Origin: an uncultured Flavobacteriales bacterium
GTDB taxonomy: Bacteria > Bacteroidota > Bacteroidia > Flavobacteriales > BACL11
Length of the DNA: 64,000 nt
Assembly (NCBI GenBank): GCA_913046315.1
Contig: CAJWRW010000002.1
Coordinates: forward strand, 9,246 to 73,245
Direction of reading: 5' to 3'
Shown here: one piece after another, positions 1 through 64,000 of the stretch
Position numbering within the stretch: the stretch's first letter is position 1
Layout of the letters: every line of letters begins with the position of its first letter
Notes under the pieces: generated by a model
Told to the model about the DNA's origin: nothing
The model's input: only the letters and a program-made list of their open reading frames with translations
Databases searched by the model: none
Position numbers and translations under genes: made by a program

Positions 1-2
1 TA

Positions 3-362
3 GAAATAGCAAGCAATAAATCAAATCATGGAGATGGCAGCATGTATGCATCTGTTTTATCAGGGATAGATTTTGATAAGGGCTATTTATATGCTAAGAA
101 GATACAAAAAGGAGGAGCAATTCCATATGGCCCATTTGTAAAAAATGGCACAAATTGTTCTCGCTTTGTTGCCTCAATGATGCAAGCTACAAAGCCATCA
201 CTAATCAAAAAAATAAGGCTAAGATATCCTTTTTGTATTTCCCCTTCTCCAAAAAGAAATGTAGGAATTGCCAATACAACTTATTACATTGTAAATAACA
301 AAAATTGCAATTGCATCAAAAGAAGTAAAATTGTATCCTATTTAAATAGTATTGAAAGGTGA
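3..362 (+). CDS. hypothetical protein, C-terminal fragment (frame open to the left window edge)
   Basis: The frame of the listed 42..362 ORF stays open back to nt 3, so the listed Met is probably internal. 'GTNCSRFV' resembles the NCxxFV catalytic-Cys motif of LRAT/NlpC-P60-type papain-like enzymes. Nothing else recognised. Confidence 0.4.
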   Translation, partial: EIASNKSNHGDGSMYASVLSGIDFDKGYLYAKKIQKGGAIPYGPFVKNGTNCSRFVASMMQATKPSLIKKIRLRYPFCISPSPKRNVGIANTTYYIVNNKNCNCIKRSKIVSYLNSIER

Positions 363-655
363 AAGGGAAAATAAATGCACCAATTAAAAATAACAAAATT
401 CCAAAAAACGCACAATGGTTAGGGGGAATTGGATCAGGATCTTGGTTTTCCATTGAGCAGCAAAAAACAGACTTTTTCATTAAAAGATTTTCAGAAAATG
501 GGTTTTTGGAATGTGCTGGTATTTTTAGGCTGCAAAAGACAGGTTTTGACATTAACAATCCTTATCAGTTCACCTATTTATCTCATTGTAAAATGTGCAC
601 CATTATTCAAAATAAAACTGAGTATAAATTAGAATTAATAACAAATGAAGATTAA
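359..655 (+). CDS. hypothetical small protein (98 aa)
   Basis: GTG start overlaps the upstream stop (GTGA at 359-362). Its 3' end overlaps the next ATG by 11 nt. No recognisable motif; coding status rests on the coupled arrangement only. Confidence 0.35.
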   Translation: MKGKINAPIKNNKIPKNAQWLGGIGSGSWFSIEQQKTDFFIKRFSENGFLECAGIFRLQKTGFDINNPYQFTYLSHCKMCTIIQNKTEYKLELITNED

Positions 656-884
656 AATTTATGGTGCCGATTGGTGCTCAGATTGTGTAAATGCAAAAAA
701 TTTCCTTTCTGCAAAAGGAGTGGAGTATGAGTACATTATTATAACAGACAATCCTGAAGCTATCGCCTTTGTAGAAAAAATAAATAATGGGAAAAGAGTC
801 ATCCCTACCTTAGAAGTAGATGGAGTGGCTTATTCAAATCCAGGAATTAACGGATTAATGAAGATATTAGAGAATAAAGATTAA
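645..884 (+). CDS. glutaredoxin-like thioredoxin-fold protein
   Basis: 79 aa. N-terminal 'YGADWCSDCVNAK' CxxC redox motif and a downstream 'RVIPTLEVDG' cis-Pro/beta-strand pattern typical of Grx/NrdH-like small redoxins. Confidence 0.75.
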   Translation: MKIKIYGADWCSDCVNAKNFLSAKGVEYEYIIITDNPEAIAFVEKINNGKRVIPTLEVDGVAYSNPGINGLMKILENKD

Positions 885-908
885 TTTTGTATTTTCAAAG
901 CCAGCCCT

Positions 909-2804
909 ATGAGTGATGCCATAAAGCACGAATGTGGAGTAGCAATGCTCCGATTGTTGAAACCACTTTCATTTTATCAGGAAAAATACGGTAGCTCCCT
1001 TTATGGTTTGAACAAAATGTATTTACTGATGGAAAAGCAACACAATAGGGGACAAGATGGTGTGGGGTTGGCCAATGTTAAACTAGATGTCCCTGCAGGA
1101 AAAAGATACATTAGCAGAAAGCGATCAATTAGCCCAAATCCGATTCAGGATGTGTTTAAGCAAGTTAATAGAAGGTTTGTTGATTTGGAGGTAAAAGCAG
1201 CAGAAAAACTCAATGATACCAAATGGTTAAAGGAGAATCTGCCATTTACTGGAGAGTTATTTTTAGGACATTTGCGCTATGGGACTTTTGGTGGCAACAC
1301 CATTGAGCAGTGTCATCCATTTTTAAGACAAAACAATTGGAAAACCAGAAATTTGGTGCTTGCTGGCAATTTTAACATGACCAATGTAGAGGAACTTTTT
1401 CAGCAATTGGTCGATTTAGGCCAACATCCAAAAGAAATGGCAGATGCCGTAACTATTTTAGAAAAGATAGGGCATTTTTTGGATGAAGCAAATGATGATA
1501 TTTACTATAAAAATAAAGATAGATTCAATAAAAAAGAGATAACAGCTATTATAGAAAATGAACTTGACATTCAAGACATTTTAACACAATCGGCAAAATA
1601 TTGGGATGGCGGCTATTTGATGTGTGGTTTGTTTGGTCACGGAGATGCTTTTGCCCTGAGAGATCCAAATGCCATTCGTCCTGGGTATTATTATAAGGAT
1701 GATGAGGTGGTAGTTGTTGCATCAGAAAGACCCGTTATACAAACTTCCTTTAATGTAAAAGCAGATCAAATACACGAGATAAAAAGAGGCCATGCGCTTA
1801 TTATTAAAAAAGATGGAAGTGTGCAAGAAAAAATGGTGCGCGAACCATTAGAGCGCAAAGCTTGTTCTTTTGAAAGAATTTATTTCAGCAGAGGAAATGA
1901 TGCATCTATTTACAATGAAAGATTATCTTTAGGAAAGCGTGTTTTCAGCAAAGTATTAAAGTCTATTAATAATGATGTAAAAAATACCGTTTTCTCTTAC
2001 ATTCCAAATACTGCTGAGGTGTCTTATTTTGGGCTTTTGAAAGGTTGCCATGAATACCTCAATGAAGTAAAAACAAAGAAAATTCAAGCTTTAGGAGAAA
2101 ATCCTTGCCATAATGAGATAGCTGAGATTATGAAGATTTCACCAAGAGCAGAAAAGATTGCTATAAAAGATGCAAAACTCAGAACATTTATTACCTCAGA
2201 CGACAGTAGGGATGATTTGGTAGCTCATGTGTATGACATTACTTATGGTACGGTAAAGCCAACAGATAATTTGGTAATGATAGACGATTCTATTGTTAGA
2301 GGCACTACATTAAAGCAATCGATTATTAGAATCTTAGATCGTTTAGAGCCTAAGAAAATTGTGATTGTTTCTTCTGCTCCTCAAATTCGCTACCCTGATT
2401 GTTATGGTATTGATATGTCAAAAATGGGAGATTTTATTGCTTTTAATGCTGCTGTTGAATTGTTGAAAGAAACAAATCAGGAGCACATACTTGCTGATGC
2501 ATACAAGAAATGCAAAGCAGAAGAAAATCTACCAAAAGAAGAAATGAAAAACCATGTACAAGCCATTTACAAACCATTTAGTGCAGATGAAATTTCAAAA
2601 AAGATTTCTTACCTTTTAACTCCAGCAGACACAAAATCTGAAATAGAGATTATTTACCAAACTATAGAAGACTTGCACGCGTCTTGCCCTAATCATTTAG
2701 GCGATTGGTATTTTACGGGAGATTACCCAACACCAGGTGGAGTGAAGGTGGTGAATAAGGCATTCATTAACTATATGGAGGGCAAAAACGAAAGGGCTTA
2801 CTAA
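909..2804 (+). CDS. purF: amidophosphoribosyltransferase (long Bacteroidota-type class II GATase + PRTase)
   Basis: N-terminal 'HECGVAM' Ntn-type glutamine amidotransferase start. PRPP-binding loop 'LVMIDDSIVRGTT'. 631 aa. Confidence 0.9.
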   Translation: MSDAIKHECGVAMLRLLKPLSFYQEKYGSSLYGLNKMYLLMEKQHNRGQDGVGLANVKLDVPAGKRYISRKRSISPNPIQDVFKQVNRRFVDLEVKAAEKLNDTKWLKENLPFTGELFLGHLRYGTFGGNTIEQCHPFLRQNNWKTRNLVLAGNFNMTNVEELFQQLVDLGQHPKEMADAVTILEKIGHFLDEANDDIYYKNKDRFNKKEITAIIENELDIQDILTQSAKYWDGGYLMCGLFGHGDAFALRDPNAIRPGYYYKDDEVVVVASERPVIQTSFNVKADQIHEIKRGHALIIKKDGSVQEKMVREPLERKACSFERIYFSRGNDASIYNERLSLGKRVFSKVLKSINNDVKNTVFSYIPNTAEVSYFGLLKGCHEYLNEVKTKKIQALGENPCHNEIAEIMKISPRAEKIAIKDAKLRTFITSDDSRDDLVAHVYDITYGTVKPTDNLVMIDDSIVRGTTLKQSIIRILDRLEPKKIVIVSSAPQIRYPDCYGIDMSKMGDFIAFNAAVELLKETNQEHILADAYKKCKAEENLPKEEMKNHVQAIYKPFSADEISKKISYLLTPADTKSEIEIIYQTIEDLHASCPNHLGDWYFTGDYPTPGGVKVVNKAFINYMEGKNERAY

Positions 2805-3193
2805 ACCCTATTGGCAATTAATTTAAACCCATAAATAGCAGCTGGCAGATAAAGAATGGCTTCCAAATTAAACCAAATTGGGTGTGGCAACAGATATAGA
2901 TTCCATATTCCCATAATAGTAAAAAACCCACCTATAATATAGCTTACATACATTTTTTTAGAAAGCATTGCTGCAGCTATACCTGCAATAAAAGTGCCGC
3001 CAATATGTGCAATCATCACCATAAGTAAAGAACCTAATGATGCAATTTTTACATATTCAGCAATGGCATTCATATCGTCCATATTAGTTCCTTCAGGTAG
3101 AGGATAAAAATACATACCCAAATAATGCAAGCCCATTATGGCCAAATTCCCAACTATAATTCCAGCAAGTACAGCTAAAATATTTCTTACCAT
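2801..3193 (-). CDS. small integral membrane protein (about 4 TM), unknown function
   Basis: 130-aa ORF made almost entirely of hydrophobic helices (ILAVLAGIIVGNLAIMGL..., LGSLLMVMIAHIGGTFIAGIAAA...). 4-nt convergent overlap with purF. Confidence 0.55.
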   Translation of the reverse strand: MVRNILAVLAGIIVGNLAIMGLHYLGMYFYPLPEGTNMDDMNAIAEYVKIASLGSLLMVMIAHIGGTFIAGIAAAMLSKKMYVSYIIGGFFTIMGIWNLYLLPHPIWFNLEAILYLPAAIYGFKLIANRV

Positions 3194-3264
3194 TTTTTAA
3201 TTTTTCTTCAAATGTAAAAAAGCCCAAAAATAGCGGGCTTTTCAATTTTGTATAAGCGAGTAAA

Positions 3265-5682
3265 TCATCTTTTCTCAGTAGTGTAGACATTACCTTTCCA
3301 AGAAAACAAAATGTCTTTCCCGGAGCCAAATTGCGTAACTGCCATATTAAAAGCAGAATTGAAAGAAGCAATATTTATAATTGGGATTTCTTGTCCAGCA
3401 ATATTTTGGACTTCCAATTTCTGCACAATAGTGAAAGGGTCTTCCTCTTGCGCCTTTTTTTCTTCTTCAATCTTAAGCGCCTCTTCTTCCTCTGCTGTTA
3501 AAGGCTTAGGATGGTTAGGTGCAATCGTCATTTCATCAATAAGGTGAGTAGCACCTGCAAATTTGTCTATTACAAATAAGGTATATCTGATATCTACAGA
3601 AATGGTTCTTTGTACCTGGTTCTCAAAAGCAATATCACCACTCATTGCCTCCCAATTGCCATCAAAGGCGGTACCAACCAATTCGCCCCAGGCATTAATA
3701 ACAGGAGAGCCTGAATTACCGCCAGTTATATCATTATTTGAAATAAAGTTAATTCTCAAATTACCTTCTTCATCAGCATATCTTCCATAATCTCCAATGG
3801 CATAAAGTTGTTTTAGCTTGTCAGGAACAATAAACTCCTCATTGGTTGGATCTTCTTTTTCCATGATTCCATCAATGGTAGTATAGTAGTCATAGTGCAT
3901 GGCATTTCCTGGCTTGTAATCCCCAACATTTCCGTAGGTTAAACGCATGGTTGAGTTGGCATTAGGATAATATTTTTTATCAGGATTCATTTCTCTTAAA
4001 CCAGCTATAAAAAGGCGATTTCCTTTTTCCAAATCAGCTCTAATTTGCTTTCGTTTAGGAGAATGATTGGCCAAATAAAAATTATAAATTGACATCAATG
4101 TTTTGTAAGCAGGATCTTTCTCAATTTTCTTTGCTGAGGGACTATTTAAGAAATCATAAAATTTTGTACGATTAGCGAAAACGGATTTTTTGAATACTTT
4201 TTTTGCATAAAAATCAAAGTCCAATTTTTTTAATCCAAACTGCTGCTTTTCTATTTTTTGTAAAATATCAGGATGCTGGCTTTTTGGAATATTGTAATAA
4301 TACATTTCTAGCATTGCAGAAAGCAGGTTTTCATCTAGTTCAGCATTGTAGTCTTTATAAAAATCTTTTGCCGTATTTTTCATCTCTTTAATTTCAGCTC
4401 TTCTTTCTTTCCCGTCTTCCTTAGGTAAACGGCTAACCATATTATTCATCATAAAAGAAAAATACAATATTTCTGCCCCCTGAAAAACAGCCTCATTCAG
4501 GTAAGTTCTTGCGACATTTATTTTTTTGTTCTTAAAGTAAGTATCTTCAATCAAGCTCAAAGCTTTACCATATTTTTCTTGCCTTTTGTCGTCTCCACTT
4601 GCAACCCAAACTCTAAAATTATCTTCAATTTCTTTTTTCTTTTCATAGACATGCATTCTTTTTAAGCCCTTGCTTTGGCCAATAAAATATTTCCAATAGT
4701 TGGATGTTTGCGCATACTTTGCAGCATATTGAATTTTGGTTTTACTGCTATTGTCCATAAAGGATTTCATAATGGCTAATTTTTTACTTCTAATATCCAC
4801 TATGGTTGGTGCAGATTGATCAATAGCTTCTTTCACACCATAAGACGTTAAGTACCTGTCGGTTCTTCCAGGAAAACCATAAATCATGGTGTAATCGCCA
4901 TTATCAACACCATCTAATGAAACCGGCAAATGATGTTTTGGTTTCATAGGAATATTCTCTTCAGCATATTCTGCAGGATTACCATCAGGGCTAGAATAAA
5001 CACGGAAAAGCGCAAAATCTCCCGTATGTCTTGGCCACATCCAATTGTCGGTATCTCCACCAAATTTACCTATGGAAGATGGAGGCGCTCCAACCAAACG
5101 CACATCCTTAAAAGTTTCATACACTAAAAGGTAATATTCATTTCCACCAAAGAAAGATTTAATTTTTGCATTGTAATGATTACCTTCAGTAGCTTCTGCC
5201 ACTATGGTTTTTATGGCTTCTGCAATTTTTGTTTTTCTATCACTTTCGGACACAGTCAATTCATCTATTTCAGACAATACCTTATCTGTTACAGACTCAA
5301 TGCTCACTAAAAATGTAGCTGTAAGTCCCTCATTTTTCAATTCTTCTGCTTTGCTCATGGCCCAAAAACCATCTTCCAAATAATCATTAGAAACGGTTGA
5401 ATGAGATTGAATCGCATCAAAGGCACAATGATGATTCGTAAGCATTAGTCCTTGATCAGAGATCATTTCGCCAGTACAAAATCCGCCTAAAGAAACAATA
5501 GCATCTTTAAGGGAAGAATTATTCACACTGTACAAATCCTCAGCAGAAAGCTGTAATCCTTTTGCTTGCATCTCTTCTTCATTCAAACTCTTTAATAGTT
5601 GAGGAAGCCACATGCCTTCATCAGCAATAGCCGAAAAACAAAACACAACCCCCAGAGCAATAGTTAAAAATTTATTTGTCAT
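3265..5682 (-). CDS. S46 family dipeptidyl-peptidase (DPP7/DPP11-like) with extra C-terminal tail
   Basis: Signal peptide followed by the family hallmark 'ADEGMWLP'. Catalytic His context 'LTNHHCAF'. Catalytic Ser context 'TGGNSGSPV'. Confidence 0.9.
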   Translation of the reverse strand: MTNKFLTIALGVVFCFSAIADEGMWLPQLLKSLNEEEMQAKGLQLSAEDLYSVNNSSLKDAIVSLGGFCTGEMISDQGLMLTNHHCAFDAIQSHSTVSNDYLEDGFWAMSKAEELKNEGLTATFLVSIESVTDKVLSEIDELTVSESDRKTKIAEAIKTIVAEATEGNHYNAKIKSFFGGNEYYLLVYETFKDVRLVGAPPSSIGKFGGDTDNWMWPRHTGDFALFRVYSSPDGNPAEYAEENIPMKPKHHLPVSLDGVDNGDYTMIYGFPGRTDRYLTSYGVKEAIDQSAPTIVDIRSKKLAIMKSFMDNSSKTKIQYAAKYAQTSNYWKYFIGQSKGLKRMHVYEKKKEIEDNFRVWVASGDDKRQEKYGKALSLIEDTYFKNKKINVARTYLNEAVFQGAEILYFSFMMNNMVSRLPKEDGKERRAEIKEMKNTAKDFYKDYNAELDENLLSAMLEMYYYNIPKSQHPDILQKIEKQQFGLKKLDFDFYAKKVFKKSVFANRTKFYDFLNSPSAKKIEKDPAYKTLMSIYNFYLANHSPKRKQIRADLEKGNRLFIAGLREMNPDKKYYPNANSTMRLTYGNVGDYKPGNAMHYDYYTTIDGIMEKEDPTNEEFIVPDKLKQLYAIGDYGRYADEEGNLRINFISNNDITGGNSGSPVINAWGELVGTAFDGNWEAMSGDIAFENQVQRTISVDIRYTLFVIDKFAGATHLIDEMTIAPNHPKPLTAEEEEALKIEEEKKAQEEDPFTIVQKLEVQNIAGQEIPIINIASFNSAFNMAVTQFGSGKDILFSWKGNVYTTEKR

Positions 5683-5787
5683 TTTTTCAGTTTTTAATTT
5701 TTTGCAAATTTATATAGAATTCCTCACCTAGTACCAAAACAAAAATAGAATTTGCTTAAAAATTAAAACGTATTTTAGCCATAGATT

Positions 5788-6528
5788 ATGTATGAAAAAA
5801 AACTTACCAGAATAAATAAATTTCTTTCCGAAATAGGATACTGCTCTAGAAGATCTGCAGACAAACTAATACAACAAGGAAGGGTAAAAATAAATGGAGA
5901 AGTTCCATTAATGGGGACAAAAGTTTCTGATGAGGACGAGGTAAGTGTAAATGGGAAAGTAGTTCACAGAGCTAAGAAGAAAAAGATGGTTTATATTGCT
6001 TTTAACAAACCTAGAGGTATTGTTTGCACAACTGATCAGTTTAGAGAGAAAGACAATATAATTGACTATATCAATTATCCTACACGAATTTTTCCTATTG
6101 GAAGGTTAGATAAACCTTCAGAAGGTTTGATTTTCCTGACTAATGATGGAGATATTGTAAATAAGATACTAAGAGCTAGAAATAATCATGAGAAAGAGTA
6201 TGAAGTTTCTGTAGACAAACCTGTAACTAAAGAATTTATAGAAGCCATGCAAAGTGGGGTTCCTATTTTAGATAGGATTACCCAAAAATGTAAGGTGAAA
6301 CAAACTGGTAAAAAGACCTTTAAAATTATTTTAACTCAAGGTTTGAACCGTCAAATTCGTAGGATGTGTGAATATTTAGGTTATGATGTAAAGAAATTGA
6401 AAAGGGTAAGGATTATGAATGTAAAGTTAGATATAAAAGTAGGAGAATATAGAGATTTTACTGCTTCAGAATTAAACACAATAAATCAGCTTCTAACCAA
6501 TTCTTCTAAAACTTTTAATGGAGATTAG
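5788..6528 (+). CDS. rluF: 23S rRNA pseudouridine synthase, RluF-like (RsuA family)
   Basis: S4 domain 'RINKFLSEIGYCSRRSADKLI'. Intact catalytic 'PIGRLDKPSEGLIFLTNDGD', 'HEKEY' and 'GLNRQIRRM' motifs. Close to my memory of E. coli RluF across the core. Confidence 0.85.
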   Translation: MYEKKLTRINKFLSEIGYCSRRSADKLIQQGRVKINGEVPLMGTKVSDEDEVSVNGKVVHRAKKKKMVYIAFNKPRGIVCTTDQFREKDNIIDYINYPTRIFPIGRLDKPSEGLIFLTNDGDIVNKILRARNNHEKEYEVSVDKPVTKEFIEAMQSGVPILDRITQKCKVKQTGKKTFKIILTQGLNRQIRRMCEYLGYDVKKLKRVRIMNVKLDIKVGEYRDFTASELNTINQLLTNSSKTFNGD

Positions 6529-6598
6529 AAATTCCAATAAAGAATGTGAGTAATTAACTTTTAGTTCTTAATTCTAAATAATCTTTATTTACACAAAT

Positions 6599-7339
6599 CT
6601 AATTAAGCTCTTTTAAAACTACATCCCACAATTTTTTACGCGCAATAAGAGATTTAATAGCAGTTTCTTCAACCTCTTTCCATTTTTGCTCATCCTCTCC
6701 GCATAAATCAGAGATAAGTTGCAAGGCAAGTGGTCCGTGTTCTCCTCCATCTAATTCAATATGTCTTTCCAGATAATACACAAACTTATCTAGTTTATTA
6801 TCGGTATTGTATTCGTCTATAATAGCAGTAAACATGTCAGGAATTAAATCTTCTCTACCAAAAGTAAAAGCAGAAGCAATTTTATGAGCTTCTCCACTAT
6901 CTATTACATCAAAAGTAGAGTTTAAAAAACTATCAATTCCTTTATTTACTGATGGAATATTATTTTCGGAAACCTCAGCTACAAAACACTCAATTGGTCT
7001 TATTTTTGCTCCTGATTGTTTCATAGCATCCAAATACATTTCGTAATGAGAAGCTGGATTTCCGTCAGCATCTACATCACTTTCTTCTTCCAAAACAATA
7101 GAGTTTATTAACCGCCTTATTTGTGTGTCTCCAACAGGTTTCCAAGGAGATGAGGTACAGGTAAGTATAGATTGTAATGCTTTTAATAAAGACATAAAGT
7201 CCCAAACAGCATACACATGATGTTCCATTAAAACAGCAATATCTTCTACACTATTTATCTTTTTATACAGTGAGTGATTTACAATTTCTTCTTTATATGA
7301 TTGAATATTTTTATTTATTTCTAAAATTCTAGGATTCAT
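6599..7339 (-). CDS. DUF3050-family protein (all-helical, heme-oxygenase-like fold by recollection)
   Basis: 246-aa ORF. 'HHVYAVWDFMSLLKALQ' region matches my recollection of DUF3050. ATGA overlap with the upstream DUF2480 gene (7336-7339). Confidence 0.65.
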   Translation of the reverse strand: MNPRILEINKNIQSYKEEIVNHSLYKKINSVEDIAVLMEHHVYAVWDFMSLLKALQSILTCTSSPWKPVGDTQIRRLINSIVLEEESDVDADGNPASHYEMYLDAMKQSGAKIRPIECFVAEVSENNIPSVNKGIDSFLNSTFDVIDSGEAHKIASAFTFGREDLIPDMFTAIIDEYNTDNKLDKFVYYLERHIELDGGEHGPLALQLISDLCGEDEQKWKEVEETAIKSLIARKKLWDVVLKELN

Positions 7340-7845
7340 TTTTTCTTTTTATAAACAGGTACAGCCGAGCAGGCCTCCCCAAACATTAAACTACTTACAC
7401 TATTTTGCAATTTTTGTGTAATTGCAACATATAAAGCCTCACTTAAAGGGATATTTCCACAACCCTTTACAATTACTTTTTTATTTTTAAACTTTTCAGG
7501 TTCAATATTATTAATATTTTTTAATAAGATATTTTGAAAGACTTCTTTTTTTTCCCCAAAATAAACCCCGGAAGAAATAGGGTGTAAATAAGATGAAACT
7601 AACATGTAAGCCCACATAGGAATAATAGCTTCTGCGCTACAATAAAGAGTTGCTATATGCCCTTTATATCTTGAAAAATCAAATTCTTTTAAGGAAGATC
7701 GAAAGCCTTTTTCTTTTAAGATAATTCCTTCAAATAACAAAACTTTCAAATCAAAAAGTAGGATATTTTCTTTAGGAGCATGGTCCGAAAGATCAATAGT
7801 AATTAAACCACTATTAGCAACTCTATTTATAATTTCCCCACTCAT
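7336..7845 (-). CDS. DUF2480-family protein
   Basis: 169 aa. N-terminal 'IINRVANSGLITIDL' as in flavobacterial DUF2480 proteins that follow suf genes. 3-nt gap from the upstream DUF59 gene. Confidence 0.65.
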   Translation of the reverse strand: MSGEIINRVANSGLITIDLSDHAPKENILLFDLKVLLFEGIILKEKGFRSSLKEFDFSRYKGHIATLYCSAEAIIPMWAYMLVSSYLHPISSGVYFGEKKEVFQNILLKNINNIEPEKFKNKKVIVKGCGNIPLSEALYVAITQKLQNSVSSLMFGEACSAVPVYKKKK

Positions 7846-7848
7846 CTC

Positions 7849-8172
7849 TTAAAGCATTCCTAATTCTAGTTTTGCTTCTTCACTCATCATGTCTTTGGTC
7901 CAAACTGGCTCAAAAACAATCTCTACTTCTACATTTTTCACAGCAGGAACTACTTTAACTTTTTCCTCTATTTCAACTGGAAGGGTTTCTGCAACAGGGC
8001 AATTTGGAGAAGTTAATGTCATGGTAATTTTTACATCACAATCCTCACTTACTTGCACATCATAAATCAAGCCTAACGCATAAATATTTACAGGAATTTC
8101 AGGGTCATAAATTTCACAAATAACCTCTACCACTTCTTCCCCTATTTTTTGTAATTCTTTTTCTGTTTTCAT
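7849..8172 (-). CDS. SUF-associated Fe-S assembly protein, DUF59 (SufT-like)
   Basis: 107 aa with the DUF59 signature 'TMTLTSPNCPVAE'. Embedded in the suf operon. Confidence 0.85.
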   Translation of the reverse strand: MKTEKELQKIGEEVVEVICEIYDPEIPVNIYALGLIYDVQVSEDCDVKITMTLTSPNCPVAETLPVEIEEKVKVVPAVKNVEVEIVFEPVWTKDMMSEEAKLELGML

Positions 8173-8176
8173 GCCA

Positions 8177-8593
8177 TTATTTATTTAACGCTATAGCGTA
8201 TAACTTCATTTGCTTTATCATTGATAGTAATCCATTTGCTCTTGTAGCAGAAAGCTGTTCTTTTAAACCAATCTTATTTATAAAATCCAAATCTGCATTT
8301 GCAATATCATTTGCACTTTTTCCAGATAATACTCTAATCAATAATGCAATTATACCTTTAGTCATAATAGCATCACTATCAGCAGAAAAGAGAATCTTAC
8401 CTTTATTTTCTTCGGCATGCAACCAAACTCTACTTTGACAACCTTTTATTAAGTTGTCCTCAATCTTGTGTTTTTCATCAATAGAAGCAAGGTCTTTACC
8501 TAAATCAATTAGGTATTCATATTTCTGCATCCAATCCTCAAACATATCAAAATCTTCTATAATTGCTTCTTGTATTTCCTTTATCGTTTGCAT
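8177..8593 (-). CDS. sufE: SufE-family sulfur acceptor
   Basis: 'IKGCQSRVWLHA' persulfide-acceptor Cys motif. I prefer the internal Met (MQTIKEIQ..., ATG at 8593) because the longer listed ORF would overlap sufS. Confidence 0.85.
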   Translation of the reverse strand: MQTIKEIQEAIIEDFDMFEDWMQKYEYLIDLGKDLASIDEKHKIEDNLIKGCQSRVWLHAEENKGKILFSADSDAIMTKGIIALLIRVLSGKSANDIANADLDFINKIGLKEQLSATRANGLLSMIKQMKLYAIALNK

Positions 8594-8595
8594 GA

Positions 8596-9810
8596 CTAGG
8601 ATAGCATTTGTTTTGCTTTTTTTATAGCGTTCATACAAATATCAATTTCTTTTTTAGTGTTGTAAACTGCCAAAGAAATTCTTGCAGTTCCAGGAATATT
8701 AAATCTTTCCATTATAGGTTGTGTACAGTGATGCCCTGTTCTTATTGCAATTCCCATTTTATCTAACAATACGCCAATATCATAAGGATGAACCCCCTCT
8801 ATGTTAAAAGAAATAATTCCAGATTTATGATTAGAAGTCCCATATATTTTTACTCCCTCTACTTTTAATAGCTCAGTAGTAGCATATTCCAATAAAGTAT
8901 TTTCATAATCTGATATGGTATCTAACCCTAATTCAGAAATAAAATCTATTGCAGATTTAAAAGCAATAACACCAGCAATGTTTGGAGTTCCTGCTTCAAA
9001 TTTATGAGGCAAGTCTGCAAAGGTGGTACCTTTAAAACTCACCTCTTTTATCATTTCTCCACCACCTTGATAGGGAGGTAATTCATTTAAAATTTCTTCT
9101 TTTCCATACAACACTCCGACACCTGTTGGACCATACATTTTATGTGCGCCAAAACAATACAAATCTACATTTAACTCCTGCATATTTAATGCAATATGAG
9201 AAGCTGCTTGAGCGCCATCAATCAGCACTTTTGCACCTACTTGATGCGATTTTTCAATAATCTCCTTTATAGGATTAATGGTGCCTAATGCGTTAGAAAG
9301 ATGGGATATAGCAACCAATTTTGTGTTTTCTGAAAGAAGATTTTCAAATTCAGTCATGTTTAGTTCTCCAATATCAGTTAGAGAAATAACCTTTAAACTT
9401 GCCCCAGTAAATTCACAACACATTTGCCAAGGCACGATATTCGAATGGTGTTCTAGTTCAGAAACAATTATCTCATCCCCTTTATTTAAAAGAGAACGAA
9501 AACCATTTGCAACCAAATTAATAGAGTCTGTAGTTCCTTTAGTAAAGATGATTTCATGCGCATATTTTGCGCCAATAAAATTTTGTAAAGTAGTTCGTGT
9601 TTCCTCAAATTTATCGGTAGCCAATCCACTTAAAAAATGAACCCCTCTATGAACATTTGAATTTTCATCTTTATAATACTTGTTTACTGCATCAATTACA
9701 GCTTGTGGCTTTTGAGTTGTTGCTCCATTATCAAAATACACAAGTTTTTTTCCATTAACTTTTCGGTTTAGGATAGGAAACAGTTTTCTTATTTCAGAAA
9801 CACTAAACAT
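8596..9810 (-). CDS. sufS: cysteine desulfurase, SufS type
   Basis: PLP-lysine context 'FGAHKMYGPTG'. Active-site Cys loop 'RTGHHCTQP'. 404 aa. Confidence 0.95.
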   Translation of the reverse strand: MFSVSEIRKLFPILNRKVNGKKLVYFDNGATTQKPQAVIDAVNKYYKDENSNVHRGVHFLSGLATDKFEETRTTLQNFIGAKYAHEIIFTKGTTDSINLVANGFRSLLNKGDEIIVSELEHHSNIVPWQMCCEFTGASLKVISLTDIGELNMTEFENLLSENTKLVAISHLSNALGTINPIKEIIEKSHQVGAKVLIDGAQAASHIALNMQELNVDLYCFGAHKMYGPTGVGVLYGKEEILNELPPYQGGGEMIKEVSFKGTTFADLPHKFEAGTPNIAGVIAFKSAIDFISELGLDTISDYENTLLEYATTELLKVEGVKIYGTSNHKSGIISFNIEGVHPYDIGVLLDKMGIAIRTGHHCTQPIMERFNIPGTARISLAVYNTKKEIDICMNAIKKAKQMLS

Positions 9811-11030
9811 TATAAAGAAAAATCTAGATCAACATTTAGTTTACCAGCAAGAAGTTTTTGAGTTAGTGTTTGTAGCTCTGGTATTGTAATATTTTCAATT
9901 ACTTCAGATGCAAATGCATAGGTCAATACCGCTTTAGCTTCCTCTACTCCAATACCTCTGCTTCTCATATAAAACAGAGCTTCTTCATCTAATTGCCCAA
10001 TAGTACAGCCATGACTACACTTTACATCATCTGCATAAATTTCCAGTTGAGGTTTGCTATCAATAGTTGATGTTTCGCTTAGTAAAAGATTATTGTTAGA
10101 TTGAAAAGCATCAATTTTTTGAGCATCTTTTCGTACCATAATCTTTCCATTAAACACCCCCTTCGAATCTCCAAGATAAATTCCTTTATACATTTCATTG
10201 CTTCTACAATGAGCTGTTTTATGATCCACAAAAGTATGGTTGTCTGCAAGTTGCTTGTCGTCTAACAAGGAAACACCATTCATGTTGCTTTCACAATTAG
10301 ATCCATTTTGTTCAAAATTCAAATTATTTCTTACAAAACCACCTCCAAAAATTAAAGTATTCACCTCACAAGTAGAATCCTGTTCTTGAAAGATATTCAT
10401 GCAATCAATTAGTTTAGATTCTTTTGTATTATTCTGAATTTTATTGTATTCAACCTTTGTGTTTTTATCACAATTAATATGCGTAAAATGATTCACTAAG
10501 GTTGATGAATTACTTAAATCCTGTATTTTTTCCACTATCTTCACCTCTGAATTTTCACCTACTAGTATTTGATTTCTGTACTGAGCAAAGCTGTTTTTGG
10601 TAGAGTTGAAAAATATTATCTCAATAGGATTTTCAACCACAATGTTTTTGTCAATGGTAATCGTAAAACCACTTTTTGCAAGTGCTGAGTTTAACTCTGT
10701 AATGGCATCATTATTTCTACATTCAAATTCTGAGAAATCAGAAATACTAACTCCTTTAATCTTTGGAGAATGAAGTAATTTGCCATTCAAAAACACAATC
10801 TTATTTTCTAACCCTAAGCTATACTTTTTAATTATAGCACTATCAATAATAGAAGTGTCAGATTCTAGAGCGTATTCTGAAGCAATAACTTTTTTTAAAG
10901 ATGTATATTTCCACTCCTCATCTTTTATTGTAGGAAAACCTTTTTGGAGAAAGGAATCAAACAGAATTATCTTGTCAGCAGATAAATTTTGTTGCGCTAC
11001 ATAAGTTTTCAAGTTATCAATTAAACCCAC
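9810..11030 (-). CDS. sufD: Fe-S cluster assembly protein SufD
   Basis: 406 aa beta-helix-type sequence with conserved C-terminal 'KPQLEIYADDVKCSHGCTIGQLD'. TAATG overlap with sufS. Sits between sufC and sufS. Confidence 0.9.
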   Translation of the reverse strand: MGLIDNLKTYVAQQNLSADKIILFDSFLQKGFPTIKDEEWKYTSLKKVIASEYALESDTSIIDSAIIKKYSLGLENKIVFLNGKLLHSPKIKGVSISDFSEFECRNNDAITELNSALAKSGFTITIDKNIVVENPIEIIFFNSTKNSFAQYRNQILVGENSEVKIVEKIQDLSNSSTLVNHFTHINCDKNTKVEYNKIQNNTKESKLIDCMNIFQEQDSTCEVNTLIFGGGFVRNNLNFEQNGSNCESNMNGVSLLDDKQLADNHTFVDHKTAHCRSNEMYKGIYLGDSKGVFNGKIMVRKDAQKIDAFQSNNNLLLSETSTIDSKPQLEIYADDVKCSHGCTIGQLDEEALFYMRSRGIGVEEAKAVLTYAFASEVIENITIPELQTLTQKLLAGKLNVDLDFSL

Positions 11031-11035
11031 TCTTT

Positions 11036-11782
11036 CTATGCTTTTTTAGTTATCCAATCGTATCCTTTTTCTTCTAGTTCAAGAGCTAGTTCTTTTCCTC
11101 CAGATTTTATAATTCTTCCCTCATATAATACATGGACAAAATCTGGAATAATATAATCCAACAACCTTTGGTAATGTGTAATCACAACAGTTGCATTATC
11201 TTCACTTCTTAGTTTATTCACTCCATTAGCTACAATTCTTAAAGCATCAATATCCAGCCCGGAATCCGTTTCATCCAATATTGCAAGTTTTGGCTCACAC
11301 ATAGCCATCTGAAAAATCTCATTTCTCTTTTTTTCTCCTCCAGAAAAACCTTCATTCATATTTCTAGACAAATAACCTTTCTTGATGCTTAACAACTCCA
11401 TTTTCTCGCGCATCATTTTCAATAATTCCGCAGTAGGCATTTGCTCTAACCCTTGTGCTTTTCTTCTTTCGTTTATTGCGGTTTTTATAAAGTTAGAAAC
11501 CGAGATTCCTGGTATTTCAATGGGATATTGAAAAGAAAGAAAAACTCCTTTATGCGCTCTTTCTTCAGGAGCTAATTCCAATAAATCTTCTCCCTCAAAA
11601 TCAATACTTCCTTCTTCTACTTCATAATCTTCTTTGCCAGCAATTACGCAAGAAAGTGTGCTTTTGCCAGAACCATTAGGTCCCATAATAGCATGCACTT
11701 CTCCTGCTTTCACTTCTAAGTTTATACCTTTCAAAATTTGAGCTTCTTTAACTCCTGCTTTTAGATTTTTTATTTTTAACAT
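11036..11782 (-). CDS. sufC: Fe-S cluster assembly ATPase SufC
   Basis: Walker A 'GPNGSGKST', ABC signature 'FSGGEKKR', Walker B 'LAILDETDSGLD'. Confidence 0.95.
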   Translation of the reverse strand: MLKIKNLKAGVKEAQILKGINLEVKAGEVHAIMGPNGSGKSTLSCVIAGKEDYEVEEGSIDFEGEDLLELAPEERAHKGVFLSFQYPIEIPGISVSNFIKTAINERRKAQGLEQMPTAELLKMMREKMELLSIKKGYLSRNMNEGFSGGEKKRNEIFQMAMCEPKLAILDETDSGLDIDALRIVANGVNKLRSEDNATVVITHYQRLLDYIIPDFVHVLYEGRIIKSGGKELALELEEKGYDWITKKA

Positions 11783-11790
11783 TTTCTTTT

Positions 11791-13248
11791 TTATCCTACT
11801 GAGCCTTCAAGGCTGATTTCTAATAATTTTTGTGCTTCTACTGCAAACTCCATTGGCAGTTGATTTAATACATCTTTACAATATCCATTTACAATTAAAG
11901 CAATTGCTTCTTCTGTACCAATTCCTCTCTGGTTACAATAAAATATCTGATCTTCGCCAATTTTTGAAGTAGTTGCTTCATGTTCTACTTTTGAAGAGTT
12001 GTTTTTCACTTCGATATACGGAAATGTGTGTGAGCCACATTTATCACCCATTAATAAAGAATCACATTGAGAAAAGTTTCTAGAATTTGTAGCTCCTTTA
12101 GCAATTCTAACTAATCCTCTATAGTTTCCATCAGAATAACCCGCAGAAATTCCTTTAGCTATAATTGTACTTTTAGTGTTTTTACCTAAATGAACCATCT
12201 TAGTTCCAGTGTCCGCTTGTTGTTTGTTGTTGGTAACAGCAACTGAGAAAAATTCTCCAATTGAGTTGTCTCCTTTTAAAATACAAGAAGGATATTTCCA
12301 TGTAACCGCAGATCCTGTTTCTACTTGAGTCCAAGAAATTTTAGAATTTTTATGACAAATCCCTCTTTTGGTAACAAAATTAAAAACCCCTCCTTTTCCA
12401 TCTTTATCTCCAGGATACCAGTTTTGCACGGTGGAATATTTTATATCCGCATCATCTAGAGCAATCAGCTCAACTACTGCAGCATGTAATTGGTTCTCAT
12501 CTCTCATAGGAGCGGTACAACCTTCTAAATAACTTACTTGAGATCCTTCATCTGCAATCAATAATGTTCTTTCGAATTGTCCGGTTCCTGCCTCATTAAT
12601 TCTAAAATATGTAGAAAGCTCCATTGGGCATTGCACTCCTTTCGGAATATAACAAAAAGAGCCATCAGAAAACACTGCAGAATTTAAAGCAGAAAAGAAA
12701 TTATCCCTTACAGGAACAACTGTTCCTAGATATTTTTTAACTAGTTCTGGATGTTCTTGTATAGCGTCTGAAATAGAGCAGAAAATAATTCCTTTTTCAG
12801 CAAGTGTTTCTTTAAAAGAGGTAGCTACCGAAACAGAATCCATCACAATATCCACAGCTACATTTGCTAGTCTTTTTTGTTCTTCAAGAGATATTCCTAA
12901 CTTATCAAAGGTTTTCTTCATTTCCGGATCCAAGTCATCTAAACTGTCTAAAACAGGTTTTTGCTTAGGTGCAGAATAATAAATTACATCCTGATAATTT
13001 GGTTTTTGGTAAGAAACATTTGCCCAGTCAGGCTCTTCCATTTCAAGCCATGCTTTATAGGCGTTTAATCTGTATTCTAACATCCAATTCGGCTCGTTTT
13101 TCTTTTCAGAAATAGTTCGAACAACCTCCTCAGAAAGCCCTTTTGCTATGGTATCAGAATCAATTTTGGTAGTAAATCCGTATTTGTATTCGGAGGAAGT
13201 TACTTCATTAAGCAACTGCTCTTCCGTTTGCTTTTGTTTTGCACTCAT
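11791..13248 (-). CDS. sufB: Fe-S cluster assembly scaffold SufB
   Basis: 485 aa. Highly conserved SufB core ('[22 protein letters not shown]', '[15 protein letters not shown]'). Confidence 0.95.
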
Positions 13249-13260
13249 TTGCTTAAAATA

Positions 13261-13584
13261 TTATAAGGAAAAACTCTCTCCACAACCACAAGTTCTATTT
13301 GCATTCGGATTATTAAACACAAATCCTTTTCCATTAAGTCCGTCAGAAAATTCAAGCGTCGTGCCAACAAGATATAAAAAACTCTTTTTGTTAATTACAA
13401 GCTTAATTCCATTATCCTCAATCAACTCATCATCTTGTTTTTGGCTTTTGTCAAAGTCTAATTTATAGCTTAAACCAGAACAACCACCACTTTCTACACC
13501 TACCCTAACATAGCTAATACCTGCTTCTTCTGTTCCCAATAAATAAAGCAGCCTATTTCTTGCTGAATCACTGATTTTTATCAT
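13261..13584 (-). CDS. IscA/HesB-family Fe-S carrier (SufA/ErpA-like)
   Basis: C-terminal 'CGCGESF' motif and 'GGCSG'. Start taken at the internal Met 'MIKISDSA' (ATG at 13584). Confidence 0.85.
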   Translation of the reverse strand: MIKISDSARNRLLYLLGTEEAGISYVRVGVESGGCSGLSYKLDFDKSQKQDDELIEDNGIKLVINKKSFLYLVGTTLEFSDGLNGKGFVFNNPNANRTCGCGESFSL

Positions 13585-13654
13585 CTTATTTTTCTTTAAT
13601 CTAAATGAATGCAAAACTACAAAAATCTTCTCAAAGATTACTTATCTTTGCCTT

Positions 13655-14710
13655 ATGAGTTTATTTGAAGAAAAAGACATAAAAACCACCCCAATTTCTG
13701 CATTTGGGGAATTTGCACTGATTGATCATCTGACCAAGGATGTTGAAATCAAAAATGAGAGCTCTTTTAAAGGAGTAGGAGATGATGCAGCCGTTATAGA
13801 TATTGGCGATAAATTTCAGTTGGTAAGTACTGATTTATTAGTAGAAAAGGTACATTTTGATTTGGCATACACGCCATTGAAACATCTAGGGTATAAGGCA
13901 GTTGCAGTAAATGTATCTGATATTTGTGCTATGAATGGTAAGGCCAAGCAAATTGTAATCGGTTTAGCACTATCTAATCGTTTTCCTGTAGAAGCATTGG
14001 AAGAGTTGTATGCAGGTATCAATTTAGCATGCAAGCAGTATGGGGTTGATATTGTTGGTGGAGATACCACCTCTTCTACTTCTGGATTGATGATCAGTGT
14101 TACCGCAATAGGTGAGGTAGAAAAAGAGAAAATAATTTATAGGTCTGGTGCAAAAACTCATGATTTGTTGCTTTGTACTGGTGATTTGGGTGGAGCTTAT
14201 TTAGGCCTACAACTTCTTAATAGAGAACAACAGATGTTTAAAGAAAATCCAAAAATGCAACCTGATTTGCAAGGGTATGAATATGTGTTGCAAAGACAAC
14301 TAAAACCAGAAGCAAGAGTGGAGATACCAAAAAAACTAAAAGACTTAAACATCCTGCCCACCTCAATGATAGATATTTCTGATGGGCTTTCCTCTGAGGC
14401 ATTGCATTTGGCCAAATCTTCAGATGTTGCCCTGCATATTTATGAAGACAAAATCCCTTTGGATATTAGCACCATCAATCTATCGGAAGAATTAAACCTC
14501 AACCCTATTTTATGTGCTTTAAATGGAGGGGAAGATTACGAACTATTACTTACTATTAGTCAGAAAGATTACGGGAAGTTAAAATCAGATGTTGATTTCA
14601 CCATTATTGGTCATATTGCCGATAAATTAGAAGGAAGTAATTTTATCGCAAAAGATGGAAGCGTACACCCTTTAACTGCTCAAGGATGGGATGCTACAAA
14701 AATAGGATGA
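13655..14710 (+). CDS. thiL: thiamine-monophosphate kinase
   Basis: AIR-synthase-like fold motifs 'GVGDDAAVI', 'GYKAVAVNVSDICAMNG', 'GGDTTSS'. Confidence 0.9.
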   Translation: MSLFEEKDIKTTPISAFGEFALIDHLTKDVEIKNESSFKGVGDDAAVIDIGDKFQLVSTDLLVEKVHFDLAYTPLKHLGYKAVAVNVSDICAMNGKAKQIVIGLALSNRFPVEALEELYAGINLACKQYGVDIVGGDTTSSTSGLMISVTAIGEVEKEKIIYRSGAKTHDLLLCTGDLGGAYLGLQLLNREQQMFKENPKMQPDLQGYEYVLQRQLKPEARVEIPKKLKDLNILPTSMIDISDGLSSEALHLAKSSDVALHIYEDKIPLDISTINLSEELNLNPILCALNGGEDYELLLTISQKDYGKLKSDVDFTIIGHIADKLEGSNFIAKDGSVHPLTAQGWDATKIG

Positions 14711-14871
14711 ATACATAATAGTTGTACTGAAAATTAAATTTTTTATTATCAGACTATAAAGACCTATGAAGTTTGTTGTAAATCAGAGTAAACTTCACAA
14801 AACAGTGATTATAAATAGATAATATTATGAGCTGGTTAAGTTGGAAAAAGCGGCATCCCTCCCCTTTTTTT

Positions 14872-16326
14872 TCATAGTTTAGATTTGAGCCAAAGGTTAT
14901 AATTAATTACATCTGTATCATCTGCTGCATCATCATCTATTGCTGTAATTAATGTTTGTACTTTGGTCAGCAGATTTTTATCTTGTTGCAAATTGTTGCA
15001 ATAAATCAGTTTTGAAATAATTTCAATGAGATCGACATCTCTTTTGAAATCATCATTTTCTAAAATTTCCTTATAAACTCTTTTTATGTATTTCAGTCTA
15101 CTTTCAATCTTGTCAAAATCCCCCAATTCAAAACGAATAATTAGAGATGCGATATAAATTTTGAACTGAAATGATTTTCCAATATCTACAAAATCGTCAT
15201 GTAATAATAGGCGAGATAAATTCTTTATTGCCATACGGTATTTACCTTGGTCAAAATAAATTAAGGCCGTATTCAAATAAATAAAAACAGTGTAAGTTGG
15301 CAATTCCTTTATGATTGTATTTTTTCTAGCTTCTTCTAGTATCTTCAAAGCTTCTTTTTTATCCAAAACAGAGTAATTTATTACCAAAGCATTGTAATAA
15401 TAAAAAAGGAATTTATCTCGCAAAAACCCACTATATTCATCCATGCCTTTTTTTAATATTTCTGCAAACTCCAAGGATTTTTTAAGCTTATGCGTTTTAT
15501 AGAGACAATTAGTTAAATAGATTAGCATCATGAGTTTATGCTCATGATTGGTTTTGTTGAATATTTTATCGGTATTAAATTCTGTATATGTATGAAGTAA
15601 ATAATCTTCTAAAGCTGCAAAATCGTGTTTTTGTAAAAGGATCCTGCTAATGGTTAAATATACCTTAAAACGAAATTTCGGACTTTTTGGAATGTCTTTG
15701 TTTTTTGCAAATTCTTTTACCGCTTTTTCTAACACATTGAGGATAGCATCATTTTTTCCAGAAAAATTTTGTGCCGTTTTTATCCTATAACTAGCTGCTG
15801 CTAAGATTTGATCAATCTCTTGAATTTGATCCAGCTTTAACTTATTTTCTTTTTGTTTAGCAATGTATTTCTCCACATCAATAGAGACCATATCATAAGA
15901 GAGCTTTATGATTTCTGCATAAATAATTGCTAGTAGTTCAAAGGCTTCAATTTGAAGCGCTTTACTTTCCGCTTTTTTCAAAAAATAAAAGGATAAATCC
16001 ACATCACCCTTTCTTTTATAAACTCTTGAAAGTAAGACAGATTGCAGGGTGTATATATCTTTTTCACTTGGCAGATGCTGAAGCATCATGCTTTTGTTCA
16101 AATCCTTTAAAAGCCTATTTTTAAGTTGATAAAAAGCATTTTTATTACCTTTATAGAGTTTTTTGGCAATAAAGCTCTCATTATAATCTTCATCGTGTCG
16201 CTTTATATAATCGAAAAGCAAAACATCTTTCCGTTTTTTTTTACTATTTGTTCTCGAAGCAAAAAGCTTGTAAAATCTACTTTCTTCTTTGTTAAGTGTA
16301 GCAATTATTTTTTGCAGAATATTCAT
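14872..16326 (-). CDS. hypothetical all-helical (TPR-like) protein
   Basis: Long ORF rich in amphipathic helical repeats. I place the start at 'MNILQKII' (ATG 16326). The listed longer ORF would overlap the divergent gene at 16422. Confidence 0.55.
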   Translation of the reverse strand: MNILQKIIATLNKEESRFYKLFASRTNSKKKRKDVLLFDYIKRHDEDYNESFIAKKLYKGNKNAFYQLKNRLLKDLNKSMMLQHLPSEKDIYTLQSVLLSRVYKRKGDVDLSFYFLKKAESKALQIEAFELLAIIYAEIIKLSYDMVSIDVEKYIAKQKENKLKLDQIQEIDQILAAASYRIKTAQNFSGKNDAILNVLEKAVKEFAKNKDIPKSPKFRFKVYLTISRILLQKHDFAALEDYLLHTYTEFNTDKIFNKTNHEHKLMMLIYLTNCLYKTHKLKKSLEFAEILKKGMDEYSGFLRDKFLFYYYNALVINYSVLDKKEALKILEEARKNTIIKELPTYTVFIYLNTALIYFDQGKYRMAIKNLSRLLLHDDFVDIGKSFQFKIYIASLIIRFELGDFDKIESRLKYIKRVYKEILENDDFKRDVDLIEIISKLIYCNNLQQDKNLLTKVQTLITAIDDDAADDTDVINYNLWLKSKL

Positions 16327-16421
16327 AAAAGAAGAATTTGAACGGCTAAGATAGAAATAAAATTTATTATAAAAAGTCGATTTTCTGAATATTTTGTTCG
16401 TATAATTGGTAAAATTGTAGT

Positions 16422-17126
16422 GTGAAAAAAAAAGCGCACATATTATCACTTATACTTTGCCTGTCAACTCTAGGTTTGAATGCCCAAAGCTCAATAGACT
16501 TAGGTTTTGGGCAGAACGCCATAAATATACCTGATACGGTTACAATTGGCGATAGCATTTGGTTCTCTTGCTGGGTGGTAAATAAAGGGGAGGATGTTCT
16601 AGCAGAAAATGTTCTAATTAAAGCGGCTAGATATGATGTCAACTTAGGTCTTGTAAGCAATAGGACTATTGGTGGTCAAGGACCAAATTTTATATACCCT
16701 AACGATAGTATTCAGTTTGTTCCAGAATTTTTATTTGAGGTAGTAACCAACCAAAATTACCTGCTTGGAGACAATATTGTTGTGATATGGCCAAAGGCAG
16801 ATGTTCCTAATTCTATCGGGCAAACGAATCAGTATGTATATAAGAATCTGCATGTATTGTCTAATGCTATGTTATCAATTTCCGAGCAAAAAGTTAATGG
16901 CGCAAACTATTTTTATCCACAACCAGCAAAGGACAAGATATTCTTTAAAGCTTCAGATCAAATAACAGCTGTTAAGATATTTAATATTTTGGGTAAAGAA
17001 GTAGTAGCTTTTAACAATTTAACACCCTCAATTTCAATTGCTGAGCTTCCACAAGGATTGTACTTATTGAAAATACAGACAAAAAATAGGCAGGAAAAAC
17101 TCCAAAAGCTAATAATCAAGCGATAA
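16422..17126 (+). CDS. secreted protein with T9SS type-A C-terminal sorting domain
   Basis: Signal peptide 'MKKKAHILSLILCLSTLGLNAQ'. C-terminal 'IFNILGKEVV...LPQGLYLLKIQTKNRQEKLQKLIIKR' matches the Por secretion-tail pattern. Confidence 0.8.
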   Translation: MKKKAHILSLILCLSTLGLNAQSSIDLGFGQNAINIPDTVTIGDSIWFSCWVVNKGEDVLAENVLIKAARYDVNLGLVSNRTIGGQGPNFIYPNDSIQFVPEFLFEVVTNQNYLLGDNIVVIWPKADVPNSIGQTNQYVYKNLHVLSNAMLSISEQKVNGANYFYPQPAKDKIFFKASDQITAVKIFNILGKEVVAFNNLTPSISIAELPQGLYLLKIQTKNRQEKLQKLIIKR

Positions 17127-17161
17127 TATCACACAAAAAAACAAGTTTAGATGCATAAGAA

Positions 17162-18451
17162 TTATGCGTTCATCAGATCTTCAATTTCATCTGCTTCTAT
17201 TGGAATTTTTTTCATCAAATCATCTGGGCCGTCTGTAGTAACTAGAATATCGTTTTCCAAGCGAACACCCAATCCTTCTTCTATAATATATATTCCAGGC
17301 TCACAAGTAAAAACCATACCTTCCTTCATGGGTGTTTCAAAACTCCCAACATCATGTACATCTAAACCTAAAGAGTGAGAAGTGCCGTGCATAAAATATT
17401 GCTTGTAAAGTGGATTTTCTGCATCTTGTTTTTGCACATCATGCTTGTCCAACAAGCCTAGCTTTATTAATTCCGCTTCCATAATTTTTCCTACTTCTTT
17501 GTTGTAGTCTTTAAAAAGTGTTCCAGGAACGAGCATTTTTGTGGCCTCTTTCATTACATGCAAAACAGCATTATAGACAGTCTTTTGTCTTTTAGAAAAA
17601 CGACCATTTACTGGAACAGTTCGCGTTAAATCAGAAGCATAATTGGCATATTCTGCACCAAAGTCCATGAGTAAAATATCGCCATCTTTACAGGCTTTGT
17701 TATTGTCAATATAATGCAAAACACAAGAGTCAATACCTGAACCAATGATTGGTTCGTAAGCAAATCCTTTAGATCTATTTCTTAAAAATTCATGCATCAA
17801 TTCTGCTTCGACCTCATACTCCATTATACCAGGCTTTATAAAAGGCAAAATTCTTCTCAGACCTTTTTCTGTAATATCACAAGCATTTTGCATCAAAGCA
17901 ATTTCTATATCAGATTTTACATACCTGAGCTGGTGCATTATTAGTGCAGCTTCTTTAATTTCTTTGCCTGCAAATTTTTCACTAATCATCACCCTAAACC
18001 TATCATCTCTTGTCTGTACTTCAGACTTTGAGCGAGCATGCATATTTTTATTCAAATAAATAGCATCTGCCTTTTTAATCAACTCATCCAATTTATCCTC
18101 TAACTCACTAAGCCAAAAAACTGTTTTAATTCCAGAAGTATTAAAAGCCTCTTCTTTGGTTAGTTTTGATCCTTCCCAAATCGCAATTTCCTTATTGGTT
18201 TCTTTCAAAAATAAAACTTCTCGCATGTTTTCATCAGGATGATTTGGAAAAATCAGCAATATACTCTCCTCCTGATCTACTCCGCTTAACCAAAACAAAT
18301 CACTGTTCTGACGAAAAGGCATTGAGCCATCAGAATTAGTTGGCATAATGTCATTTGCATTAAAAATAGCGAGCGCCCCTTTCTGAATTATAGCAGTAAG
18401 AGCTTTTCTATTTGTAATAAATAAATCATTATCAATAGGTAAGTATTTCAT
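17162..18451 (-). CDS. pepP: Xaa-Pro aminopeptidase (M24B)
   Basis: Metal-ligand motifs 'DFGAEYANYASDLTR', 'HGTSHSLGLDVHD', 'EPGIY'. Confidence 0.9.
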   Translation of the reverse strand: MKYLPIDNDLFITNRKALTAIIQKGALAIFNANDIMPTNSDGSMPFRQNSDLFWLSGVDQEESILLIFPNHPDENMREVLFLKETNKEIAIWEGSKLTKEEAFNTSGIKTVFWLSELEDKLDELIKKADAIYLNKNMHARSKSEVQTRDDRFRVMISEKFAGKEIKEAALIMHQLRYVKSDIEIALMQNACDITEKGLRRILPFIKPGIMEYEVEAELMHEFLRNRSKGFAYEPIIGSGIDSCVLHYIDNNKACKDGDILLMDFGAEYANYASDLTRTVPVNGRFSKRQKTVYNAVLHVMKEATKMLVPGTLFKDYNKEVGKIMEAELIKLGLLDKHDVQKQDAENPLYKQYFMHGTSHSLGLDVHDVGSFETPMKEGMVFTCEPGIYIIEEGLGVRLENDILVTTDGPDDLMKKIPIEADEIEDLMNA

Positions 18452-18575
18452 GCTTAATTTTTTTGAAAGTCAAAGATACTCAAATAGAGCAATTATTTAT
18501 AATGATAATGAATAAGAAATTCTATTGCTTATTTCGGCAATGAACACTACCTTTGCTTTTGAAAAACTAGGGAAA

Positions 18576-19232
18576 ATGACACAATCTTCAGTAGCCAGAA
18601 AATTCTTAATGGCCTTATCAGGCTTTTTTTTATTGGTATTTTTATTACAACACTTCATCATTAATTTGCTTTCTGTAATCAGTGCAGACTTATTTAATCA
18701 AGTATCTCATTTTATGGGAACAAATGGGATAGTACAATTTGTTTTACAACCTGTTTTATTATTTGGAGTTTTATTTCATTTAGGGATGGGCATCTATTTA
18801 GATATTCAAAACAAATCTGCCAGACCAATTAAATATGCAATGGACAAGCCCTCTGAGAATTCTTCTTGGGTAAGTAGAAATATGATAATAACTGGAGTAA
18901 TGATAATGCTGTTTTTAGCGCTTCATTTTTATGACTTTTGGATTCCAGAAATTAAAGATAAATTTATAGATGGAAAATGGGATAATCCTACAAAATACTA
19001 CCCTCATTTGCAGCATAAATTTCATGATTTAACAAGGGTAATTATTTACTGTGTTTCTTTTGTATTTTTATCACTCCATTTGTTACATGGATTTCAATCG
19101 GCATTTCAATCGGCAGGATTTAACCATAATAAATACACGCCAACAATTAAAAAAATAGGAAATTTATATGCTATAATTATTCCTGCAGGATTTGTATTTA
19201 TTGCTTTGTTCCATTACTTTATTCAGTTATAA
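18576..19232 (+). CDS. sdhC: succinate dehydrogenase/fumarate reductase cytochrome b subunit (b558 family)
   Basis: Five predicted TM helices with conserved His residues. Lies immediately upstream of sdhA. Start taken at 'MTQSSVARKF' (ATG 18576). Confidence 0.85.
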   Translation: MTQSSVARKFLMALSGFFLLVFLLQHFIINLLSVISADLFNQVSHFMGTNGIVQFVLQPVLLFGVLFHLGMGIYLDIQNKSARPIKYAMDKPSENSSWVSRNMIITGVMIMLFLALHFYDFWIPEIKDKFIDGKWDNPTKYYPHLQHKFHDLTRVIIYCVSFVFLSLHLLHGFQSAFQSAGFNHNKYTPTIKKIGNLYAIIIPAGFVFIALFHYFIQL

Positions 19233-19248
19233 AATTTAAAAATAAACT

Positions 19249-21264
19249 ATGTCAGTTTTAGATTCTAAAATACCAGACGGACCACTAAAAGACAAGTGGA
19301 CTAATCATAAAAACAAGATTGATCTTGTAAATCCTGCTAATAAAAGAAATATAGATATTATTGTTGTAGGTACTGGTTTGGCAGGAGGTTCTGCAGCAGC
19401 TTCTCTTGCAGAAATGGGATATAATGTAAAGTCCTTTTGTTATCAAGACTCTCCAAGAAGAGCGCATTCTATCGCTGCGCAAGGAGGTATAAATGCAGCA
19501 AAAAATTATCAGAATGATGGGGATTCAGTTTACAGATTATTTTATGATACGGTAAAAGGAGGAGACTATAGAGCAAGAGAAGCAAACGTACATAGATTAG
19601 CAGAAGTATCAGCAAATATAATTGATCAGTGTGTTGCACAAGGAGTTCCTTTTGCTAGGGAATATGGAGGAGTATTAGATAACCGCTCTTTTGGCGGAGT
19701 ATTAGTTTCCAGAACATTTTATGCTAAAGGGCAAACCGGTCAACAATTACTTTTAGGAGCTTATTCTGCAATGAACCGTCAGATTGCAAAAGGAAAAATA
19801 GAAATGTATAACCGTCATGAAATGGTTGAGTTAGTAACTATTGATGGAAAAGCAAGAGGAATTATTGCTAGAAATTTAGAATCAGGAGAATTAGAAAGAC
19901 ACTCTGCTCATGCGGTCGTAATAGCAAGTGGAGGATATGGAAATGTGTTTTTCTTATCTACTAATGCTATGGGATCAAATGTTACCGCAGCTTGGAAAAT
20001 TCATAAAAAAGGAGCCTTTTTTGCTAATCCATGCTACACCCAGATTCACCCAACATGTGTACCAAGAAGTGGGGAACATCAATCTAAACTAACACTTATG
20101 TCTGAATCGTTAAGGAATGATGGAAGAATTTGGGTACCTAAAAACCTAGAAGATGTCAAGGCAATTAGGGAGGGTAAGCTTAAACCAACAGATATAAAAG
20201 AAGAAGATAGAGATTATTACCTTGAAAGAAGGTATCCATCTTTTGGAAATTTGACACCTAGAGACGTTGCTTCTAGGGCAGCAAAAGAAAGATGCGACGC
20301 TGGTTATGGAGTTAATAAAACAGGTGGGGCTGTATATTTAGACTTTTCTTCTGCAATAGAAAGATATGGAAAAGAGAAAGCTCTTTTACAAGGAATAGTA
20401 AATCCAAGTAAGCAAAAAATTACACAATTAGGAGAGAGTGTTGTAGAGGCAAAATATGGAAACTTATTCCAGATGTATGAGAAGATAGTAGATGATAACC
20501 CTTACAAAACTCCAATGATGATTTATCCAGCAGTACATTATACTATGGGAGGAGTTTGGGTTGATTATAATCTTATGACAACTATTCCAGGATGTTATTG
20601 TATAGGAGAGGCAAACTTTTCCGAACATGGAGCAAATAGGCTAGGAGCTTCTGCACTTATGCAAGGATTAGCAGATGGATATTTTGTACTTCCATATACT
20701 ATTGGGGGTTATCTTTCAAACGAAATTAGAACAGGAAAAATTTCTACTGATTCTCCTGAATTTGATGAGGCTGAAAAATCAGTGTCTGACCAAATAGACA
20801 GATTGATGGGAGTTAAGGGAACAAAATCTGTAGATCATTTCCACAAACAATTAGGAAAAATTATGTGGGAGTATGTTGGGATGTCCAGAAATGAAGAGGG
20901 TCTTAAGAAAGCTATGACGGATATAAAGAAAGTGAGAGAAGAATTTTGGAAGGATGTGAGAATCCCAGGAGATAAAAATGAGATGAACTCAGAATTGGCA
21001 AAGGCAGGCAGAGTAGCAGACTTTTTGGAATTAGGAGAGTTATTTGCAAAAGATGCATTACATAGAAATGAAAGTTGTGGAGGTCATTTTAGAGAGGAGT
21101 CTGTTGAGCAAGATGGATTACAAAAAGGAGAGGCAAAAAGAGATGACGAAAACTTTTCCTATGTAGCAGCTTGGGAATTTAAAGGTGAACCTACTGATGC
21201 GGTTTTACATAAGGAAAAATTAGAGTTTAATGATATAGAACTAAAACAAAGAAGTTATAAATAA
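19249..21264 (+). CDS. sdhA: succinate dehydrogenase/fumarate reductase flavoprotein subunit
   Basis: FAD-binding '[14 protein letters not shown]', covalent-FAD His context '[14 protein letters not shown]', 'HYTMGG', '[11 protein letters not shown]'. Confidence 0.95.
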
Positions 21265-21270
21265 GAAATT

Positions 21271-22023
21271 ATGAATTTAACACTTAAAGTCTGGAGACAA
21301 AAAAACAGAGAAGATAAAGGCAGGTTAGAAAGCTACAATGTATCAGGAATTTCTGAACACGCTTCTTTTTTAGAAATGTTAGATATATTAAACGAACAAT
21401 TAATTACGGAAGGGAAAGAACCTGTTGCGTTCGATTATGATTGTAGAGAAGGTATTTGCGGTATGTGTTCTTTGTATATAAATGGGGAGGCTCATGGTCC
21501 TGATAGAAAAGTAACTACTTGTCAATTACACATGCGGATGTTTAATGATGGAGATACTATTTACATAGAACCATGGCGTTCTATTGCCATGCCAGTAATA
21601 AAGGATTTAATTGTTGATAGATCTTCTTTTGAGAGAATACAACAAGCGGGAGGTTTTGTTTCCGTAAATACCTCTGGGAATACGCAAGATGCAAACGCCT
21701 TACCAATTCCTAAAATGAACGCAGATAAAGCGTTTGATGCCGCTACATGTATTGGTTGTGGAGCTTGTGTTGCTACTTGTAAAAATTCCTCTGCTATGTT
21801 GTTTGTAGCTGCTAAAGTTTCTCAGTATTCTTATCTACCACAAGGGCAAGTAGAACGAAAGGAAAGAGTGTTGAATATGGTAGAACAAATGGATAAGGAA
21901 GGATTTGGAAATTGTACGAATACTGGGGCCTGTGAAATAGAATGTCCTAAGGGAATTTCTATTGAATATATTGCCAGAATGAATAAGGAATACCTTTCAG
22001 CAAGTTTATCTTCAGAAGATTAG
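21271..22023 (+). CDS. sdhB: succinate dehydrogenase/fumarate reductase iron-sulfur subunit
   Basis: Three Cys clusters: 'CREGICGMC', '[11 protein letters not shown]', '[12 protein letters not shown]'. Confidence 0.95.
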
Positions 22024-22039
22024 ATTGAAATAATCTTTT

Positions 22040-22816
22040 ATGCAAGAGGGATTACATATCAGCATTGTTCAAGCCAATTTACATTGGGAAAACAAAAAAG
22101 AAAATCTTGCACACTTTTCCGCTTTTTTAAAGAATGTCGATTATACAGACATCATCTTACTTCCTGAAATGTTCAATACCGCTTTTTGCCCTAAGAAAAT
22201 CACTCTTGCAGAAACTATGGATGGGGAAACTGTAAGTTGGATGAAAACAATTGTACAGCAAAAAAAATGTGCAATTGCCGGAACACTAATGATCCGAGAA
22301 TCGGATAAAGTGTATAACCGATTGGTTTGGATTTCAAAAGAAGGAGTTGTTACTACTTATGATAAAAGGCATTTATTCTCACTAATTAAAGAAGATCAAA
22401 CACTTACAAAAGGGAAGGAGCGCTTAATTGTAGAGTTAGATAGATGGAAAATTTGCCCACTTATTTGTTACGATTTGCGTTTTCCGGTTTTCAGCCGCAA
22501 TAATATAGATTATGATCTTTTAATCTATTTGGCCAATTGGCCAATAAAAAGAATTGATGCTTGGGACACTCTTTTAAAAGCGAGATCCATAGAAAACCAG
22601 TGTTATACAATTGGGGTAAACAGAGTTGGAGAAGATGGAAATGGAGTGCCTTTCAATGGGCATACAAAAGGATTTGATGCTTTCGGAAATGAAATTTTAT
22701 TTGCAAAGGAAAATCAAGAAGAGCTACTTCAAATAATAATCAATCTTGATAATTTGAGATTAAAAAGAAGGCAAATGAATTTTTTGCAAGATAGAGATGA
22801 TTTTACTTTAATCTAA
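22040..22816 (+). CDS. carbon-nitrogen hydrolase (nitrilase superfamily; omega-amidase-like)
   Basis: Glu-Lys-Cys triad contexts 'LLPEMF', 'YDKRHLF', 'PLICYDLRFP'. Confidence 0.85.
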   Translation: MQEGLHISIVQANLHWENKKENLAHFSAFLKNVDYTDIILLPEMFNTAFCPKKITLAETMDGETVSWMKTIVQQKKCAIAGTLMIRESDKVYNRLVWISKEGVVTTYDKRHLFSLIKEDQTLTKGKERLIVELDRWKICPLICYDLRFPVFSRNNIDYDLLIYLANWPIKRIDAWDTLLKARSIENQCYTIGVNRVGEDGNGVPFNGHTKGFDAFGNEILFAKENQEELLQIIINLDNLRLKRRQMNFLQDRDDFTLI

Positions 22817-23890
22817 ATTCCACTCTAATTCCAAATCCCAATTCGAACGAATGGTAATTTCATTAGGATAATTAACTACTTTTTCTGCCTGAATTTTTTC
22901 TTGAAAACTTCCAGTATTCCACTTGCCGTCACTATTGCCGTCAAGTATGTATTTTAATTGGTAATTACCTGCATTTAATCCGGTTAAAGAGTAAGGAGTT
23001 TGAGCAAAAATAAATTCACTAACTACCTTTTCATTTTGCAATAACTGAAAAATAGCAGGGACATTACTAGCACTTTTAATTAGTAAATTTCCGGAAAGAG
23101 ATTTTTGCTGTTCAGTACTATCGTTAACTATAATACTATCAGCAGGAATGTTAGTCGCGTCAAGCAGCATTGAGCTATCCACGCCCACTATAGGGTCAAA
23201 AGCAAAAAGAGAGATAAAACTGTCCTGTTCGGCATTTACTGAACTTTGTAAAAATGCAATTTTTTCTCCTTCATTGTAAATGAAATCAAAATCAGTTAAG
23301 GCTACCATTTTGTAGTTCGTTGTTTTCAAATTTGGAAAAATAAACATCCCATTTTCGTCTGTTTTTGCAACATAATTAGGTTCTTCCTTAAAAATAGCAG
23401 TGTCATTTCTACTTTTATCAAAAAGCATAACCCATGCATTTTCTATCGCTTTCAAAGTGTAAGCATCTTTCAGTTTTCCAATTAAAGTTAAGCTGTCAAT
23501 TTGTTCAGCTGTAGAGAAAGTGTAGTTAAGAGTGTCTAAAACATTTTCTTCATTCAAATCTTTTATGCATTTGTTTAACGCAATGTAATAAGTAGTGTTT
23601 TGAGCAAGTGTATCATCCAGGGTTAACGTTAATATTGTTCCTTTAATTATTTTCTGTATACCCTTATTAATTGGGGGTGAGATGTAGAAATTTTCTTCCC
23701 AGTTATTCAATACGATAAATTCGTCAAACCTAAACTTAACTTCTACTAGGTTTTCATCTTCAACAACTTCAATAATGTTAAATAGTTTTGGAGCGTCAAC
23801 ATCTTTCTCCCCTCCAGTTGGGGCAACCATATTGGCACAACCGATAAGCAAGCTACAAGCACTAATTATAAGAATGAAATTTTTCATCAA
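22808..23890 (-). CDS. lipoprotein with Ig-like beta-sandwich domains, unknown function
   Basis: Lipobox 'SLLIGCANM' after a signal peptide. The remainder is beta-rich. No enzymatic motif. Confidence 0.6.
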   Translation of the reverse strand: MMKNFILIISACSLLIGCANMVAPTGGEKDVDAPKLFNIIEVVEDENLVEVKFRFDEFIVLNNWEENFYISPPINKGIQKIIKGTILTLTLDDTLAQNTTYYIALNKCIKDLNEENVLDTLNYTFSTAEQIDSLTLIGKLKDAYTLKAIENAWVMLFDKSRNDTAIFKEEPNYVAKTDENGMFIFPNLKTTNYKMVALTDFDFIYNEGEKIAFLQSSVNAEQDSFISLFAFDPIVGVDSSMLLDATNIPADSIIVNDSTEQQKSLSGNLLIKSASNVPAIFQLLQNEKVVSEFIFAQTPYSLTGLNAGNYQLKYILDGNSDGKWNTGSFQEKIQAEKVVNYPNEITIRSNWDLELEWNLD

Positions 23891-23906
23891 TACAAAGATA
23901 ATTTAA

Positions 23907-24038
23907 TTAGGTAATCGTAATAGTGGCAAGACTTATTTTAAGACCCTCAATTTCCAATAGTTTTTGTACACATACTTCCAATGTTGAGCCAGTTCTAATC
24001 ACATCATCTAATATGTAATATGTTTTAAGGATAATCAT
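23907..24038 (-). pseudogene. comF/PRTase-family C-terminal remnant (43 codons)
   Basis: My translation: MIILKTYYILDDVIRTGSTLEVCVQKLLEIEGLKISLATITIT*. 'ILDDVIRTGSTLEVC' is the PRPP-binding loop plus tail of ComF-type phosphoribosyltransferases. The roughly 190 N-terminal residues of the family are absent, and the upstream in-frame sequence runs into the nrdJ terminator. Confidence 0.45.
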
Positions 24039-24066
24039 AAAGCGATATACACAACTTAAAGCCAAG

Positions 24067-24096
24067 AAAAAACCCGCCAATTTGGCGGGCTTTTTA
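24067..24096 (-). terminator. Rho-independent terminator downstream of nrdJ (hairpin flanked by A/T runs on both sides)
   Basis: Stem cccgcc (24073-24078) / ggcggg (24084-24089), loop aattt. On the minus strand it is followed by TTTTTT. Lies 19 nt after the nrdJ stop. Confidence 0.7.
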
Positions 24097-24114
24097 TCTA
24101 TTTATATTCTATGA

Positions 24115-26703
24115 TTAGCCACATTTGCTATAACCACAATTTACACACTTCAAACAGCCTTCTTCATATACTATACATCCATCTGTGCATTCAGCACAAA
24201 CTTTATCATTAACTTTTGTTCCGTCTGGAATAAAAGTTTTCAAAGCTCTTACCACTCCGCTTTTCCAAGTATTGATATTGTCATCATAGAGGTTCATTTT
24301 ACCAATTAAATCTACTACATAATGGAGAGGCATTCCATGGCGTAAGACACCTGAAATTAGCTTTGCATAATTCCAAAACTCTTTATCGAATGATCTAGAT
24401 AATCCGCCCATAGTGATTTTATAACCTTCTTTATCTTCATATTGAAAATCGTATTGTGTAGCCCCATCTTCTCTTTTATTTTTAATTACCCATCCGTATT
24501 CTATTGATTGAGGAAGAACAAATACATCTTCAGTTTTACCTGTAAAAATTTCATAAGGACGACCATTCAAAAGACCCACAACAGCAATCCATTTTTCTTT
24601 ATTGTTTTGAAAACGAACTAACTTTGCATCTAATCGTTTTGGACGGGAAGGCGCTTTAGTTTCTTTAAACTCTGAGTTTTCAAGTACATCCTCTTTTTTA
24701 TCCTCAGCAGAAACTAAAACACCAGATCTTGAACCATCTCTATATACCGTGATTCCTTTCAACCCTTTGTGCCAAGAATCCAAATAAATATCACTTACCT
24801 TTTCAAGCGATACATCATTAGGTAAATTAATTGTTGAGCTTATAGAATGCGTCACATATTTTTGGACTACCGCTTGCATTTCCACACGCTTAATCCAATC
24901 AATTTCTGGAGCTGTACTGCCCGCATAAGGACTTTTAGTAATGTCAGTTTCTCCAGATATTTCCATCCACTTTTTAAGGTTGTGATGATAAACAGTAAAC
25001 TCTTGCCACTTGTCTCCTGAATCATCTATAAAATCTACTTTTTCTTCAGTATCTTTTTCATTCAGCTTTCTTCTTCTTTTATAGTGCGTCATGAATACGG
25101 GCTCAATTCCTGATGAAGTTTGCGCAAGCATACTTAAAGTTCCTGTTGGAGCTACTGTGCTTATTGAGATATTTCTTCTGCCATGCTCCATCATTCTTTC
25201 ATACACATCTGGTAATTCTTTTTCAAGCATTTGTACAAACTCTGATGTTTTTTCAATTTCAGCATCAAAACCAACAAAACTACCCCTTGCAAGTGACATG
25301 TCGATTGAACTATCAAACTCAGCCCTACACTTTTCTTTCATAATCTCATCAACTTTTGCAATGGCTTCATCAGAATCTATTGCCATACCAAGAGCAGCCA
25401 CCATATCGGCAAGAGCAGTAAACCCTAGACCTGTTCTTCTACCTTCTTCTCCAGTTTTTAAGAGCAATTCCCATGTTTCTTTTTCAACTCCTTTTATATT
25501 TTCTGGCTCATCATCAGCATCTACTTTTGCTAGAATTCTTTTAATGGCTTCTGTTTCCAAATCAACCAAATCATCCATCAACCTTTGCCCTTCATAAGTT
25601 GCTTTGTAGAAGTTTTCCATATTAAACTTGGCATCTTTTGTAAATGGCTTTTCCACAAACTTAAGCAGATTGATTGCAATTAACCTGCAACTATCTCCTC
25701 CTTGCATAGCAATTTCCGAACAAGGATTAGTAGAGGTGTTTTCATAGCCAGGGTATACAGAAGAGGTAGAATACCAATGTTGTCTGTCCCAGAAAATAAG
25801 CCCAGGTTCAGCAGTATTGTGCGCACATTCTATTATAGTATCCCAAAGTTCTTTGGCTTTTATGGTTTTAGTAAATTTAGGATTATCATCATCTATAGGC
25901 CACTTATGCGTATATTCAGTATCATTCTCAACTGCTTTCATAAATTCATCTGATAGGCGAATAGAAATATTAGCTCCAGTTACCTTTTGCAAATCTTGCT
26001 TAATTGTAATAAAATCCTCAATATCAGGATGTGCAATATCCATAGAAAGCATTAAAGCGCCTCTTCTTCCATTTTGCGCTACCTCTCTTGTGGTGTTAGA
26101 GAATCGGCTCATAAATGAAACTGCCCCAGAAGTACTTCCTGCAGCATTTGAAACCTTAGCGCCAGCAGGCCTTAAATTTGAAATGTCTACACCCACTCCA
26201 CATCTTCTTTTGAATAATTGTGCTAATTGCTGATCGGTATAAAAAACACCCCCATACGAATCGTGCAGTTCAGGCACAACTATACAATTAGAAAGAGAAG
26301 CTAATTTATAGTGATTACCAAGCGAACTCATGACACTGCCTTGTGGTATGATGTAGCCGAAGCCTTTAAAAAGGTTGTAGATTTTTTCTTCATTAAGTGG
26401 ACCTCTTTTTTGTCCGTATTCTGAAAGGAATTTTGCGCCACCATTTAAATCATATCTTAAGGCGTAGTCATTTTCAATTCTTGCAAATTCTCTAGCCATT
26501 CTTTTGTGCATATCATCAGGAGATAACTCTACAAATTTTCCACTATCATTAGTCATGGCATATTTATTCATCCAAGTAGTAGCAGCTAATTCATCCCCAT
26601 TGAAATAATTGATACACTCCTTTAGAACTTCATCATAATCGTAACTTTTTATTTTTGCATCTTTTGCAAAAACTTCCTCTGTGGTTTTGGTTTGTACTGT
26701 CAT
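24115..26703 (-). CDS. nrdJ: adenosylcobalamin-dependent ribonucleotide reductase (class II)
   Basis: 862 aa. Active-site 'STNPCSEI', 'STVAPTGT'. C-terminal Cys-rich tail 'CAECTDGCIVYEEGCLKCVNCGYSKCG'. Confidence 0.95.
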   Translation of the reverse strand: MTVQTKTTEEVFAKDAKIKSYDYDEVLKECINYFNGDELAATTWMNKYAMTNDSGKFVELSPDDMHKRMAREFARIENDYALRYDLNGGAKFLSEYGQKRGPLNEEKIYNLFKGFGYIIPQGSVMSSLGNHYKLASLSNCIVVPELHDSYGGVFYTDQQLAQLFKRRCGVGVDISNLRPAGAKVSNAAGSTSGAVSFMSRFSNTTREVAQNGRRGALMLSMDIAHPDIEDFITIKQDLQKVTGANISIRLSDEFMKAVENDTEYTHKWPIDDDNPKFTKTIKAKELWDTIIECAHNTAEPGLIFWDRQHWYSTSSVYPGYENTSTNPCSEIAMQGGDSCRLIAINLLKFVEKPFTKDAKFNMENFYKATYEGQRLMDDLVDLETEAIKRILAKVDADDEPENIKGVEKETWELLLKTGEEGRRTGLGFTALADMVAALGMAIDSDEAIAKVDEIMKEKCRAEFDSSIDMSLARGSFVGFDAEIEKTSEFVQMLEKELPDVYERMMEHGRRNISISTVAPTGTLSMLAQTSSGIEPVFMTHYKRRRKLNEKDTEEKVDFIDDSGDKWQEFTVYHHNLKKWMEISGETDITKSPYAGSTAPEIDWIKRVEMQAVVQKYVTHSISSTINLPNDVSLEKVSDIYLDSWHKGLKGITVYRDGSRSGVLVSAEDKKEDVLENSEFKETKAPSRPKRLDAKLVRFQNNKEKWIAVVGLLNGRPYEIFTGKTEDVFVLPQSIEYGWVIKNKREDGATQYDFQYEDKEGYKITMGGLSRSFDKEFWNYAKLISGVLRHGMPLHYVVDLIGKMNLYDDNINTWKSGVVRALKTFIPDGTKVNDKVCAECTDGCIVYEEGCLKCVNCGYSKCG

Positions 26704-26937
26704 TTTTGGCTCTAGATTATAAAAGTTGTATATATTTTACTGTTAAATTAGTGATACAATTTTACCAAAGAATAAAACCCTAATCACAATAACTGAAATT
26801 GTTTTTTAACAATTTTTTCAACTGCTATTAAATTTGAAATCCTACTCTATAATTGATAATACGGGTGAAAATAAGCGAATTTATTTTGTGAAATAAGAGG
26901 AAAAAAAATGGGATAGAATGTAATAAAAATATTTCAT

Positions 26938-27636
26938 TTAAGCAATAGCTTTTGACAAAATACTTTCAAACAATTTTCTTCCGTTTGTGCTATTCAGCTC
27001 AATGTCAGCAGCACGCTCGGGATGCGGCATCATACCAAAAACATTAAGGTCTTTATTACAAACCCCAGCAATATTTTGAATGGATCCATTAGGATTTGAA
27101 CTGTCAGTTACTTGCCCACTTTCATCACAGTACTTAAAAAGAATTTGCTCATTGTTTTCTAGATCTTGAATGGTTTCTTGACTAGCAAAATACCTACCTT
27201 CTCCATGAGCAATAGGAATTTTTATCGGACGCTCTCCAATCATATTGGTCACTATAGTATTATCAGACATTGTTTTTAAGTACACATTTTTGCAAATGAA
27301 TTTGTGATTTTTATTGGATAATAGCGCCCCAGGTAAAAGCCCTGATTCGCAAAGTATTTGGAAGCCATTACAGATACCCATTACGTAGCCGCCCGCATTT
27401 GCAAAACCAATAATCTCGTTCATAATGGGTGAAAATTTGGCAATAGCCCCAGAGCGTAAATAATCCCCAAAAGAGAAACCTCCTGGTAAGATTATAAAGT
27501 CACAGCCTTGCAAATCATGGTCTTTATGCCAAAGCTTTACCACTTGTTTTTTCATGATGCTTTCCAGCACATATACTATATCCATATCGCAATTAGAACC
27601 AGGAAAAATAACTACTCCAAATTTCATATTTTTCAT
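26938..27636 (-). CDS. purQ: phosphoribosylformylglycinamidine synthase, glutaminase subunit
   Basis: Type-1 GATase nucleophile 'GICNGFQ' and 'MMPHPER'. 232 aa, stand-alone. Confidence 0.9.
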   Translation of the reverse strand: MKNMKFGVVIFPGSNCDMDIVYVLESIMKKQVVKLWHKDHDLQGCDFIILPGGFSFGDYLRSGAIAKFSPIMNEIIGFANAGGYVMGICNGFQILCESGLLPGALLSNKNHKFICKNVYLKTMSDNTIVTNMIGERPIKIPIAHGEGRYFASQETIQDLENNEQILFKYCDESGQVTDSSNPNGSIQNIAGVCNKDLNVFGMMPHPERAADIELNSTNGRKLFESILSKAIA

Positions 27637-27663
27637 TTTTAATAATGGGGCAAAAGTAAATAA

Positions 27664-28584
27664 TTAAATAGAAAGTCGATAATAAAAAGATGTGATTAGA
27701 AAAAGAAAAAATAATATCTCGGTTAACCTTGTTTGTTTTGAATACACAAAAAAGTTTGCCACTATAACAGCAATGGGTGTAAGGGTTAAAAAATAGCTGT
27801 TATCAAAATTGATAAATACCAACAAAAGCAAATAAGCAAGGATAATAAAAAAAGATTTTCTTGAGCGAATACTTTTTTTATACATCCAAAAGAACAGCTC
27901 TAAAAAGGATAATATAATTATAGTAGCCGTAACTATATACCAAGCTAATTCAGCATAAGCTAACTTACTAAATGTGGGTAAATTTAGAGTAGGGAGCTTG
28001 TAAGCTGGTAGGCTATAATTAAAAGCAAAATCAAAAAGAAAAGTGTAAATCCAATACAAAAGTATAGGAAGTGCTAATCCAATTATAGCAATCAGAAAAC
28101 TTCTCCATGTCAAATTATTATAAGTCAGAAAAGCAACTAAAATAAGCGGGGAAAGCAATATCACATCAGTATAAAAAAGTGCAATAACAGATAATAAAAA
28201 ATTGGCATTAAAAGCTAATGAAAATGGCTTGTCTTTTTGAAAACATGCAAATACAGTATTGAGGTAAAAAATCAAAAGAAAAGAAACAAGCCAAGCATCT
28301 GCCTGAGAAAGAGAAGGAGTGCAAAGCAACAAAAATACTGGTGCTACCACCAAACTACTTTTCTTTATAACATCTTTTTCGTAAATTAAATTATTAAGAC
28401 CAACCGATTGTAAAATCGGAAGTAAAATACCCAATAAAAATACAGTTTTTGAGTTGAAAAAAGCATGACTATAAAAATCATCAATAGCATGCTGAAAAAT
28501 AGGTAATAAACAAAACAGTACTGCAAGCAGCATGTAAAATATAATTGTAATGGACCTTGTTGTTTTTAGTTGGCTTAAGAGCAT
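27664..28584 (-). CDS. polytopic membrane protein, unknown function
   Basis: 306 aa, about 9 hydrophobic helices, no soluble domain. Confidence 0.55.
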   Translation of the reverse strand: MLLSQLKTTRSITIIFYMLLAVLFCLLPIFQHAIDDFYSHAFFNSKTVFLLGILLPILQSVGLNNLIYEKDVIKKSSLVVAPVFLLLCTPSLSQADAWLVSFLLIFYLNTVFACFQKDKPFSLAFNANFLLSVIALFYTDVILLSPLILVAFLTYNNLTWRSFLIAIIGLALPILLYWIYTFLFDFAFNYSLPAYKLPTLNLPTFSKLAYAELAWYIVTATIIILSFLELFFWMYKKSIRSRKSFFIILAYLLLLVFINFDNSYFLTLTPIAVIVANFFVYSKQTRLTEILFFLFLITSFYYRLSI

Positions 28585-28634
28585 TTGTTGTTATAAAATA
28601 ATTACTTTTGCCAAAGTATTTTAAATTTTAAATT

Positions 28635-28811
28635 ATGAGTAATATTTGGTACGCAATTGGTGATTTTTTTGAATATATCTTTGGGTTTATGCCAATGATC
28701 GGCAATAGCATTAATTATGTTTATATAGTAGTTATTACTGTATTTTTAATTGTTTGGACAAATGAAATGATAAAGCATAAAAAGAACAACCAAGAGCACG
28801 GTTCATCATAA
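28635..28811 (+). CDS. possible small membrane protein (58 aa), not in the ORF track
   Basis: My translation: MSNIWYAIGDFFEYIFGFMPMIGNSINYVYIVVITVFLIVWTNEMIKHKKNNQEHGSS*. ATG start and one clear TM helix with a basic C-terminal flank. It fills an otherwise empty 220-nt gap. 6-nt convergent overlap with purD. Confidence 0.4.
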   Translation: MSNIWYAIGDFFEYIFGFMPMIGNSINYVYIVVITVFLIVWTNEMIKHKKNNQEHGSS

Positions 28812-30077
28812 ATCAAAGCCGATATCTTTTCTATAATATTTTCCTTCATAGCTGATTTTTTCAGCATTTGTAAATGATTTTGAAAGGGCATTTTCAATGT
28901 CTTTCCCAAATGAGGTTATTGCTAGCACCCTTCCTCCATTTGTTAAAATAGCCTCTCCACTGCTTTTTGTTCCCGCATGAAAAGCGATACTATTTTCCAC
29001 ATCCTCAAGCCCAGTAATAACTTTCCCTTTTTCGTATTTTTCGGGATAACCTCCAGAAACTAATATCACAGTAGTTGCAGTATCTTCGTTAATATGCAGA
29101 TCTTTTTCACTAAAAGTGCCATCTCCAATTCCTTTGAATAGATGCACTAAATCTGACTTTATTCTAGGAATTACAACTTCTGTTTCCGGATCGCCCATAC
29201 GCACATTGTACTCAATTACTTTTGCTTCTTTCCCTTCCAATATTAGCCCAATAAAAATAAAACCTTGATAAAGAATACCCTCTTCTTTTAAACCATCAAT
29301 AGTAGGCTTAATTATTTCTGTTTCTACTTTTTCCATAAAAAACCTATCAGCAAATGGCACAGGAGAAATGGCGCCCATCCCACCAGTGTTCAAGCCAGTA
29401 TCTCCCTCTCCAATTCTTTTGTAATCTTTGGCAGAGGGAAGTATTTTGTAAGAGTTACCATCAGTAAGTACAAAAACAGAAAGTTCAATACCACTTAAAA
29501 ACTCTTCAACAACTACCTTGCTACTGGCTTTTCCAAATTTAGCATCAGCAATCATGGACTTTATTTCTCTTTTAGCATCCTCTAAATTATCTAATATTAA
29601 GACTCCTTTTCCAGCAGCTAATCCATCAGCTTTCAATACATATGGAGGGCTTAAACTTTCCAAAAAAGCATAACCTTCCTCCAAATTCTCCTTATTAAAA
29701 GATTGATATGCAGCAGTAGGAATATCATATTTTTGCATAAACTCTTTTGCAAATTCTTTGCTCCCTTCTAATCTTGCCCCTTCTTTTGAAGGACCTATAA
29801 CGATTATATGTTGTAGGGATTCGTCAGCTTTAAAGAAATCAAAAATGCCATTAACAAGCGGATCTTCAGGACCAACTACTAGCATTTCTATCTCTTCATT
29901 TATTGCAAATTTTTTCAATGCTTCAAAATTATTTACTGGAATATCAACATTTGTCCCAATCTGAGCTGTGCCTGCATTTCCAGGCGCAATAAATAATTTA
30001 TTGCATGAACTAGATTGTGTAATTTTCCATGCAAAAGCATGCTCTCTTCCTCCACTTCCTATTAATAATATTTTCAT
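28806..30077 (-). CDS. purD: phosphoribosylamine--glycine ligase
   Basis: 'MKILLIGSGGREHAFAWK' N-terminus and ATP-grasp core 'YVLKADGLAAGKGV', 'EYNVRMGDPE'. Confidence 0.95.
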   Translation of the reverse strand: MKILLIGSGGREHAFAWKITQSSSCNKLFIAPGNAGTAQIGTNVDIPVNNFEALKKFAINEEIEMLVVGPEDPLVNGIFDFFKADESLQHIIVIGPSKEGARLEGSKEFAKEFMQKYDIPTAAYQSFNKENLEEGYAFLESLSPPYVLKADGLAAGKGVLILDNLEDAKREIKSMIADAKFGKASSKVVVEEFLSGIELSVFVLTDGNSYKILPSAKDYKRIGEGDTGLNTGGMGAISPVPFADRFFMEKVETEIIKPTIDGLKEEGILYQGFIFIGLILEGKEAKVIEYNVRMGDPETEVVIPRIKSDLVHLFKGIGDGTFSEKDLHINEDTATTVILVSGGYPEKYEKGKVITGLEDVENSIAFHAGTKSSGEAILTNGGRVLAITSFGKDIENALSKSFTNAEKISYEGKYYRKDIGFDL

Positions 30078-30145
30078 TTAAGTTGTTGTTTCATATAATT
30101 TTCCGTTAAAAAAATTTCAATTTTTATATTTATATAGTCCATTGA

Positions 30146-30898
30146 TTATTGTTCCAAAGCAATCATTAACTCCTCAGTCATTTCCAAATTATGAAATACA
30201 TTTTGTACATCATCATCTTCCTCAAACTTATCAATCATATTGAGTACCGTTTTTGATTTATCTACTTCTAATGCTTTAGTTGAATTCGGAATTCTTTGCA
30301 ATTCTGCTGATTGTAATTCTACACCTAATTCTTCTAGTTTTTTTTGCATTGCACTGAAATCGGAAAAATTGGTATACGCCAACACAATTTCACCCTCTTT
30401 TTCCAATTCTTCTAAACCTACATCAATCAACTCCATTTCAAACTCTTCCAATTCCATACTTACCTTTTCAGCAGCAATTGTAAAAACACCTTTCCTGTCA
30501 AAAATAAATTCCAAAGAGCCATTAGTCCCTAAGTTCCCGCCATACTTTGAAAAAATCGCACGAATATTAGCCACAGTTCTATTGTTATTGTCAGTAGTAC
30601 ACTCAACAAATACCGCTACTCCATTGGAAGCATAACCTTCAAAAGTCACTTCTTCATAAGAAGTGCCATCAGCACCAGAAGCTTTTTTTACAGTCCTTAT
30701 AATGGTGTCCTTTGGCATATTGGCACCTTTTGCATTTTGCATAGCAGTTCGTAATCTAGGATTGGTATCAGGATCTGAACCGCCTTCTTTTACAGCAACT
30801 GTCAATTCCTTAATAATGCGTGTAAAAATCTTTGAGCGCTTAGCATCTTGTGCTCCTTTCCTGTGCTTGATATTTGCCCATTTACTATGTCCTGCCAT
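30146..30898 (-). CDS. YebC/PmpR-family transcriptional regulator
   Basis: Hallmark N-terminus 'MAGHSKWANIKHRKGAQDAKR'. Confidence 0.9.
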   Translation of the reverse strand: MAGHSKWANIKHRKGAQDAKRSKIFTRIIKELTVAVKEGGSDPDTNPRLRTAMQNAKGANMPKDTIIRTVKKASGADGTSYEEVTFEGYASNGVAVFVECTTDNNNRTVANIRAIFSKYGGNLGTNGSLEFIFDRKGVFTIAAEKVSMELEEFEMELIDVGLEELEKEGEIVLAYTNFSDFSAMQKKLEELGVELQSAELQRIPNSTKALEVDKSKTVLNMIDKFEEDDDVQNVFHNLEMTEELMIALEQ

Positions 30899-30924
30899 AA
30901 GTTGTTTTTTTCAAAAATAAAAAA

Positions 30925-32727
30925 TTAATCATCTAATTTAAGCACGGCTAAAAATGCATTTTGAGGAATCTCTACACTACCAACTTGACGCATTCTTTTT
31001 TTACCCTTCTTTTGTTTCTCTAGCAACTTTCTTTTTCTGGTGATGTCACCTCCATAACATTTTGCTGTTACATCTTTCCTCAAAGCTTTTACCGTTTCCC
31101 TTGAAATAATTTTAGAACCAATTGCCGATTGTATAGCAATATCGAACTGTTGTCTTGGAATTAATTCCCTTAACTTTACACAAATTTTTCGACCAAAAGT
31201 ATAGGCATGATCTCTATGGATAAGTGAGGAAAGAGCATCCACTTGATCTCCATTCAGTAAAATATCCAATTTAGCCAAATTTGATTGTCTATAATCTAAA
31301 GGATGATAGTCAAATGAAGCATAGCCTCTTGAAATGGTTTTCAGTTTGTCATAAAAATCAAAAACAATTTCGCCAAGCGGCATTTCAAAAGTAAGCTCAA
31401 CCCTATCAGTTGTAAGATAGACTTGATTTTTCAACTCCCCTCTTTTTTCAATACAAAGCGTCATAATTGCGCCAACAAAATCAGCTTTAGTAATAATTTG
31501 TGCTCTAATGTAAGGCTCCTCTACATAATCTAAAACACTAGCCTCAGGCAAATCGGACGGATTATTAATCGCTGCTTTTTCTCCCTTTGTTGTATAAGCA
31601 AAATAGGAAACATTGGGCACAGTTGTAATCACTGTCATGTCAAACTCTCTCTCCAATCTTTCCTGAATAATCTCCATATGCAACATTCCTAGAAAGCCAC
31701 ATCTAAACCCAAAGCCTAGAGCGGAGGAAGATTCCGGCTCATAAGTGAGTGAAGCATCATTAAGCTGTAACTTTTCCATTGAGGCTCTTAATTCTTCATA
31801 GTCATCTGTGTCAACTGGATAAATGCCAGCAAAAACCATGGGTTTAACATCCTCAAATCCTTGAACAGCTTCTGTGGCTGGATTTTCTACAGAGGTTATT
31901 GTGTCACCAACCTTTACTTCTCTTGCATCTTTTATCCCTGAAATAATATAGCCAACCTCTCCAGTACTCATCAGTTTTTTTGGCTCTTGTTTGAATTTCA
32001 AAGCCCCAATTTCATCAGCAAAATACTCTTTACAAGTAGCGATAAATTTTACTTTATCTCCTTTTTTCAATGTACCATTTAATATTTTAAAATAGGCTTC
32101 AATTCCCCTAAAAGGATTGTAAACCGAATCAAAAATCATGGCTTGCAAAGGTTTGTTTTTATCTCCAACAGGAGCAGGTACTCTTTCTACAATGGCATCT
32201 AATATTTTCTCAATACCAGTGCCAGTTTTAGCGCTTGCCTGAATAATTTCTTCTTCTTTACAGCCAATCAAATCAATAATTTGATCGGCCACCACTTCAG
32301 GTTCAGCAGAAGGCAAATCTACCTTATTTACAATGGGTATAATTTCCAAATCGTTCTCCAATGCCAAATATAAATTGGAAATAGTCTGTGCTTGAATACC
32401 TTGGGCAGCATCAACTATTAATAGTGCTCCTTCACAAGCAGCAATGGAACGAGACACTTCATAAGAAAAATCTACATGCCCAGGAGTATCAATCAAATTG
32501 AGTGTATAACCTTTATACTCCATCTGCATTGCATGGCTTTTAATGGTAATTCCCCTTTCTCTTTCCAAATCCATATCATCTAAAAGCTGCTCTTGCGCAT
32601 CTCTTTTGGTAACCGCTCCAGTTTTTTCTAATAACCTATCAGCAAGCGTACTTTTTCCATGGTCGATATGGGCGATTATGCAAAAATTTCTAATTGTATT
32701 CATGGATTGCGAAAATATAGTTTTCAA
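30925..32727 (-). CDS. lepA: translation elongation factor 4
   Basis: G1 '[12 protein letters not shown]', 'DTPGHVDF', 'NKVDL'. C-terminal LepA-specific region. The true start may be the internal 'MNTIRNF'. Confidence 0.95.
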
Positions 32728-32731
32728 AACA

Positions 32732-33637
32732 TTATTGCTGAAAATTATTGCTGAAAATTACTTTTTTTGCAGCTATCTCAACTTTGGATTTCGTTCCAAG
32801 CAAAATAGCGCGATTGTCATTCAAATGTCCAGCAGGGAAACCAAAGCAAATCGGAAAATCAAATTCATTGGTATGCTCTAGAATGATTTGCTCAGCAGAT
32901 TTACCAAAAGGAATATCATTATCATTCATATCATTCATTCCACCCACTATTATTGCTCTGAGCTTTTCAAACTTTCCATTTCTTTTCAAATTCATCATCA
33001 TCCTATCAATATGATACAGATACTCATCTAAATCTTCAATAAATAATATTTTTCCAGCTGTATTGATATCAGAATTTGAGCCCAGTAAGGAATAAAATAT
33101 AGAAAGGTTTCCGCCTACAATTTCCCCTTCAGCAATGCCCAATTTATTAAAAGGGTGAGTGTCGTATTCAAGAATGCTTGTGTATCCAAAAAGGGTCTTT
33201 TTCAAACTTTCCAAAGCTTGTTTTGTGTTTGTCAAAAAATTTATTGGCATAGTGGCATGCATAGTGGCAACTCCCAAAGTATTTAAATGTGAATGCAAAA
33301 CCGTCACATCACTATATCCGATTATCCATTTAGGATTTTTGATAAGTTTTGAAAAATCAATTTTATCAATAATTTGCACAGTTCCATAGCCGCCTCTTGC
33401 ACACAAAACAGCTTTAATTGACTCATCATCTATCATTCTTTGCAAATCGGAAGTTCTTTGCAAGATATCTCCGGAAAATTGATTGTCCTCTTCAAATAGA
33501 TTAGCGCCCAACTTGATTTTTAAGCCCCAACTTTCAATTATATTTATTGCTGGCTTTAGTTCTGCTAAACTAATTTTTCGAGCAGTAGAAACAATACCAA
33601 TTGTATCGCTTTTTTTTAATTTAGGTGGAATAATCAT
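32732..33637 (-). CDS. LD-carboxypeptidase (S66 family)
   Basis: Nucleophile context '[11 protein letters not shown]'. C-terminal 'GFPAGHL' His motif. Confidence 0.85.
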
Positions 33638-33687
33638 TAATGTAGTTAAAAACTTATCTTTGCTAAAATAAATTTTTTCTGAGAGAA

Positions 33688-35397
33688 ATGAGCAAAAAAA
33701 GATACACAGTTACATCAGCACTTCCTTATGCAAATGGACCTTTGCATATTGGGCATATTACGGGGGCCTATTTGCCGGCGGATATCTATGTTCGATATTT
33801 GAAAGCAAAAGGACATGATGTAGTTTTTGTTTGTGGATCAGACGAGCATGGAGCTGCCATTACTTTGCGCGCGAAAAAAGAAGAAGTTTCTGCTCAAGAA
33901 ATAGTAGATAAATATCATGAAATCAATAAAAAATCATTTCAAGATTTTGGAATAGATTTTGATATTTACCATAGAACTTCAGACAAATTACATCACCATA
34001 CGGCTCAAGAATTTTTCAAAACATTAGAAGGAAAAAGTGTTTTTTCCAAGAAAACAACTGAGCAATTTTATGATAAAAAATACAAACAGTTTTTAGCTGA
34101 TAGATATATAATAGGCACCTGTCCTAAATGTGGACATGATCATGCTTATGGTGATCAATGTGAAAAATGTGGTAGTGCTTTAAGCCCTGAAGAGTTGATA
34201 AATCCTAAATCGACTTTGAGTGGAAATAGCCCAATAAAAAAAGCAACATCTCACTGGTATTTACCAATGCAGCATCATGAAAAGTGGCTGAAAGATTGGA
34301 TTGAAAAAGGAGTGCTTGATGGAGCAGATCATCACGATACAAAGCAGTGGAGAAGCCAAGTGCTTGGACAGTGCAAATCTTGGATTGATGCAGGATTGAA
34401 GGAAAGGGCAATGACAAGGGATTTGGATTGGGGCGTAAAAGTGCCTGTAGAAGATGCTGAAGGGAAAGTACTTTATGTTTGGCTAGATGCACCTATTGGA
34501 TACATTTCTGCAACAAAACAGTGGGCTGCTGATAATGGAAAAAATTGGGAAGATTATTGGAAATCAGAAGGAACTCAGTTGGTGCATTTTATTGGAAAAG
34601 ATAACATTGTTTTTCACTGTATGATTTTCCCTATTATTTTGAAAGCACATGAAGGTTATATTTTGCCTACTAATGTGCCAGCTAATGAGTTCTTAAATTT
34701 GGAAGGGGAGAAGCTATCTACTTCACGAAATTGGGCAATTTGGTTACATGAATATTTGTTAGATTTTAAAGGGCACGAAGACGCATTACGATATGTACTT
34801 TGTGCAACAGCTCCTGAAAGTAAAGATACCGATTTTACTTGGGCAGATTTTCAGGCTAGAAACAACAATGAGTTGGTTGCTGTTTTTGGGAACTTCATTA
34901 ATAGAGTGGTGGTGCTTACAAGCAAATATTGGGATGGGGTTGTCCCCTTACAAAATGAGTTAGATGCTTATGACAAAGAAGTCTTGGAAAAGCTCGAGAG
35001 CTTTCCAAACAAGATTGGAGAGGCAATTGAAAAGTTCAAATTTCGTGAAGCACTTGCTGAACTGATGAATTTAGCAAGGCTTGGTAATAAATATCTTGCT
35101 GATACTGAGCCCTGGAAATTGAAAAAAACTGATGAGGAAAAATCCGAAACCATAATGCATATTGGCTTACAAATTGCCGCATCACTAGCAATATTATCAG
35201 CTCCATTTATGCCTTTTTCATCTGATAAATTGAAAGATCTATTGGGTTTGAAAAACATCAATTGGAATGATGCAGGAACAAATTTTGTTGCTGCTGGACA
35301 CCAAATCAATAAGCCTGCTCATTTATTTCAAAAAATTGAGGATGATAAAATTGAGAAGCAAATAATAAAACTAAAAGCGAATAAGGCATTTATTTAA
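33688..35397 (+). CDS. metG: methionine--tRNA ligase (no C-terminal tRNA-binding appendix)
   Basis: 'PLHIGH' (HIGH), 'KLSTSRN' (KMSKS variant), zinc knuckles '[18 protein letters not shown]'. Confidence 0.95.
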
Positions 35398-35437
35398 GAG
35401 CAATAAATAACTATATTAGCAACTCAAATTTTATATT

Positions 35438-36547
35438 ATGAAAGGACTATGTTTGTTAGCAATGGCTATTGTGAGTTCATCTTTTATTATGGCACAATGT
35501 AATGGACGTTATCAGACTGAAATTTTTACTAGTGTTACTACTACTACAGTTAACTACTCAGATGTTTTCCTGAATTCTAGTTCCCATGAAATGGATATTT
35601 ACACACCTGATGGAGATACAGAAAAAAATAGGCCGCTTATTTTATATATGCATGGAGGAACTTTTTATGCAGGATCTAAATCTAATACTGATTGTATAGA
35701 TTTTTGTAAAAGTATGGCAAAAAGAGGTTATGTCACCGCGTCTTTAAATTATAGATTAGCCAATATAATTTCGTTTATAGCAAGCAATGAAACACAATAT
35801 GAAACTGTTCTTAAAGCTGTTTCAGATGTTAAATCTGCTATTCGTTATTTTCGAAAAGATTTTGCAAATGGGGATACTTACGATATTGATCCTAACACTA
35901 TTTTTGTTGGAGGATATTCTGCAGGAGCAGTAATAGCGGTACATTTAGCTTATATTGATGCAACATCAGATCTTCCCACATCACCTATAAATGTACAATC
36001 AATCGTAAATACTTTGTCTCCAACTTATGGCCTTGAAGGTGATGCTGGTAATTATGGGTTTTCTTCATCTGTAAATGGAGTTATAAGTTTTGCAGGAGGT
36101 ATAAATGATGTTAATTGGATAGATGCTAATGACGAACCTTTGGTAAGTTTTCAGGGGACATCCGATGTCACCGTTAATTACAATTGTGGGCCAGGGCAAA
36201 ATATATCAACTATCTTGACATTATGCGGATCTGGAGAAATGCATCCACAAGCAGATAATGTTGGAGTGTTAAATGATTATTTAAGTTTTAGTGGCACAAA
36301 TCATCAGTGGGCTGCTTCTGGAAATCTTAATCCTAAATTCATGCAAGCTTTAGATTTTACAACTAATTTTTTATACCCATTACTTCCATGTAATCAAACT
36401 ACTTCAATTTCAGGTGATGCAAATCAAGAAAAAGAATTGCTTCGGATCATCGACGTATTAGGCAGAGAAGGATTTGGAAAAAAGAATATTCCGCTGCTTT
36501 ATTTTTATACAGATGGAACAGTAGAGAAAAGAATAGTTATAGATTAA
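35438..36547 (+). CDS. secreted alpha/beta-hydrolase (carboxylesterase-like) with short C-terminal sorting-type tail
   Basis: Signal peptide, oxyanion 'YMHGGTF', nucleophile elbow 'GGYSAGA'. C-terminal 'LLRIIDVLGRE...IPLLYFYTDGTVEKRIVID'. Confidence 0.8.
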   Translation: MKGLCLLAMAIVSSSFIMAQCNGRYQTEIFTSVTTTTVNYSDVFLNSSSHEMDIYTPDGDTEKNRPLILYMHGGTFYAGSKSNTDCIDFCKSMAKRGYVTASLNYRLANIISFIASNETQYETVLKAVSDVKSAIRYFRKDFANGDTYDIDPNTIFVGGYSAGAVIAVHLAYIDATSDLPTSPINVQSIVNTLSPTYGLEGDAGNYGFSSSVNGVISFAGGINDVNWIDANDEPLVSFQGTSDVTVNYNCGPGQNISTILTLCGSGEMHPQADNVGVLNDYLSFSGTNHQWAASGNLNPKFMQALDFTTNFLYPLLPCNQTTSISGDANQEKELLRIIDVLGREGFGKKNIPLLYFYTDGTVEKRIVID

Positions 36548-36549
36548 AA

Positions 36550-37026
36550 ATGAAAAGATCGCTTTTAATCTTATTTTGTTTTTCTGTACTTTTCCATTCA
36601 TGCAAGAAAGAGGAGGGTCATCAACCATATTTAATTGATAGCCTTTCTCAAAACACTCAGTTTCTTATAGAAGTTTCAGGCTTTGAAAATACAGATGGAA
36701 ATTTAGCAATTTCAATTAGTAGCAACTCAACACAATTTGATTCTGAAACTCAAACTTATAGAGATACCGTAATTAATATTGTGAGTAGTAATATGAATAT
36801 CACTATTGACGGTATTACTGCAGGCACATATGCGGTGAGCGTTTTTTATGATGAGAATCAAAATAATACACTTGATTTTGCAGGTGTTTTCGGAATTCCT
36901 CAAGAAGGGTTTGGATTTTCAAATAACCCAGATATAGGGTTTTCTAAGCCAGATTTTAATGATTGTAAATTTGTGATTGAAAATGGGCAGACCCTTGTTG
37001 TTCCAATTACTTTGGAGTATTTCTAA
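36550..37026 (+). CDS. DUF2141-family lipoprotein/secreted protein
   Basis: 'GTYAVSVFYDENQNNTLDFAGVFGIPQEGFGFSNN' is the DUF2141 core as I recall it. N-terminal signal/lipobox 'LFHSCKK'. Confidence 0.7.
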   Translation: MKRSLLILFCFSVLFHSCKKEEGHQPYLIDSLSQNTQFLIEVSGFENTDGNLAISISSNSTQFDSETQTYRDTVINIVSSNMNITIDGITAGTYAVSVFYDENQNNTLDFAGVFGIPQEGFGFSNNPDIGFSKPDFNDCKFVIENGQTLVVPITLEYF

Positions 37027-37171
37027 TTTTGTTCGTGATATGAAAAATAAACTTTGGGTACTAATTCTTATTGGTTTAGCTATTACTTTTTTAGGAGTGG
37101 TTACCAAAAAATTCTTTTTTCTTCTTCTAATATTACCTCTTACTTTATTTTATAAAAAAGAAGAATAAAAA

Positions 37172-37447
37172 TTAATCCAAAATCAACTTTTTGTCAACCG
37201 TTCCATCATCATACAAATAAAATAGTGGAATTCCTTCTTCTGCCTTGCTGGTACGCCCAAGTACATCTGTAATTTTTATCAGCTTTCTATTATTTTTTGG
37301 GCGAATATCCGCTACTCCACTTACAGTAGAATAAACATAAAACTCATATTCCGCCCTTTGCGGATTTAGCATTAGGGCATCATTATTTTCTGCACGAATG
37401 TAAAATTTTATATCATTCCCACTCCCCTGAAAAGGCAGAAGTAGAGA
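37172..37447 (-). pseudogene. 5'-truncated remnant of a T9SS-cargo gene (C-terminal sorting tail only)
   Basis: The minus-strand frame is open from 37447 to the stop at 37172. It ends '...KLIKITDVLGRTSKAEEGIPLFYLYDDGTVDKKLILD', paralogous to the esterase tail. There is no signal peptide and no upstream body. The frame runs into the yraN remnant on the other strand. Confidence 0.5.
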
Positions 37448-37678
37448 TTATTAACTTGGATTGCAATATTTTGATCTTTGTTGAAGTAAAAATTCGATCT
37501 ACAGCTTTTTTTGGAGCTCAGCAAAATTTTTTCTAAAAAACAAGAAGTGCTTTTCAAAATAGCAGCAGAAGCCTATTTAGAAGAAAATGATATTTATAAT
37601 GAAATTCGCTTTGATGTTTATGGAATAATCCTAGCTGTGCAAAAAACTAAAATTGAGCACTTTAAAGATGCATTTTAA
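37396..37678 (+). pseudogene. yraN: yraN (UPF0102 endonuclease-like), 5'-truncated and frameshifted
   Basis: Frame 1 reads '...KAEVEIINLDCNILIFVEVKIRSTAFFGAQQNFF*'. The +1 frame continues 'SKKQEVLFKIAAEAYLEENDIYNEIRFDVYGIILAVQKTKIEHFKDAF*'. Together they reproduce the YraN motifs (EIDII, VFVEVK.R, RFDV, DAF). No ATG is available upstream, and the shift sits in the T6 run at 37527-37532. Confidence 0.65.
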
Positions 37679-37708
37679 CCTTTTACATTCCCTATCTTTG
37701 CAAAAATT

Positions 37709-38485
37709 TTGATAATGGTACAAAGGGGAAAAACTTCATTCCGAAAAAAACAGAAAGCAAAAAAATCATCTTCAGATGGTTTGATAAGGCTTAACAAATA
37801 CATTGCAAATGCAGGGATTTGTAGTCGTAGGGAAGCCGACACTTTAATAGAAGCGGGAGTAGTAAAAGTAAATGGGAAAGTCATTACCGAAATGGGCTAT
37901 AAGGTAAGCCCAACAGATGAGGTGCGCTTTAATGATAGCCGATTAAAAGCCCAAACGGAAAGATACCTTCTTTTGAATAAGCCTAAAAATTACAGTGGAA
38001 GAAAGCAAAATTCTCCAAAGAAAAAAGATGTGTTTCAATTGATAAAAGGAGCATGCAAAGAAAGTATTTTGCCTACTTGCCGATTAGCTAAGAATGCAAC
38101 TGGCTTGCTGCTTTTTACCAATGATAGCTTGATGGTAAAAAAACTGAGTAATCCTAAAAAAAGAGTGAAAGAAATTTTCCATTTGCATTTGGATAAAAAA
38201 CTCTTAGCAGCAGATTTAAATAAAATTCAAAAAGGATTAACAATTAATGGAAGGAAAATCATCCCCAATCGTATTTCTTACATTGAAAATAAAGATAAAA
38301 ATGAGGTGGGTATTGAGCTAAATAGTGGAGGAGTGAAAGGTGTAAATATAATTTTTGAACAATTAGGATATAAAGTTTCCTTAATTGACAGGGTGTTTTA
38401 TGCAGGACTCACAAAGAAAGATTTACCAAGAAAAAAGTATCGTTTTTTAACGGCAGATGAAATTAATCTTTTAAAAAGAATCTAA
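37709..38485 (+). CDS. RluB/RsuA-family pseudouridine-synthase paralogue with degenerate active site
   Basis: Intact S4 domain 'RLNKYIANAGICSRREADTLIEAG'. The catalytic 'GRLD' reads 'CRLA' (Ala codon at 38087-38089). The conserved Tyr of the K/R-x-Y motif reads Phe ('KEIFHL'). 'EGRNREVRR' reads 'SGGVKGVNI'. Confidence 0.8.
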   Translation: MIMVQRGKTSFRKKQKAKKSSSDGLIRLNKYIANAGICSRREADTLIEAGVVKVNGKVITEMGYKVSPTDEVRFNDSRLKAQTERYLLLNKPKNYSGRKQNSPKKKDVFQLIKGACKESILPTCRLAKNATGLLLFTNDSLMVKKLSNPKKRVKEIFHLHLDKKLLAADLNKIQKGLTINGRKIIPNRISYIENKDKNEVGIELNSGGVKGVNIIFEQLGYKVSLIDRVFYAGLTKKDLPRKKYRFLTADEINLLKRI

Positions 38486-38543
38486 ACTTTTATATGGCTT
38501 TGCTTCAAAATTTCGTTATTGATTTTATAACAAAGGTTTACAG

Positions 38544-41027
38544 ATGAAATTGTTGATTAGAATAATAAAATTTGGAGTACTTTTTGCAGCTATTTTAGCC
38601 CTTATTGGCATTGCTTTAAGCTTACTATATGGTGAGAAAATTGAGCAATATATTCTTAAAAACATTAGACAAAAATCGCTAACCGAAATTGCTGTAAAAG
38701 ATGTCAACTTTTCGGTTTTTGAAAATTTTCCCTATGCATCTATAAAACTAACAGATGTATTGATCTTAGCAACTGAAGCTAATCAAAACGACACTTTATT
38801 GCATGTAAATCAGGGGTATTTACAATTTAATATCTTCAATTTAATAAGTAAAAAGAGAAAGCTAAGTAAAATAGTATTAATAGATAGCGAGTTAAATATA
38901 AAATACGATAAAGAGGGAAATCCAAACTTCAAAATATTTAAGCAATCAGATCAGCAAGACGAAAAAATACAATTCCATCAGATTTACTTTAGTAACTGCT
39001 TTATCAGTTATTTACATCAGCAAAATAAAATAGATATAAAAGGGAAAACAGATAAAGTATTATTACAATTTAACGAGAATCAGAAAACTAACTTTTTGGT
39101 AGAGGGCAATTTATTTATACAAAATTTATGCGTTGGAAAAACCGATTATATTCACAAAAAACAATCAAAAGTAGATGCGGAATTTGTTATTAATGATTCA
39201 GCCTTTTACATCAAAAATTCGAATATTTCTATAGAAGATGTTAACTTTAATTTGGATGGGAACATTCAAAATAGAGAATCAGAATTAAACATTAAAGTAA
39301 AAAATCAGCAACTTAAAAGCGTAATGTTACATACACCAGAAAAATTCAAAAGCATCTACAAAGCATTTACACTAGACGGAATCCTGAATTGTCATGGCAC
39401 CATAAAAGGAGTAATAAGCAAAACATCTAATCCGCATTTTAATATGGATTTTGACTTTTCAAATGCAAACTTCAATTTAAAAGAAAATCATTTTCATCTT
39501 TCTGATTTGCAGCTTAATGGAAATATCAATAATGGGAGGGCTAACAATTTTGAACAAACACTTATAAAAGTACAAAATTGTTCTGCAAAAACTCGTAAAG
39601 GCGCTCTAAGTGGCTCCTTTCAACTGAAGAATTTGAATCATTACTATCTTACAACTGATATCAATTCAACTTTAGATTTGGCTGAGGTCAATCACTTATT
39701 CAAGAGGACTCCATTTTTGAACATGAAGGGCAAGCTAATAGCCAATACTAAATATAGTGGTAATTTCGCATTTTCTTCCAAAATGAAAAACTATTTTCTT
39801 TTGGGCAATCACCTCTCAGAAGTGCAACTGAAAGATGTAGAATTTCTCTACAAAAAATTCCCTCTGCTTTTCAGCCTTCCTAATTTGAAAGGGCAAATTA
39901 TTAATGACACATTGAAACTGGAAAATAGTCTGTTTACCATAGCCGATAGTGATTTCAAATTCAATGGTAGAATTTCGAAATTTATTTCTTATTTGCTACA
40001 GGAATCTCCAAAAATTTCTATAGAAGGTGAGATGGAATCTATATATGTAAAATTTGATGAATTGATGAGCATTAAAAATATGAATGCTGAGCAAAAAAAA
40101 TCGATTTCTACACTTCCAAATTGGCTAGAAATAGATGTACAAACAACAATTGATCAGCTTAGTTATCAGTATTTTATAGCAGAACAAATTCAAGCGGGAA
40201 TTGAATACAGCAATTTTACGCTCAAAGCAAAAAAAGTAAAAATGAATACCCTTAATGGGCAAATTACAGGTGAAGCTAAATTTTATGAGCGCCCGTATAA
40301 TTATCTAAAATTAGTCACCGCAGCACATTTAGAAAAAATAAACATCCGCAATTTGTTTACTGGATTTCAGAATTTTGGGCAAGAATTCATCCAAGCCAAA
40401 CACTTAAAAGGAGAAGGAACTGCTGACATTCAGTTAAAATCGAGCTGGACTCCAGGGCTTAAATTTGATCGTGATAAATTGCAACTCAATTCTCACTTGA
40501 TTATAGAAAAAGGGGAGCTTATTTCTTTTGCCCCATTACTTAGCCTGTCATCATATGTTAGTGTAGATGAGCTAAAAGATGTCAAATTTTCCACCTTAGA
40601 AAACACCATAAAGATTGGGAATAATAATATTAATATTCCTGCAATGGAGATTAAATCATCTGCACTCTCGCTTTTTATTTCGGGAACACATAGTTTTAAT
40701 AACGAGATCGATTATCAAATAAAACTATTACTTTCGGAGCTGATATCAAAAAGAGCAAGAAAAAGAAATACCAATTTAGACAAACAATTGTTTGTTGAAG
40801 ATGATGGGCTAGGAAAAACAACATTGTACTTAAAAATGGATGGCACTGTAGATGATCCTAACATTTATTTTGATAAAATAAGTATTAAGGAAAAAATAAA
40901 AACAGAGATAAAAAAAGAAAAAGAAGAAATTAAAAAGATTGTAAAGGAAGATTTGTTTAATCAAAAAACTGATAGCACAAAAAAACAGGAAACAACAGAA
41001 GTTATTTTAGAATGGGACGATGAGTAA
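38544..41027 (+). CDS. AsmA-like large envelope protein
   Basis: A single N-terminal TM anchor, then about 780 aa of beta-rich repetitive sequence and a Lys/Glu-rich tail. The architecture fits the AsmA/TamB-like family. No catalytic motif. Confidence 0.65.
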   Translation: MKLLIRIIKFGVLFAAILALIGIALSLLYGEKIEQYILKNIRQKSLTEIAVKDVNFSVFENFPYASIKLTDVLILATEANQNDTLLHVNQGYLQFNIFNLISKKRKLSKIVLIDSELNIKYDKEGNPNFKIFKQSDQQDEKIQFHQIYFSNCFISYLHQQNKIDIKGKTDKVLLQFNENQKTNFLVEGNLFIQNLCVGKTDYIHKKQSKVDAEFVINDSAFYIKNSNISIEDVNFNLDGNIQNRESELNIKVKNQQLKSVMLHTPEKFKSIYKAFTLDGILNCHGTIKGVISKTSNPHFNMDFDFSNANFNLKENHFHLSDLQLNGNINNGRANNFEQTLIKVQNCSAKTRKGALSGSFQLKNLNHYYLTTDINSTLDLAEVNHLFKRTPFLNMKGKLIANTKYSGNFAFSSKMKNYFLLGNHLSEVQLKDVEFLYKKFPLLFSLPNLKGQIINDTLKLENSLFTIADSDFKFNGRISKFISYLLQESPKISIEGEMESIYVKFDELMSIKNMNAEQKKSISTLPNWLEIDVQTTIDQLSYQYFIAEQIQAGIEYSNFTLKAKKVKMNTLNGQITGEAKFYERPYNYLKLVTAAHLEKINIRNLFTGFQNFGQEFIQAKHLKGEGTADIQLKSSWTPGLKFDRDKLQLNSHLIIEKGELISFAPLLSLSSYVSVDELKDVKFSTLENTIKIGNNNINIPAMEIKSSALSLFISGTHSFNNEIDYQIKLLLSELISKRARKRNTNLDKQLFVEDDGLGKTTLYLKMDGTVDDPNIYFDKISIKEKIKTEIKKEKEEIKKIVKEDLFNQKTDSTKKQETTEVILEWDDE

Positions 41028-42183
41028 AATAATGGACATATACACGCGAAAAAGAACTTGGAAATTCTGGCTATTGGTTTTTGCTATTATCATTGGAATC
41101 TCTTCACTCTTTGTAACAAATTCTTTGGTAGATTCTCTGGCCTATGAAGAGAAAAAGAAAATAGAAATATGGGCCTATGCCACCAATCAAATGGTAAACA
41201 TTTCAGATGATGGTAATTTTTCCTTAGCCATAAAAGTTATGGAATCCAATGAAAATATCCCCATTATTTTGGCTGATGAAAATGACAGTATTCTCAACTA
41301 CAGAAATCTCAACCCCTTAAATGAAATAACAGATGAATATCTGCAAAAACAATTGGCTATAATGAAAGAACAAAATGAGCCCATTGAAATACAGGTTTAT
41401 GAGGATTATAAACAGCTTTTGTATTATAAAGATTCTATTTTACTAACACGATTGCGTTATTATCCTATGTTTCAATTAGGCCTTATCACGCTATTTATGT
41501 TCATTGCTTATTTAGCATTTAGTTCTGCCAGAAAAGCAGAGCAAAATCAGGTATGGGCAGGCATGGCAAAAGAAACGGCTCATCAGTTAGGGACACCACT
41601 TTCCTCCCTTTTGGCTTGGGTAGAGTTGCTTAAATCAAAAGAAGAAACAAAAGATATGGTTTTAGAAATGGAGAAAGATGTTGCACGACTAGAAACCATT
41701 ACTGATCGTTTCTCAAAAATTGGCTCTCTACCTACATTAGAAGAAGTTAATATTGTACAAGTTGCAGACGAAGCTATAAAGTATCTCAAATCTCGTTTAC
41801 CAGAAAAAGTAAGCTTAGAATTAAAAAATGAAAAACCCACTATAACTATTCCTGTTTCAGTAGTACTACTGAATTGGGTAATTGAAAACATTTGCAAAAA
41901 TGCAGTGGATGCAATGAAAGGAGAGGGCTTGATTCAAATCCAAATTCAAGAAGAGGAAAATCATGTTCGTATCTATATCAATGATTCTGGTCAAGGCATT
42001 CCTGTTGATTTAATTTCTTCCATTTTTAAACCAGGAGTAACTTCTAAAAAAAGAGGGTGGGGATTAGGATTATCCCTTTCTAAAAGAATAATAGAGCAAT
42101 ACCACGAAGGCAAAATTTATGTCCAAAGCTCTATAGAAGGGGAAGGAACTACTTTTGCTATTTCACTGCCCAAAAAATCATAA
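41020..42183 (+). CDS. sensor histidine kinase (two TM helices, periplasmic loop, HisKA + HATPase_c)
   Basis: H-box 'ETAHQLGTPLSSLLAWVELL', N-box 'ENICKNAVDAM', G-boxes 'INDSGQGI' and 'GWGLGLSLSK'. 8-nt overlap with the upstream gene. No response regulator in the window. Confidence 0.85.
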   Translation: MSKIMDIYTRKRTWKFWLLVFAIIIGISSLFVTNSLVDSLAYEEKKKIEIWAYATNQMVNISDDGNFSLAIKVMESNENIPIILADENDSILNYRNLNPLNEITDEYLQKQLAIMKEQNEPIEIQVYEDYKQLLYYKDSILLTRLRYYPMFQLGLITLFMFIAYLAFSSARKAEQNQVWAGMAKETAHQLGTPLSSLLAWVELLKSKEETKDMVLEMEKDVARLETITDRFSKIGSLPTLEEVNIVQVADEAIKYLKSRLPEKVSLELKNEKPTITIPVSVVLLNWVIENICKNAVDAMKGEGLIQIQIQEEENHVRIYINDSGQGIPVDLISSIFKPGVTSKKRGWGLGLSLSKRIIEQYHEGKIYVQSSIEGEGTTFAISLPKKS

Positions 42184-43020
42184 GCCACAACTGCCTAAAT
42201 TATTTTTATCCAAATAATCCTGATGATATTCTTCTGCTCTAAAAAACTTTTGCACTTTTTCAATTTGTGTAACAATAGGATTTTCAAACTGCTGTTGAGC
42301 TGCTGCTTTTGATTTTTCTGCCTGCTGCTGCTGTAAATCAGAAGAGTAAAAAATTACTGAACGATATTGCGTACCAACATCAGCTCCTTGTCGATTTAAT
42401 GTCGTAGGATTATGATTCTCCCAAAAGATATTTAGCAAAGCTTGATAAGTAATTACTTTAGGATTAAAGTAAAGATGTACCACCTCAGCATGATTTGTAT
42501 TTCCCTTACAAATGTCTTTGTAAGTTGGATTTTCAGTATTGCCTCCCATATAGCCTGAATGCGCAAGATAAACCCCTTTGGTCATTTTAAAAAGCTTTTC
42601 AACATGCCAAAAACAGCCTCCACCAAAAGTAGCTACTTCCAAATGCGCGTGCGGAATAAATCGGATACTTAATGAATTTACACAATGCCTTGTGTCCTTT
42701 TTTGTAATCTGCTCTCCATGGAAAACATGGCCTAAATGCCCATCACATTTAGCACAACATATTTCTGTTCTTATTCTACCCCCACTTAAATCTTCATATC
42801 TATTAATTGCACCAGCAATCTCATCATCAAAAGATGGCCAGCCACATCCAGAATCAAACTTGCAATTGGACTCATATAGTGGGCTTTCACAAGCTCTACA
42901 GACAAAAATTCCTACTTCAAAAAAATCATTGTATTTACCTGTAAAAGGCGCTTCAGTTCCTTTGTCTTTCAGAATGTGTTTTTCTGCTGTACTTAATTTT
43001 GAAAAGTAATCAGTTGCCAT
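42178..43020 (-). CDS. msrAB: bifunctional methionine sulfoxide reductase MsrB-MsrA
   Basis: N-terminal SelR 'GCGWPSF' and 'CxxC' pairs. C-terminal MsrA 'FGGGCFW'. Start taken at 'MATDYFSKL' (ATG 43020). Confidence 0.9.
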   Translation of the reverse strand: MATDYFSKLSTAEKHILKDKGTEAPFTGKYNDFFEVGIFVCRACESPLYESNCKFDSGCGWPSFDDEIAGAINRYEDLSGGRIRTEICCAKCDGHLGHVFHGEQITKKDTRHCVNSLSIRFIPHAHLEVATFGGGCFWHVEKLFKMTKGVYLAHSGYMGGNTENPTYKDICKGNTNHAEVVHLYFNPKVITYQALLNIFWENHNPTTLNRQGADVGTQYRSVIFYSSDLQQQQAEKSKAAAQQQFENPIVTQIEKVQKFFRAEEYHQDYLDKNNLGSCGL

Positions 43021-43044
43021 AATTTGTTTTGACAAAAATAAAAA

Positions 43045-44217
43045 ATGTATCTCATTTTTTATATTAGCAAAACTTTTTATACAATTATTTTGGCAGGCAT
43101 TTACATACATATCCCTTACTGCAAAAAGGCTTGCTCTTATTGTAATTTTCATTTTAGCACAAATCGAAAAGACAAATCTGAAGTGTTAAAATGCATCAAT
43201 ATGGAGCTTGAAATGCGAGAAGCATATTTGAAAAATAAATCAATTGACACCATTTATTTTGGAGGAGGGACACCCTCCATATTAAATAAAAGTGAGATCA
43301 ATCACATTTTACAAACCATCCTCAACAACTATAAGGTAAAAGAAACTGCAGAAATTACATTAGAGTGTAATCCTGACGATTTGGATGAACAAACTTTAAT
43401 CCATCTAAAAGAATCCGGAATAAATCGTTTGAGTATTGGCGTGCAGTCATTTGATGAGCGTGATTTGAAACTGATGAATCGGTCTCATAGTGCAAAACAA
43501 TCAGAAAATTGCTTAAAATTAGCCAAGCAAATAGGATTTGAAAACATTACTATTGATTTGATTTATGGTTTGCCAAACCAAAGTTTATCTGATTGGGAAA
43601 ACAATCTGCAAAAAATGTTTGCATTCAACACCTCTCATTTTTCAGCTTACACACTTACCATAGAAGACAAAACAGCTTTAAAGCATTTGGTAGAAAAAAA
43701 GAAAGTTATTTTACCAAAGGAGCAAATAGTATTAGCACAGTTTAAGGTTTTAATGCAATCGGCTAAAACAAATGGATATGTGCATTATGAGATTTCAAAT
43801 TTTGCAAAAGAAGGTTGCTTTTCCAAACACAATTCCTCTTATTGGAAAAGCAAAAATTATTTAGGAATTGGGCCTTCTGCACATTCCTATAATGGAAAAA
43901 GTAGAAGTTGGAATATTTCCTCCAATAAAAAATATATTCATAATTTAATCGAAGGGAAAGGATGTTTTCAACAGGAAAGACTATCAAAAAAGACACGATA
44001 CAATGAATATGTTTTCACATCAATCAGGACGATTTGGGGTGTAAATACAAAAACAATCAAAACCCAATTCGGAATTAAATACCAATCATATTTTTTGAAA
44101 GAAGTGCAAAAATGGGAACAACAAAAACGGATTAAGAAATCAAAAGAAATTTATACCCTCACCAATTCAGGAAAATTTATTAGCGATAGTATTACAGCTG
44201 ACTTGTTTATGATTTAG
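43045..44217 (+). CDS. hemW: radical SAM heme chaperone HemW (HemN-like)
   Basis: 'GIYIHIPYCKKACSYCNF' CxxxCxxC radical-SAM motif. The true start may be the in-frame TTG at 43090. Confidence 0.9.
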   Translation: MYLIFYISKTFYTIILAGIYIHIPYCKKACSYCNFHFSTNRKDKSEVLKCINMELEMREAYLKNKSIDTIYFGGGTPSILNKSEINHILQTILNNYKVKETAEITLECNPDDLDEQTLIHLKESGINRLSIGVQSFDERDLKLMNRSHSAKQSENCLKLAKQIGFENITIDLIYGLPNQSLSDWENNLQKMFAFNTSHFSAYTLTIEDKTALKHLVEKKKVILPKEQIVLAQFKVLMQSAKTNGYVHYEISNFAKEGCFSKHNSSYWKSKNYLGIGPSAHSYNGKSRSWNISSNKKYIHNLIEGKGCFQQERLSKKTRYNEYVFTSIRTIWGVNTKTIKTQFGIKYQSYFLKEVQKWEQQKRIKKSKEIYTLTNSGKFISDSITADLFMI

Positions 44218-45082
44218 TGCAGTTTCCTTTTTCATCAATAGTGATAACAGGAACGGTTGTCCAATCAATTTTTTTAGCAGCTGTTTGAATATCAATGAAA
44301 TCAAAATCGTAAATCAGTTGTTTGAGCTTTATATAAGCAGTATCCAAATTATAATAAGACTTGAACCTTCTTTTCAATGAAAGCCCGTCCAATGTAGGTT
44401 GTTTGGAATCAAAATCTCTTGGGTGAAAATAGGTCATTGTATAGTCTGATTTTTCAATTAATTTTCTAATTATCCGATAAGGGAAAAATCTAAAATAACC
44501 TCCTCCTGTTGCCGTAAATCGAGCGCCTAAAAAGGTATTCGTACTCATAGGAAACTCTTTAATAGTATGGCTATTATATTTTATAATTGAAGGGCTACTT
44601 TCTTTAAAATTTAAAAAACCTCCATCTTCCCTTCTTGCAGGAAAAATGGAAGCGTCATATTCAATTCCTAACTCATTAAGCACATCAAAGACCCAAACAT
44701 TTGTTGTTTTTACAGAAAAACCAGGCGCCCTATATGAGATGACTTTTTCTCCAATAATATCTTCTAATCTGCTAATGCAAACTTGTAAATCTTCTTTAAA
44801 TTCTTTTTGGCTTTGGGTGTAAACTACTTTGTGCATATCGGAATGAGCAGCTACCTCAAATCCAAAACTGTGTATTTTTTTTATAATTTCAGGATGCTTG
44901 CGTGCTATGTAGCCCAAACAAAAGAAGGTTGCTTTTATATTATTATTAAGCAGTAATTCAAAAATCCTATCCATTCCTTTATGAATACGAACCTCATAAT
45001 TGTTCCATTTATCCAAAATATCATCAGGATATTTTTGCAAAATATGAAACCAATCTTCTATGTCAAATGTTAGGATTCTCAT
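44207..45082 (-). CDS. polysaccharide deacetylase with DUF3473-type C-terminal domain
   Basis: 'MRILTFDIEDWFH' N-terminus, 'ATFFCLG', 'EVAAHSDMH', and C-terminal 'GGGYFRFFPY' as in DUF3473/exopolysaccharide-locus deacetylases. Confidence 0.8.
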   Translation of the reverse strand: MRILTFDIEDWFHILQKYPDDILDKWNNYEVRIHKGMDRIFELLLNNNIKATFFCLGYIARKHPEIIKKIHSFGFEVAAHSDMHKVVYTQSQKEFKEDLQVCISRLEDIIGEKVISYRAPGFSVKTTNVWVFDVLNELGIEYDASIFPARREDGGFLNFKESSPSIIKYNSHTIKEFPMSTNTFLGARFTATGGGYFRFFPYRIIRKLIEKSDYTMTYFHPRDFDSKQPTLDGLSLKRRFKSYYNLDTAYIKLKQLIYDFDFIDIQTAAKKIDWTTVPVITIDEKGNCTKS

Positions 45083-45693
45083 TTTTTAAAATAAGCAGCA
45101 AATTCTTGATGTGTGTTACACTTAATAAGGTGATTGTCGTTCACAATAATAATTTTTTTTGCCATTTTTGCAAGTTCAAAATCTGAAAAACTATCTGTAT
45201 AAAGTGTGTCAATTTCTTGAATGTCTTGAGCTTTTAATAATCGGACTTTTCCTTCTTTATAGCAATTGAAAAACAATCCTTGAGCAACATCATCCTCATA
45301 CTTAATGGTAGAACCCATCACATTAATAAAATCAGGAAAAATAGGGCGAATATAATCCTGAAAAGATGCACTTAGCACAAAGTAGTTGGCATCTTCAGCA
45401 AAATCTAAATTTGAATAAAGTGAATTGAAGTCAATGGTTTTGTGGTAGTTTTCAAATTTGAATTTTAATTGCTCCTTACTCAAAGGGCTTAAAAATAACT
45501 GAATGCCCTTTGATTTCAATCTTTCGTTTTTAATAAGGTCTATTTTTGCTAAAAGCATTAAAAAGCAATAGTAAATAATTTTAAGATAGCAGCAAAGATT
45601 TTTGTTGGCAGCAAATAGGAAAAAACCAAACAAAGTATCTTTTTTTGTTAGGGTTTTGTCAAAATCAAATACTATAATTTTTCGTTTTTTCAT
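45079..45693 (-). CDS. HAD-superfamily hydrolase (subfamily IB-like phosphatase)
   Basis: Motif I 'IIVFDFDKTLT'. Helical cap region. C-terminal 'YTDSFSD' Asp motif. Confidence 0.75.
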   Translation of the reverse strand: MKKRKIIVFDFDKTLTKKDTLFGFFLFAANKNLCCYLKIIYYCFLMLLAKIDLIKNERLKSKGIQLFLSPLSKEQLKFKFENYHKTIDFNSLYSNLDFAEDANYFVLSASFQDYIRPIFPDFINVMGSTIKYEDDVAQGLFFNCYKEGKVRLLKAQDIQEIDTLYTDSFSDFELAKMAKKIIIVNDNHLIKCNTHQEFAAYFKK

Positions 45694-46820
45694 TGCTTAA
45701 ATAATCTGAGAAGTTTAGCCACATAAAAATAGTTCAGTAAAATAAAAGGCAAACTTCTAAAACATGACGAATAAGTAAAATTGATATGACAGCAATCCTT
45801 ATTAGTGCTAAAAAAGCGGAAAGGATTTGATGGATTCTTTAAGAAATAAAATAAATCGTAAGGGAAAATCCACCTTATGTTATAATTGCTTATAGCACTA
45901 TTTTCAATTTTGGATTGCCCAACACATAAATCAATATATTTTACCAAAAAATTAGCGCTACAATATTCAGACAACAAAATCGAACCCCACATTCTTGGGT
46001 TGATTTCAATTACTTTATATTTATTGTCTCTTTCGTCAAAAATAAACTCAATCATTAATAGTCCATTCCAATTTAAAGCCTTAGTCATTTGTTCTCCCGC
46101 CTTTTTTATATTTTGTTTTTCACTTGCTTTGGAAAATACGGTAACCCCTCCACTTTCAGGGAATGTACGAATTCTTTGATGCGAATAAAAGGACAAAATT
46201 TCTCCATCCTTACAAAGAAAAAAACCGCCTTCAACATTTTTACTATTTGGCAATCTTTCTTGCACAAGATTTTTTTCAAAATCAATCTTTTCGCCTTTCA
46301 ACTCGTTTTGGTTATCAATATAATAAACGCCTTTTGACCCAGATCCCTTTTTAGGTTTTACAATAATTGGAAATTGAAAAGTATTATTTTCAAACCCCTC
46401 AGTACTTACAAATTTTGGGCAAGGAATTCTGTTTTCTTCACAAAATAGATTTAGCAAAGCTTTATCTGTAGAGCGCTCAAAAACTTCTTTTTCAGGCAGC
46501 AGAAAGAAAAGATTTTTAGGGCTATTTTCATAAGAAAGAAAGTTGTAAAAAAGCAATGTTGTATCTTCTTCAACAGGTAAATAAATCACTTTTTCTTCTG
46601 GAAATTTTTTAAGAATTTGATTAAGGTCAGCATTGAAGTTCTCATCTTTTCTTAGCAAAAATAAATTTGATGAATGATATGAAAGAGTACAATTTAACTT
46701 ATTAAAAACATTCAAATCCTCCGTTAACAATAGCACATCTTTATTATCGTAATGTCGGTACAGAATATTGACGACATCAAAGGTTTTTCTTAAAAATATG
46801 TCTGTTATCAATATCTTCAT
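45690..46820 (-). CDS. ATP-grasp carboxylate-amine ligase-like enzyme
   Basis: 'FPIIVKPKKGSGSKGVYYI', 'LVQERL', 'LLMIEFIFDERDNKYKVIEINPRMWGS'. Start taken at 'MKILITD', which forms an ATGA overlap with the sulfotransferase stop. Confidence 0.75.
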   Translation of the reverse strand: MKILITDIFLRKTFDVVNILYRHYDNKDVLLLTEDLNVFNKLNCTLSYHSSNLFLLRKDENFNADLNQILKKFPEEKVIYLPVEEDTTLLFYNFLSYENSPKNLFFLLPEKEVFERSTDKALLNLFCEENRIPCPKFVSTEGFENNTFQFPIIVKPKKGSGSKGVYYIDNQNELKGEKIDFEKNLVQERLPNSKNVEGGFFLCKDGEILSFYSHQRIRTFPESGGVTVFSKASEKQNIKKAGEQMTKALNWNGLLMIEFIFDERDNKYKVIEINPRMWGSILLSEYCSANFLVKYIDLCVGQSKIENSAISNYNIRWIFPYDLFYFLKNPSNPFRFFSTNKDCCHINFTYSSCFRSLPFILLNYFYVAKLLRLFKQ

Positions 46821-47701
46821 TTCCAGTGAGATAGATCTTTTTCTGTCAGTTTTTCTAACTTGCAAATATCCTCATAAAAGTAGGAGGCTAAATATAATTC
46901 ATCCTCTTTTAAAAGAGTTTTCCGTTCTAAAGTTTTTTCAGCTACTTTTTCTAATAAAAAGCGGGGAATAATTAGTTTCATTAGCTCTCTAATAAAAGTT
47001 GAGTAGAAATTATTTCTGCTTAGTAAAAATCTCGAAAAAATATTATTAGGCATTCCAGACAGATTGTGTTGCAAACTACTATTGACTTTAAACTGCTCAT
47101 CTACATTCAAAAAAGCAAAAATTTCCTTCAGTACCTTATTGGTATTGGCATGCAGATCCTCCTGTAATATAATTTGAACATTGCTAAATTTATGCTGAAA
47201 AGTACGTACTTGTTCATAGTACATTCCACAACTTTTATAGCCCCAAATATAGTCCCAATTATTTTCTAATCTTTTTTCTTCTGCCTTCAATCCATTTAAG
47301 AAGCTTAAACTTTCTCGACTGTCTCTTTTCAAATACATATATGCAGAAAAAGCCCTTTTTGCAGGATTTCTCAGCACTATAATGATGGGAATATCTCCCA
47401 ATTTTTCTTTAATCAATTTAGCTGTTTTTTTATGAAAATACAAGCTATCCGGACTTGCCTCTCCAACTCTTTTGTTTTCAATTTTTGAAAACAATTTTTG
47501 GTATTTTTCAAAGGATTTCACAGCATATTTATCTACCGAAACATCTCCAACTCCATTATGCGGAAAAATTTCGCTGTTTGAGCTAAAAAATTTAGGCTCC
47601 TTGAGTTTAGGAAAAGATATTTCCGGATGTTGTTTGAGATAATAATATAATGCAGTTGTACCGCATTTTGCTGCTCCAATAATTAAAAAGTTTGGTAGCA
47701 T
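46817..47701 (-). CDS. PAPS-dependent sulfotransferase (carbohydrate sulfotransferase-like)
   Basis: 5'-PSB loop 'FLIIGAAKCGTTALY' and 3'-PB motif 'IIVLRNPAKRAFSAY'. Confidence 0.85.
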   Translation of the reverse strand: MLPNFLIIGAAKCGTTALYYYLKQHPEISFPKLKEPKFFSSNSEIFPHNGVGDVSVDKYAVKSFEKYQKLFSKIENKRVGEASPDSLYFHKKTAKLIKEKLGDIPIIIVLRNPAKRAFSAYMYLKRDSRESLSFLNGLKAEEKRLENNWDYIWGYKSCGMYYEQVRTFQHKFSNVQIILQEDLHANTNKVLKEIFAFLNVDEQFKVNSSLQHNLSGMPNNIFSRFLLSRNNFYSTFIRELMKLIIPRFLLEKVAEKTLERKTLLKEDELYLASYFYEDICKLEKLTEKDLSHWK

Positions 47702-48831
47702 TATTTTATGATTTTGTTAAAGTAAGCAATGTATCTTTCACCAATAATCTCCCAATTATAGTGCCGCTTAATAAGCTCATAAACACCTTCTTTCATATTA
47801 CTAAAATCGGCTGCTTCAATCTTTGTTATTATTTTTGCAATTTCCTCTTCCGATTTAAAATACAATCCATTTGCACCAACAACTGCTTTATTAAATTCAT
47901 TCTTATGACAAATGCATAAGTTTTTAGATGCCATTGCTTCTAAAAGGGAAGGATTAGTTCCTCCAACTGCATGCCCATGAAAGTAGGAAAAAGCATTTGC
48001 TCTTACCACAGACAATTCATATTTATCATAAATTCCATTCAAAAATATAACCTCTTCAGATTGCGATGCTCTTAATAGATTTATGTAATTTGTTTCTTGC
48101 AAATTCCCAACAATTACAAGCGGATATTTAGCATCACTTTTTTTATAGCCTCCAATAATTATATCAACATTGTTTTCTGGCTCCAGGCGGCTTACTACTA
48201 GATGGTATTCACGCTTTTTCAAGTTATATTTGTCTAAAATAGCATTAATTTTATCTGATTCTTGCCCTACAGCTTCATTTAGATTGGCGCCATACTCTAT
48301 AGTTTCAATTCTTTTTTTTCTTTTGAATTTTTCTCTAAACACTTTTTCAATTCCTTTCGAATCAGCCAGGATATAGGGGCTTAATTTTGCCGAAAGATAA
48401 AACATAAGTTTTAAGACTTTTTTACCAAAATTACTCCATTTCAGCCTTTCCCATCCTACCCCATCAGGGTTAGTGATGTATGCTTTTTGAAATAGTATTG
48501 GTACAAAAAGAAAAAAAGCATTGCCACAACCACAACTATAAATGACGTCTGCTTTCCATGATAAAAATAAGGAATCAAGATAAAATAGAAAAGGCTGTTT
48601 TTGCTTTGAAAATTTAGAATATTTTATTTCTATTTCATTAAACGATAGTAGATTATTAGTTTGTTGTTTTTGGATTTTATCGCCAACTACTAAAATGTCA
48701 AAATCAGTATTTTTTTTAATTTCCTTTGTGAGTTCTTCTGCAAATGTTTCAAAACCTCCATGTAAGGCGGGAATTCCCCTAGAACCAATAAAGGCTATTT
48801 TTCTTCTTTTTTCGCGCATATTTTTCACCAA
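47701..48831 (-). CDS. glycosyltransferase family 4 with DUF1972-type N-terminal domain
   Basis: 'IAFIGSRGIPALHGGFETFAEEL' (DUF1972-like) and the C-terminal GT4 'HAVGGTNPSLLEAMA' E-x7-E region. Confidence 0.85.
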   Translation of the reverse strand: MVKNMREKRRKIAFIGSRGIPALHGGFETFAEELTKEIKKNTDFDILVVGDKIQKQQTNNLLSFNEIEIKYSKFSKQKQPFLFYLDSLFLSWKADVIYSCGCGNAFFLFVPILFQKAYITNPDGVGWERLKWSNFGKKVLKLMFYLSAKLSPYILADSKGIEKVFREKFKRKKRIETIEYGANLNEAVGQESDKINAILDKYNLKKREYHLVVSRLEPENNVDIIIGGYKKSDAKYPLVIVGNLQETNYINLLRASQSEEVIFLNGIYDKYELSVVRANAFSYFHGHAVGGTNPSLLEAMASKNLCICHKNEFNKAVVGANGLYFKSEEEIAKIITKIEAADFSNMKEGVYELIKRHYNWEIIGERYIAYFNKIIK

Positions 48832-49016
48832 ATCTTTTCGCTTAATTTTGCGAAAATAGACAAAAAAAACCAGCTAAAAATAGATGTAAAAATCCAAATG
48901 CATTTTCTATCTCAACAAGTAAAAAATTACAACAAAAATATTCTAAATCAGATTTTAAGGAGATATTTAATTTATTTGTATCTTGCAAAACTTTAATAAA
49001 GGAATAATTTACGCTT

Positions 49017-52000
49017 ATGAATAGAAAGATTATTATAATTTGTTTTAGCCTAATTGTAGGGATGTTTACTGCGGTTAAGACCAATGCACAATGTGATGTG
49101 TTGCTAGACACTGCAAATATTACTCAAGTAACATGTCCAGGGGGGTCAGATGGATTTGCTAATTTAACTCAAACGCCATACATCAATTATTCATGGAACA
49201 ATTTAACTAATGGGCAAAATTATGGTAGTGGACCTGCAATTACATCCCTAAGTACGCTACCTGCCGGATTGTATGTTGTTGTTGGCACACAACCTTTTTC
49301 TGGACAATGCCCTGCTTCAACGGTTTCTGATACATTTGAAATATTAGAACCTATTCTTACTAATAATTTAAACCCTCCGCTTGCTTGTGACATTTCTAAT
49401 TGTAATGTTACCTCAACTATAAATATTAGCCAGCAATTTCCTGGCTATACCTATCAGCTTTCTATGAACGGTGGAGCGGCACAATCCTTACCTGCAGTTA
49501 ATTCTGCGTTATGTGCAGGGAATCAAATATATGTTTTAAATTATACTAATTGCGCCAATAATATTCCTGGATTTACATATATAGGAAGTTATGACACAAG
49601 TTGTTATTATGCCTACAACTCTACAACAAGCTGGACTACAGCAGAATCTTTATGTAATGCAAATGGAGGAAGCCTAGTAGCTATAAACTCACAAACAGAA
49701 TCGGATTCTTTAAATGTATTTTTAAATAATAACACTGGCACAAATCAACACTGGATTAATTTAATTGATGGAAATTCAAATTGGGGGAATGGACAACCTT
49801 TAATTTTTACTAACTATGATGGTTCGTATGTACCAAATGAATATCCTTATATGTTTTTGCAGAATAATGGAAATTGGGATAATTCACCTAACAATGGGAG
49901 TCAATCAAATACAGGTGTTTATCCATTAATGGAAGTTACTCAGATTCAAAATAATTGTTCAGCCGACACCTTCAATATTGCAGGAGGAAACTTAAGCGCA
50001 ACAATCAATTTAACAGATACGATTCAGTGCTTTGGGGAGTATGCTACTATCCAAGTGGTTTCTCAAGGTGGGGGAGGCTGGTACAATTATGATTTAGATT
50101 ATGAAATATTTGGAAATTGGTATCAACTAAGCACACAAAATACATACGATACAGCAACATTTACAACTTTGCCTGCAAATAATTACAGGGTAACAGTAAC
50201 GGATACTGCTGGAGGCTGCACTGCACAAGCATTCATAAATATTAATCAGCCTTTAAACATTATTCCAATGGTGGATATTTCTAAACCTTCTTTGTGTTTT
50301 GGAGATAGTGTAGCAGAAATAAGTATGAGTATTATGGGTGGAATACCACCATTTTCTGTGACGGTAAATGGGGCCCCAAGTATTCCTGTACCTTTTCCTG
50401 CTAATGCAATTACTTTTAGTAACTTACCAGCAGGTGCCTATCAATTTATTATAACGGATGATAATGGTTGTGCAAAAACTAGAAATAGAACGATTATTTC
50501 TCCACCACTTTTGGTACCAAATTCAATTATTCAATCCAACTATAATGGGTATGACATTTCTTGTTTTGGAGGAAATGATGGGGCAATTTTAGCGCAAGTA
50601 AATTCTGGCGGAACACCTGGATATAAATATGCTTTGGATGCTGGACTATATGGGTCCAATCCTTATTTTCAAAATTTAATTTCAGGTACTTATGTGGTTA
50701 ATTATTTAGATACTAATGGATGTGAAGCATCTGATACGCTTACACTACAAGATCCGCCAGATTTAGCAGGAGTCATCTCAGTTACTTCTGCAGTTTCATG
50801 TAATAGTGTTTGTGATGGCCAAATAGCGTTTAATGTAGATCCTAACCTAACAGGAACACCAACATACCAATATTCTTTAGATGGCGGATCTTTTCAGACT
50901 TCAAACACTTTTGGGGGACTTTGTGGAGATATTGATTATAATATCACTGTTCAAGATTTAAATGGATGTACTTATACAGATTCTCTATTTCTTTCACAGC
51001 CTGATTCTTTAGATGTCTATGTGAGTATTCTCAGTAATTACAATGGTTGGGGGGTGAGTTGTTTTGGTGCAACTGATGGCGCGATTTCAGTTGACTCTGT
51101 AAATGGAGGAACGCCACTTTATACTTATTCCATTGATGGTGGCCCATTTGGCTCTTCTACTTTCTTTACAGGATTAGCAGGAGGGTTACATACAATTAAT
51201 GTAAAAGATGCTAGCGGATGTACTCAATTAGTAAACATTACCATTTCTGAACCAGCTGCTTACACAATAAGCCTATCCACTAATGTAAATTATAATGGTT
51301 TTGATGTGGCCTGTAATGGTGATTGCAATGGCAGCATTAATGTTACTTCTACAGGCGGGGTTCCTTCTTATTTATACTCTCTAAATAATGGTGCCTCTCA
51401 AGCTTCTGCCAATTTTAATAACCAATGTGCGAATAATTTACTTAAAGTGGACGCAGTTGACGCGAATGGTTGTCCAGCTCAGGATAGTATTTTACTTGTT
51501 GAACCTCCAGTACTAAGCTTACAAATGGATTCCGTAATGGAAAATTGTGGGGCTGGAGATGGGCAAGCAATTGCTATAGTAGCAGGTGGGGTCAGTCCTT
51601 ATTTCTATCTTTGGACTGATGGACAAACCACAAGTTCCGCTACAAACCTTTCGACAGGAACCTATACAGTTATTGTAACAGACACTAATGGCTGTTCTGT
51701 TACAGATGATGTGTTTGTTCCAGGAACAGATATGATACTATCCTCTTCTACAACAGCTGTTTCTTGTAATGCAGGAAGTGATGGAACTGCAACAGTAAGT
51801 GTAACAGGGTCTTTTGCTAGCCCACTAACATACCAGTGGAATGATCCACTTTTTCAATCTACTCCAACTGCAACAGGATTAGCAGCAGGAAACTATATTG
51901 TTACAGTTACTGATGCTAATGGATGTTCTGAAAGAGATACTGTAAATGTATCTGAACCAACAATCGTTGATTTAGCTTTAGATTCTTCAAATTCGTTATT

Positions 52001-55000
52001 TACTGTTCCTTGTTATGGGGATTCTTTAGGAATTGTTTCTGTTTCGGCAACGGGAGGAACAGGTCCAGGTACTTATTGGTTTTATATTGACGCGGCGAAT
52101 CCACAGAATGATTCTACATTTTATGGATTGCCAGCAGGATCGTATTGGATTTTTGTAAATGATGCAAACGGATGTACAGATAGTATTGATGTGCAAATTA
52201 CTGAGCCTTCAGAAATCACATTTTCACTAAGTGCTAATGATGTGCTTTGTAATGGAGGTGCTTCAGGTACAGCTAAAGTAGCTACAATTTCAGCAGGTAC
52301 ACCACCTTATTCATATGCTTGGAGTAATGGAGCGACTACAGATAGTATTGGTGGCTTGTCTTCAGGCATCTATTGGATTACAGTTTCAGATGTAAATGGA
52401 TGTACTATTTATCCTCCTGATACAGTATTAATTGGTGAACCTACACTTCTTACAACTAATGCGTCTTCTACTAATTCAATGTGTGGAGGAACGGTAGCGA
52501 ATGGTAGCGCAACTGTTCTGGCAAGTGGAGGAACAAATCCTTACACTTATTTTTGGAACACAGGGGCAACAACAGCAAGTATTAATTTATTGGTTTCAGC
52601 AACATATACTGTAATTGTTACAGATGCTAATGGTTGTATGGCTTATGATACAATTGTGGTACAAGCAGGACCTCAACCAATTTTATCGGTTGCAATACAA
52701 AATGTAAGTTGCTTTGGTGCAAATGATGGCATGATAACACCTTCTGCAACAGGAGGAACAACTCCATACCAATTCAGTATTAATGGAGGAAATACTTGGC
52801 AGAATAATGGCATTCAGTACGGACCTTCAGGGCAAGCTTCATATTTTGTTACCGTAAGAGATTCTAATGGTTGTGTCGAGAGCGATTCGGTATTTGTGTT
52901 AGAGCCCGCTCTATTAGTTGTTGATTCATTTACAATAAATCAGGTGAGTTGTTATGGTGGATCTGACGGTTCAATTACAGTAAATCATTCAGGAGGCACG
53001 CCAGGTTTTTCATACAATTGGTCAAACCTACAAACTGCTCAAACTGCTACAGGACTGAGTATAGGCACTTTTTCAGTAATTGTCACTGATACTAATGGTT
53101 GTGTGGACACTTCAACATCAGTTACGATGACTCAGCCAGATAGTTTGTATATTACTTCTATCACTTCTACAGATGTGCTTTGTAATGGTGGTAATGATGG
53201 GACAGCAACAGTTACTGCGTCCGGAGGTGTAACACCTTATAGTTACTTGTGGTCGAATGGCGCATTAACACAAACAGTAAATATGTCTGCAGGAAATTAT
53301 ACTGTAGATGTAACAGACGCTAATGGTTGTATGGTTTCATCAGCTATTACAGTAAATGAGCCCGTAGCATTAAATATAGATTCTTTCGCTATGGATTCTG
53401 TGTTCTGTTTTGGATTTAGTGATGGAAGCGCAACAGCTTATGTTTCAGGAGGAGTTACCCCTTACGTATACTTTTGGGATAATGGAGATAATACGGCTTT
53501 TGCAGATAGCTTAAATGCAGGATATCATTCAGTACTCATCACAGATTTTAACAACTGTACTTATATAGATTCTATTGAAGTTCTTGAGCCTGCTGCTTCT
53601 ATTTCCATAGACTCACTTATAGTAAGCCAGATTACATGTAAAGACGCAAGTAATGGTTCAATAGTTATACTGGCAACAGGAGGCATCTCTTCATATACTT
53701 ATTCTAAAGATGGTGGGAACACTTATCAAACGGCTATTGGTTTTATAGGCTTGTCGCCAAACACATACAATATAGTAGTTAAAGATAATAAAGGATGTAC
53801 AGCATCTACTTTACAAACTATCACTGAACCAGATTCATTACTTATTGACTCAGTAGTTTATCATGATGTAAGCTGTAACAGCTATAATAATGGTTATATT
53901 CAATCTATCAATGTAAGCGGGGGAACACAGCCTTATATGTACTCAGTAAATGGATGGGGACCACATCCTAATTATGTTTATTTTAATGGATATGCGCCAG
54001 GCCTTTATACAGTAGAAGTGATTGATGCAAATAATTGTGTTGTAGCAGATATTATTACAATCGATGAGCCGCAAACTTTGAATACTTCAATTATAACTTC
54101 TAATTATAATGGTTATGAAATCAGATGTAATGGAGACAGTACAGGTTGGATCTCGGTGGCAATAAATGGGGGTGTATCGCCATATCTAAAAACTTGGATT
54201 AATCCCCAAGGTGACACCGTGCAATCATCAGGTTCTATTTTGGTTGATAGCTTAATAGCCGGATTATATAATCTGGTTGTGTTAGATGCAAATAACTGTA
54301 TGAGCTCAGAATTTATTACGCTTGCAGAGCCGACCCCACTTCAACACAATATCGTTACTACTCATGTAACATGTCATAACTGGACAAATGGTAGTATTAC
54401 AGATTCCGTTTTTGGAGGCGTTCCAGGTTACACCTACATGTGGAATACTGGAGACACCACTTATACGATTAATAATTTGCCAATTGGATCTTATTCTATT
54501 ACAGTAACAGATGAGAATAATTGTCAATCTACAGCCGGAACTATTGTAAACGACAATAATAAATTGGTGGCTACAGTAAGCACTATTCAGGATGTAAGCT
54601 GTTATGGTTATTGTGATGGCTATATAGAGGTTACTATTACAGGAGGTATGCCATTTTACAATTCAACAGGAAATCCAATTTACAATAATATTTGGGACGA
54701 TCCGCTTTCGCAAATCAGGCCAACTTCTATAGGTTTGTGTGCTGACGAGATTAGTCTTTCTACTACATATAAAGACAGCATTACAGACGCTATTGGCTGT
54801 CAGGTGGTAGTGAGTGGCACCATCACACAACCGTCAGCAGTTGAGGTTTCAGCAACAATTGCAAATGAGGTTTCTTGTTTCTCAGGAAATGATGGCGTTA
54901 TACAAGCAGCCGCAACTGGAGGGCTACCGTCTTACACTTACTTATGGAACAATCAGCAAAATGGAAATACGATAAGTAATTTGGTAACTGGAAGTTATGT

Positions 55001-56276
55001 AGTTGTTGCAACAGATGCTAATGGATGTATGGATACCACAGAAATCTTCTTAGGAGAGCCAACTAATTTAAGCCTCACTCTTAGTTCAGTAAATGTGAGT
55101 TGCTATGGAGATAATAATGGTTCTATTACAGTAAACCCATCTGGAGGAACGCCAATTTCTCCATCAGGGACGTATACTTATTTGTGGACTGATGGACAAA
55201 CTAATCAAACAGCAACTTCACTTGCTCCTGGCATTTATGAAGTAGTGGTTACGGATGCTAATGGATGTGCAATTACTTCTTCAAATGTACTGATTACGCA
55301 ACCTACAAGCGACCTCATTGTTACTACTGATTCCACTGATGAGACATGTGTTATGGATGATGGAACTGCAATTGCTAATGTCTTTGGAGGAACAACTCCT
55401 TATTCTTATGCTTGGAACAATGGACAAACAAGCCAAACAATAGCCTCTTTATCACCAGGAAACTATATAGTAGATGTTACAGATGCTAATGGATGTATTT
55501 TGTCTGCTTCAACAGTTGTAAATGCTTTTGATGCCATTTTCTTACCAAACTTTACTGCACAATTTACTGATACTATTTGTTTGGGAGATAATGTAACAAT
55601 TAGCGTGGTAGATAATCCGAATTTTACTTATAATTGGAGTTCAGGGCATTTAACGCCTTCCATTACAGTAAGCCCTGACGCCCCAAGAAAGGATTATTTA
55701 CTTACAGTTGTAGATTTGAACAATTGCCCATTATCTTCCTTTAATGTTACGGCAACTGTTTGGACAACTCAATTGCCAAGTAATCCAGTTGCTACTCCAA
55801 ACTCAATTAAATCAGGCGATGAAGTAGAGCTTAACGCAACATCATCTAATAATTATCCTTTCTATTTATGGCTTAATGAAAATGCTAATCTTATTTCTAA
55901 TTCTAAATCTACTTATGTATATCCTGACGTTACCACTACTTATTATATAATGGTTCAAGATGCACAAGGCTGTCAAGGTTATGATTCTGTAAGAGTTGTC
56001 GTTGGGGTTTATGTGTTTGACGGCATTTCTCCCAATGGTGATGGCTATAATGATTTTTGGGAAATAGAAGATATTGACAGATATCCGGATGCTGTGATTC
56101 AAGTATATAATAGATGGGGTTCTTTGCTATTTAGCGCTACAGGAGACAACTATAATAGTAATAAGTGGGATGGAACGCATAATGGTGAAATCCTTCCTGT
56201 AGGGACTTACTACTATATAATTAACTTAAATAATGATTCTGATCCGCAAAGCGGACCAATAACTATTGTTAGATAA
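49017..56276 (+). CDS. giant SprB-repeat cell-surface adhesin with C-type-lectin-like domain and type-B T9SS CTD
   Basis: Signal peptide 'MNRKIIIICFSLIVGMFTAVKTNAQ'. More than 20 modules of pattern C.G..DG...V...GG..PY.Y.W......T...L..G.Y.V.V.D.NGC. C-terminal 'GISPNGDGYNDFWEI...VYNRWG...GTYYY' gliding-motility-associated CTD. Confidence 0.9.
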   Translation: MNRKIIIICFSLIVGMFTAVKTNAQCDVLLDTANITQVTCPGGSDGFANLTQTPYINYSWNNLTNGQNYGSGPAITSLSTLPAGLYVVVGTQPFSGQCPASTVSDTFEILEPILTNNLNPPLACDISNCNVTSTINISQQFPGYTYQLSMNGGAAQSLPAVNSALCAGNQIYVLNYTNCANNIPGFTYIGSYDTSCYYAYNSTTSWTTAESLCNANGGSLVAINSQTESDSLNVFLNNNTGTNQHWINLIDGNSNWGNGQPLIFTNYDGSYVPNEYPYMFLQNNGNWDNSPNNGSQSNTGVYPLMEVTQIQNNCSADTFNIAGGNLSATINLTDTIQCFGEYATIQVVSQGGGGWYNYDLDYEIFGNWYQLSTQNTYDTATFTTLPANNYRVTVTDTAGGCTAQAFININQPLNIIPMVDISKPSLCFGDSVAEISMSIMGGIPPFSVTVNGAPSIPVPFPANAITFSNLPAGAYQFIITDDNGCAKTRNRTIISPPLLVPNSIIQSNYNGYDISCFGGNDGAILAQVNSGGTPGYKYALDAGLYGSNPYFQNLISGTYVVNYLDTNGCEASDTLTLQDPPDLAGVISVTSAVSCNSVCDGQIAFNVDPNLTGTPTYQYSLDGGSFQTSNTFGGLCGDIDYNITVQDLNGCTYTDSLFLSQPDSLDVYVSILSNYNGWGVSCFGATDGAISVDSVNGGTPLYTYSIDGGPFGSSTFFTGLAGGLHTINVKDASGCTQLVNITISEPAAYTISLSTNVNYNGFDVACNGDCNGSINVTSTGGVPSYLYSLNNGASQASANFNNQCANNLLKVDAVDANGCPAQDSILLVEPPVLSLQMDSVMENCGAGDGQAIAIVAGGVSPYFYLWTDGQTTSSATNLSTGTYTVIVTDTNGCSVTDDVFVPGTDMILSSSTTAVSCNAGSDGTATVSVTGSFASPLTYQWNDPLFQSTPTATGLAAGNYIVTVTDANGCSERDTVNVSEPTIVDLALDSSNSLFTVPCYGDSLGIVSVSATGGTGPGTYWFYIDAANPQNDSTFYGLPAGSYWIFVNDANGCTDSIDVQITEPSEITFSLSANDVLCNGGASGTAKVATISAGTPPYSYAWSNGATTDSIGGLSSGIYWITVSDVNGCTIYPPDTVLIGEPTLLTTNASSTNSMCGGTVANGSATVLASGGTNPYTYFWNTGATTASINLLVSATYTVIVTDANGCMAYDTIVVQAGPQPILSVAIQNVSCFGANDGMITPSATGGTTPYQFSINGGNTWQNNGIQYGPSGQASYFVTVRDSNGCVESDSVFVLEPALLVVDSFTINQVSCYGGSDGSITVNHSGGTPGFSYNWSNLQTAQTATGLSIGTFSVIVTDTNGCVDTSTSVTMTQPDSLYITSITSTDVLCNGGNDGTATVTASGGVTPYSYLWSNGALTQTVNMSAGNYTVDVTDANGCMVSSAITVNEPVALNIDSFAMDSVFCFGFSDGSATAYVSGGVTPYVYFWDNGDNTAFADSLNAGYHSVLITDFNNCTYIDSIEVLEPAASISIDSLIVSQITCKDASNGSIVILATGGISSYTYSKDGGNTYQTAIGFIGLSPNTYNIVVKDNKGCTASTLQTITEPDSLLIDSVVYHDVSCNSYNNGYIQSINVSGGTQPYMYSVNGWGPHPNYVYFNGYAPGLYTVEVIDANNCVVADIITIDEPQTLNTSIITSNYNGYEIRCNGDSTGWISVAINGGVSPYLKTWINPQGDTVQSSGSILVDSLIAGLYNLVVLDANNCMSSEFITLAEPTPLQHNIVTTHVTCHNWTNGSITDSVFGGVPGYTYMWNTGDTTYTINNLPIGSYSITVTDENNCQSTAGTIVNDNNKLVATVSTIQDVSCYGYCDGYIEVTITGGMPFYNSTGNPIYNNIWDDPLSQIRPTSIGLCADEISLSTTYKDSITDAIGCQVVVSGTITQPSAVEVSATIANEVSCFSGNDGVIQAAATGGLPSYTYLWNNQQNGNTISNLVTGSYVVVATDANGCMDTTEIFLGEPTNLSLTLSSVNVSCYGDNNGSITVNPSGGTPISPSGTYTYLWTDGQTNQTATSLAPGIYEVVVTDANGCAITSSNVLITQPTSDLIVTTDSTDETCVMDDGTAIANVFGGTTPYSYAWNNGQTSQTIASLSPGNYIVDVTDANGCILSASTVVNAFDAIFLPNFTAQFTDTICLGDNVTISVVDNPNFTYNWSSGHLTPSITVSPDAPRKDYLLTVVDLNNCPLSSFNVTATVWTTQLPSNPVATPNSIKSGDEVELNATSSNNYPFYLWLNENANLISNSKSTYVYPDVTTTYYIMVQDAQGCQGYDSVRVVVGVYVFDGISPNGDGYNDFWEIEDIDRYPDAVIQVYNRWGSLLFSATGDNYNSNKWDGTHNGEILPVGTYYYIINLNNDSDPQSGPITIVR
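49572..49934 (+). other. C-type-lectin-like domain inside the adhesin (aa ~186-306)
   Basis: 'SWTTAESLCNANGGSLVAINSQTESDSLNVFL....HWINLID....W.NGQPLIFTNY' follows the W..A...C...G..L..I.S..E..F......WIGL pattern of CTLDs. The C-terminal Cys pair is not evident. Confidence 0.55.
49960..55470 (+). repeat. array of roughly 22-24 SprB-type coding modules (about 75-80 aa each)
   Basis: Recurrent 'D(A/T)NGC' module ends (about 23 by my manual count) and recurrent 15-nt 'gatgctaatggatgt' strings. These are protein-level repeats, diverged at the DNA level. Confidence 0.8.
56004..56273 (+). other. type-B T9SS C-terminal domain (gliding motility-associated CTD)
   Basis: 'VFDGISPNGDGYNDFWEIEDIDRYPDAVIQVYNRWGSLLF...GTYYYIINL' at the extreme C-terminus. 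Confidence 0.85.
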
Positions 56277-56284
56277 AAAAGATT

Positions 56285-57211
56285 ATGAAGAAAATATCGA
56301 TTCTTATTTTAATTATTGCTACTGGACTGATTGCAAATGCACAACAGCTACCACAGTTCACCCAATATATGATCAATGATTATGTTTTTAATCCTGCAAT
56401 TGCTGGAATTGAAAGCAATTATCAAATGAAATCTAATATTCGCAACCAATGGGTTGGAGTTAATGATGCACCTAGAACCACAGTGCTTAGTATTTATGGA
56501 AAACACAGAGATAGCAATGTGGGTTTAGGAGGAGTTGTATTTAGTGACAGAGTAGGGCCTACAAGTAGAAATGGCATGTCCTTATCTTATGCGTATCATT
56601 TCAATTTAACTCAAGAAATGAAAATGTCCTTGGCTTTGGCTGGAGGATTTACACAATTACAATTAAACCCTAATCACTTATCCTTCAAGCATCCTGAGCC
56701 ACAAGCGCAAGCTGGAACACTTTCTTCTGCAGTCCCTGATGCTACTTTTGCTTTTCATTTATATACCGCTAATTGGTTTTTAGGAGCCTCTATTCCACAA
56801 CTCCTGAATAGTAAGTTAGGTTTTTTTGATGATAATTATTTAGAAACCTATAACTTAAACCCTGATGGTAGTTTAGATAGGCATTATTTTGCAATGGCTG
56901 GGTACAAATGGGCGATAAATTACGATTATGTAGTGGAGCCATCTGTTTTAGTTAAATCGGTTTCTCCTGCACCTACTCAATTGGATTTTGGAGTGAAAGT
57001 AACTTATCAAGATAAATTGTGGTTAGGGACAAATTATAGAAGCGGTAGTGATATAGGATTGTTGTTGGGTTATGCAATTGGGGATAGGTATTTAATTGGT
57101 TATTCCTATGATATGGTAACCTCTGAATTAGGGGATTACACTTCAGGATCTCATGAGTTTATGCTAGGTATCAGATTTGTACCAGTGTCTGAAGCAGAAA
57201 TAATGAAATAA
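56285..57211 (+). CDS. PorP/SprF-family T9SS outer-membrane protein
   Basis: Signal peptide, then the family hallmark 'AQQLPQFTQYMINDYVFNPAIAG'. Beta-barrel-like remainder. Starts 8 nt after the adhesin stop. Confidence 0.9.
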   Translation: MKKISILILIIATGLIANAQQLPQFTQYMINDYVFNPAIAGIESNYQMKSNIRNQWVGVNDAPRTTVLSIYGKHRDSNVGLGGVVFSDRVGPTSRNGMSLSYAYHFNLTQEMKMSLALAGGFTQLQLNPNHLSFKHPEPQAQAGTLSSAVPDATFAFHLYTANWFLGASIPQLLNSKLGFFDDNYLETYNLNPDGSLDRHYFAMAGYKWAINYDYVVEPSVLVKSVSPAPTQLDFGVKVTYQDKLWLGTNYRSGSDIGLLLGYAIGDRYLIGYSYDMVTSELGDYTSGSHEFMLGIRFVPVSEAEIMK

Positions 57212-57235
57212 CATTTTTCTTGTATACATAAAAGT

Positions 57236-57262
57236 AAAAACCCCTGCTCCCAGGGGTTTTTA
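57236..57262 (+). terminator. Rho-independent terminator after the adhesin-PorP/SprF pair
   Basis: Stem cccctg (57241-57246) / cagggg (57251-57256), loop ctcc, followed by TTTTT. Lies 25 nt after the stop. Confidence 0.75.
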
Positions 57263-57521
57263 TTTGTTGTACTGTTTAGTTTAGGAAAGAAATAGTACAA
57301 CCCAAAACAAGTATTACGACTTGGGTGCAATATTAAGCCAAAAATATCTTTTCATAAGTTACTGTAAATCTAATTGTTAACACAAAAATGTTAAGAAAGA
57401 GATAATGTGGAGATAGCCTTATTTATCTGAAATAAAGGGCACTACAAAATAAATTAGTTAGAATTCAGCTTTTGGTGAGTAGTAATTTCTTAAATTCGCA
57501 AACTTAAAAATTAGGAATACA

Positions 57522-58298
57522 ATGGGGATTTTACAAACAGCAGAAAGAAGTTCGCACTTAGACCCTAGTGAAAATGTAATTTTCCAAAGGCATATGATTG
57601 CCTATATGCAAACGGCTAAAATGATTAGTGGTACAGTATTGGAAATAGGTTGTGGTGAAGGTTATGGATTGGTTGAATTAGCCCCAAAAGCAGAAAAATA
57701 TTTGGCAATTGACAAATATCCTACCCCAATTAGTGAAAAATTGAAAAAGGAAAACAATATTACTTTCCAGCAAATGGATGTGCCACCACTAAAGGGAATA
57801 GCAGATAATAGTATAGACTTTGTTGTTACTTTTCAAGTTATAGAGCACATTAATAATGATCAGTTGTTTGTGTCGGAAATTTACAGGGTATTAAAGCCTG
57901 GAGGGAAACTAATTCTTACTACTCCCAACAAACTGATGTCGTTAACAAGAAACCCTTGGCATTATAGAGAATATACTCCAACAGAGATGCTAGAAATTCT
58001 ACAAACCTCATTCAATAACATTGACATTAAAGGTGTGTTTGGGCTAGAAAAAGCAATGGCCTATTACAAAAAAAATAAAAAATCAGTAGCTAAAATTATG
58101 CGATGGGATATTTTTAATTTACAGTATTTATTGCCTAATTTTTTGCTGCAAATTCCTTATGACATTTTTAACAGAATAAACAGGCAAAAACTACAAGACA
58201 ATAATGATGAATTGGTTGACAAAATAACCATTGATGATTTTTGCATCAAACCAATGACAGATAAGTGCTTTGATTATTTCTGTGTTGCTACCAAGTAG
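57522..58298 (+). CDS. class I SAM-dependent methyltransferase
   Basis: Motif I 'VLEIGCGEGYG', post-I 'AIDK', motif III 'LKPGGKLILTTP'. Confidence 0.85.
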   Translation: MGILQTAERSSHLDPSENVIFQRHMIAYMQTAKMISGTVLEIGCGEGYGLVELAPKAEKYLAIDKYPTPISEKLKKENNITFQQMDVPPLKGIADNSIDFVVTFQVIEHINNDQLFVSEIYRVLKPGGKLILTTPNKLMSLTRNPWHYREYTPTEMLEILQTSFNNIDIKGVFGLEKAMAYYKKNKKSVAKIMRWDIFNLQYLLPNFLLQIPYDIFNRINRQKLQDNNDELVDKITIDDFCIKPMTDKCFDYFCVATK

Positions 58299-58905
58299 CA
58301 GAAAAAGTAAATCCTCGTTCTTTTAACTTGACAATCATTTTATCAAGTGCATATTGCAAATTTTCAAACGACTTTTCATTGTCGTGCAGAACGATTATAG
58401 AGCCTTCTTCTACATTGTCAATTACATTATTTAGGCAGTTTTCTGCTGAGGAGTTCTTGTCAAAATCCCAAGCCATTACATCCCACATAATTATTTTGTA
58501 TTGCTGTTTTAACTTTCTTATTTGCCAAGGATAAATTTTACCAAATGGGGGCCGAAATAGCTTTGTACTAGGAATCAGTTTTTGACATTTTTCAATATCT
58601 TTCAAATACCTTTTTTGACAAGTTGTAAAGCCGTTTAGATGTGAATAAGTATGATTGCCAACACTATGTCCATCAGCTTTTATGCGCTTAAAGATTTCAG
58701 GATATTCTTCAATGTTCTTTCCAACACAAAAGAAGGTTGCTTTAACATTATTTTCTTTAAGTAAAGCCAAAATAAATGAGCTTGTTTTTGGATGTGGCCC
58801 ATCATCAAAAGTTAGCCATACTTTTTTTTCAGTAGTAGGGATCTTCCAAACTAATGAAGAAAAAATCTTCTGAAAAACGCTAGGCGTTTTAGCCCAAAAA
58901 AACAT
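58288..58905 (-). CDS. CE4 (NodB-homology) polysaccharide deacetylase
   Basis: 'WLTFDDGPHP' (motif 1), 'GNHTYSH' (motif 2), 'LFRPPFG' (motif 3). Confidence 0.85.
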   Translation of the reverse strand: MFFWAKTPSVFQKIFSSLVWKIPTTEKKVWLTFDDGPHPKTSSFILALLKENNVKATFFCVGKNIEEYPEIFKRIKADGHSVGNHTYSHLNGFTTCQKRYLKDIEKCQKLIPSTKLFRPPFGKIYPWQIRKLKQQYKIIMWDVMAWDFDKNSSAENCLNNVIDNVEEGSIIVLHDNEKSFENLQYALDKMIVKLKERGFTFSATW

Positions 58906-58910
58906 AGTTG

Positions 58911-61900
58911 CTAATTTTGCGATTGAGCAGCAATATACTCATCCATAAAGGTGTTGATAAGATAATCTTCTTTGCTAATCTCTTGTTTCTCTTCACTTCT
59001 GTCTTTGTAATATTTTCCATTCTCTTCAGTATATTCATAACTAGGATCGGCTAACTGGAAAGTTTGAATTAACCTAGAAATATTTGAAAGTACAGAGCCG
59101 GCAATTTGTATGTTCCTATTTAGCCCTCCTTTGTCTTTTAGTGCATTGATATAAGTGAATTCATCCAAAAAGGTTTCGATCATATCTGCTAAAATTATAT
59201 TGCCCTTTTCTTTTTCGTCCAATCGATAATAAGTATTTACAAGCGGGAAAGCATATACATTAAATGGAGCAGTGGTATTTGGCATTTGTTCAGCACATCT
59301 GTCCAAAACCGCAACAGCATCTTCCTTTCTTTCCATCACAAAAAGGGTTTCAGCTAAACGCGCATAATTATTCCTGAAATTCATTACCATTCTTGTGTTG
59401 GTTTCATCCAAGTAAACATCAGGGTTATTCAAACCTCCCCAAGAAAATTTATTCATTAAGTTATCATACATAATATCTACATTTACCTCACCTGTTTGTC
59501 CGTCTGGGGAGTTAGTTTCATAAGGCACTAAACGATAAGTAAGCCCTTCCAATTGAAAATATTTTCCCAATCCCATGAAATTATCTGACCCAACTGTGAT
59601 GGCAAAATAAATTGGCCGTTCCCAATTGTTGTGTGCCAACATATCCAAAACCATCAATTGGTTTTTGTAAAAGCCACTTCCTTTTATTTTCCATCTTATT
59701 TCAGGAAGGATTTCATCAAACTTTTCTTGAGGCACAGTTCCATTTGCTTTTACTTTTTCAATATCAACTGAGAGCTTTAGTTTTTTTGCTGGGCAATAAT
59801 TACGCTTACCAGCATTGGTCACAATCTTTGTCTGATTTTTATCACTTCTAATAAAATCAACCACTTCCTTTACATCCACATAGCCAAGGCCTCTGTCGCT
59901 AATTGGGATATAATCTCTTGTCCCAGTTCTGTATTTTTCATTGGTAAATGAAGAAGGAATTGGAGGAGCATCATAAGTTGCTCTTTTCATTTGATCGATA
60001 TACCATGAAGTGTTAAATAGGCTCAAATTCACAATTTTTATATCAGTCCTTAGTCCCTCTACTTCTTGCATATACCAAAGTGGGAAAGTATCATTATCTC
60101 CATTGGTAAATAGTATAGCGTTTTTTTCACAAGAGTTCAAATAATTAGCGGCCACTTCTCTAGCTGTAAACCTCCCAGTTCGGTCATGATCATCCCAATT
60201 CTCCGAGGCCATTAATGTTGGCGCTAAAAGAAGTCCAATGGCTGTTGCTAGCCCAGCACTTGTAGTAGCGTTCATTTTATTCTTCAAAAAGTCATAAATG
60301 CCTAAAACACTCATTCCTATCCAAATGGCAAAGGCATAAAAAGAACCTACATAGGCATAATCTCTTTCTCTTGGCTGGAAAGGTGTGATATTCAGATAGA
60401 GAATAATTAATACGCCTGTAAAAAGGAAAAATAATAAAACAACTATCGCATCTTGCTTACTTTTTCTGAAATGGAAAAACATACCAATCAGCCCTAAAAT
60501 TAAAGGCAAGAAATAATAATGATTTTTCCCTTTATTGTTTTTTAAATAATCAGGTAAATTTACATCAGATGGTTGCCCTAAGCGTGCATTGTCAATAAAA
60601 GAAATACCGCTTTCCCAATTCCCATGTAGAACATTTCCATCCATATTCATAAAGTCGTTTTGTCGTCCAGCAAAATTCCACATAAAATACCTAAGGTACG
60701 ACCAACCAATTTGGTACTTAAAGAAGAAAGATAGATTTTGTGAGAAAGTAGGTGTTTTGTCTTTATTGGTTTTGCTTAATCCTCCCCAATTTCTATAACC
60801 TATCGCATGTCTTGACTGCGTATTGCTCCACATTCTTGGGAAAATAGTTTTATGTCTTGAAGCATAATTTGGAATGGTGTTTTCTCTTTTGTCAATCACT
60901 ACATATTTTCCTCTCTTCTCATCTCTTTCATATACGGGATTCCCATCCAAATAAGGCTCTTTATTATCTAACTTTGCATTAAAGTAATGTCCGTAAAGAA
61001 TTGGCCAACTTCCATATTGTTCCCTTTTCAAATAAGACAAAAGCCCAACTGCATCCTCAGGGTTATTTTCATCAATAGGAGGGTTTGAGTTAGAACGCAC
61101 TACCAAAATAGCAAAAGAAGAATATCCTATAAGTAAAACTGTAAAACCAAGAATAGCTGTGTTCCATACCGCTTTATTATGCTTTTTAGTGTATTGCAAT
61201 CCAAAAATTATAGTGGCTATCAGCACCACAAAGTACAATATTGTACCAGAGTTAAAAGGTAAGCCAATAGTATTAACAAAAAACAATTCAAAGGAAGAGA
61301 TTAAACTTACTGCCATTGGAATAATCACCCCTTGTACAAAACCTAAAAGAACCATAGAAATAACAAATGCTTTTATAGCGCCCATTTTAGAATACTCATA
61401 ATTTTTGTAATAGTAAATCATGCCCATTGCTGGGATGGTAAGTAAGGAAAGTAAATGCACGCCCACCGATAAACCAATTAAATAAGCAATTAAAACCAAC
61501 CACCTGCTTGCATGAGGCTGATCGGCTTCTCTTTCCCACTTCATAATACACCAGAAGGTAATTGCTGTAAAGAAAGAAGACATTGCATACACCTCACCTT
61601 CTACAGCTGAAAACCAAAATGAATCAGAAAAAGTATAAGTTAAAGCACCCACTAATCCACTTCCTAAAACAGCATACATTTTACCACTATCCATTTCTTC
61701 CGATTTAGCAAATAACTTTCTTCCAAAAGCAGTAATTGTCCAGAACAAAAACAAAATGGTTAAAGAGCTACAAAGTGCTGACATGATGTTAATTGCAACT
61801 GCAACCTGAGAAGTACCAGGAGTGGCAAATAAACTAAATATTCTGCCAAAAAGTTGAAACAAGGGGGCGCCAGGAGGGTGGCCCACTTCTAATTTATAAG

Positions 61901-62027
61901 CAGTTGAAATGTATTCTCCACAATCCCAAAAGCTAACAGTTTGTTCTATGGTAGAAAGATATACAAAAGAAGCAATTGTAAAAACGCTCCATCCTAATAT
62001 ATTGTTCAGTTTATTATAATTGTTCAT
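58911..62027 (-). CDS. DUF2723-domain polytopic membrane protein (TMEM260-like, putative GT-C glycosyltransferase)
   Basis: N-terminal 'VSFWDCGEYISTAYKLEVGHPPGAPLFQLFGRIF' is the DUF2723 hallmark as I recall it. About 12 or more TM helices followed by a roughly 450-aa soluble helical C-terminal region. Confidence 0.8.
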   Translation of the reverse strand: MNNYNKLNNILGWSVFTIASFVYLSTIEQTVSFWDCGEYISTAYKLEVGHPPGAPLFQLFGRIFSLFATPGTSQVAVAINIMSALCSSLTILFLFWTITAFGRKLFAKSEEMDSGKMYAVLGSGLVGALTYTFSDSFWFSAVEGEVYAMSSFFTAITFWCIMKWEREADQPHASRWLVLIAYLIGLSVGVHLLSLLTIPAMGMIYYYKNYEYSKMGAIKAFVISMVLLGFVQGVIIPMAVSLISSFELFFVNTIGLPFNSGTILYFVVLIATIIFGLQYTKKHNKAVWNTAILGFTVLLIGYSSFAILVVRSNSNPPIDENNPEDAVGLLSYLKREQYGSWPILYGHYFNAKLDNKEPYLDGNPVYERDEKRGKYVVIDKRENTIPNYASRHKTIFPRMWSNTQSRHAIGYRNWGGLSKTNKDKTPTFSQNLSFFFKYQIGWSYLRYFMWNFAGRQNDFMNMDGNVLHGNWESGISFIDNARLGQPSDVNLPDYLKNNKGKNHYYFLPLILGLIGMFFHFRKSKQDAIVVLLFFLFTGVLIILYLNITPFQPRERDYAYVGSFYAFAIWIGMSVLGIYDFLKNKMNATTSAGLATAIGLLLAPTLMASENWDDHDRTGRFTAREVAANYLNSCEKNAILFTNGDNDTFPLWYMQEVEGLRTDIKIVNLSLFNTSWYIDQMKRATYDAPPIPSSFTNEKYRTGTRDYIPISDRGLGYVDVKEVVDFIRSDKNQTKIVTNAGKRNYCPAKKLKLSVDIEKVKANGTVPQEKFDEILPEIRWKIKGSGFYKNQLMVLDMLAHNNWERPIYFAITVGSDNFMGLGKYFQLEGLTYRLVPYETNSPDGQTGEVNVDIMYDNLMNKFSWGGLNNPDVYLDETNTRMVMNFRNNYARLAETLFVMERKEDAVAVLDRCAEQMPNTTAPFNVYAFPLVNTYYRLDEKEKGNIILADMIETFLDEFTYINALKDKGGLNRNIQIAGSVLSNISRLIQTFQLADPSYEYTEENGKYYKDRSEEKQEISKEDYLINTFMDEYIAAQSQN

Positions 62028-62155
62028 CGTCTTATTTTGCGAATTTTTGAGTTTGCGAATTTAAGAAATAAATAATGATTTTAGCTAATAACGAAATTTT
62101 GATAAAATATTTTGCCCTGCTAACATTATTGTTATTTTTGCCGTCCACTATTTAT

Positions 62156-62228
62156 TGCCCGGTGGTGTAACTGGCAACACGTCTGGTTTTGGTCCAGAAG
62201 AGTCTAGGTTCGAGCCCTAGCCGGGCAA
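62156..62228 (+). tRNA. tRNA-Gln (anticodon UUG)
   Basis: Hand-folded cloverleaf. Acceptor TGCCCGG/CCGGGCA (U1-A72, typical of bacterial tRNA-Gln). D stem GTGT/ACAC. Anticodon stem TCTGG/CCAGA with loop TTTTGGT. T arm CTAGG-TTCGAGC-CCTAG. Discriminator A. CCA not encoded. Confidence 0.9.
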
Positions 62229-62368
62229 CTATAAGAAAAGCAGTCAAATTTTTGTAACTGTTTACCCCATATTTCGTTATAATAATACAAATAAAGTTGT
62301 TGTTTTTTGTTATATTTGTTGCCACATTTTCTAAAAGCAAGTAAGAAAACAAAACAAAGACAAGTATT

Positions 62369-64000
62369 ATGGATGAAAACTTTACTCAAGGGTTTAAGAG
62401 GATATTTATCGCCTGTACCTTAATTTTTTTAACAAATCAGACTGTTTTGTTCGCGCAAAATTGTACCACACCCAATTCCCCTAATGTTACAAACATTTCA
62501 AATTTTACCGCAACACTGAATTGGCATTATTCAGCAGGAGTTGATAACTATAGGCTAAGGTATAAAATTGTAGGAGCTGCTGTATGGTCATTTAAACATG
62601 GAATACCTGGAGACTCTTCTAATCACCAACTACAAGGGTTAATTTCTGACACAACATATATTTGGCAATTAAAAGCATTCTGTACAGGAACACCTTTAAT
62701 TCGTTCTTCTTGGTCAGTTATTGACACATTTTCTACAACCAACTTTCCAACAGATTGTAATAACACACTAAATGGTACGGCTTGGATTGATAGTTGCGGT
62801 AATTGTGTTGGCGGAAACACTTTCAGTTCTCCTTGTATTGCTTTTTCACCATCTATATCAATATCATTAGGATCTTTCATTTGTAACGACACCACTTCAG
62901 TTACATTTAATACAAGCCAAGATCCGAATGAACCAGATATTTCTTCAGCAGTTTTTTCTTCTGATTCCGGCTCTTTTAATTTAAGTGGACTAAATACAAA
63001 TGACACAATTGGAAGTAGCACTATAATTGCAGGTGGCGGCTATATTAATATAAACACTACACTGCTTGTTGATTTTATAATTTCTCCTACTAAGATATCT
63101 GTAAAAGCTATTGATGACAGTAGCGGTCAGATTTATGGCTCATTTACAATTGAAAATAATATTGGAGGAGGAATACTTGTTGTTGCTACTTCGCCACCTG
63201 ATAATAATAATGTAACTTCTGGAAACAGCCAAACAATAATCATTACCAACTTATTTGTAAATCCAAACCCCACAAATTTAACGTTTAATTCTAGCGTTAT
63301 TTCTGAATTAGGAGATATTGACGTACAAAACTTTCCTTTTTCGATTAACTGTTTATTAGTTGATTGTAATGGAGAAGTTAATGGTACTGCATGGACGGAC
63401 AGTTGTGGTAATTGTGTTGGTGGTAATACGGGTAATCTTCCATGTATTCCATTTAGTCCAACAGTGAGTGTTTCTTTGTCTAATACAGACTGTGATAGTT
63501 TAACAGACTTGACTATCAATGTGAGTCAAGATCCTAATGAGCCGGATATGGCTACTTCATTGTTTGCTTCAAATAATGGATCATTTGCTATAGCTACTAT
63601 ATCAGTTGGTGATACAGTTGGTTCAGCTGTGATGAGTGCTAATGGAGGGACAATCAATTTTAATACCAATCTTATTGTTACTTCAATTATTTCAGTTAAT
63701 CAAGCAATTATTCAATCTCAAGATATTAATACGGGATTAGTATTAGGTACATTTACGATTTCCAATACCAGTCCAGGGATTAATATAACGGCTCAATCTC
63801 CACCTGATAATAATAATGTGACTGCTGGTAATTCACAAAGTATAATATTTAATAATATATTTTTAAATCCAGGGCAAGGGACCATACTATTTACTACTAC
63901 TATTAATTCTGAATTAGGAGATATTGACGTACAAAACTTTCCTTTTTCGATTAACTGTTTATTAGTTGATTGTAATGGAGAAGTTAATGGTACTGCATGG
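62369..64000 (+). CDS. large secreted tandem-repeat protein, 5' part (open at the right window edge); not in the ORF track
   Basis: My translation gives 544 codons with no stop. It starts with a signal-like 'MDENFTQGFKRIFIACTLIFLTNQTVLFAQ'. An FN3-like segment follows ('FTATLNWHYSAGVDNYRLRYKI...TTYIWQLKAF'). Then come about 202-203-aa repeats, each opening with 'DCNG..NGTAW.DSCGNCVGGNT'. Confidence 0.8.
   Translation, partial: MDENFTQGFKRIFIACTLIFLTNQTVLFAQNCTTPNSPNVTNISNFTATLNWHYSAGVDNYRLRYKIVGAAVWSFKHGIPGDSSNHQLQGLISDTTYIWQLKAFCTGTPLIRSSWSVIDTFSTTNFPTDCNNTLNGTAWIDSCGNCVGGNTFSSPCIAFSPSISISLGSFICNDTTSVTFNTSQDPNEPDISSAVFSSDSGSFNLSGLNTNDTIGSSTIIAGGGYININTTLLVDFIISPTKISVKAIDDSSGQIYGSFTIENNIGGGILVVATSPPDNNNVTSGNSQTIIITNLFVNPNPTNLTFNSSVISELGDIDVQNFPFSINCLLVDCNGEVNGTAWTDSCGNCVGGNTGNLPCIPFSPTVSVSLSNTDCDSLTDLTINVSQDPNEPDMATSLFASNNGSFAIATISVGDTVGSAVMSANGGTINFNTNLIVTSIISVNQAIIQSQDINTGLVLGTFTISNTSPGINITAQSPPDNNNVTAGNSQSIIFNNIFLNPGQGTILFTTTINSELGDIDVQNFPFSINCLLVDCNGEVNGTAW
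62753..64000 (+). repeat. in-frame tandem coding repeats, period 606-609 nt (units begin 62753, 63362, 63968)
   Basis: 63301-63394 is identical base-for-base to 63907-64000 (94 nt, limited by the window end). The first unit is much more diverged. Confidence 0.85.

Follow-up and report, generated by a model that had tools for sequence, protein, structure and literature searches.

A five-gene operon with a probable role in making and decorating a surface-polysaccharide unit in a marine Flavobacteriales bacterium

Five overlapping genes on the minus strand occupy positions 44207-48831 of the window, that is, of the whole 64,000-nucleotide stretch of DNA analysed. They encode a DUF1972/GT4 glycosyltransferase (GT), a heparan-type PAPS sulfotransferase (ST), an ATP-grasp ligase, a HAD-IB phosphatase and a DUF3473/CE4 deacetylase, and the features of the locus are as follows:

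48820..49016, no strand: 197-bp intergenic region that separates the operon from the divergent SprB-like gene, presumed promoter region (pattern scan)
47701..48819, minus strand: DUF1972/GT4 glycosyltransferase, Cps2T/WchF-like, 372 aa (Pfam, NCBIfam)
46817..47701, minus strand: PAPS-dependent sulfotransferase, heparan-type (NDST/3-OST) by sequence, 294 aa (Pfam, PDB matches)
45690..46820, minus strand: ATP-grasp carboxylate-amine ligase, 376 aa (Pfam, AF2, Foldseek)
45079..45693, minus strand: HAD-IB phosphatase with a phosphoserine-phosphatase-like fold, 204 aa (Pfam, AF2, Foldseek)
44207..45082, minus strand: CE4 polysaccharide N-deacetylase with a C-terminal DUF3473, TIGR03006/XrtA-type, 291 aa (Pfam, TIGR03006)

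Direct reading of the sequence bore out the five open reading frames and the overlaps reported in the first-pass annotation: the GT and ST genes share CATTA on the plus strand (TAATG on the minus strand) at 47699-47703, and the three further junctions are TCAT on the plus strand (ATGA on the minus strand) at 46817-46820, 45690-45693 and 45079-45082. The motifs quoted there were all found in the translations, Pfam supports the domain call of each of the five genes, and the catalytic motifs of all five are present and conserved in orthologues. For the GT, the most probable start is ATG 48819 (372 aa) and not TTG 48831, since the orthologue in the related locus L085 is also 372 aa long, and the ATP-grasp gene starts at ATG 46820 (376 aa), TTG 46865 being a mechanical open-reading-frame start only, because the homologue P0121 has 376 aa and is 96% identical over 100% of the length. 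The same gene order was found on independent contigs (L085, L086, L087, L090, L097, L005/L099 and L103), with ATP-grasp identities from 96% down to approximately 49%, so the arrangement is not a matter of chance. The proposal of a co-transcribed sugar-tailoring operon is supported.

The 197-bp intergenic region may serve as the promoter region of the operon: the pattern scan turned up a single exact -7 box of the Bacteroidota type, TATTTTTG, at positions 48940-48933 on the minus strand. The matches of a sigma-70 scan were no more numerous than in shuffled sequence, and no Rfam elements were found in 43000-50000. Genes for a SprB-like T9SS adhesin and a PorP/SprF protein divergently adjoin the operon, as they do in L087 and L090, where the contig extends that far; the short L085 contig carries SprB only, and two extra genes lie between the operon and SprB/PorP in L001. 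The window copy of the operon stands alone amid housekeeping genes, and the statement that the window holds no wzx/wzy/wzz, initiating-transferase or nucleotide-sugar genes proved right for all open reading frames of at least 120 aa (5 of these have no Pfam match), among which no flippase or polymerase was found. PAPS-synthesis genes were found neither in the window nor at a distance of up to 10 kb from the Pfam-annotated related loci.

The GT combines an N-terminal DUF1972 (3.7e-17) with Glycos_transf_1 (3.4e-09), the architecture of the streptococcal Cps2T/WchF-type rhamnosyltransferases, and its GGTNPSLLEAMA motif, including E294, is kept in 19/19 orthologues. Its score of 215.7 bits against the NCBIfam model for Cps2T, a beta-1,4-rhamnosyltransferase, lies far below the 500-bit equivalog cutoff, and the window has no rml genes. 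In L099 the orthologous module is found together with rmlACD and a WecA-like initiating transferase, a further point of likeness. The acceptors of the Cps2T/WchF-like DUF1972 group are lipid-linked sugars.

In the sulfotransferase (Sulfotransfer_1, 7.5e-14), the loops that bind PAPS are complete and conserved across orthologues, with G14, T16, E35, R111 and S119 invariant among 23 module orthologues and K12 present in 18/23. The kinship with heparan enzymes implied by the first-pass annotation was confirmed by PDB comparison, in which the sulfotransferase domain of NDST1 (6.2e-05) and 3-OST-3 (4.5e-04) are the nearest characterised relatives and share the 5'-PSB and 3'-PB loops with the window protein. 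This similarity is nevertheless very remote (23-26 bits), the uncharacterised protein 3RNL being far closer (1.5e-52, 182 bits). E35 aligns on the glutamates of the NDST1 'EEIQFF' segment, at what we take to be the position of the catalytic base E642. As in NDST, sulfotransferase and N-deacetylase are coupled, here genetically, and the two genes adjoin directly in minimal modules (L004, L007-L011); in contrast to NDST, the deacetylase is a separate gene and not a fused domain.

The deacetylase (DUF3473, 1.7e-34; Polysacc_deac_1, 4.9e-16) has all of D7, E9, H80, H84, R118, P120, H220 and D223 conserved (38/38). Its alignment with the XrtA/PEP-CTERM polysaccharide deacetylase model TIGR03006 is full-length (residues 4-266) and scores 1.1e-71 and 241 bits, the cutoff being 276, and XrtA/PEP-CTERM exopolysaccharide loci carry TIGR03006 and TIGR03019 as a gene pair. 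Deacetylases that pair with VimA-like FemAB genes fall in the same broad family as the window enzyme. Deacetylation of an amino sugar followed by its re-decoration is the best-supported logic.

The ATP-grasp protein (ATP-grasp_3, 6e-12) has K155, E258, E272, N274 and R276 invariant in alignment A2, and its AF2 model (pLDDT 87, pTM 0.85) matched best the L-amino-acid ligase RizA (4wd3, 4e-14), then PurK, PylC, Lal (3vot) and Ddl, with TM of 0.5-0.63. The phosphatase (HAD, 3.6e-12; TIGR01490 and TIGR01488 matched below their cutoffs) has motifs I-IV (D10, D12, S110, K149, D167 and D171) invariant in 30 sequences, and its model (pLDDT 95) matched 3fvv (TM 0.72), followed by SerB/PSP/PSPH and cN-III nucleotidases. 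These Foldseek matches, with TM of 0.5-0.7, are too remote to settle what the substrates are; at the sequence level, no PDB match other than generic ATP-grasp ones was found for either protein. The only characterised ATP-grasp and HAD pair in a polysaccharide pathway is Cj1438C/Cj1435 of the Campylobacter jejuni HS:2 capsule, in which an ATP-dependent amidoligase (the C-terminal part of Cj1438) ligates a phosphorylated co-substrate and the HAD phosphatase then dephosphorylates the product; the tested reaction is amidation of a uronic-acid carboxylate, not acylation of a sugar amine (PMC11800397). The likeness to the window is one of enzyme type. In C. jejuni it is the carboxylate of the sugar that is activated, and dedicated PLP enzymes (Cj1436/Cj1437) make the phospho-amine, whereas the window operon has no such enzymes, and its ligase and phosphatase are linked to a deacetylase.

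Among 29 ATP-grasp homologues, each with at least 2.3 kb of downstream sequence, the HAD gene adjoins the ATP-grasp gene in 26 and is followed by DUF3473 in 25. The tightest unit is thus ATP-grasp plus HAD, and the set of five is not obligate: all five genes travel together within two lineages only, and elsewhere ATP-grasp-HAD-DUF3473 occurs without the ST or the DUF1972 GT, and GT-ST-DUF3473 without ATP-grasp and HAD. The partners of the ST across loci are the DUF1972 GT and DUF3473. Every ST homologue of at least approximately 45% identity lies in the order GT(DUF1972)-ST-[X]-DUF3473, with the exception of L009, where no GT was detected beside the ST, and slot X is empty or holds either a FemAB-like gene or ATP-grasp plus HAD. 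The FemAB-like slot genes match TIGR03019 full-length with 134 and 157 bits, which, like the TIGR03006 and Cps2T scores, lie below the equivalog cutoffs; VimA of Porphyromonas gingivalis also matches TIGR03019 (PMC7468200). The FemAB form L001, from a sister genome, occupies the same SprB/PorP...hemW position as the window operon, and simple neighbour-joining trees of the GT, ST and DUF3473 proteins, built without support values, place it among the ATP-grasp/HAD forms. The one new feature is an ATP-grasp ligase plus a phosphatase exactly in the slot where sister genomes have a tRNA-dependent aminoacyl transferase of the FemAB/VimA type. Since both occupy the same syntenic slot, the two devices would act on the same amine. 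Note that ATP-grasp-HAD occurs without an adjacent DUF3473 in the distant phyla of L147 and L148 and lies 6.5 kb away from GT-ST-DUF3473 in Roseivirga, so the ligase is not strictly dependent on the deacetylase.

This partial independence bears on a tentative and rather unlikely alternative, in which the ATP-grasp enzyme, as in Cj1438C, would couple the C6 carboxylate of a uronic acid to a phospho-amine (phosphoserine or phosphoethanolamine), the HAD enzyme, as Cj1435, would dephosphorylate it, and the amine freed by DUF3473 would be N-sulfated, the deacetylase and sulfotransferase acting independently of the amide as a split bacterial counterpart of NDST. The C. jejuni precedent, the retention of ATP-grasp-HAD without DUF3473 in L147, L148 and L004, the direct ST-DUF3473 neighbourhood in minimal modules, the rank of NDST1 as best characterised PDB match with E35 on its glutamates, and the UDP-sugar dehydrogenase genes that L003 and L145, among the related loci, contain all speak for it. 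However, a FemAB-like gene, whose product would transfer an aminoacyl group to an amine, takes exactly the ATP-grasp/HAD slot in syntenic position; no PLP enzyme for a phospho-amine and no uronic-acid gene are present in the operon or window; 3-OST enzymes, which are O-sulfotransferases, match the ST almost as well as NDST; and linkage of DUF3473 to ATP-grasp-HAD in 25 of 29 loci would be needless for independent functions.

Elsewhere in the Bacteroidota the same modules, the five-gene form included, are part of canonical Wzx/Wzy/Wza loci that also carry rml genes and a WecA-like initiating transferase. The locus of the complete five-gene form L099 contains rmlACD, Wzx, more GTs and sulfotransferases, and WecA-like and Wzc-like genes; the contexts of L004, L088, L003 and L010 are similar, those of L145 and L146 are canonical too, and a WecA-like gene immediately follows DUF3473 in eight loci. 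The earlier view that the operon does not look like a capsule or O-antigen locus thus holds for the detached window copy and fails for its orthologous modules, which sit in such loci, albeit ones with no assigned glycan structure. Nor are the parts foreign to known pathways, as had been thought: the deacetylase resembles TIGR03006 and the slot-replacing gene TIGR03019, both full-length, and the GT is Cps2T/WchF-like. In marine bacteria such as Vibrio sp. KMM 8419 sulfotransferase genes likewise lie within polysaccharide loci, those of sulfated capsules, but together with cysDNC for PAPS and an ABC transporter, and the text of that paper mentions neither a deacetylase nor an ATP-grasp protein (PMC11641403).

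These contexts disfavour the mycothiol/bacillithiol-like option of the first-pass annotation, a soluble sulfated conjugate of that kind or one resembling a compatible solute, for which the GT would glycosylate a phosphorylated acceptor, the HAD enzyme dephosphorylate it, the CE4 enzyme deacetylate, the ATP-grasp enzyme add an amino acid and the ST sulfate the product. The enzyme set formally mirrors MshA, MshA2, MshB and MshC, the window copy is isolated among housekeeping genes, and a Campylobacteraceae MAG (L007) has a stand-alone GT-ST-DUF3473 operon. Such a product is highly improbable, however: orthologous modules, the identical five-gene form among them, lie in Wzx/Wzy/Wza loci beside a WecA-like initiating transferase, the GT belongs to a group using lipid-linked sugars, the deacetylase is of the CE4/TIGR03006 and not the LmbE type of MshB/BshB, the ligase is not MshC/BshC-like, and slot exchange would be typical of surface-antigen loci.

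Because the modules lie elsewhere inside canonical loci, the window copy is best read as a detached piece of ordinary surface-polysaccharide synthesis, and we judge, from sequence comparison, that it is probably (at roughly 0.55) an assembly and tailoring cassette of a Wzx/Wzy-type capsule or O-antigen-like pathway. The operon would most likely build one unit of the polysaccharide and decorate it by deacetylation, an amide-linked group and sulfate. For the mechanism we infer substrates, order of steps, direction of the amide bond and site of sulfation as follows. The site of action would be the cytoplasmic side, and the substrates either the first sugars of a repeat unit linked to undecaprenyl diphosphate or their nucleotide-sugar precursor. 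The Cps2T-like GT would attach the second sugar, plausibly rhamnose or another 6-deoxyhexose, to a lipid-linked HexNAc that a WecA-like enzyme encoded elsewhere in the genome would supply; the DUF3473/CE4 enzyme would then remove an N-acetyl group, leaving a free amine, on which the ATP-grasp ligase would form an amide with a phosphorylated small molecule, O-phospho-L-serine being the leading guess. The phosphoserine-phosphatase-like HAD enzyme would strip the phosphate, so that the pair would do without tRNA the job of the FemAB/VimA-type transferase in the slot of sister genomes, and the heparan-type ST would finally move sulfate from PAPS onto the same unit.

The experimental model of deacetylation followed by aminoacylation is VimE/VimA of P. 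gingivalis. In the Wbp/Vim system of this species and Tannerella forsythia, a CE4 deacetylase (VimE), a FemAB-like aminoacyl transferase (VimA) and a GT4 (VimF) act, and the neighbourhood of a CE4 deacetylase, an amide-installing device and a GT4 recurs in the window at the family level; the sister operon L001, with its TIGR03019-type gene, is Vim-like in the slot itself. The window differs in having the ligase and phosphatase in place of a FemAB/VimA gene and in adding a PAPS sulfotransferase. A special case of the surface-polysaccharide cassette would be a Vim-like sulfated N-aminoacyl 'linking sugar' with a free alpha-amine, to which the PorU sortase would join type A CTD cargo in marine Flavobacteriales. 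The family-level resemblance to VimE/VimA/VimF, the divergent SprB/PorP neighbours, shared with L087, L090 and L001, and a type A CTD cargo of the organism, the Por_Secre_tail protein at 16422-17126, fit this anchor. It is improbable all the same: the adjoining cargo carries a type B CTD (CHU_C) along with a PorP/SprF of its own, and type B cargo is anchored via PorP-like proteins, not A-LPS (PMC9143113); the SprB adjacency, restricted to one lineage, may be no more than inherited synteny; the modules of other taxa belong to ordinary capsule/O-antigen loci, near which no T9SS genes were detected; and no Wbp-pathway genes were found in the window. The P. gingivalis genes, like those of the window operon, are separate from the main polysaccharide locus.

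The five minus-strand reading frames proposed in the first-pass annotation at 44207-48831 were all recovered, and their junctions, in coding orientation, read TAATG at 47699-47703 (plus strand CATTA) and ATGA at 46817-46820, 45690-45693 and 45079-45082 (plus strand TCAT). The glycosyltransferase (GT) most likely starts at the ATG at 48819, which gives 372 aa, the same length as its orthologue in L085 (handles of this type denote surveyed loci on other contigs). The ATP-grasp gene starts at the ATG at 46820 and encodes 376 aa, a length equal to that of its homologue P0121 (96% identity, full coverage). All of the domain calls were upheld by Pfam and NCBIfam, and a real five-enzyme operon at this location can be regarded as very probable.

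Genes of the operon at 44207-48831 (all on the minus strand) and their family matches
GT: DUF1972 + Glycos_transf_1; 215.7 bits against the Cps2T/WchF beta-1,4-rhamnosyltransferase model NF046071, below the equivalog level (cutoff 500 bits)
Sulfotransferase (ST): Sulfotransfer_1
ATP-grasp: ATP-grasp_3; PRK12767 ("carbamoyl phosphate synthase-like") was matched as well
HAD: Pfam HAD; HAD-IB matches score under cutoff
Deacetylase: Polysacc_deac_1 + DUF3473; TIGR03006 (XrtA-system polysaccharide deacetylase) at 241.1 bits, cutoff 276.2

The stop end of the deacetylase gene overlaps a convergent hemW-like radical-SAM gene by 11 nt. On the other flank, 197 bp of intergenic DNA, counted from the GT start at ATG 48819, lie before a divergent gene, which encodes a 2419-aa SprB-repeat adhesin bearing a CHU_C type B secretion domain; PorP/SprF comes next. 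The remaining genes of the window are of the housekeeping type (SUF, purine synthesis, succinate dehydrogenase, ribonucleotide reductase, metG, lepA and msrAB). As had been noted earlier, the 64-kb window contains no flippase, polymerase, chain-length regulator, initiating transferase or nucleotide-sugar gene; no PAPS gene was found in it either. G+C content is ~30-38% across the whole window, and the operon is not distinct in this respect. An Rfam scan of 43000-50000 (E <= 0.1) detected no element, and sigma-70 promoter and terminator hits were no commoner than in shuffled sequence. A defence-system reading of the operon was rejected after a PADLOC scan of the five proteins gave zero matches.

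Gene linkage was surveyed with the ST as an anchor among GTDB species representatives and with the ATP-grasp protein as an anchor in JGI metagenomes, supplemented by individual-protein look-ups; the loci were scored by phmmer using the window proteins as queries. All ST homologues of at least ~45% identity (L001-L011) were located in a GT(DUF1972)-ST-[X]-DUF3473 arrangement, except that no GT was detected beside the ST of L009. More distant homologues (Thermotogota, Cyanobacteria, Nitrospirota and others) were accompanied by none of the module partners.

Occupation of slot X, the position between ST and DUF3473
Empty, with ST directly adjoining DUF3473 (minimal modules): L004 and L007-L011
FemAB-like gene: L001, L002, L003 and L006
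ATP-grasp + HAD: the window, L005/L099, L085-L087, L090, L097 and L103

Among ATP-grasp homologues with at least 2.3 kb of downstream sequence, the HAD gene adjoined in 26/29 loci and was followed by DUF3473 in 25/29; upstream, where at least 2.3 kb was available, an ST was found in only 8 of the 33 loci and a DUF1972 GT likewise in 8. The five genes thus travel together only in part. From these counts it follows that ATP-grasp and HAD are linked most tightly, the trio with DUF3473 comes next and the five-gene form is the least widespread, which rules out the five genes as one obligate unit. A second recurrent architecture was also found, namely oxidoreductase fusion - heparinase II/III-like - GT4 - ATP-grasp - HAD - DUF3473.

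Loci with the second architecture
Complete: L145 5109-12568; L146 5105-12568; L108, L111, L112 and L115
Partial: L113, L123, L127 and L129

In this marine architecture, a fusion of ADH_N and GFO_IDH_MocA (~705 aa) and a heparinase II/III-like protein (~525 aa) are followed by a GT4 and then by the trio. ST homologues of 35-44% identity often form tandem arrays of two to four paralogues without GT and deacetylase partners (L016, L047, L048, L053, L054, L063, L075 and others, from Cyanobacteria, Rubrobacter, Bifidobacterium MAGs, Brocadia, etc.).

The exchange at slot X can be followed at a single chromosomal position. The FemAB form in L001 lies at the position equivalent to that in the window, with SprB and PorP upstream and convergent hemW downstream, and in neighbour-joining trees of GT, ST and DUF3473 it clusters with the ATP-grasp/HAD forms (window, L085, L087 and L090), being nested inside them in the GT tree. 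On the simplest reading, the cassette flanked by ST and DUF3473 was swapped in place within one lineage. Such an in-place exchange argues, short of proof, that the FemAB-like protein and ATP-grasp + HAD do equivalent jobs. The FemAB-like proteins of slot X match TIGR03019 over their own full length at 134 and 157 bits (cutoff 260); VimA matches the same family according to Veith et al. (PMC7468200), and the window encodes neither such an aminoacyl transferase nor any Wbp-like protein. That the decoration of a surface glycan varies while its genomic position stays fixed may point to diversifying selection on these abundant marine bacteria, with phages or grazers as possible agents.

SprB and PorP/SprF are divergent beside the operon in L087 and L090 where the contig reaches, SprB alone is seen in L085, and both lie near the operon in L001. 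Synthesis of a linking sugar for T9SS cargo is suggested by analogy; the adjacency was rejected as evidence of such a role because type B CTD cargo, to which the adjoining SprB-type protein belongs, is anchored via PorP-like proteins (PMC9143113). As the adjacency is, moreover, restricted to one lineage, a T9SS linking sugar is considered very doubtful.

The complete five-gene module of L099, whose operon sequence matches that of L005, a Crocinitomicaceae MAG, is surrounded by rmlA-rmlC-rmlD, Wzx, two further sulfotransferases, an unknown 411-aa protein and a GT4, and is followed by a WecA/MraY-family Glycos_transf_4 gene and a Wzc-like protein. In Ulvibacterium (L088), GT(DUF1972)-ATP-grasp-HAD-DUF3473 is found amid Wzx, Wzy_C, Wzz and three sulfotransferases; in Roseivirga (L004), GT-ST-DUF3473 is accompanied by Wza, Wzx, Wzy_C and three additional sulfotransferases, with an ATP-grasp-HAD pair 6.5 kb off, and Gracilimonas (L003) and L010 have surroundings similar to these. 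Genes of Wzx/Wzy-type loci were also present near the modules of L145 and L146. The contexts of L099, L088, L004, L003 and L010 thus assign the module to Wzx/Wzy-type polysaccharide synthesis of the ordinary kind, and the operon probably serves a surface polysaccharide. In the lineage of the window the cassette is just detached, like the vim genes in P. gingivalis, and an assembly and tailoring cassette detached from its Wzx/Wzy-type locus is our main reading (probability of roughly 0.55). In eight loci (L003, L005, L006, L008-L011 and L099) the first gene detected beyond DUF3473 is one of the WecA/MraY family, which suggests deacetylation of the initiating HexNAc or of a residue close to it; the window's lineage has no WecA-like gene there and carries the convergent hemW instead. 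A GH5 "Cellulase" family gene separates the DUF1972 GT from the sulfotransferase in L010 (8853-9992), and another follows DUF3473 in L088 (12916-14040).

The Wzx/Wzy-type contexts disfavour a soluble mycothiol-like conjugate, which is highly improbable as the product. The first-pass annotation had likened the gene set to mycothiol/bacillithiol logic, but the protein families differ: the deacetylase is of the CE4/DUF3473 type, not an LmbE-family MshB/BshB, and the ligase is an ATP-grasp protein, not of the MshC/BshC type.

The enzymes themselves appear catalytically intact. The deacetylase aligns with TIGR03006 over residues 4-266 of 291 (profile positions 3-268 of 272), and its CE4 catalytic and metal-binding residues D7, E9, H80, H84, R118, P120, H220 and D223 are present in 38/38 orthologues, as E294 of the GT is in 19/19; the GT shares its DUF1972 + GT1 architecture with Cps2T/WchF. 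K155, E258, E272, N274 and R276 of the ATP-grasp protein are invariant in the homologue alignment. Its structure model (pLDDT 87, pTM 0.85) matched RizA best in Foldseek, then PurK, PylC, a Bacillus L-amino-acid ligase and Ddl, all remotely (TM 0.5-0.63), and in this model it resembles carboxylate-amine ligases. The ATP-grasp protein belongs to a small subfamily: a search of 1.84 billion proteins at E <= 1e-30 gave 297 representative clusters. The HAD protein (model pLDDT 95) retains all four motifs (D10, D12, S110, K149, D167 and D171); its top structural match is the uncharacterised Bordetella protein 3fvv (TM 0.72), and its characterised structural neighbours are mostly phosphoserine phosphatases, followed by 5'-nucleotidase III. 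A PDB sequence search returned only generic matches for ATP-grasp and none for HAD and GT, and a profile search for HAD at E <= 10 was negative as well.

A mechanism may be patterned on two tested models: in that of VimE/VimA the 2-N-acetyl group of a sugar is removed and Ser or Gly is transferred to the amine (PMC7468200), and in that of Cj1438C/Cj1435 a phosphorylated co-substrate is joined through an ATP-dependent amide bond, after which the HAD enzyme removes the phosphate (PMC11800397). The GT would put a second sugar on a lipid-linked HexNAc, DUF3473 would free the amine, ATP-grasp would form an amide with a phosphorylated acid, HAD would take off the phosphate and the sulfotransferase would add sulfate. 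Acylation by the ligase of the amine that the deacetylase generates is a tentative proposal, with odds slightly short of even. As a co-substrate, O-phospho-L-serine is a guess, and an unlikely one, although attractive because it is a central metabolite needing no extra genes and because the HAD resembles phosphoserine phosphatases.

The module shares with the Cj1438C/Cj1435 type an ATP-grasp gene adjoining a catalytically intact HAD (26/29 loci, invariant motifs). In an alternative reading the ligase would amidate a uronate as Cj1438C does, and ST and DUF3473 would act as a split NDST; the existence of ATP-grasp-HAD pairs without DUF3473, as in L147 and L148 from distant phyla where no deacetylase is adjacent, and the direct adjacency of ST and DUF3473 in the minimal modules favour this alternative. 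However, in the Cj1438C system the phospho-amine is made by the PLP enzymes Cj1436/Cj1437, and neither the operon nor the window has a PLP enzyme. We consider the uronate reading rather unlikely. Upstream of the trio in L145 (3431-5112), an extra HAD and a class I/II aminotransferase-fold gene (Aminotran_1_2) were observed, a pair that recalls Cj1436/Cj1437, since these make the phospho-amines of Cj1438C. A second, unrelated ATP-grasp (PylC-like N domain) with a Metallophos phosphatase directly after it was seen in the Ulvibacterium locus (L088 16923-18574), so the pairing of ATP-grasp and phosphatase recurs in other protein families, in this case in one polysaccharide locus.

In the PDB sequence search, the solved structure closest to ST was 3RNL, an uncharacterised structural-genomics protein (1.5e-52), and the closest characterised relatives were the NDST1 sulfotransferase domain (6.2e-05) and 3-OST-3 (4.5e-04). 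The ST has the features of a PAPS-dependent sulfotransferase: a PKxGTT-like 5'-phosphosulfate-binding loop (GAAKCGTT, residues 9-16, aligned to GPQKTGTT of NDST1), a 3'-phosphate-binding R...S motif (RNPAKRAFS, aligned to NPADRAYS) and a glutamate, E35, aligned to the "EEIQFF" glutamates of NDST1, which mark the position of the catalytic base. The PAPS-binding residues, loss of which had been named in the first-pass annotation as grounds against its proposal, are conserved among the 23 module orthologues: G14, T16, E35, R111 and S119 in 23/23 and the loop's catalytic lysine K12 in 18/23. Animal NDST, which N-sulfates glucosamine, has its deacetylase and sulfotransferase fused in one protein, whereas in the window each activity has its own gene and another two genes intervene. 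In the neighbour-joining tree, STs adjoining an acylation device form a clade of their own, distinct from the STs of minimal modules L007-L011, which could reflect different acceptors or phylogeny alone. A joint reading, with ST as an N-sulfotransferase acting on the amine freed by DUF3473 or on the alpha-amine of an amino acid installed by the ligase, and ATP-grasp/HAD as a tRNA-independent replacement of VimA, seems distinctly improbable; if N-sulfation were true, the GT-ST-DUF3473 core would be a split bacterial counterpart of NDST that yields N-sulfated amino sugars in surface glycans.

All five protein families are already known, and earlier papers describe both the deacetylase/FemAB logic and the sulfated capsules of marine bacteria (PMC7468200, PMC11641403). 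In the literature searched, no description was found of the ATP-grasp-HAD-DUF3473 trio, of its occupation of the FemAB slot or of the conserved GT(DUF1972)-sulfotransferase-DUF3473 core, and nothing relevant on amino-acid-ligating ATP-grasp enzymes in polysaccharide loci. If the slot exchange means functional equivalence, there would be two unrelated routes to re-acylate a de-N-acetylated surface sugar, one via a tRNA-dependent FemAB/VimA enzyme and the other via an ATP-grasp ligase and a phosphatase, and a role would be given to an uncharacterised ATP-grasp subfamily and its partner HAD, which recur in capsule-type loci of marine Flavobacteriia. The GT-sulfotransferase-deacetylase core could be used as a genomic marker of bacterial glycans that are both sulfated and amine-modified. 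Characterised examples of polysaccharide sulfotransferases from bacteria are few (PMC11641403), and those of the module are candidates for glycosaminoglycan engineering.

Additionally, the SprB-repeat adhesin (window 49017-57211) has a C-type lectin domain at aa 203-284, and a second group of glycan-related genes lies beyond SprB/PorP, at 57522-62027.

Second glycan-related group of the window
57522-58298, plus strand: SAM methyltransferase
58288-58905, minus strand: second, shorter CE4 polysaccharide deacetylase
58911-62027, minus strand: TMEM260-like, protein O-mannosyltransferase-like protein, 1038 aa

No Pfam match at E <= 1e-5 was obtained for four ORFs of 306-827 aa (909-2804, 14872-16449, 27664-28584 and 38544-41027). 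The one of 827 aa shares synteny with L087, as do the histidine kinase gene that comes after it and msrAB.
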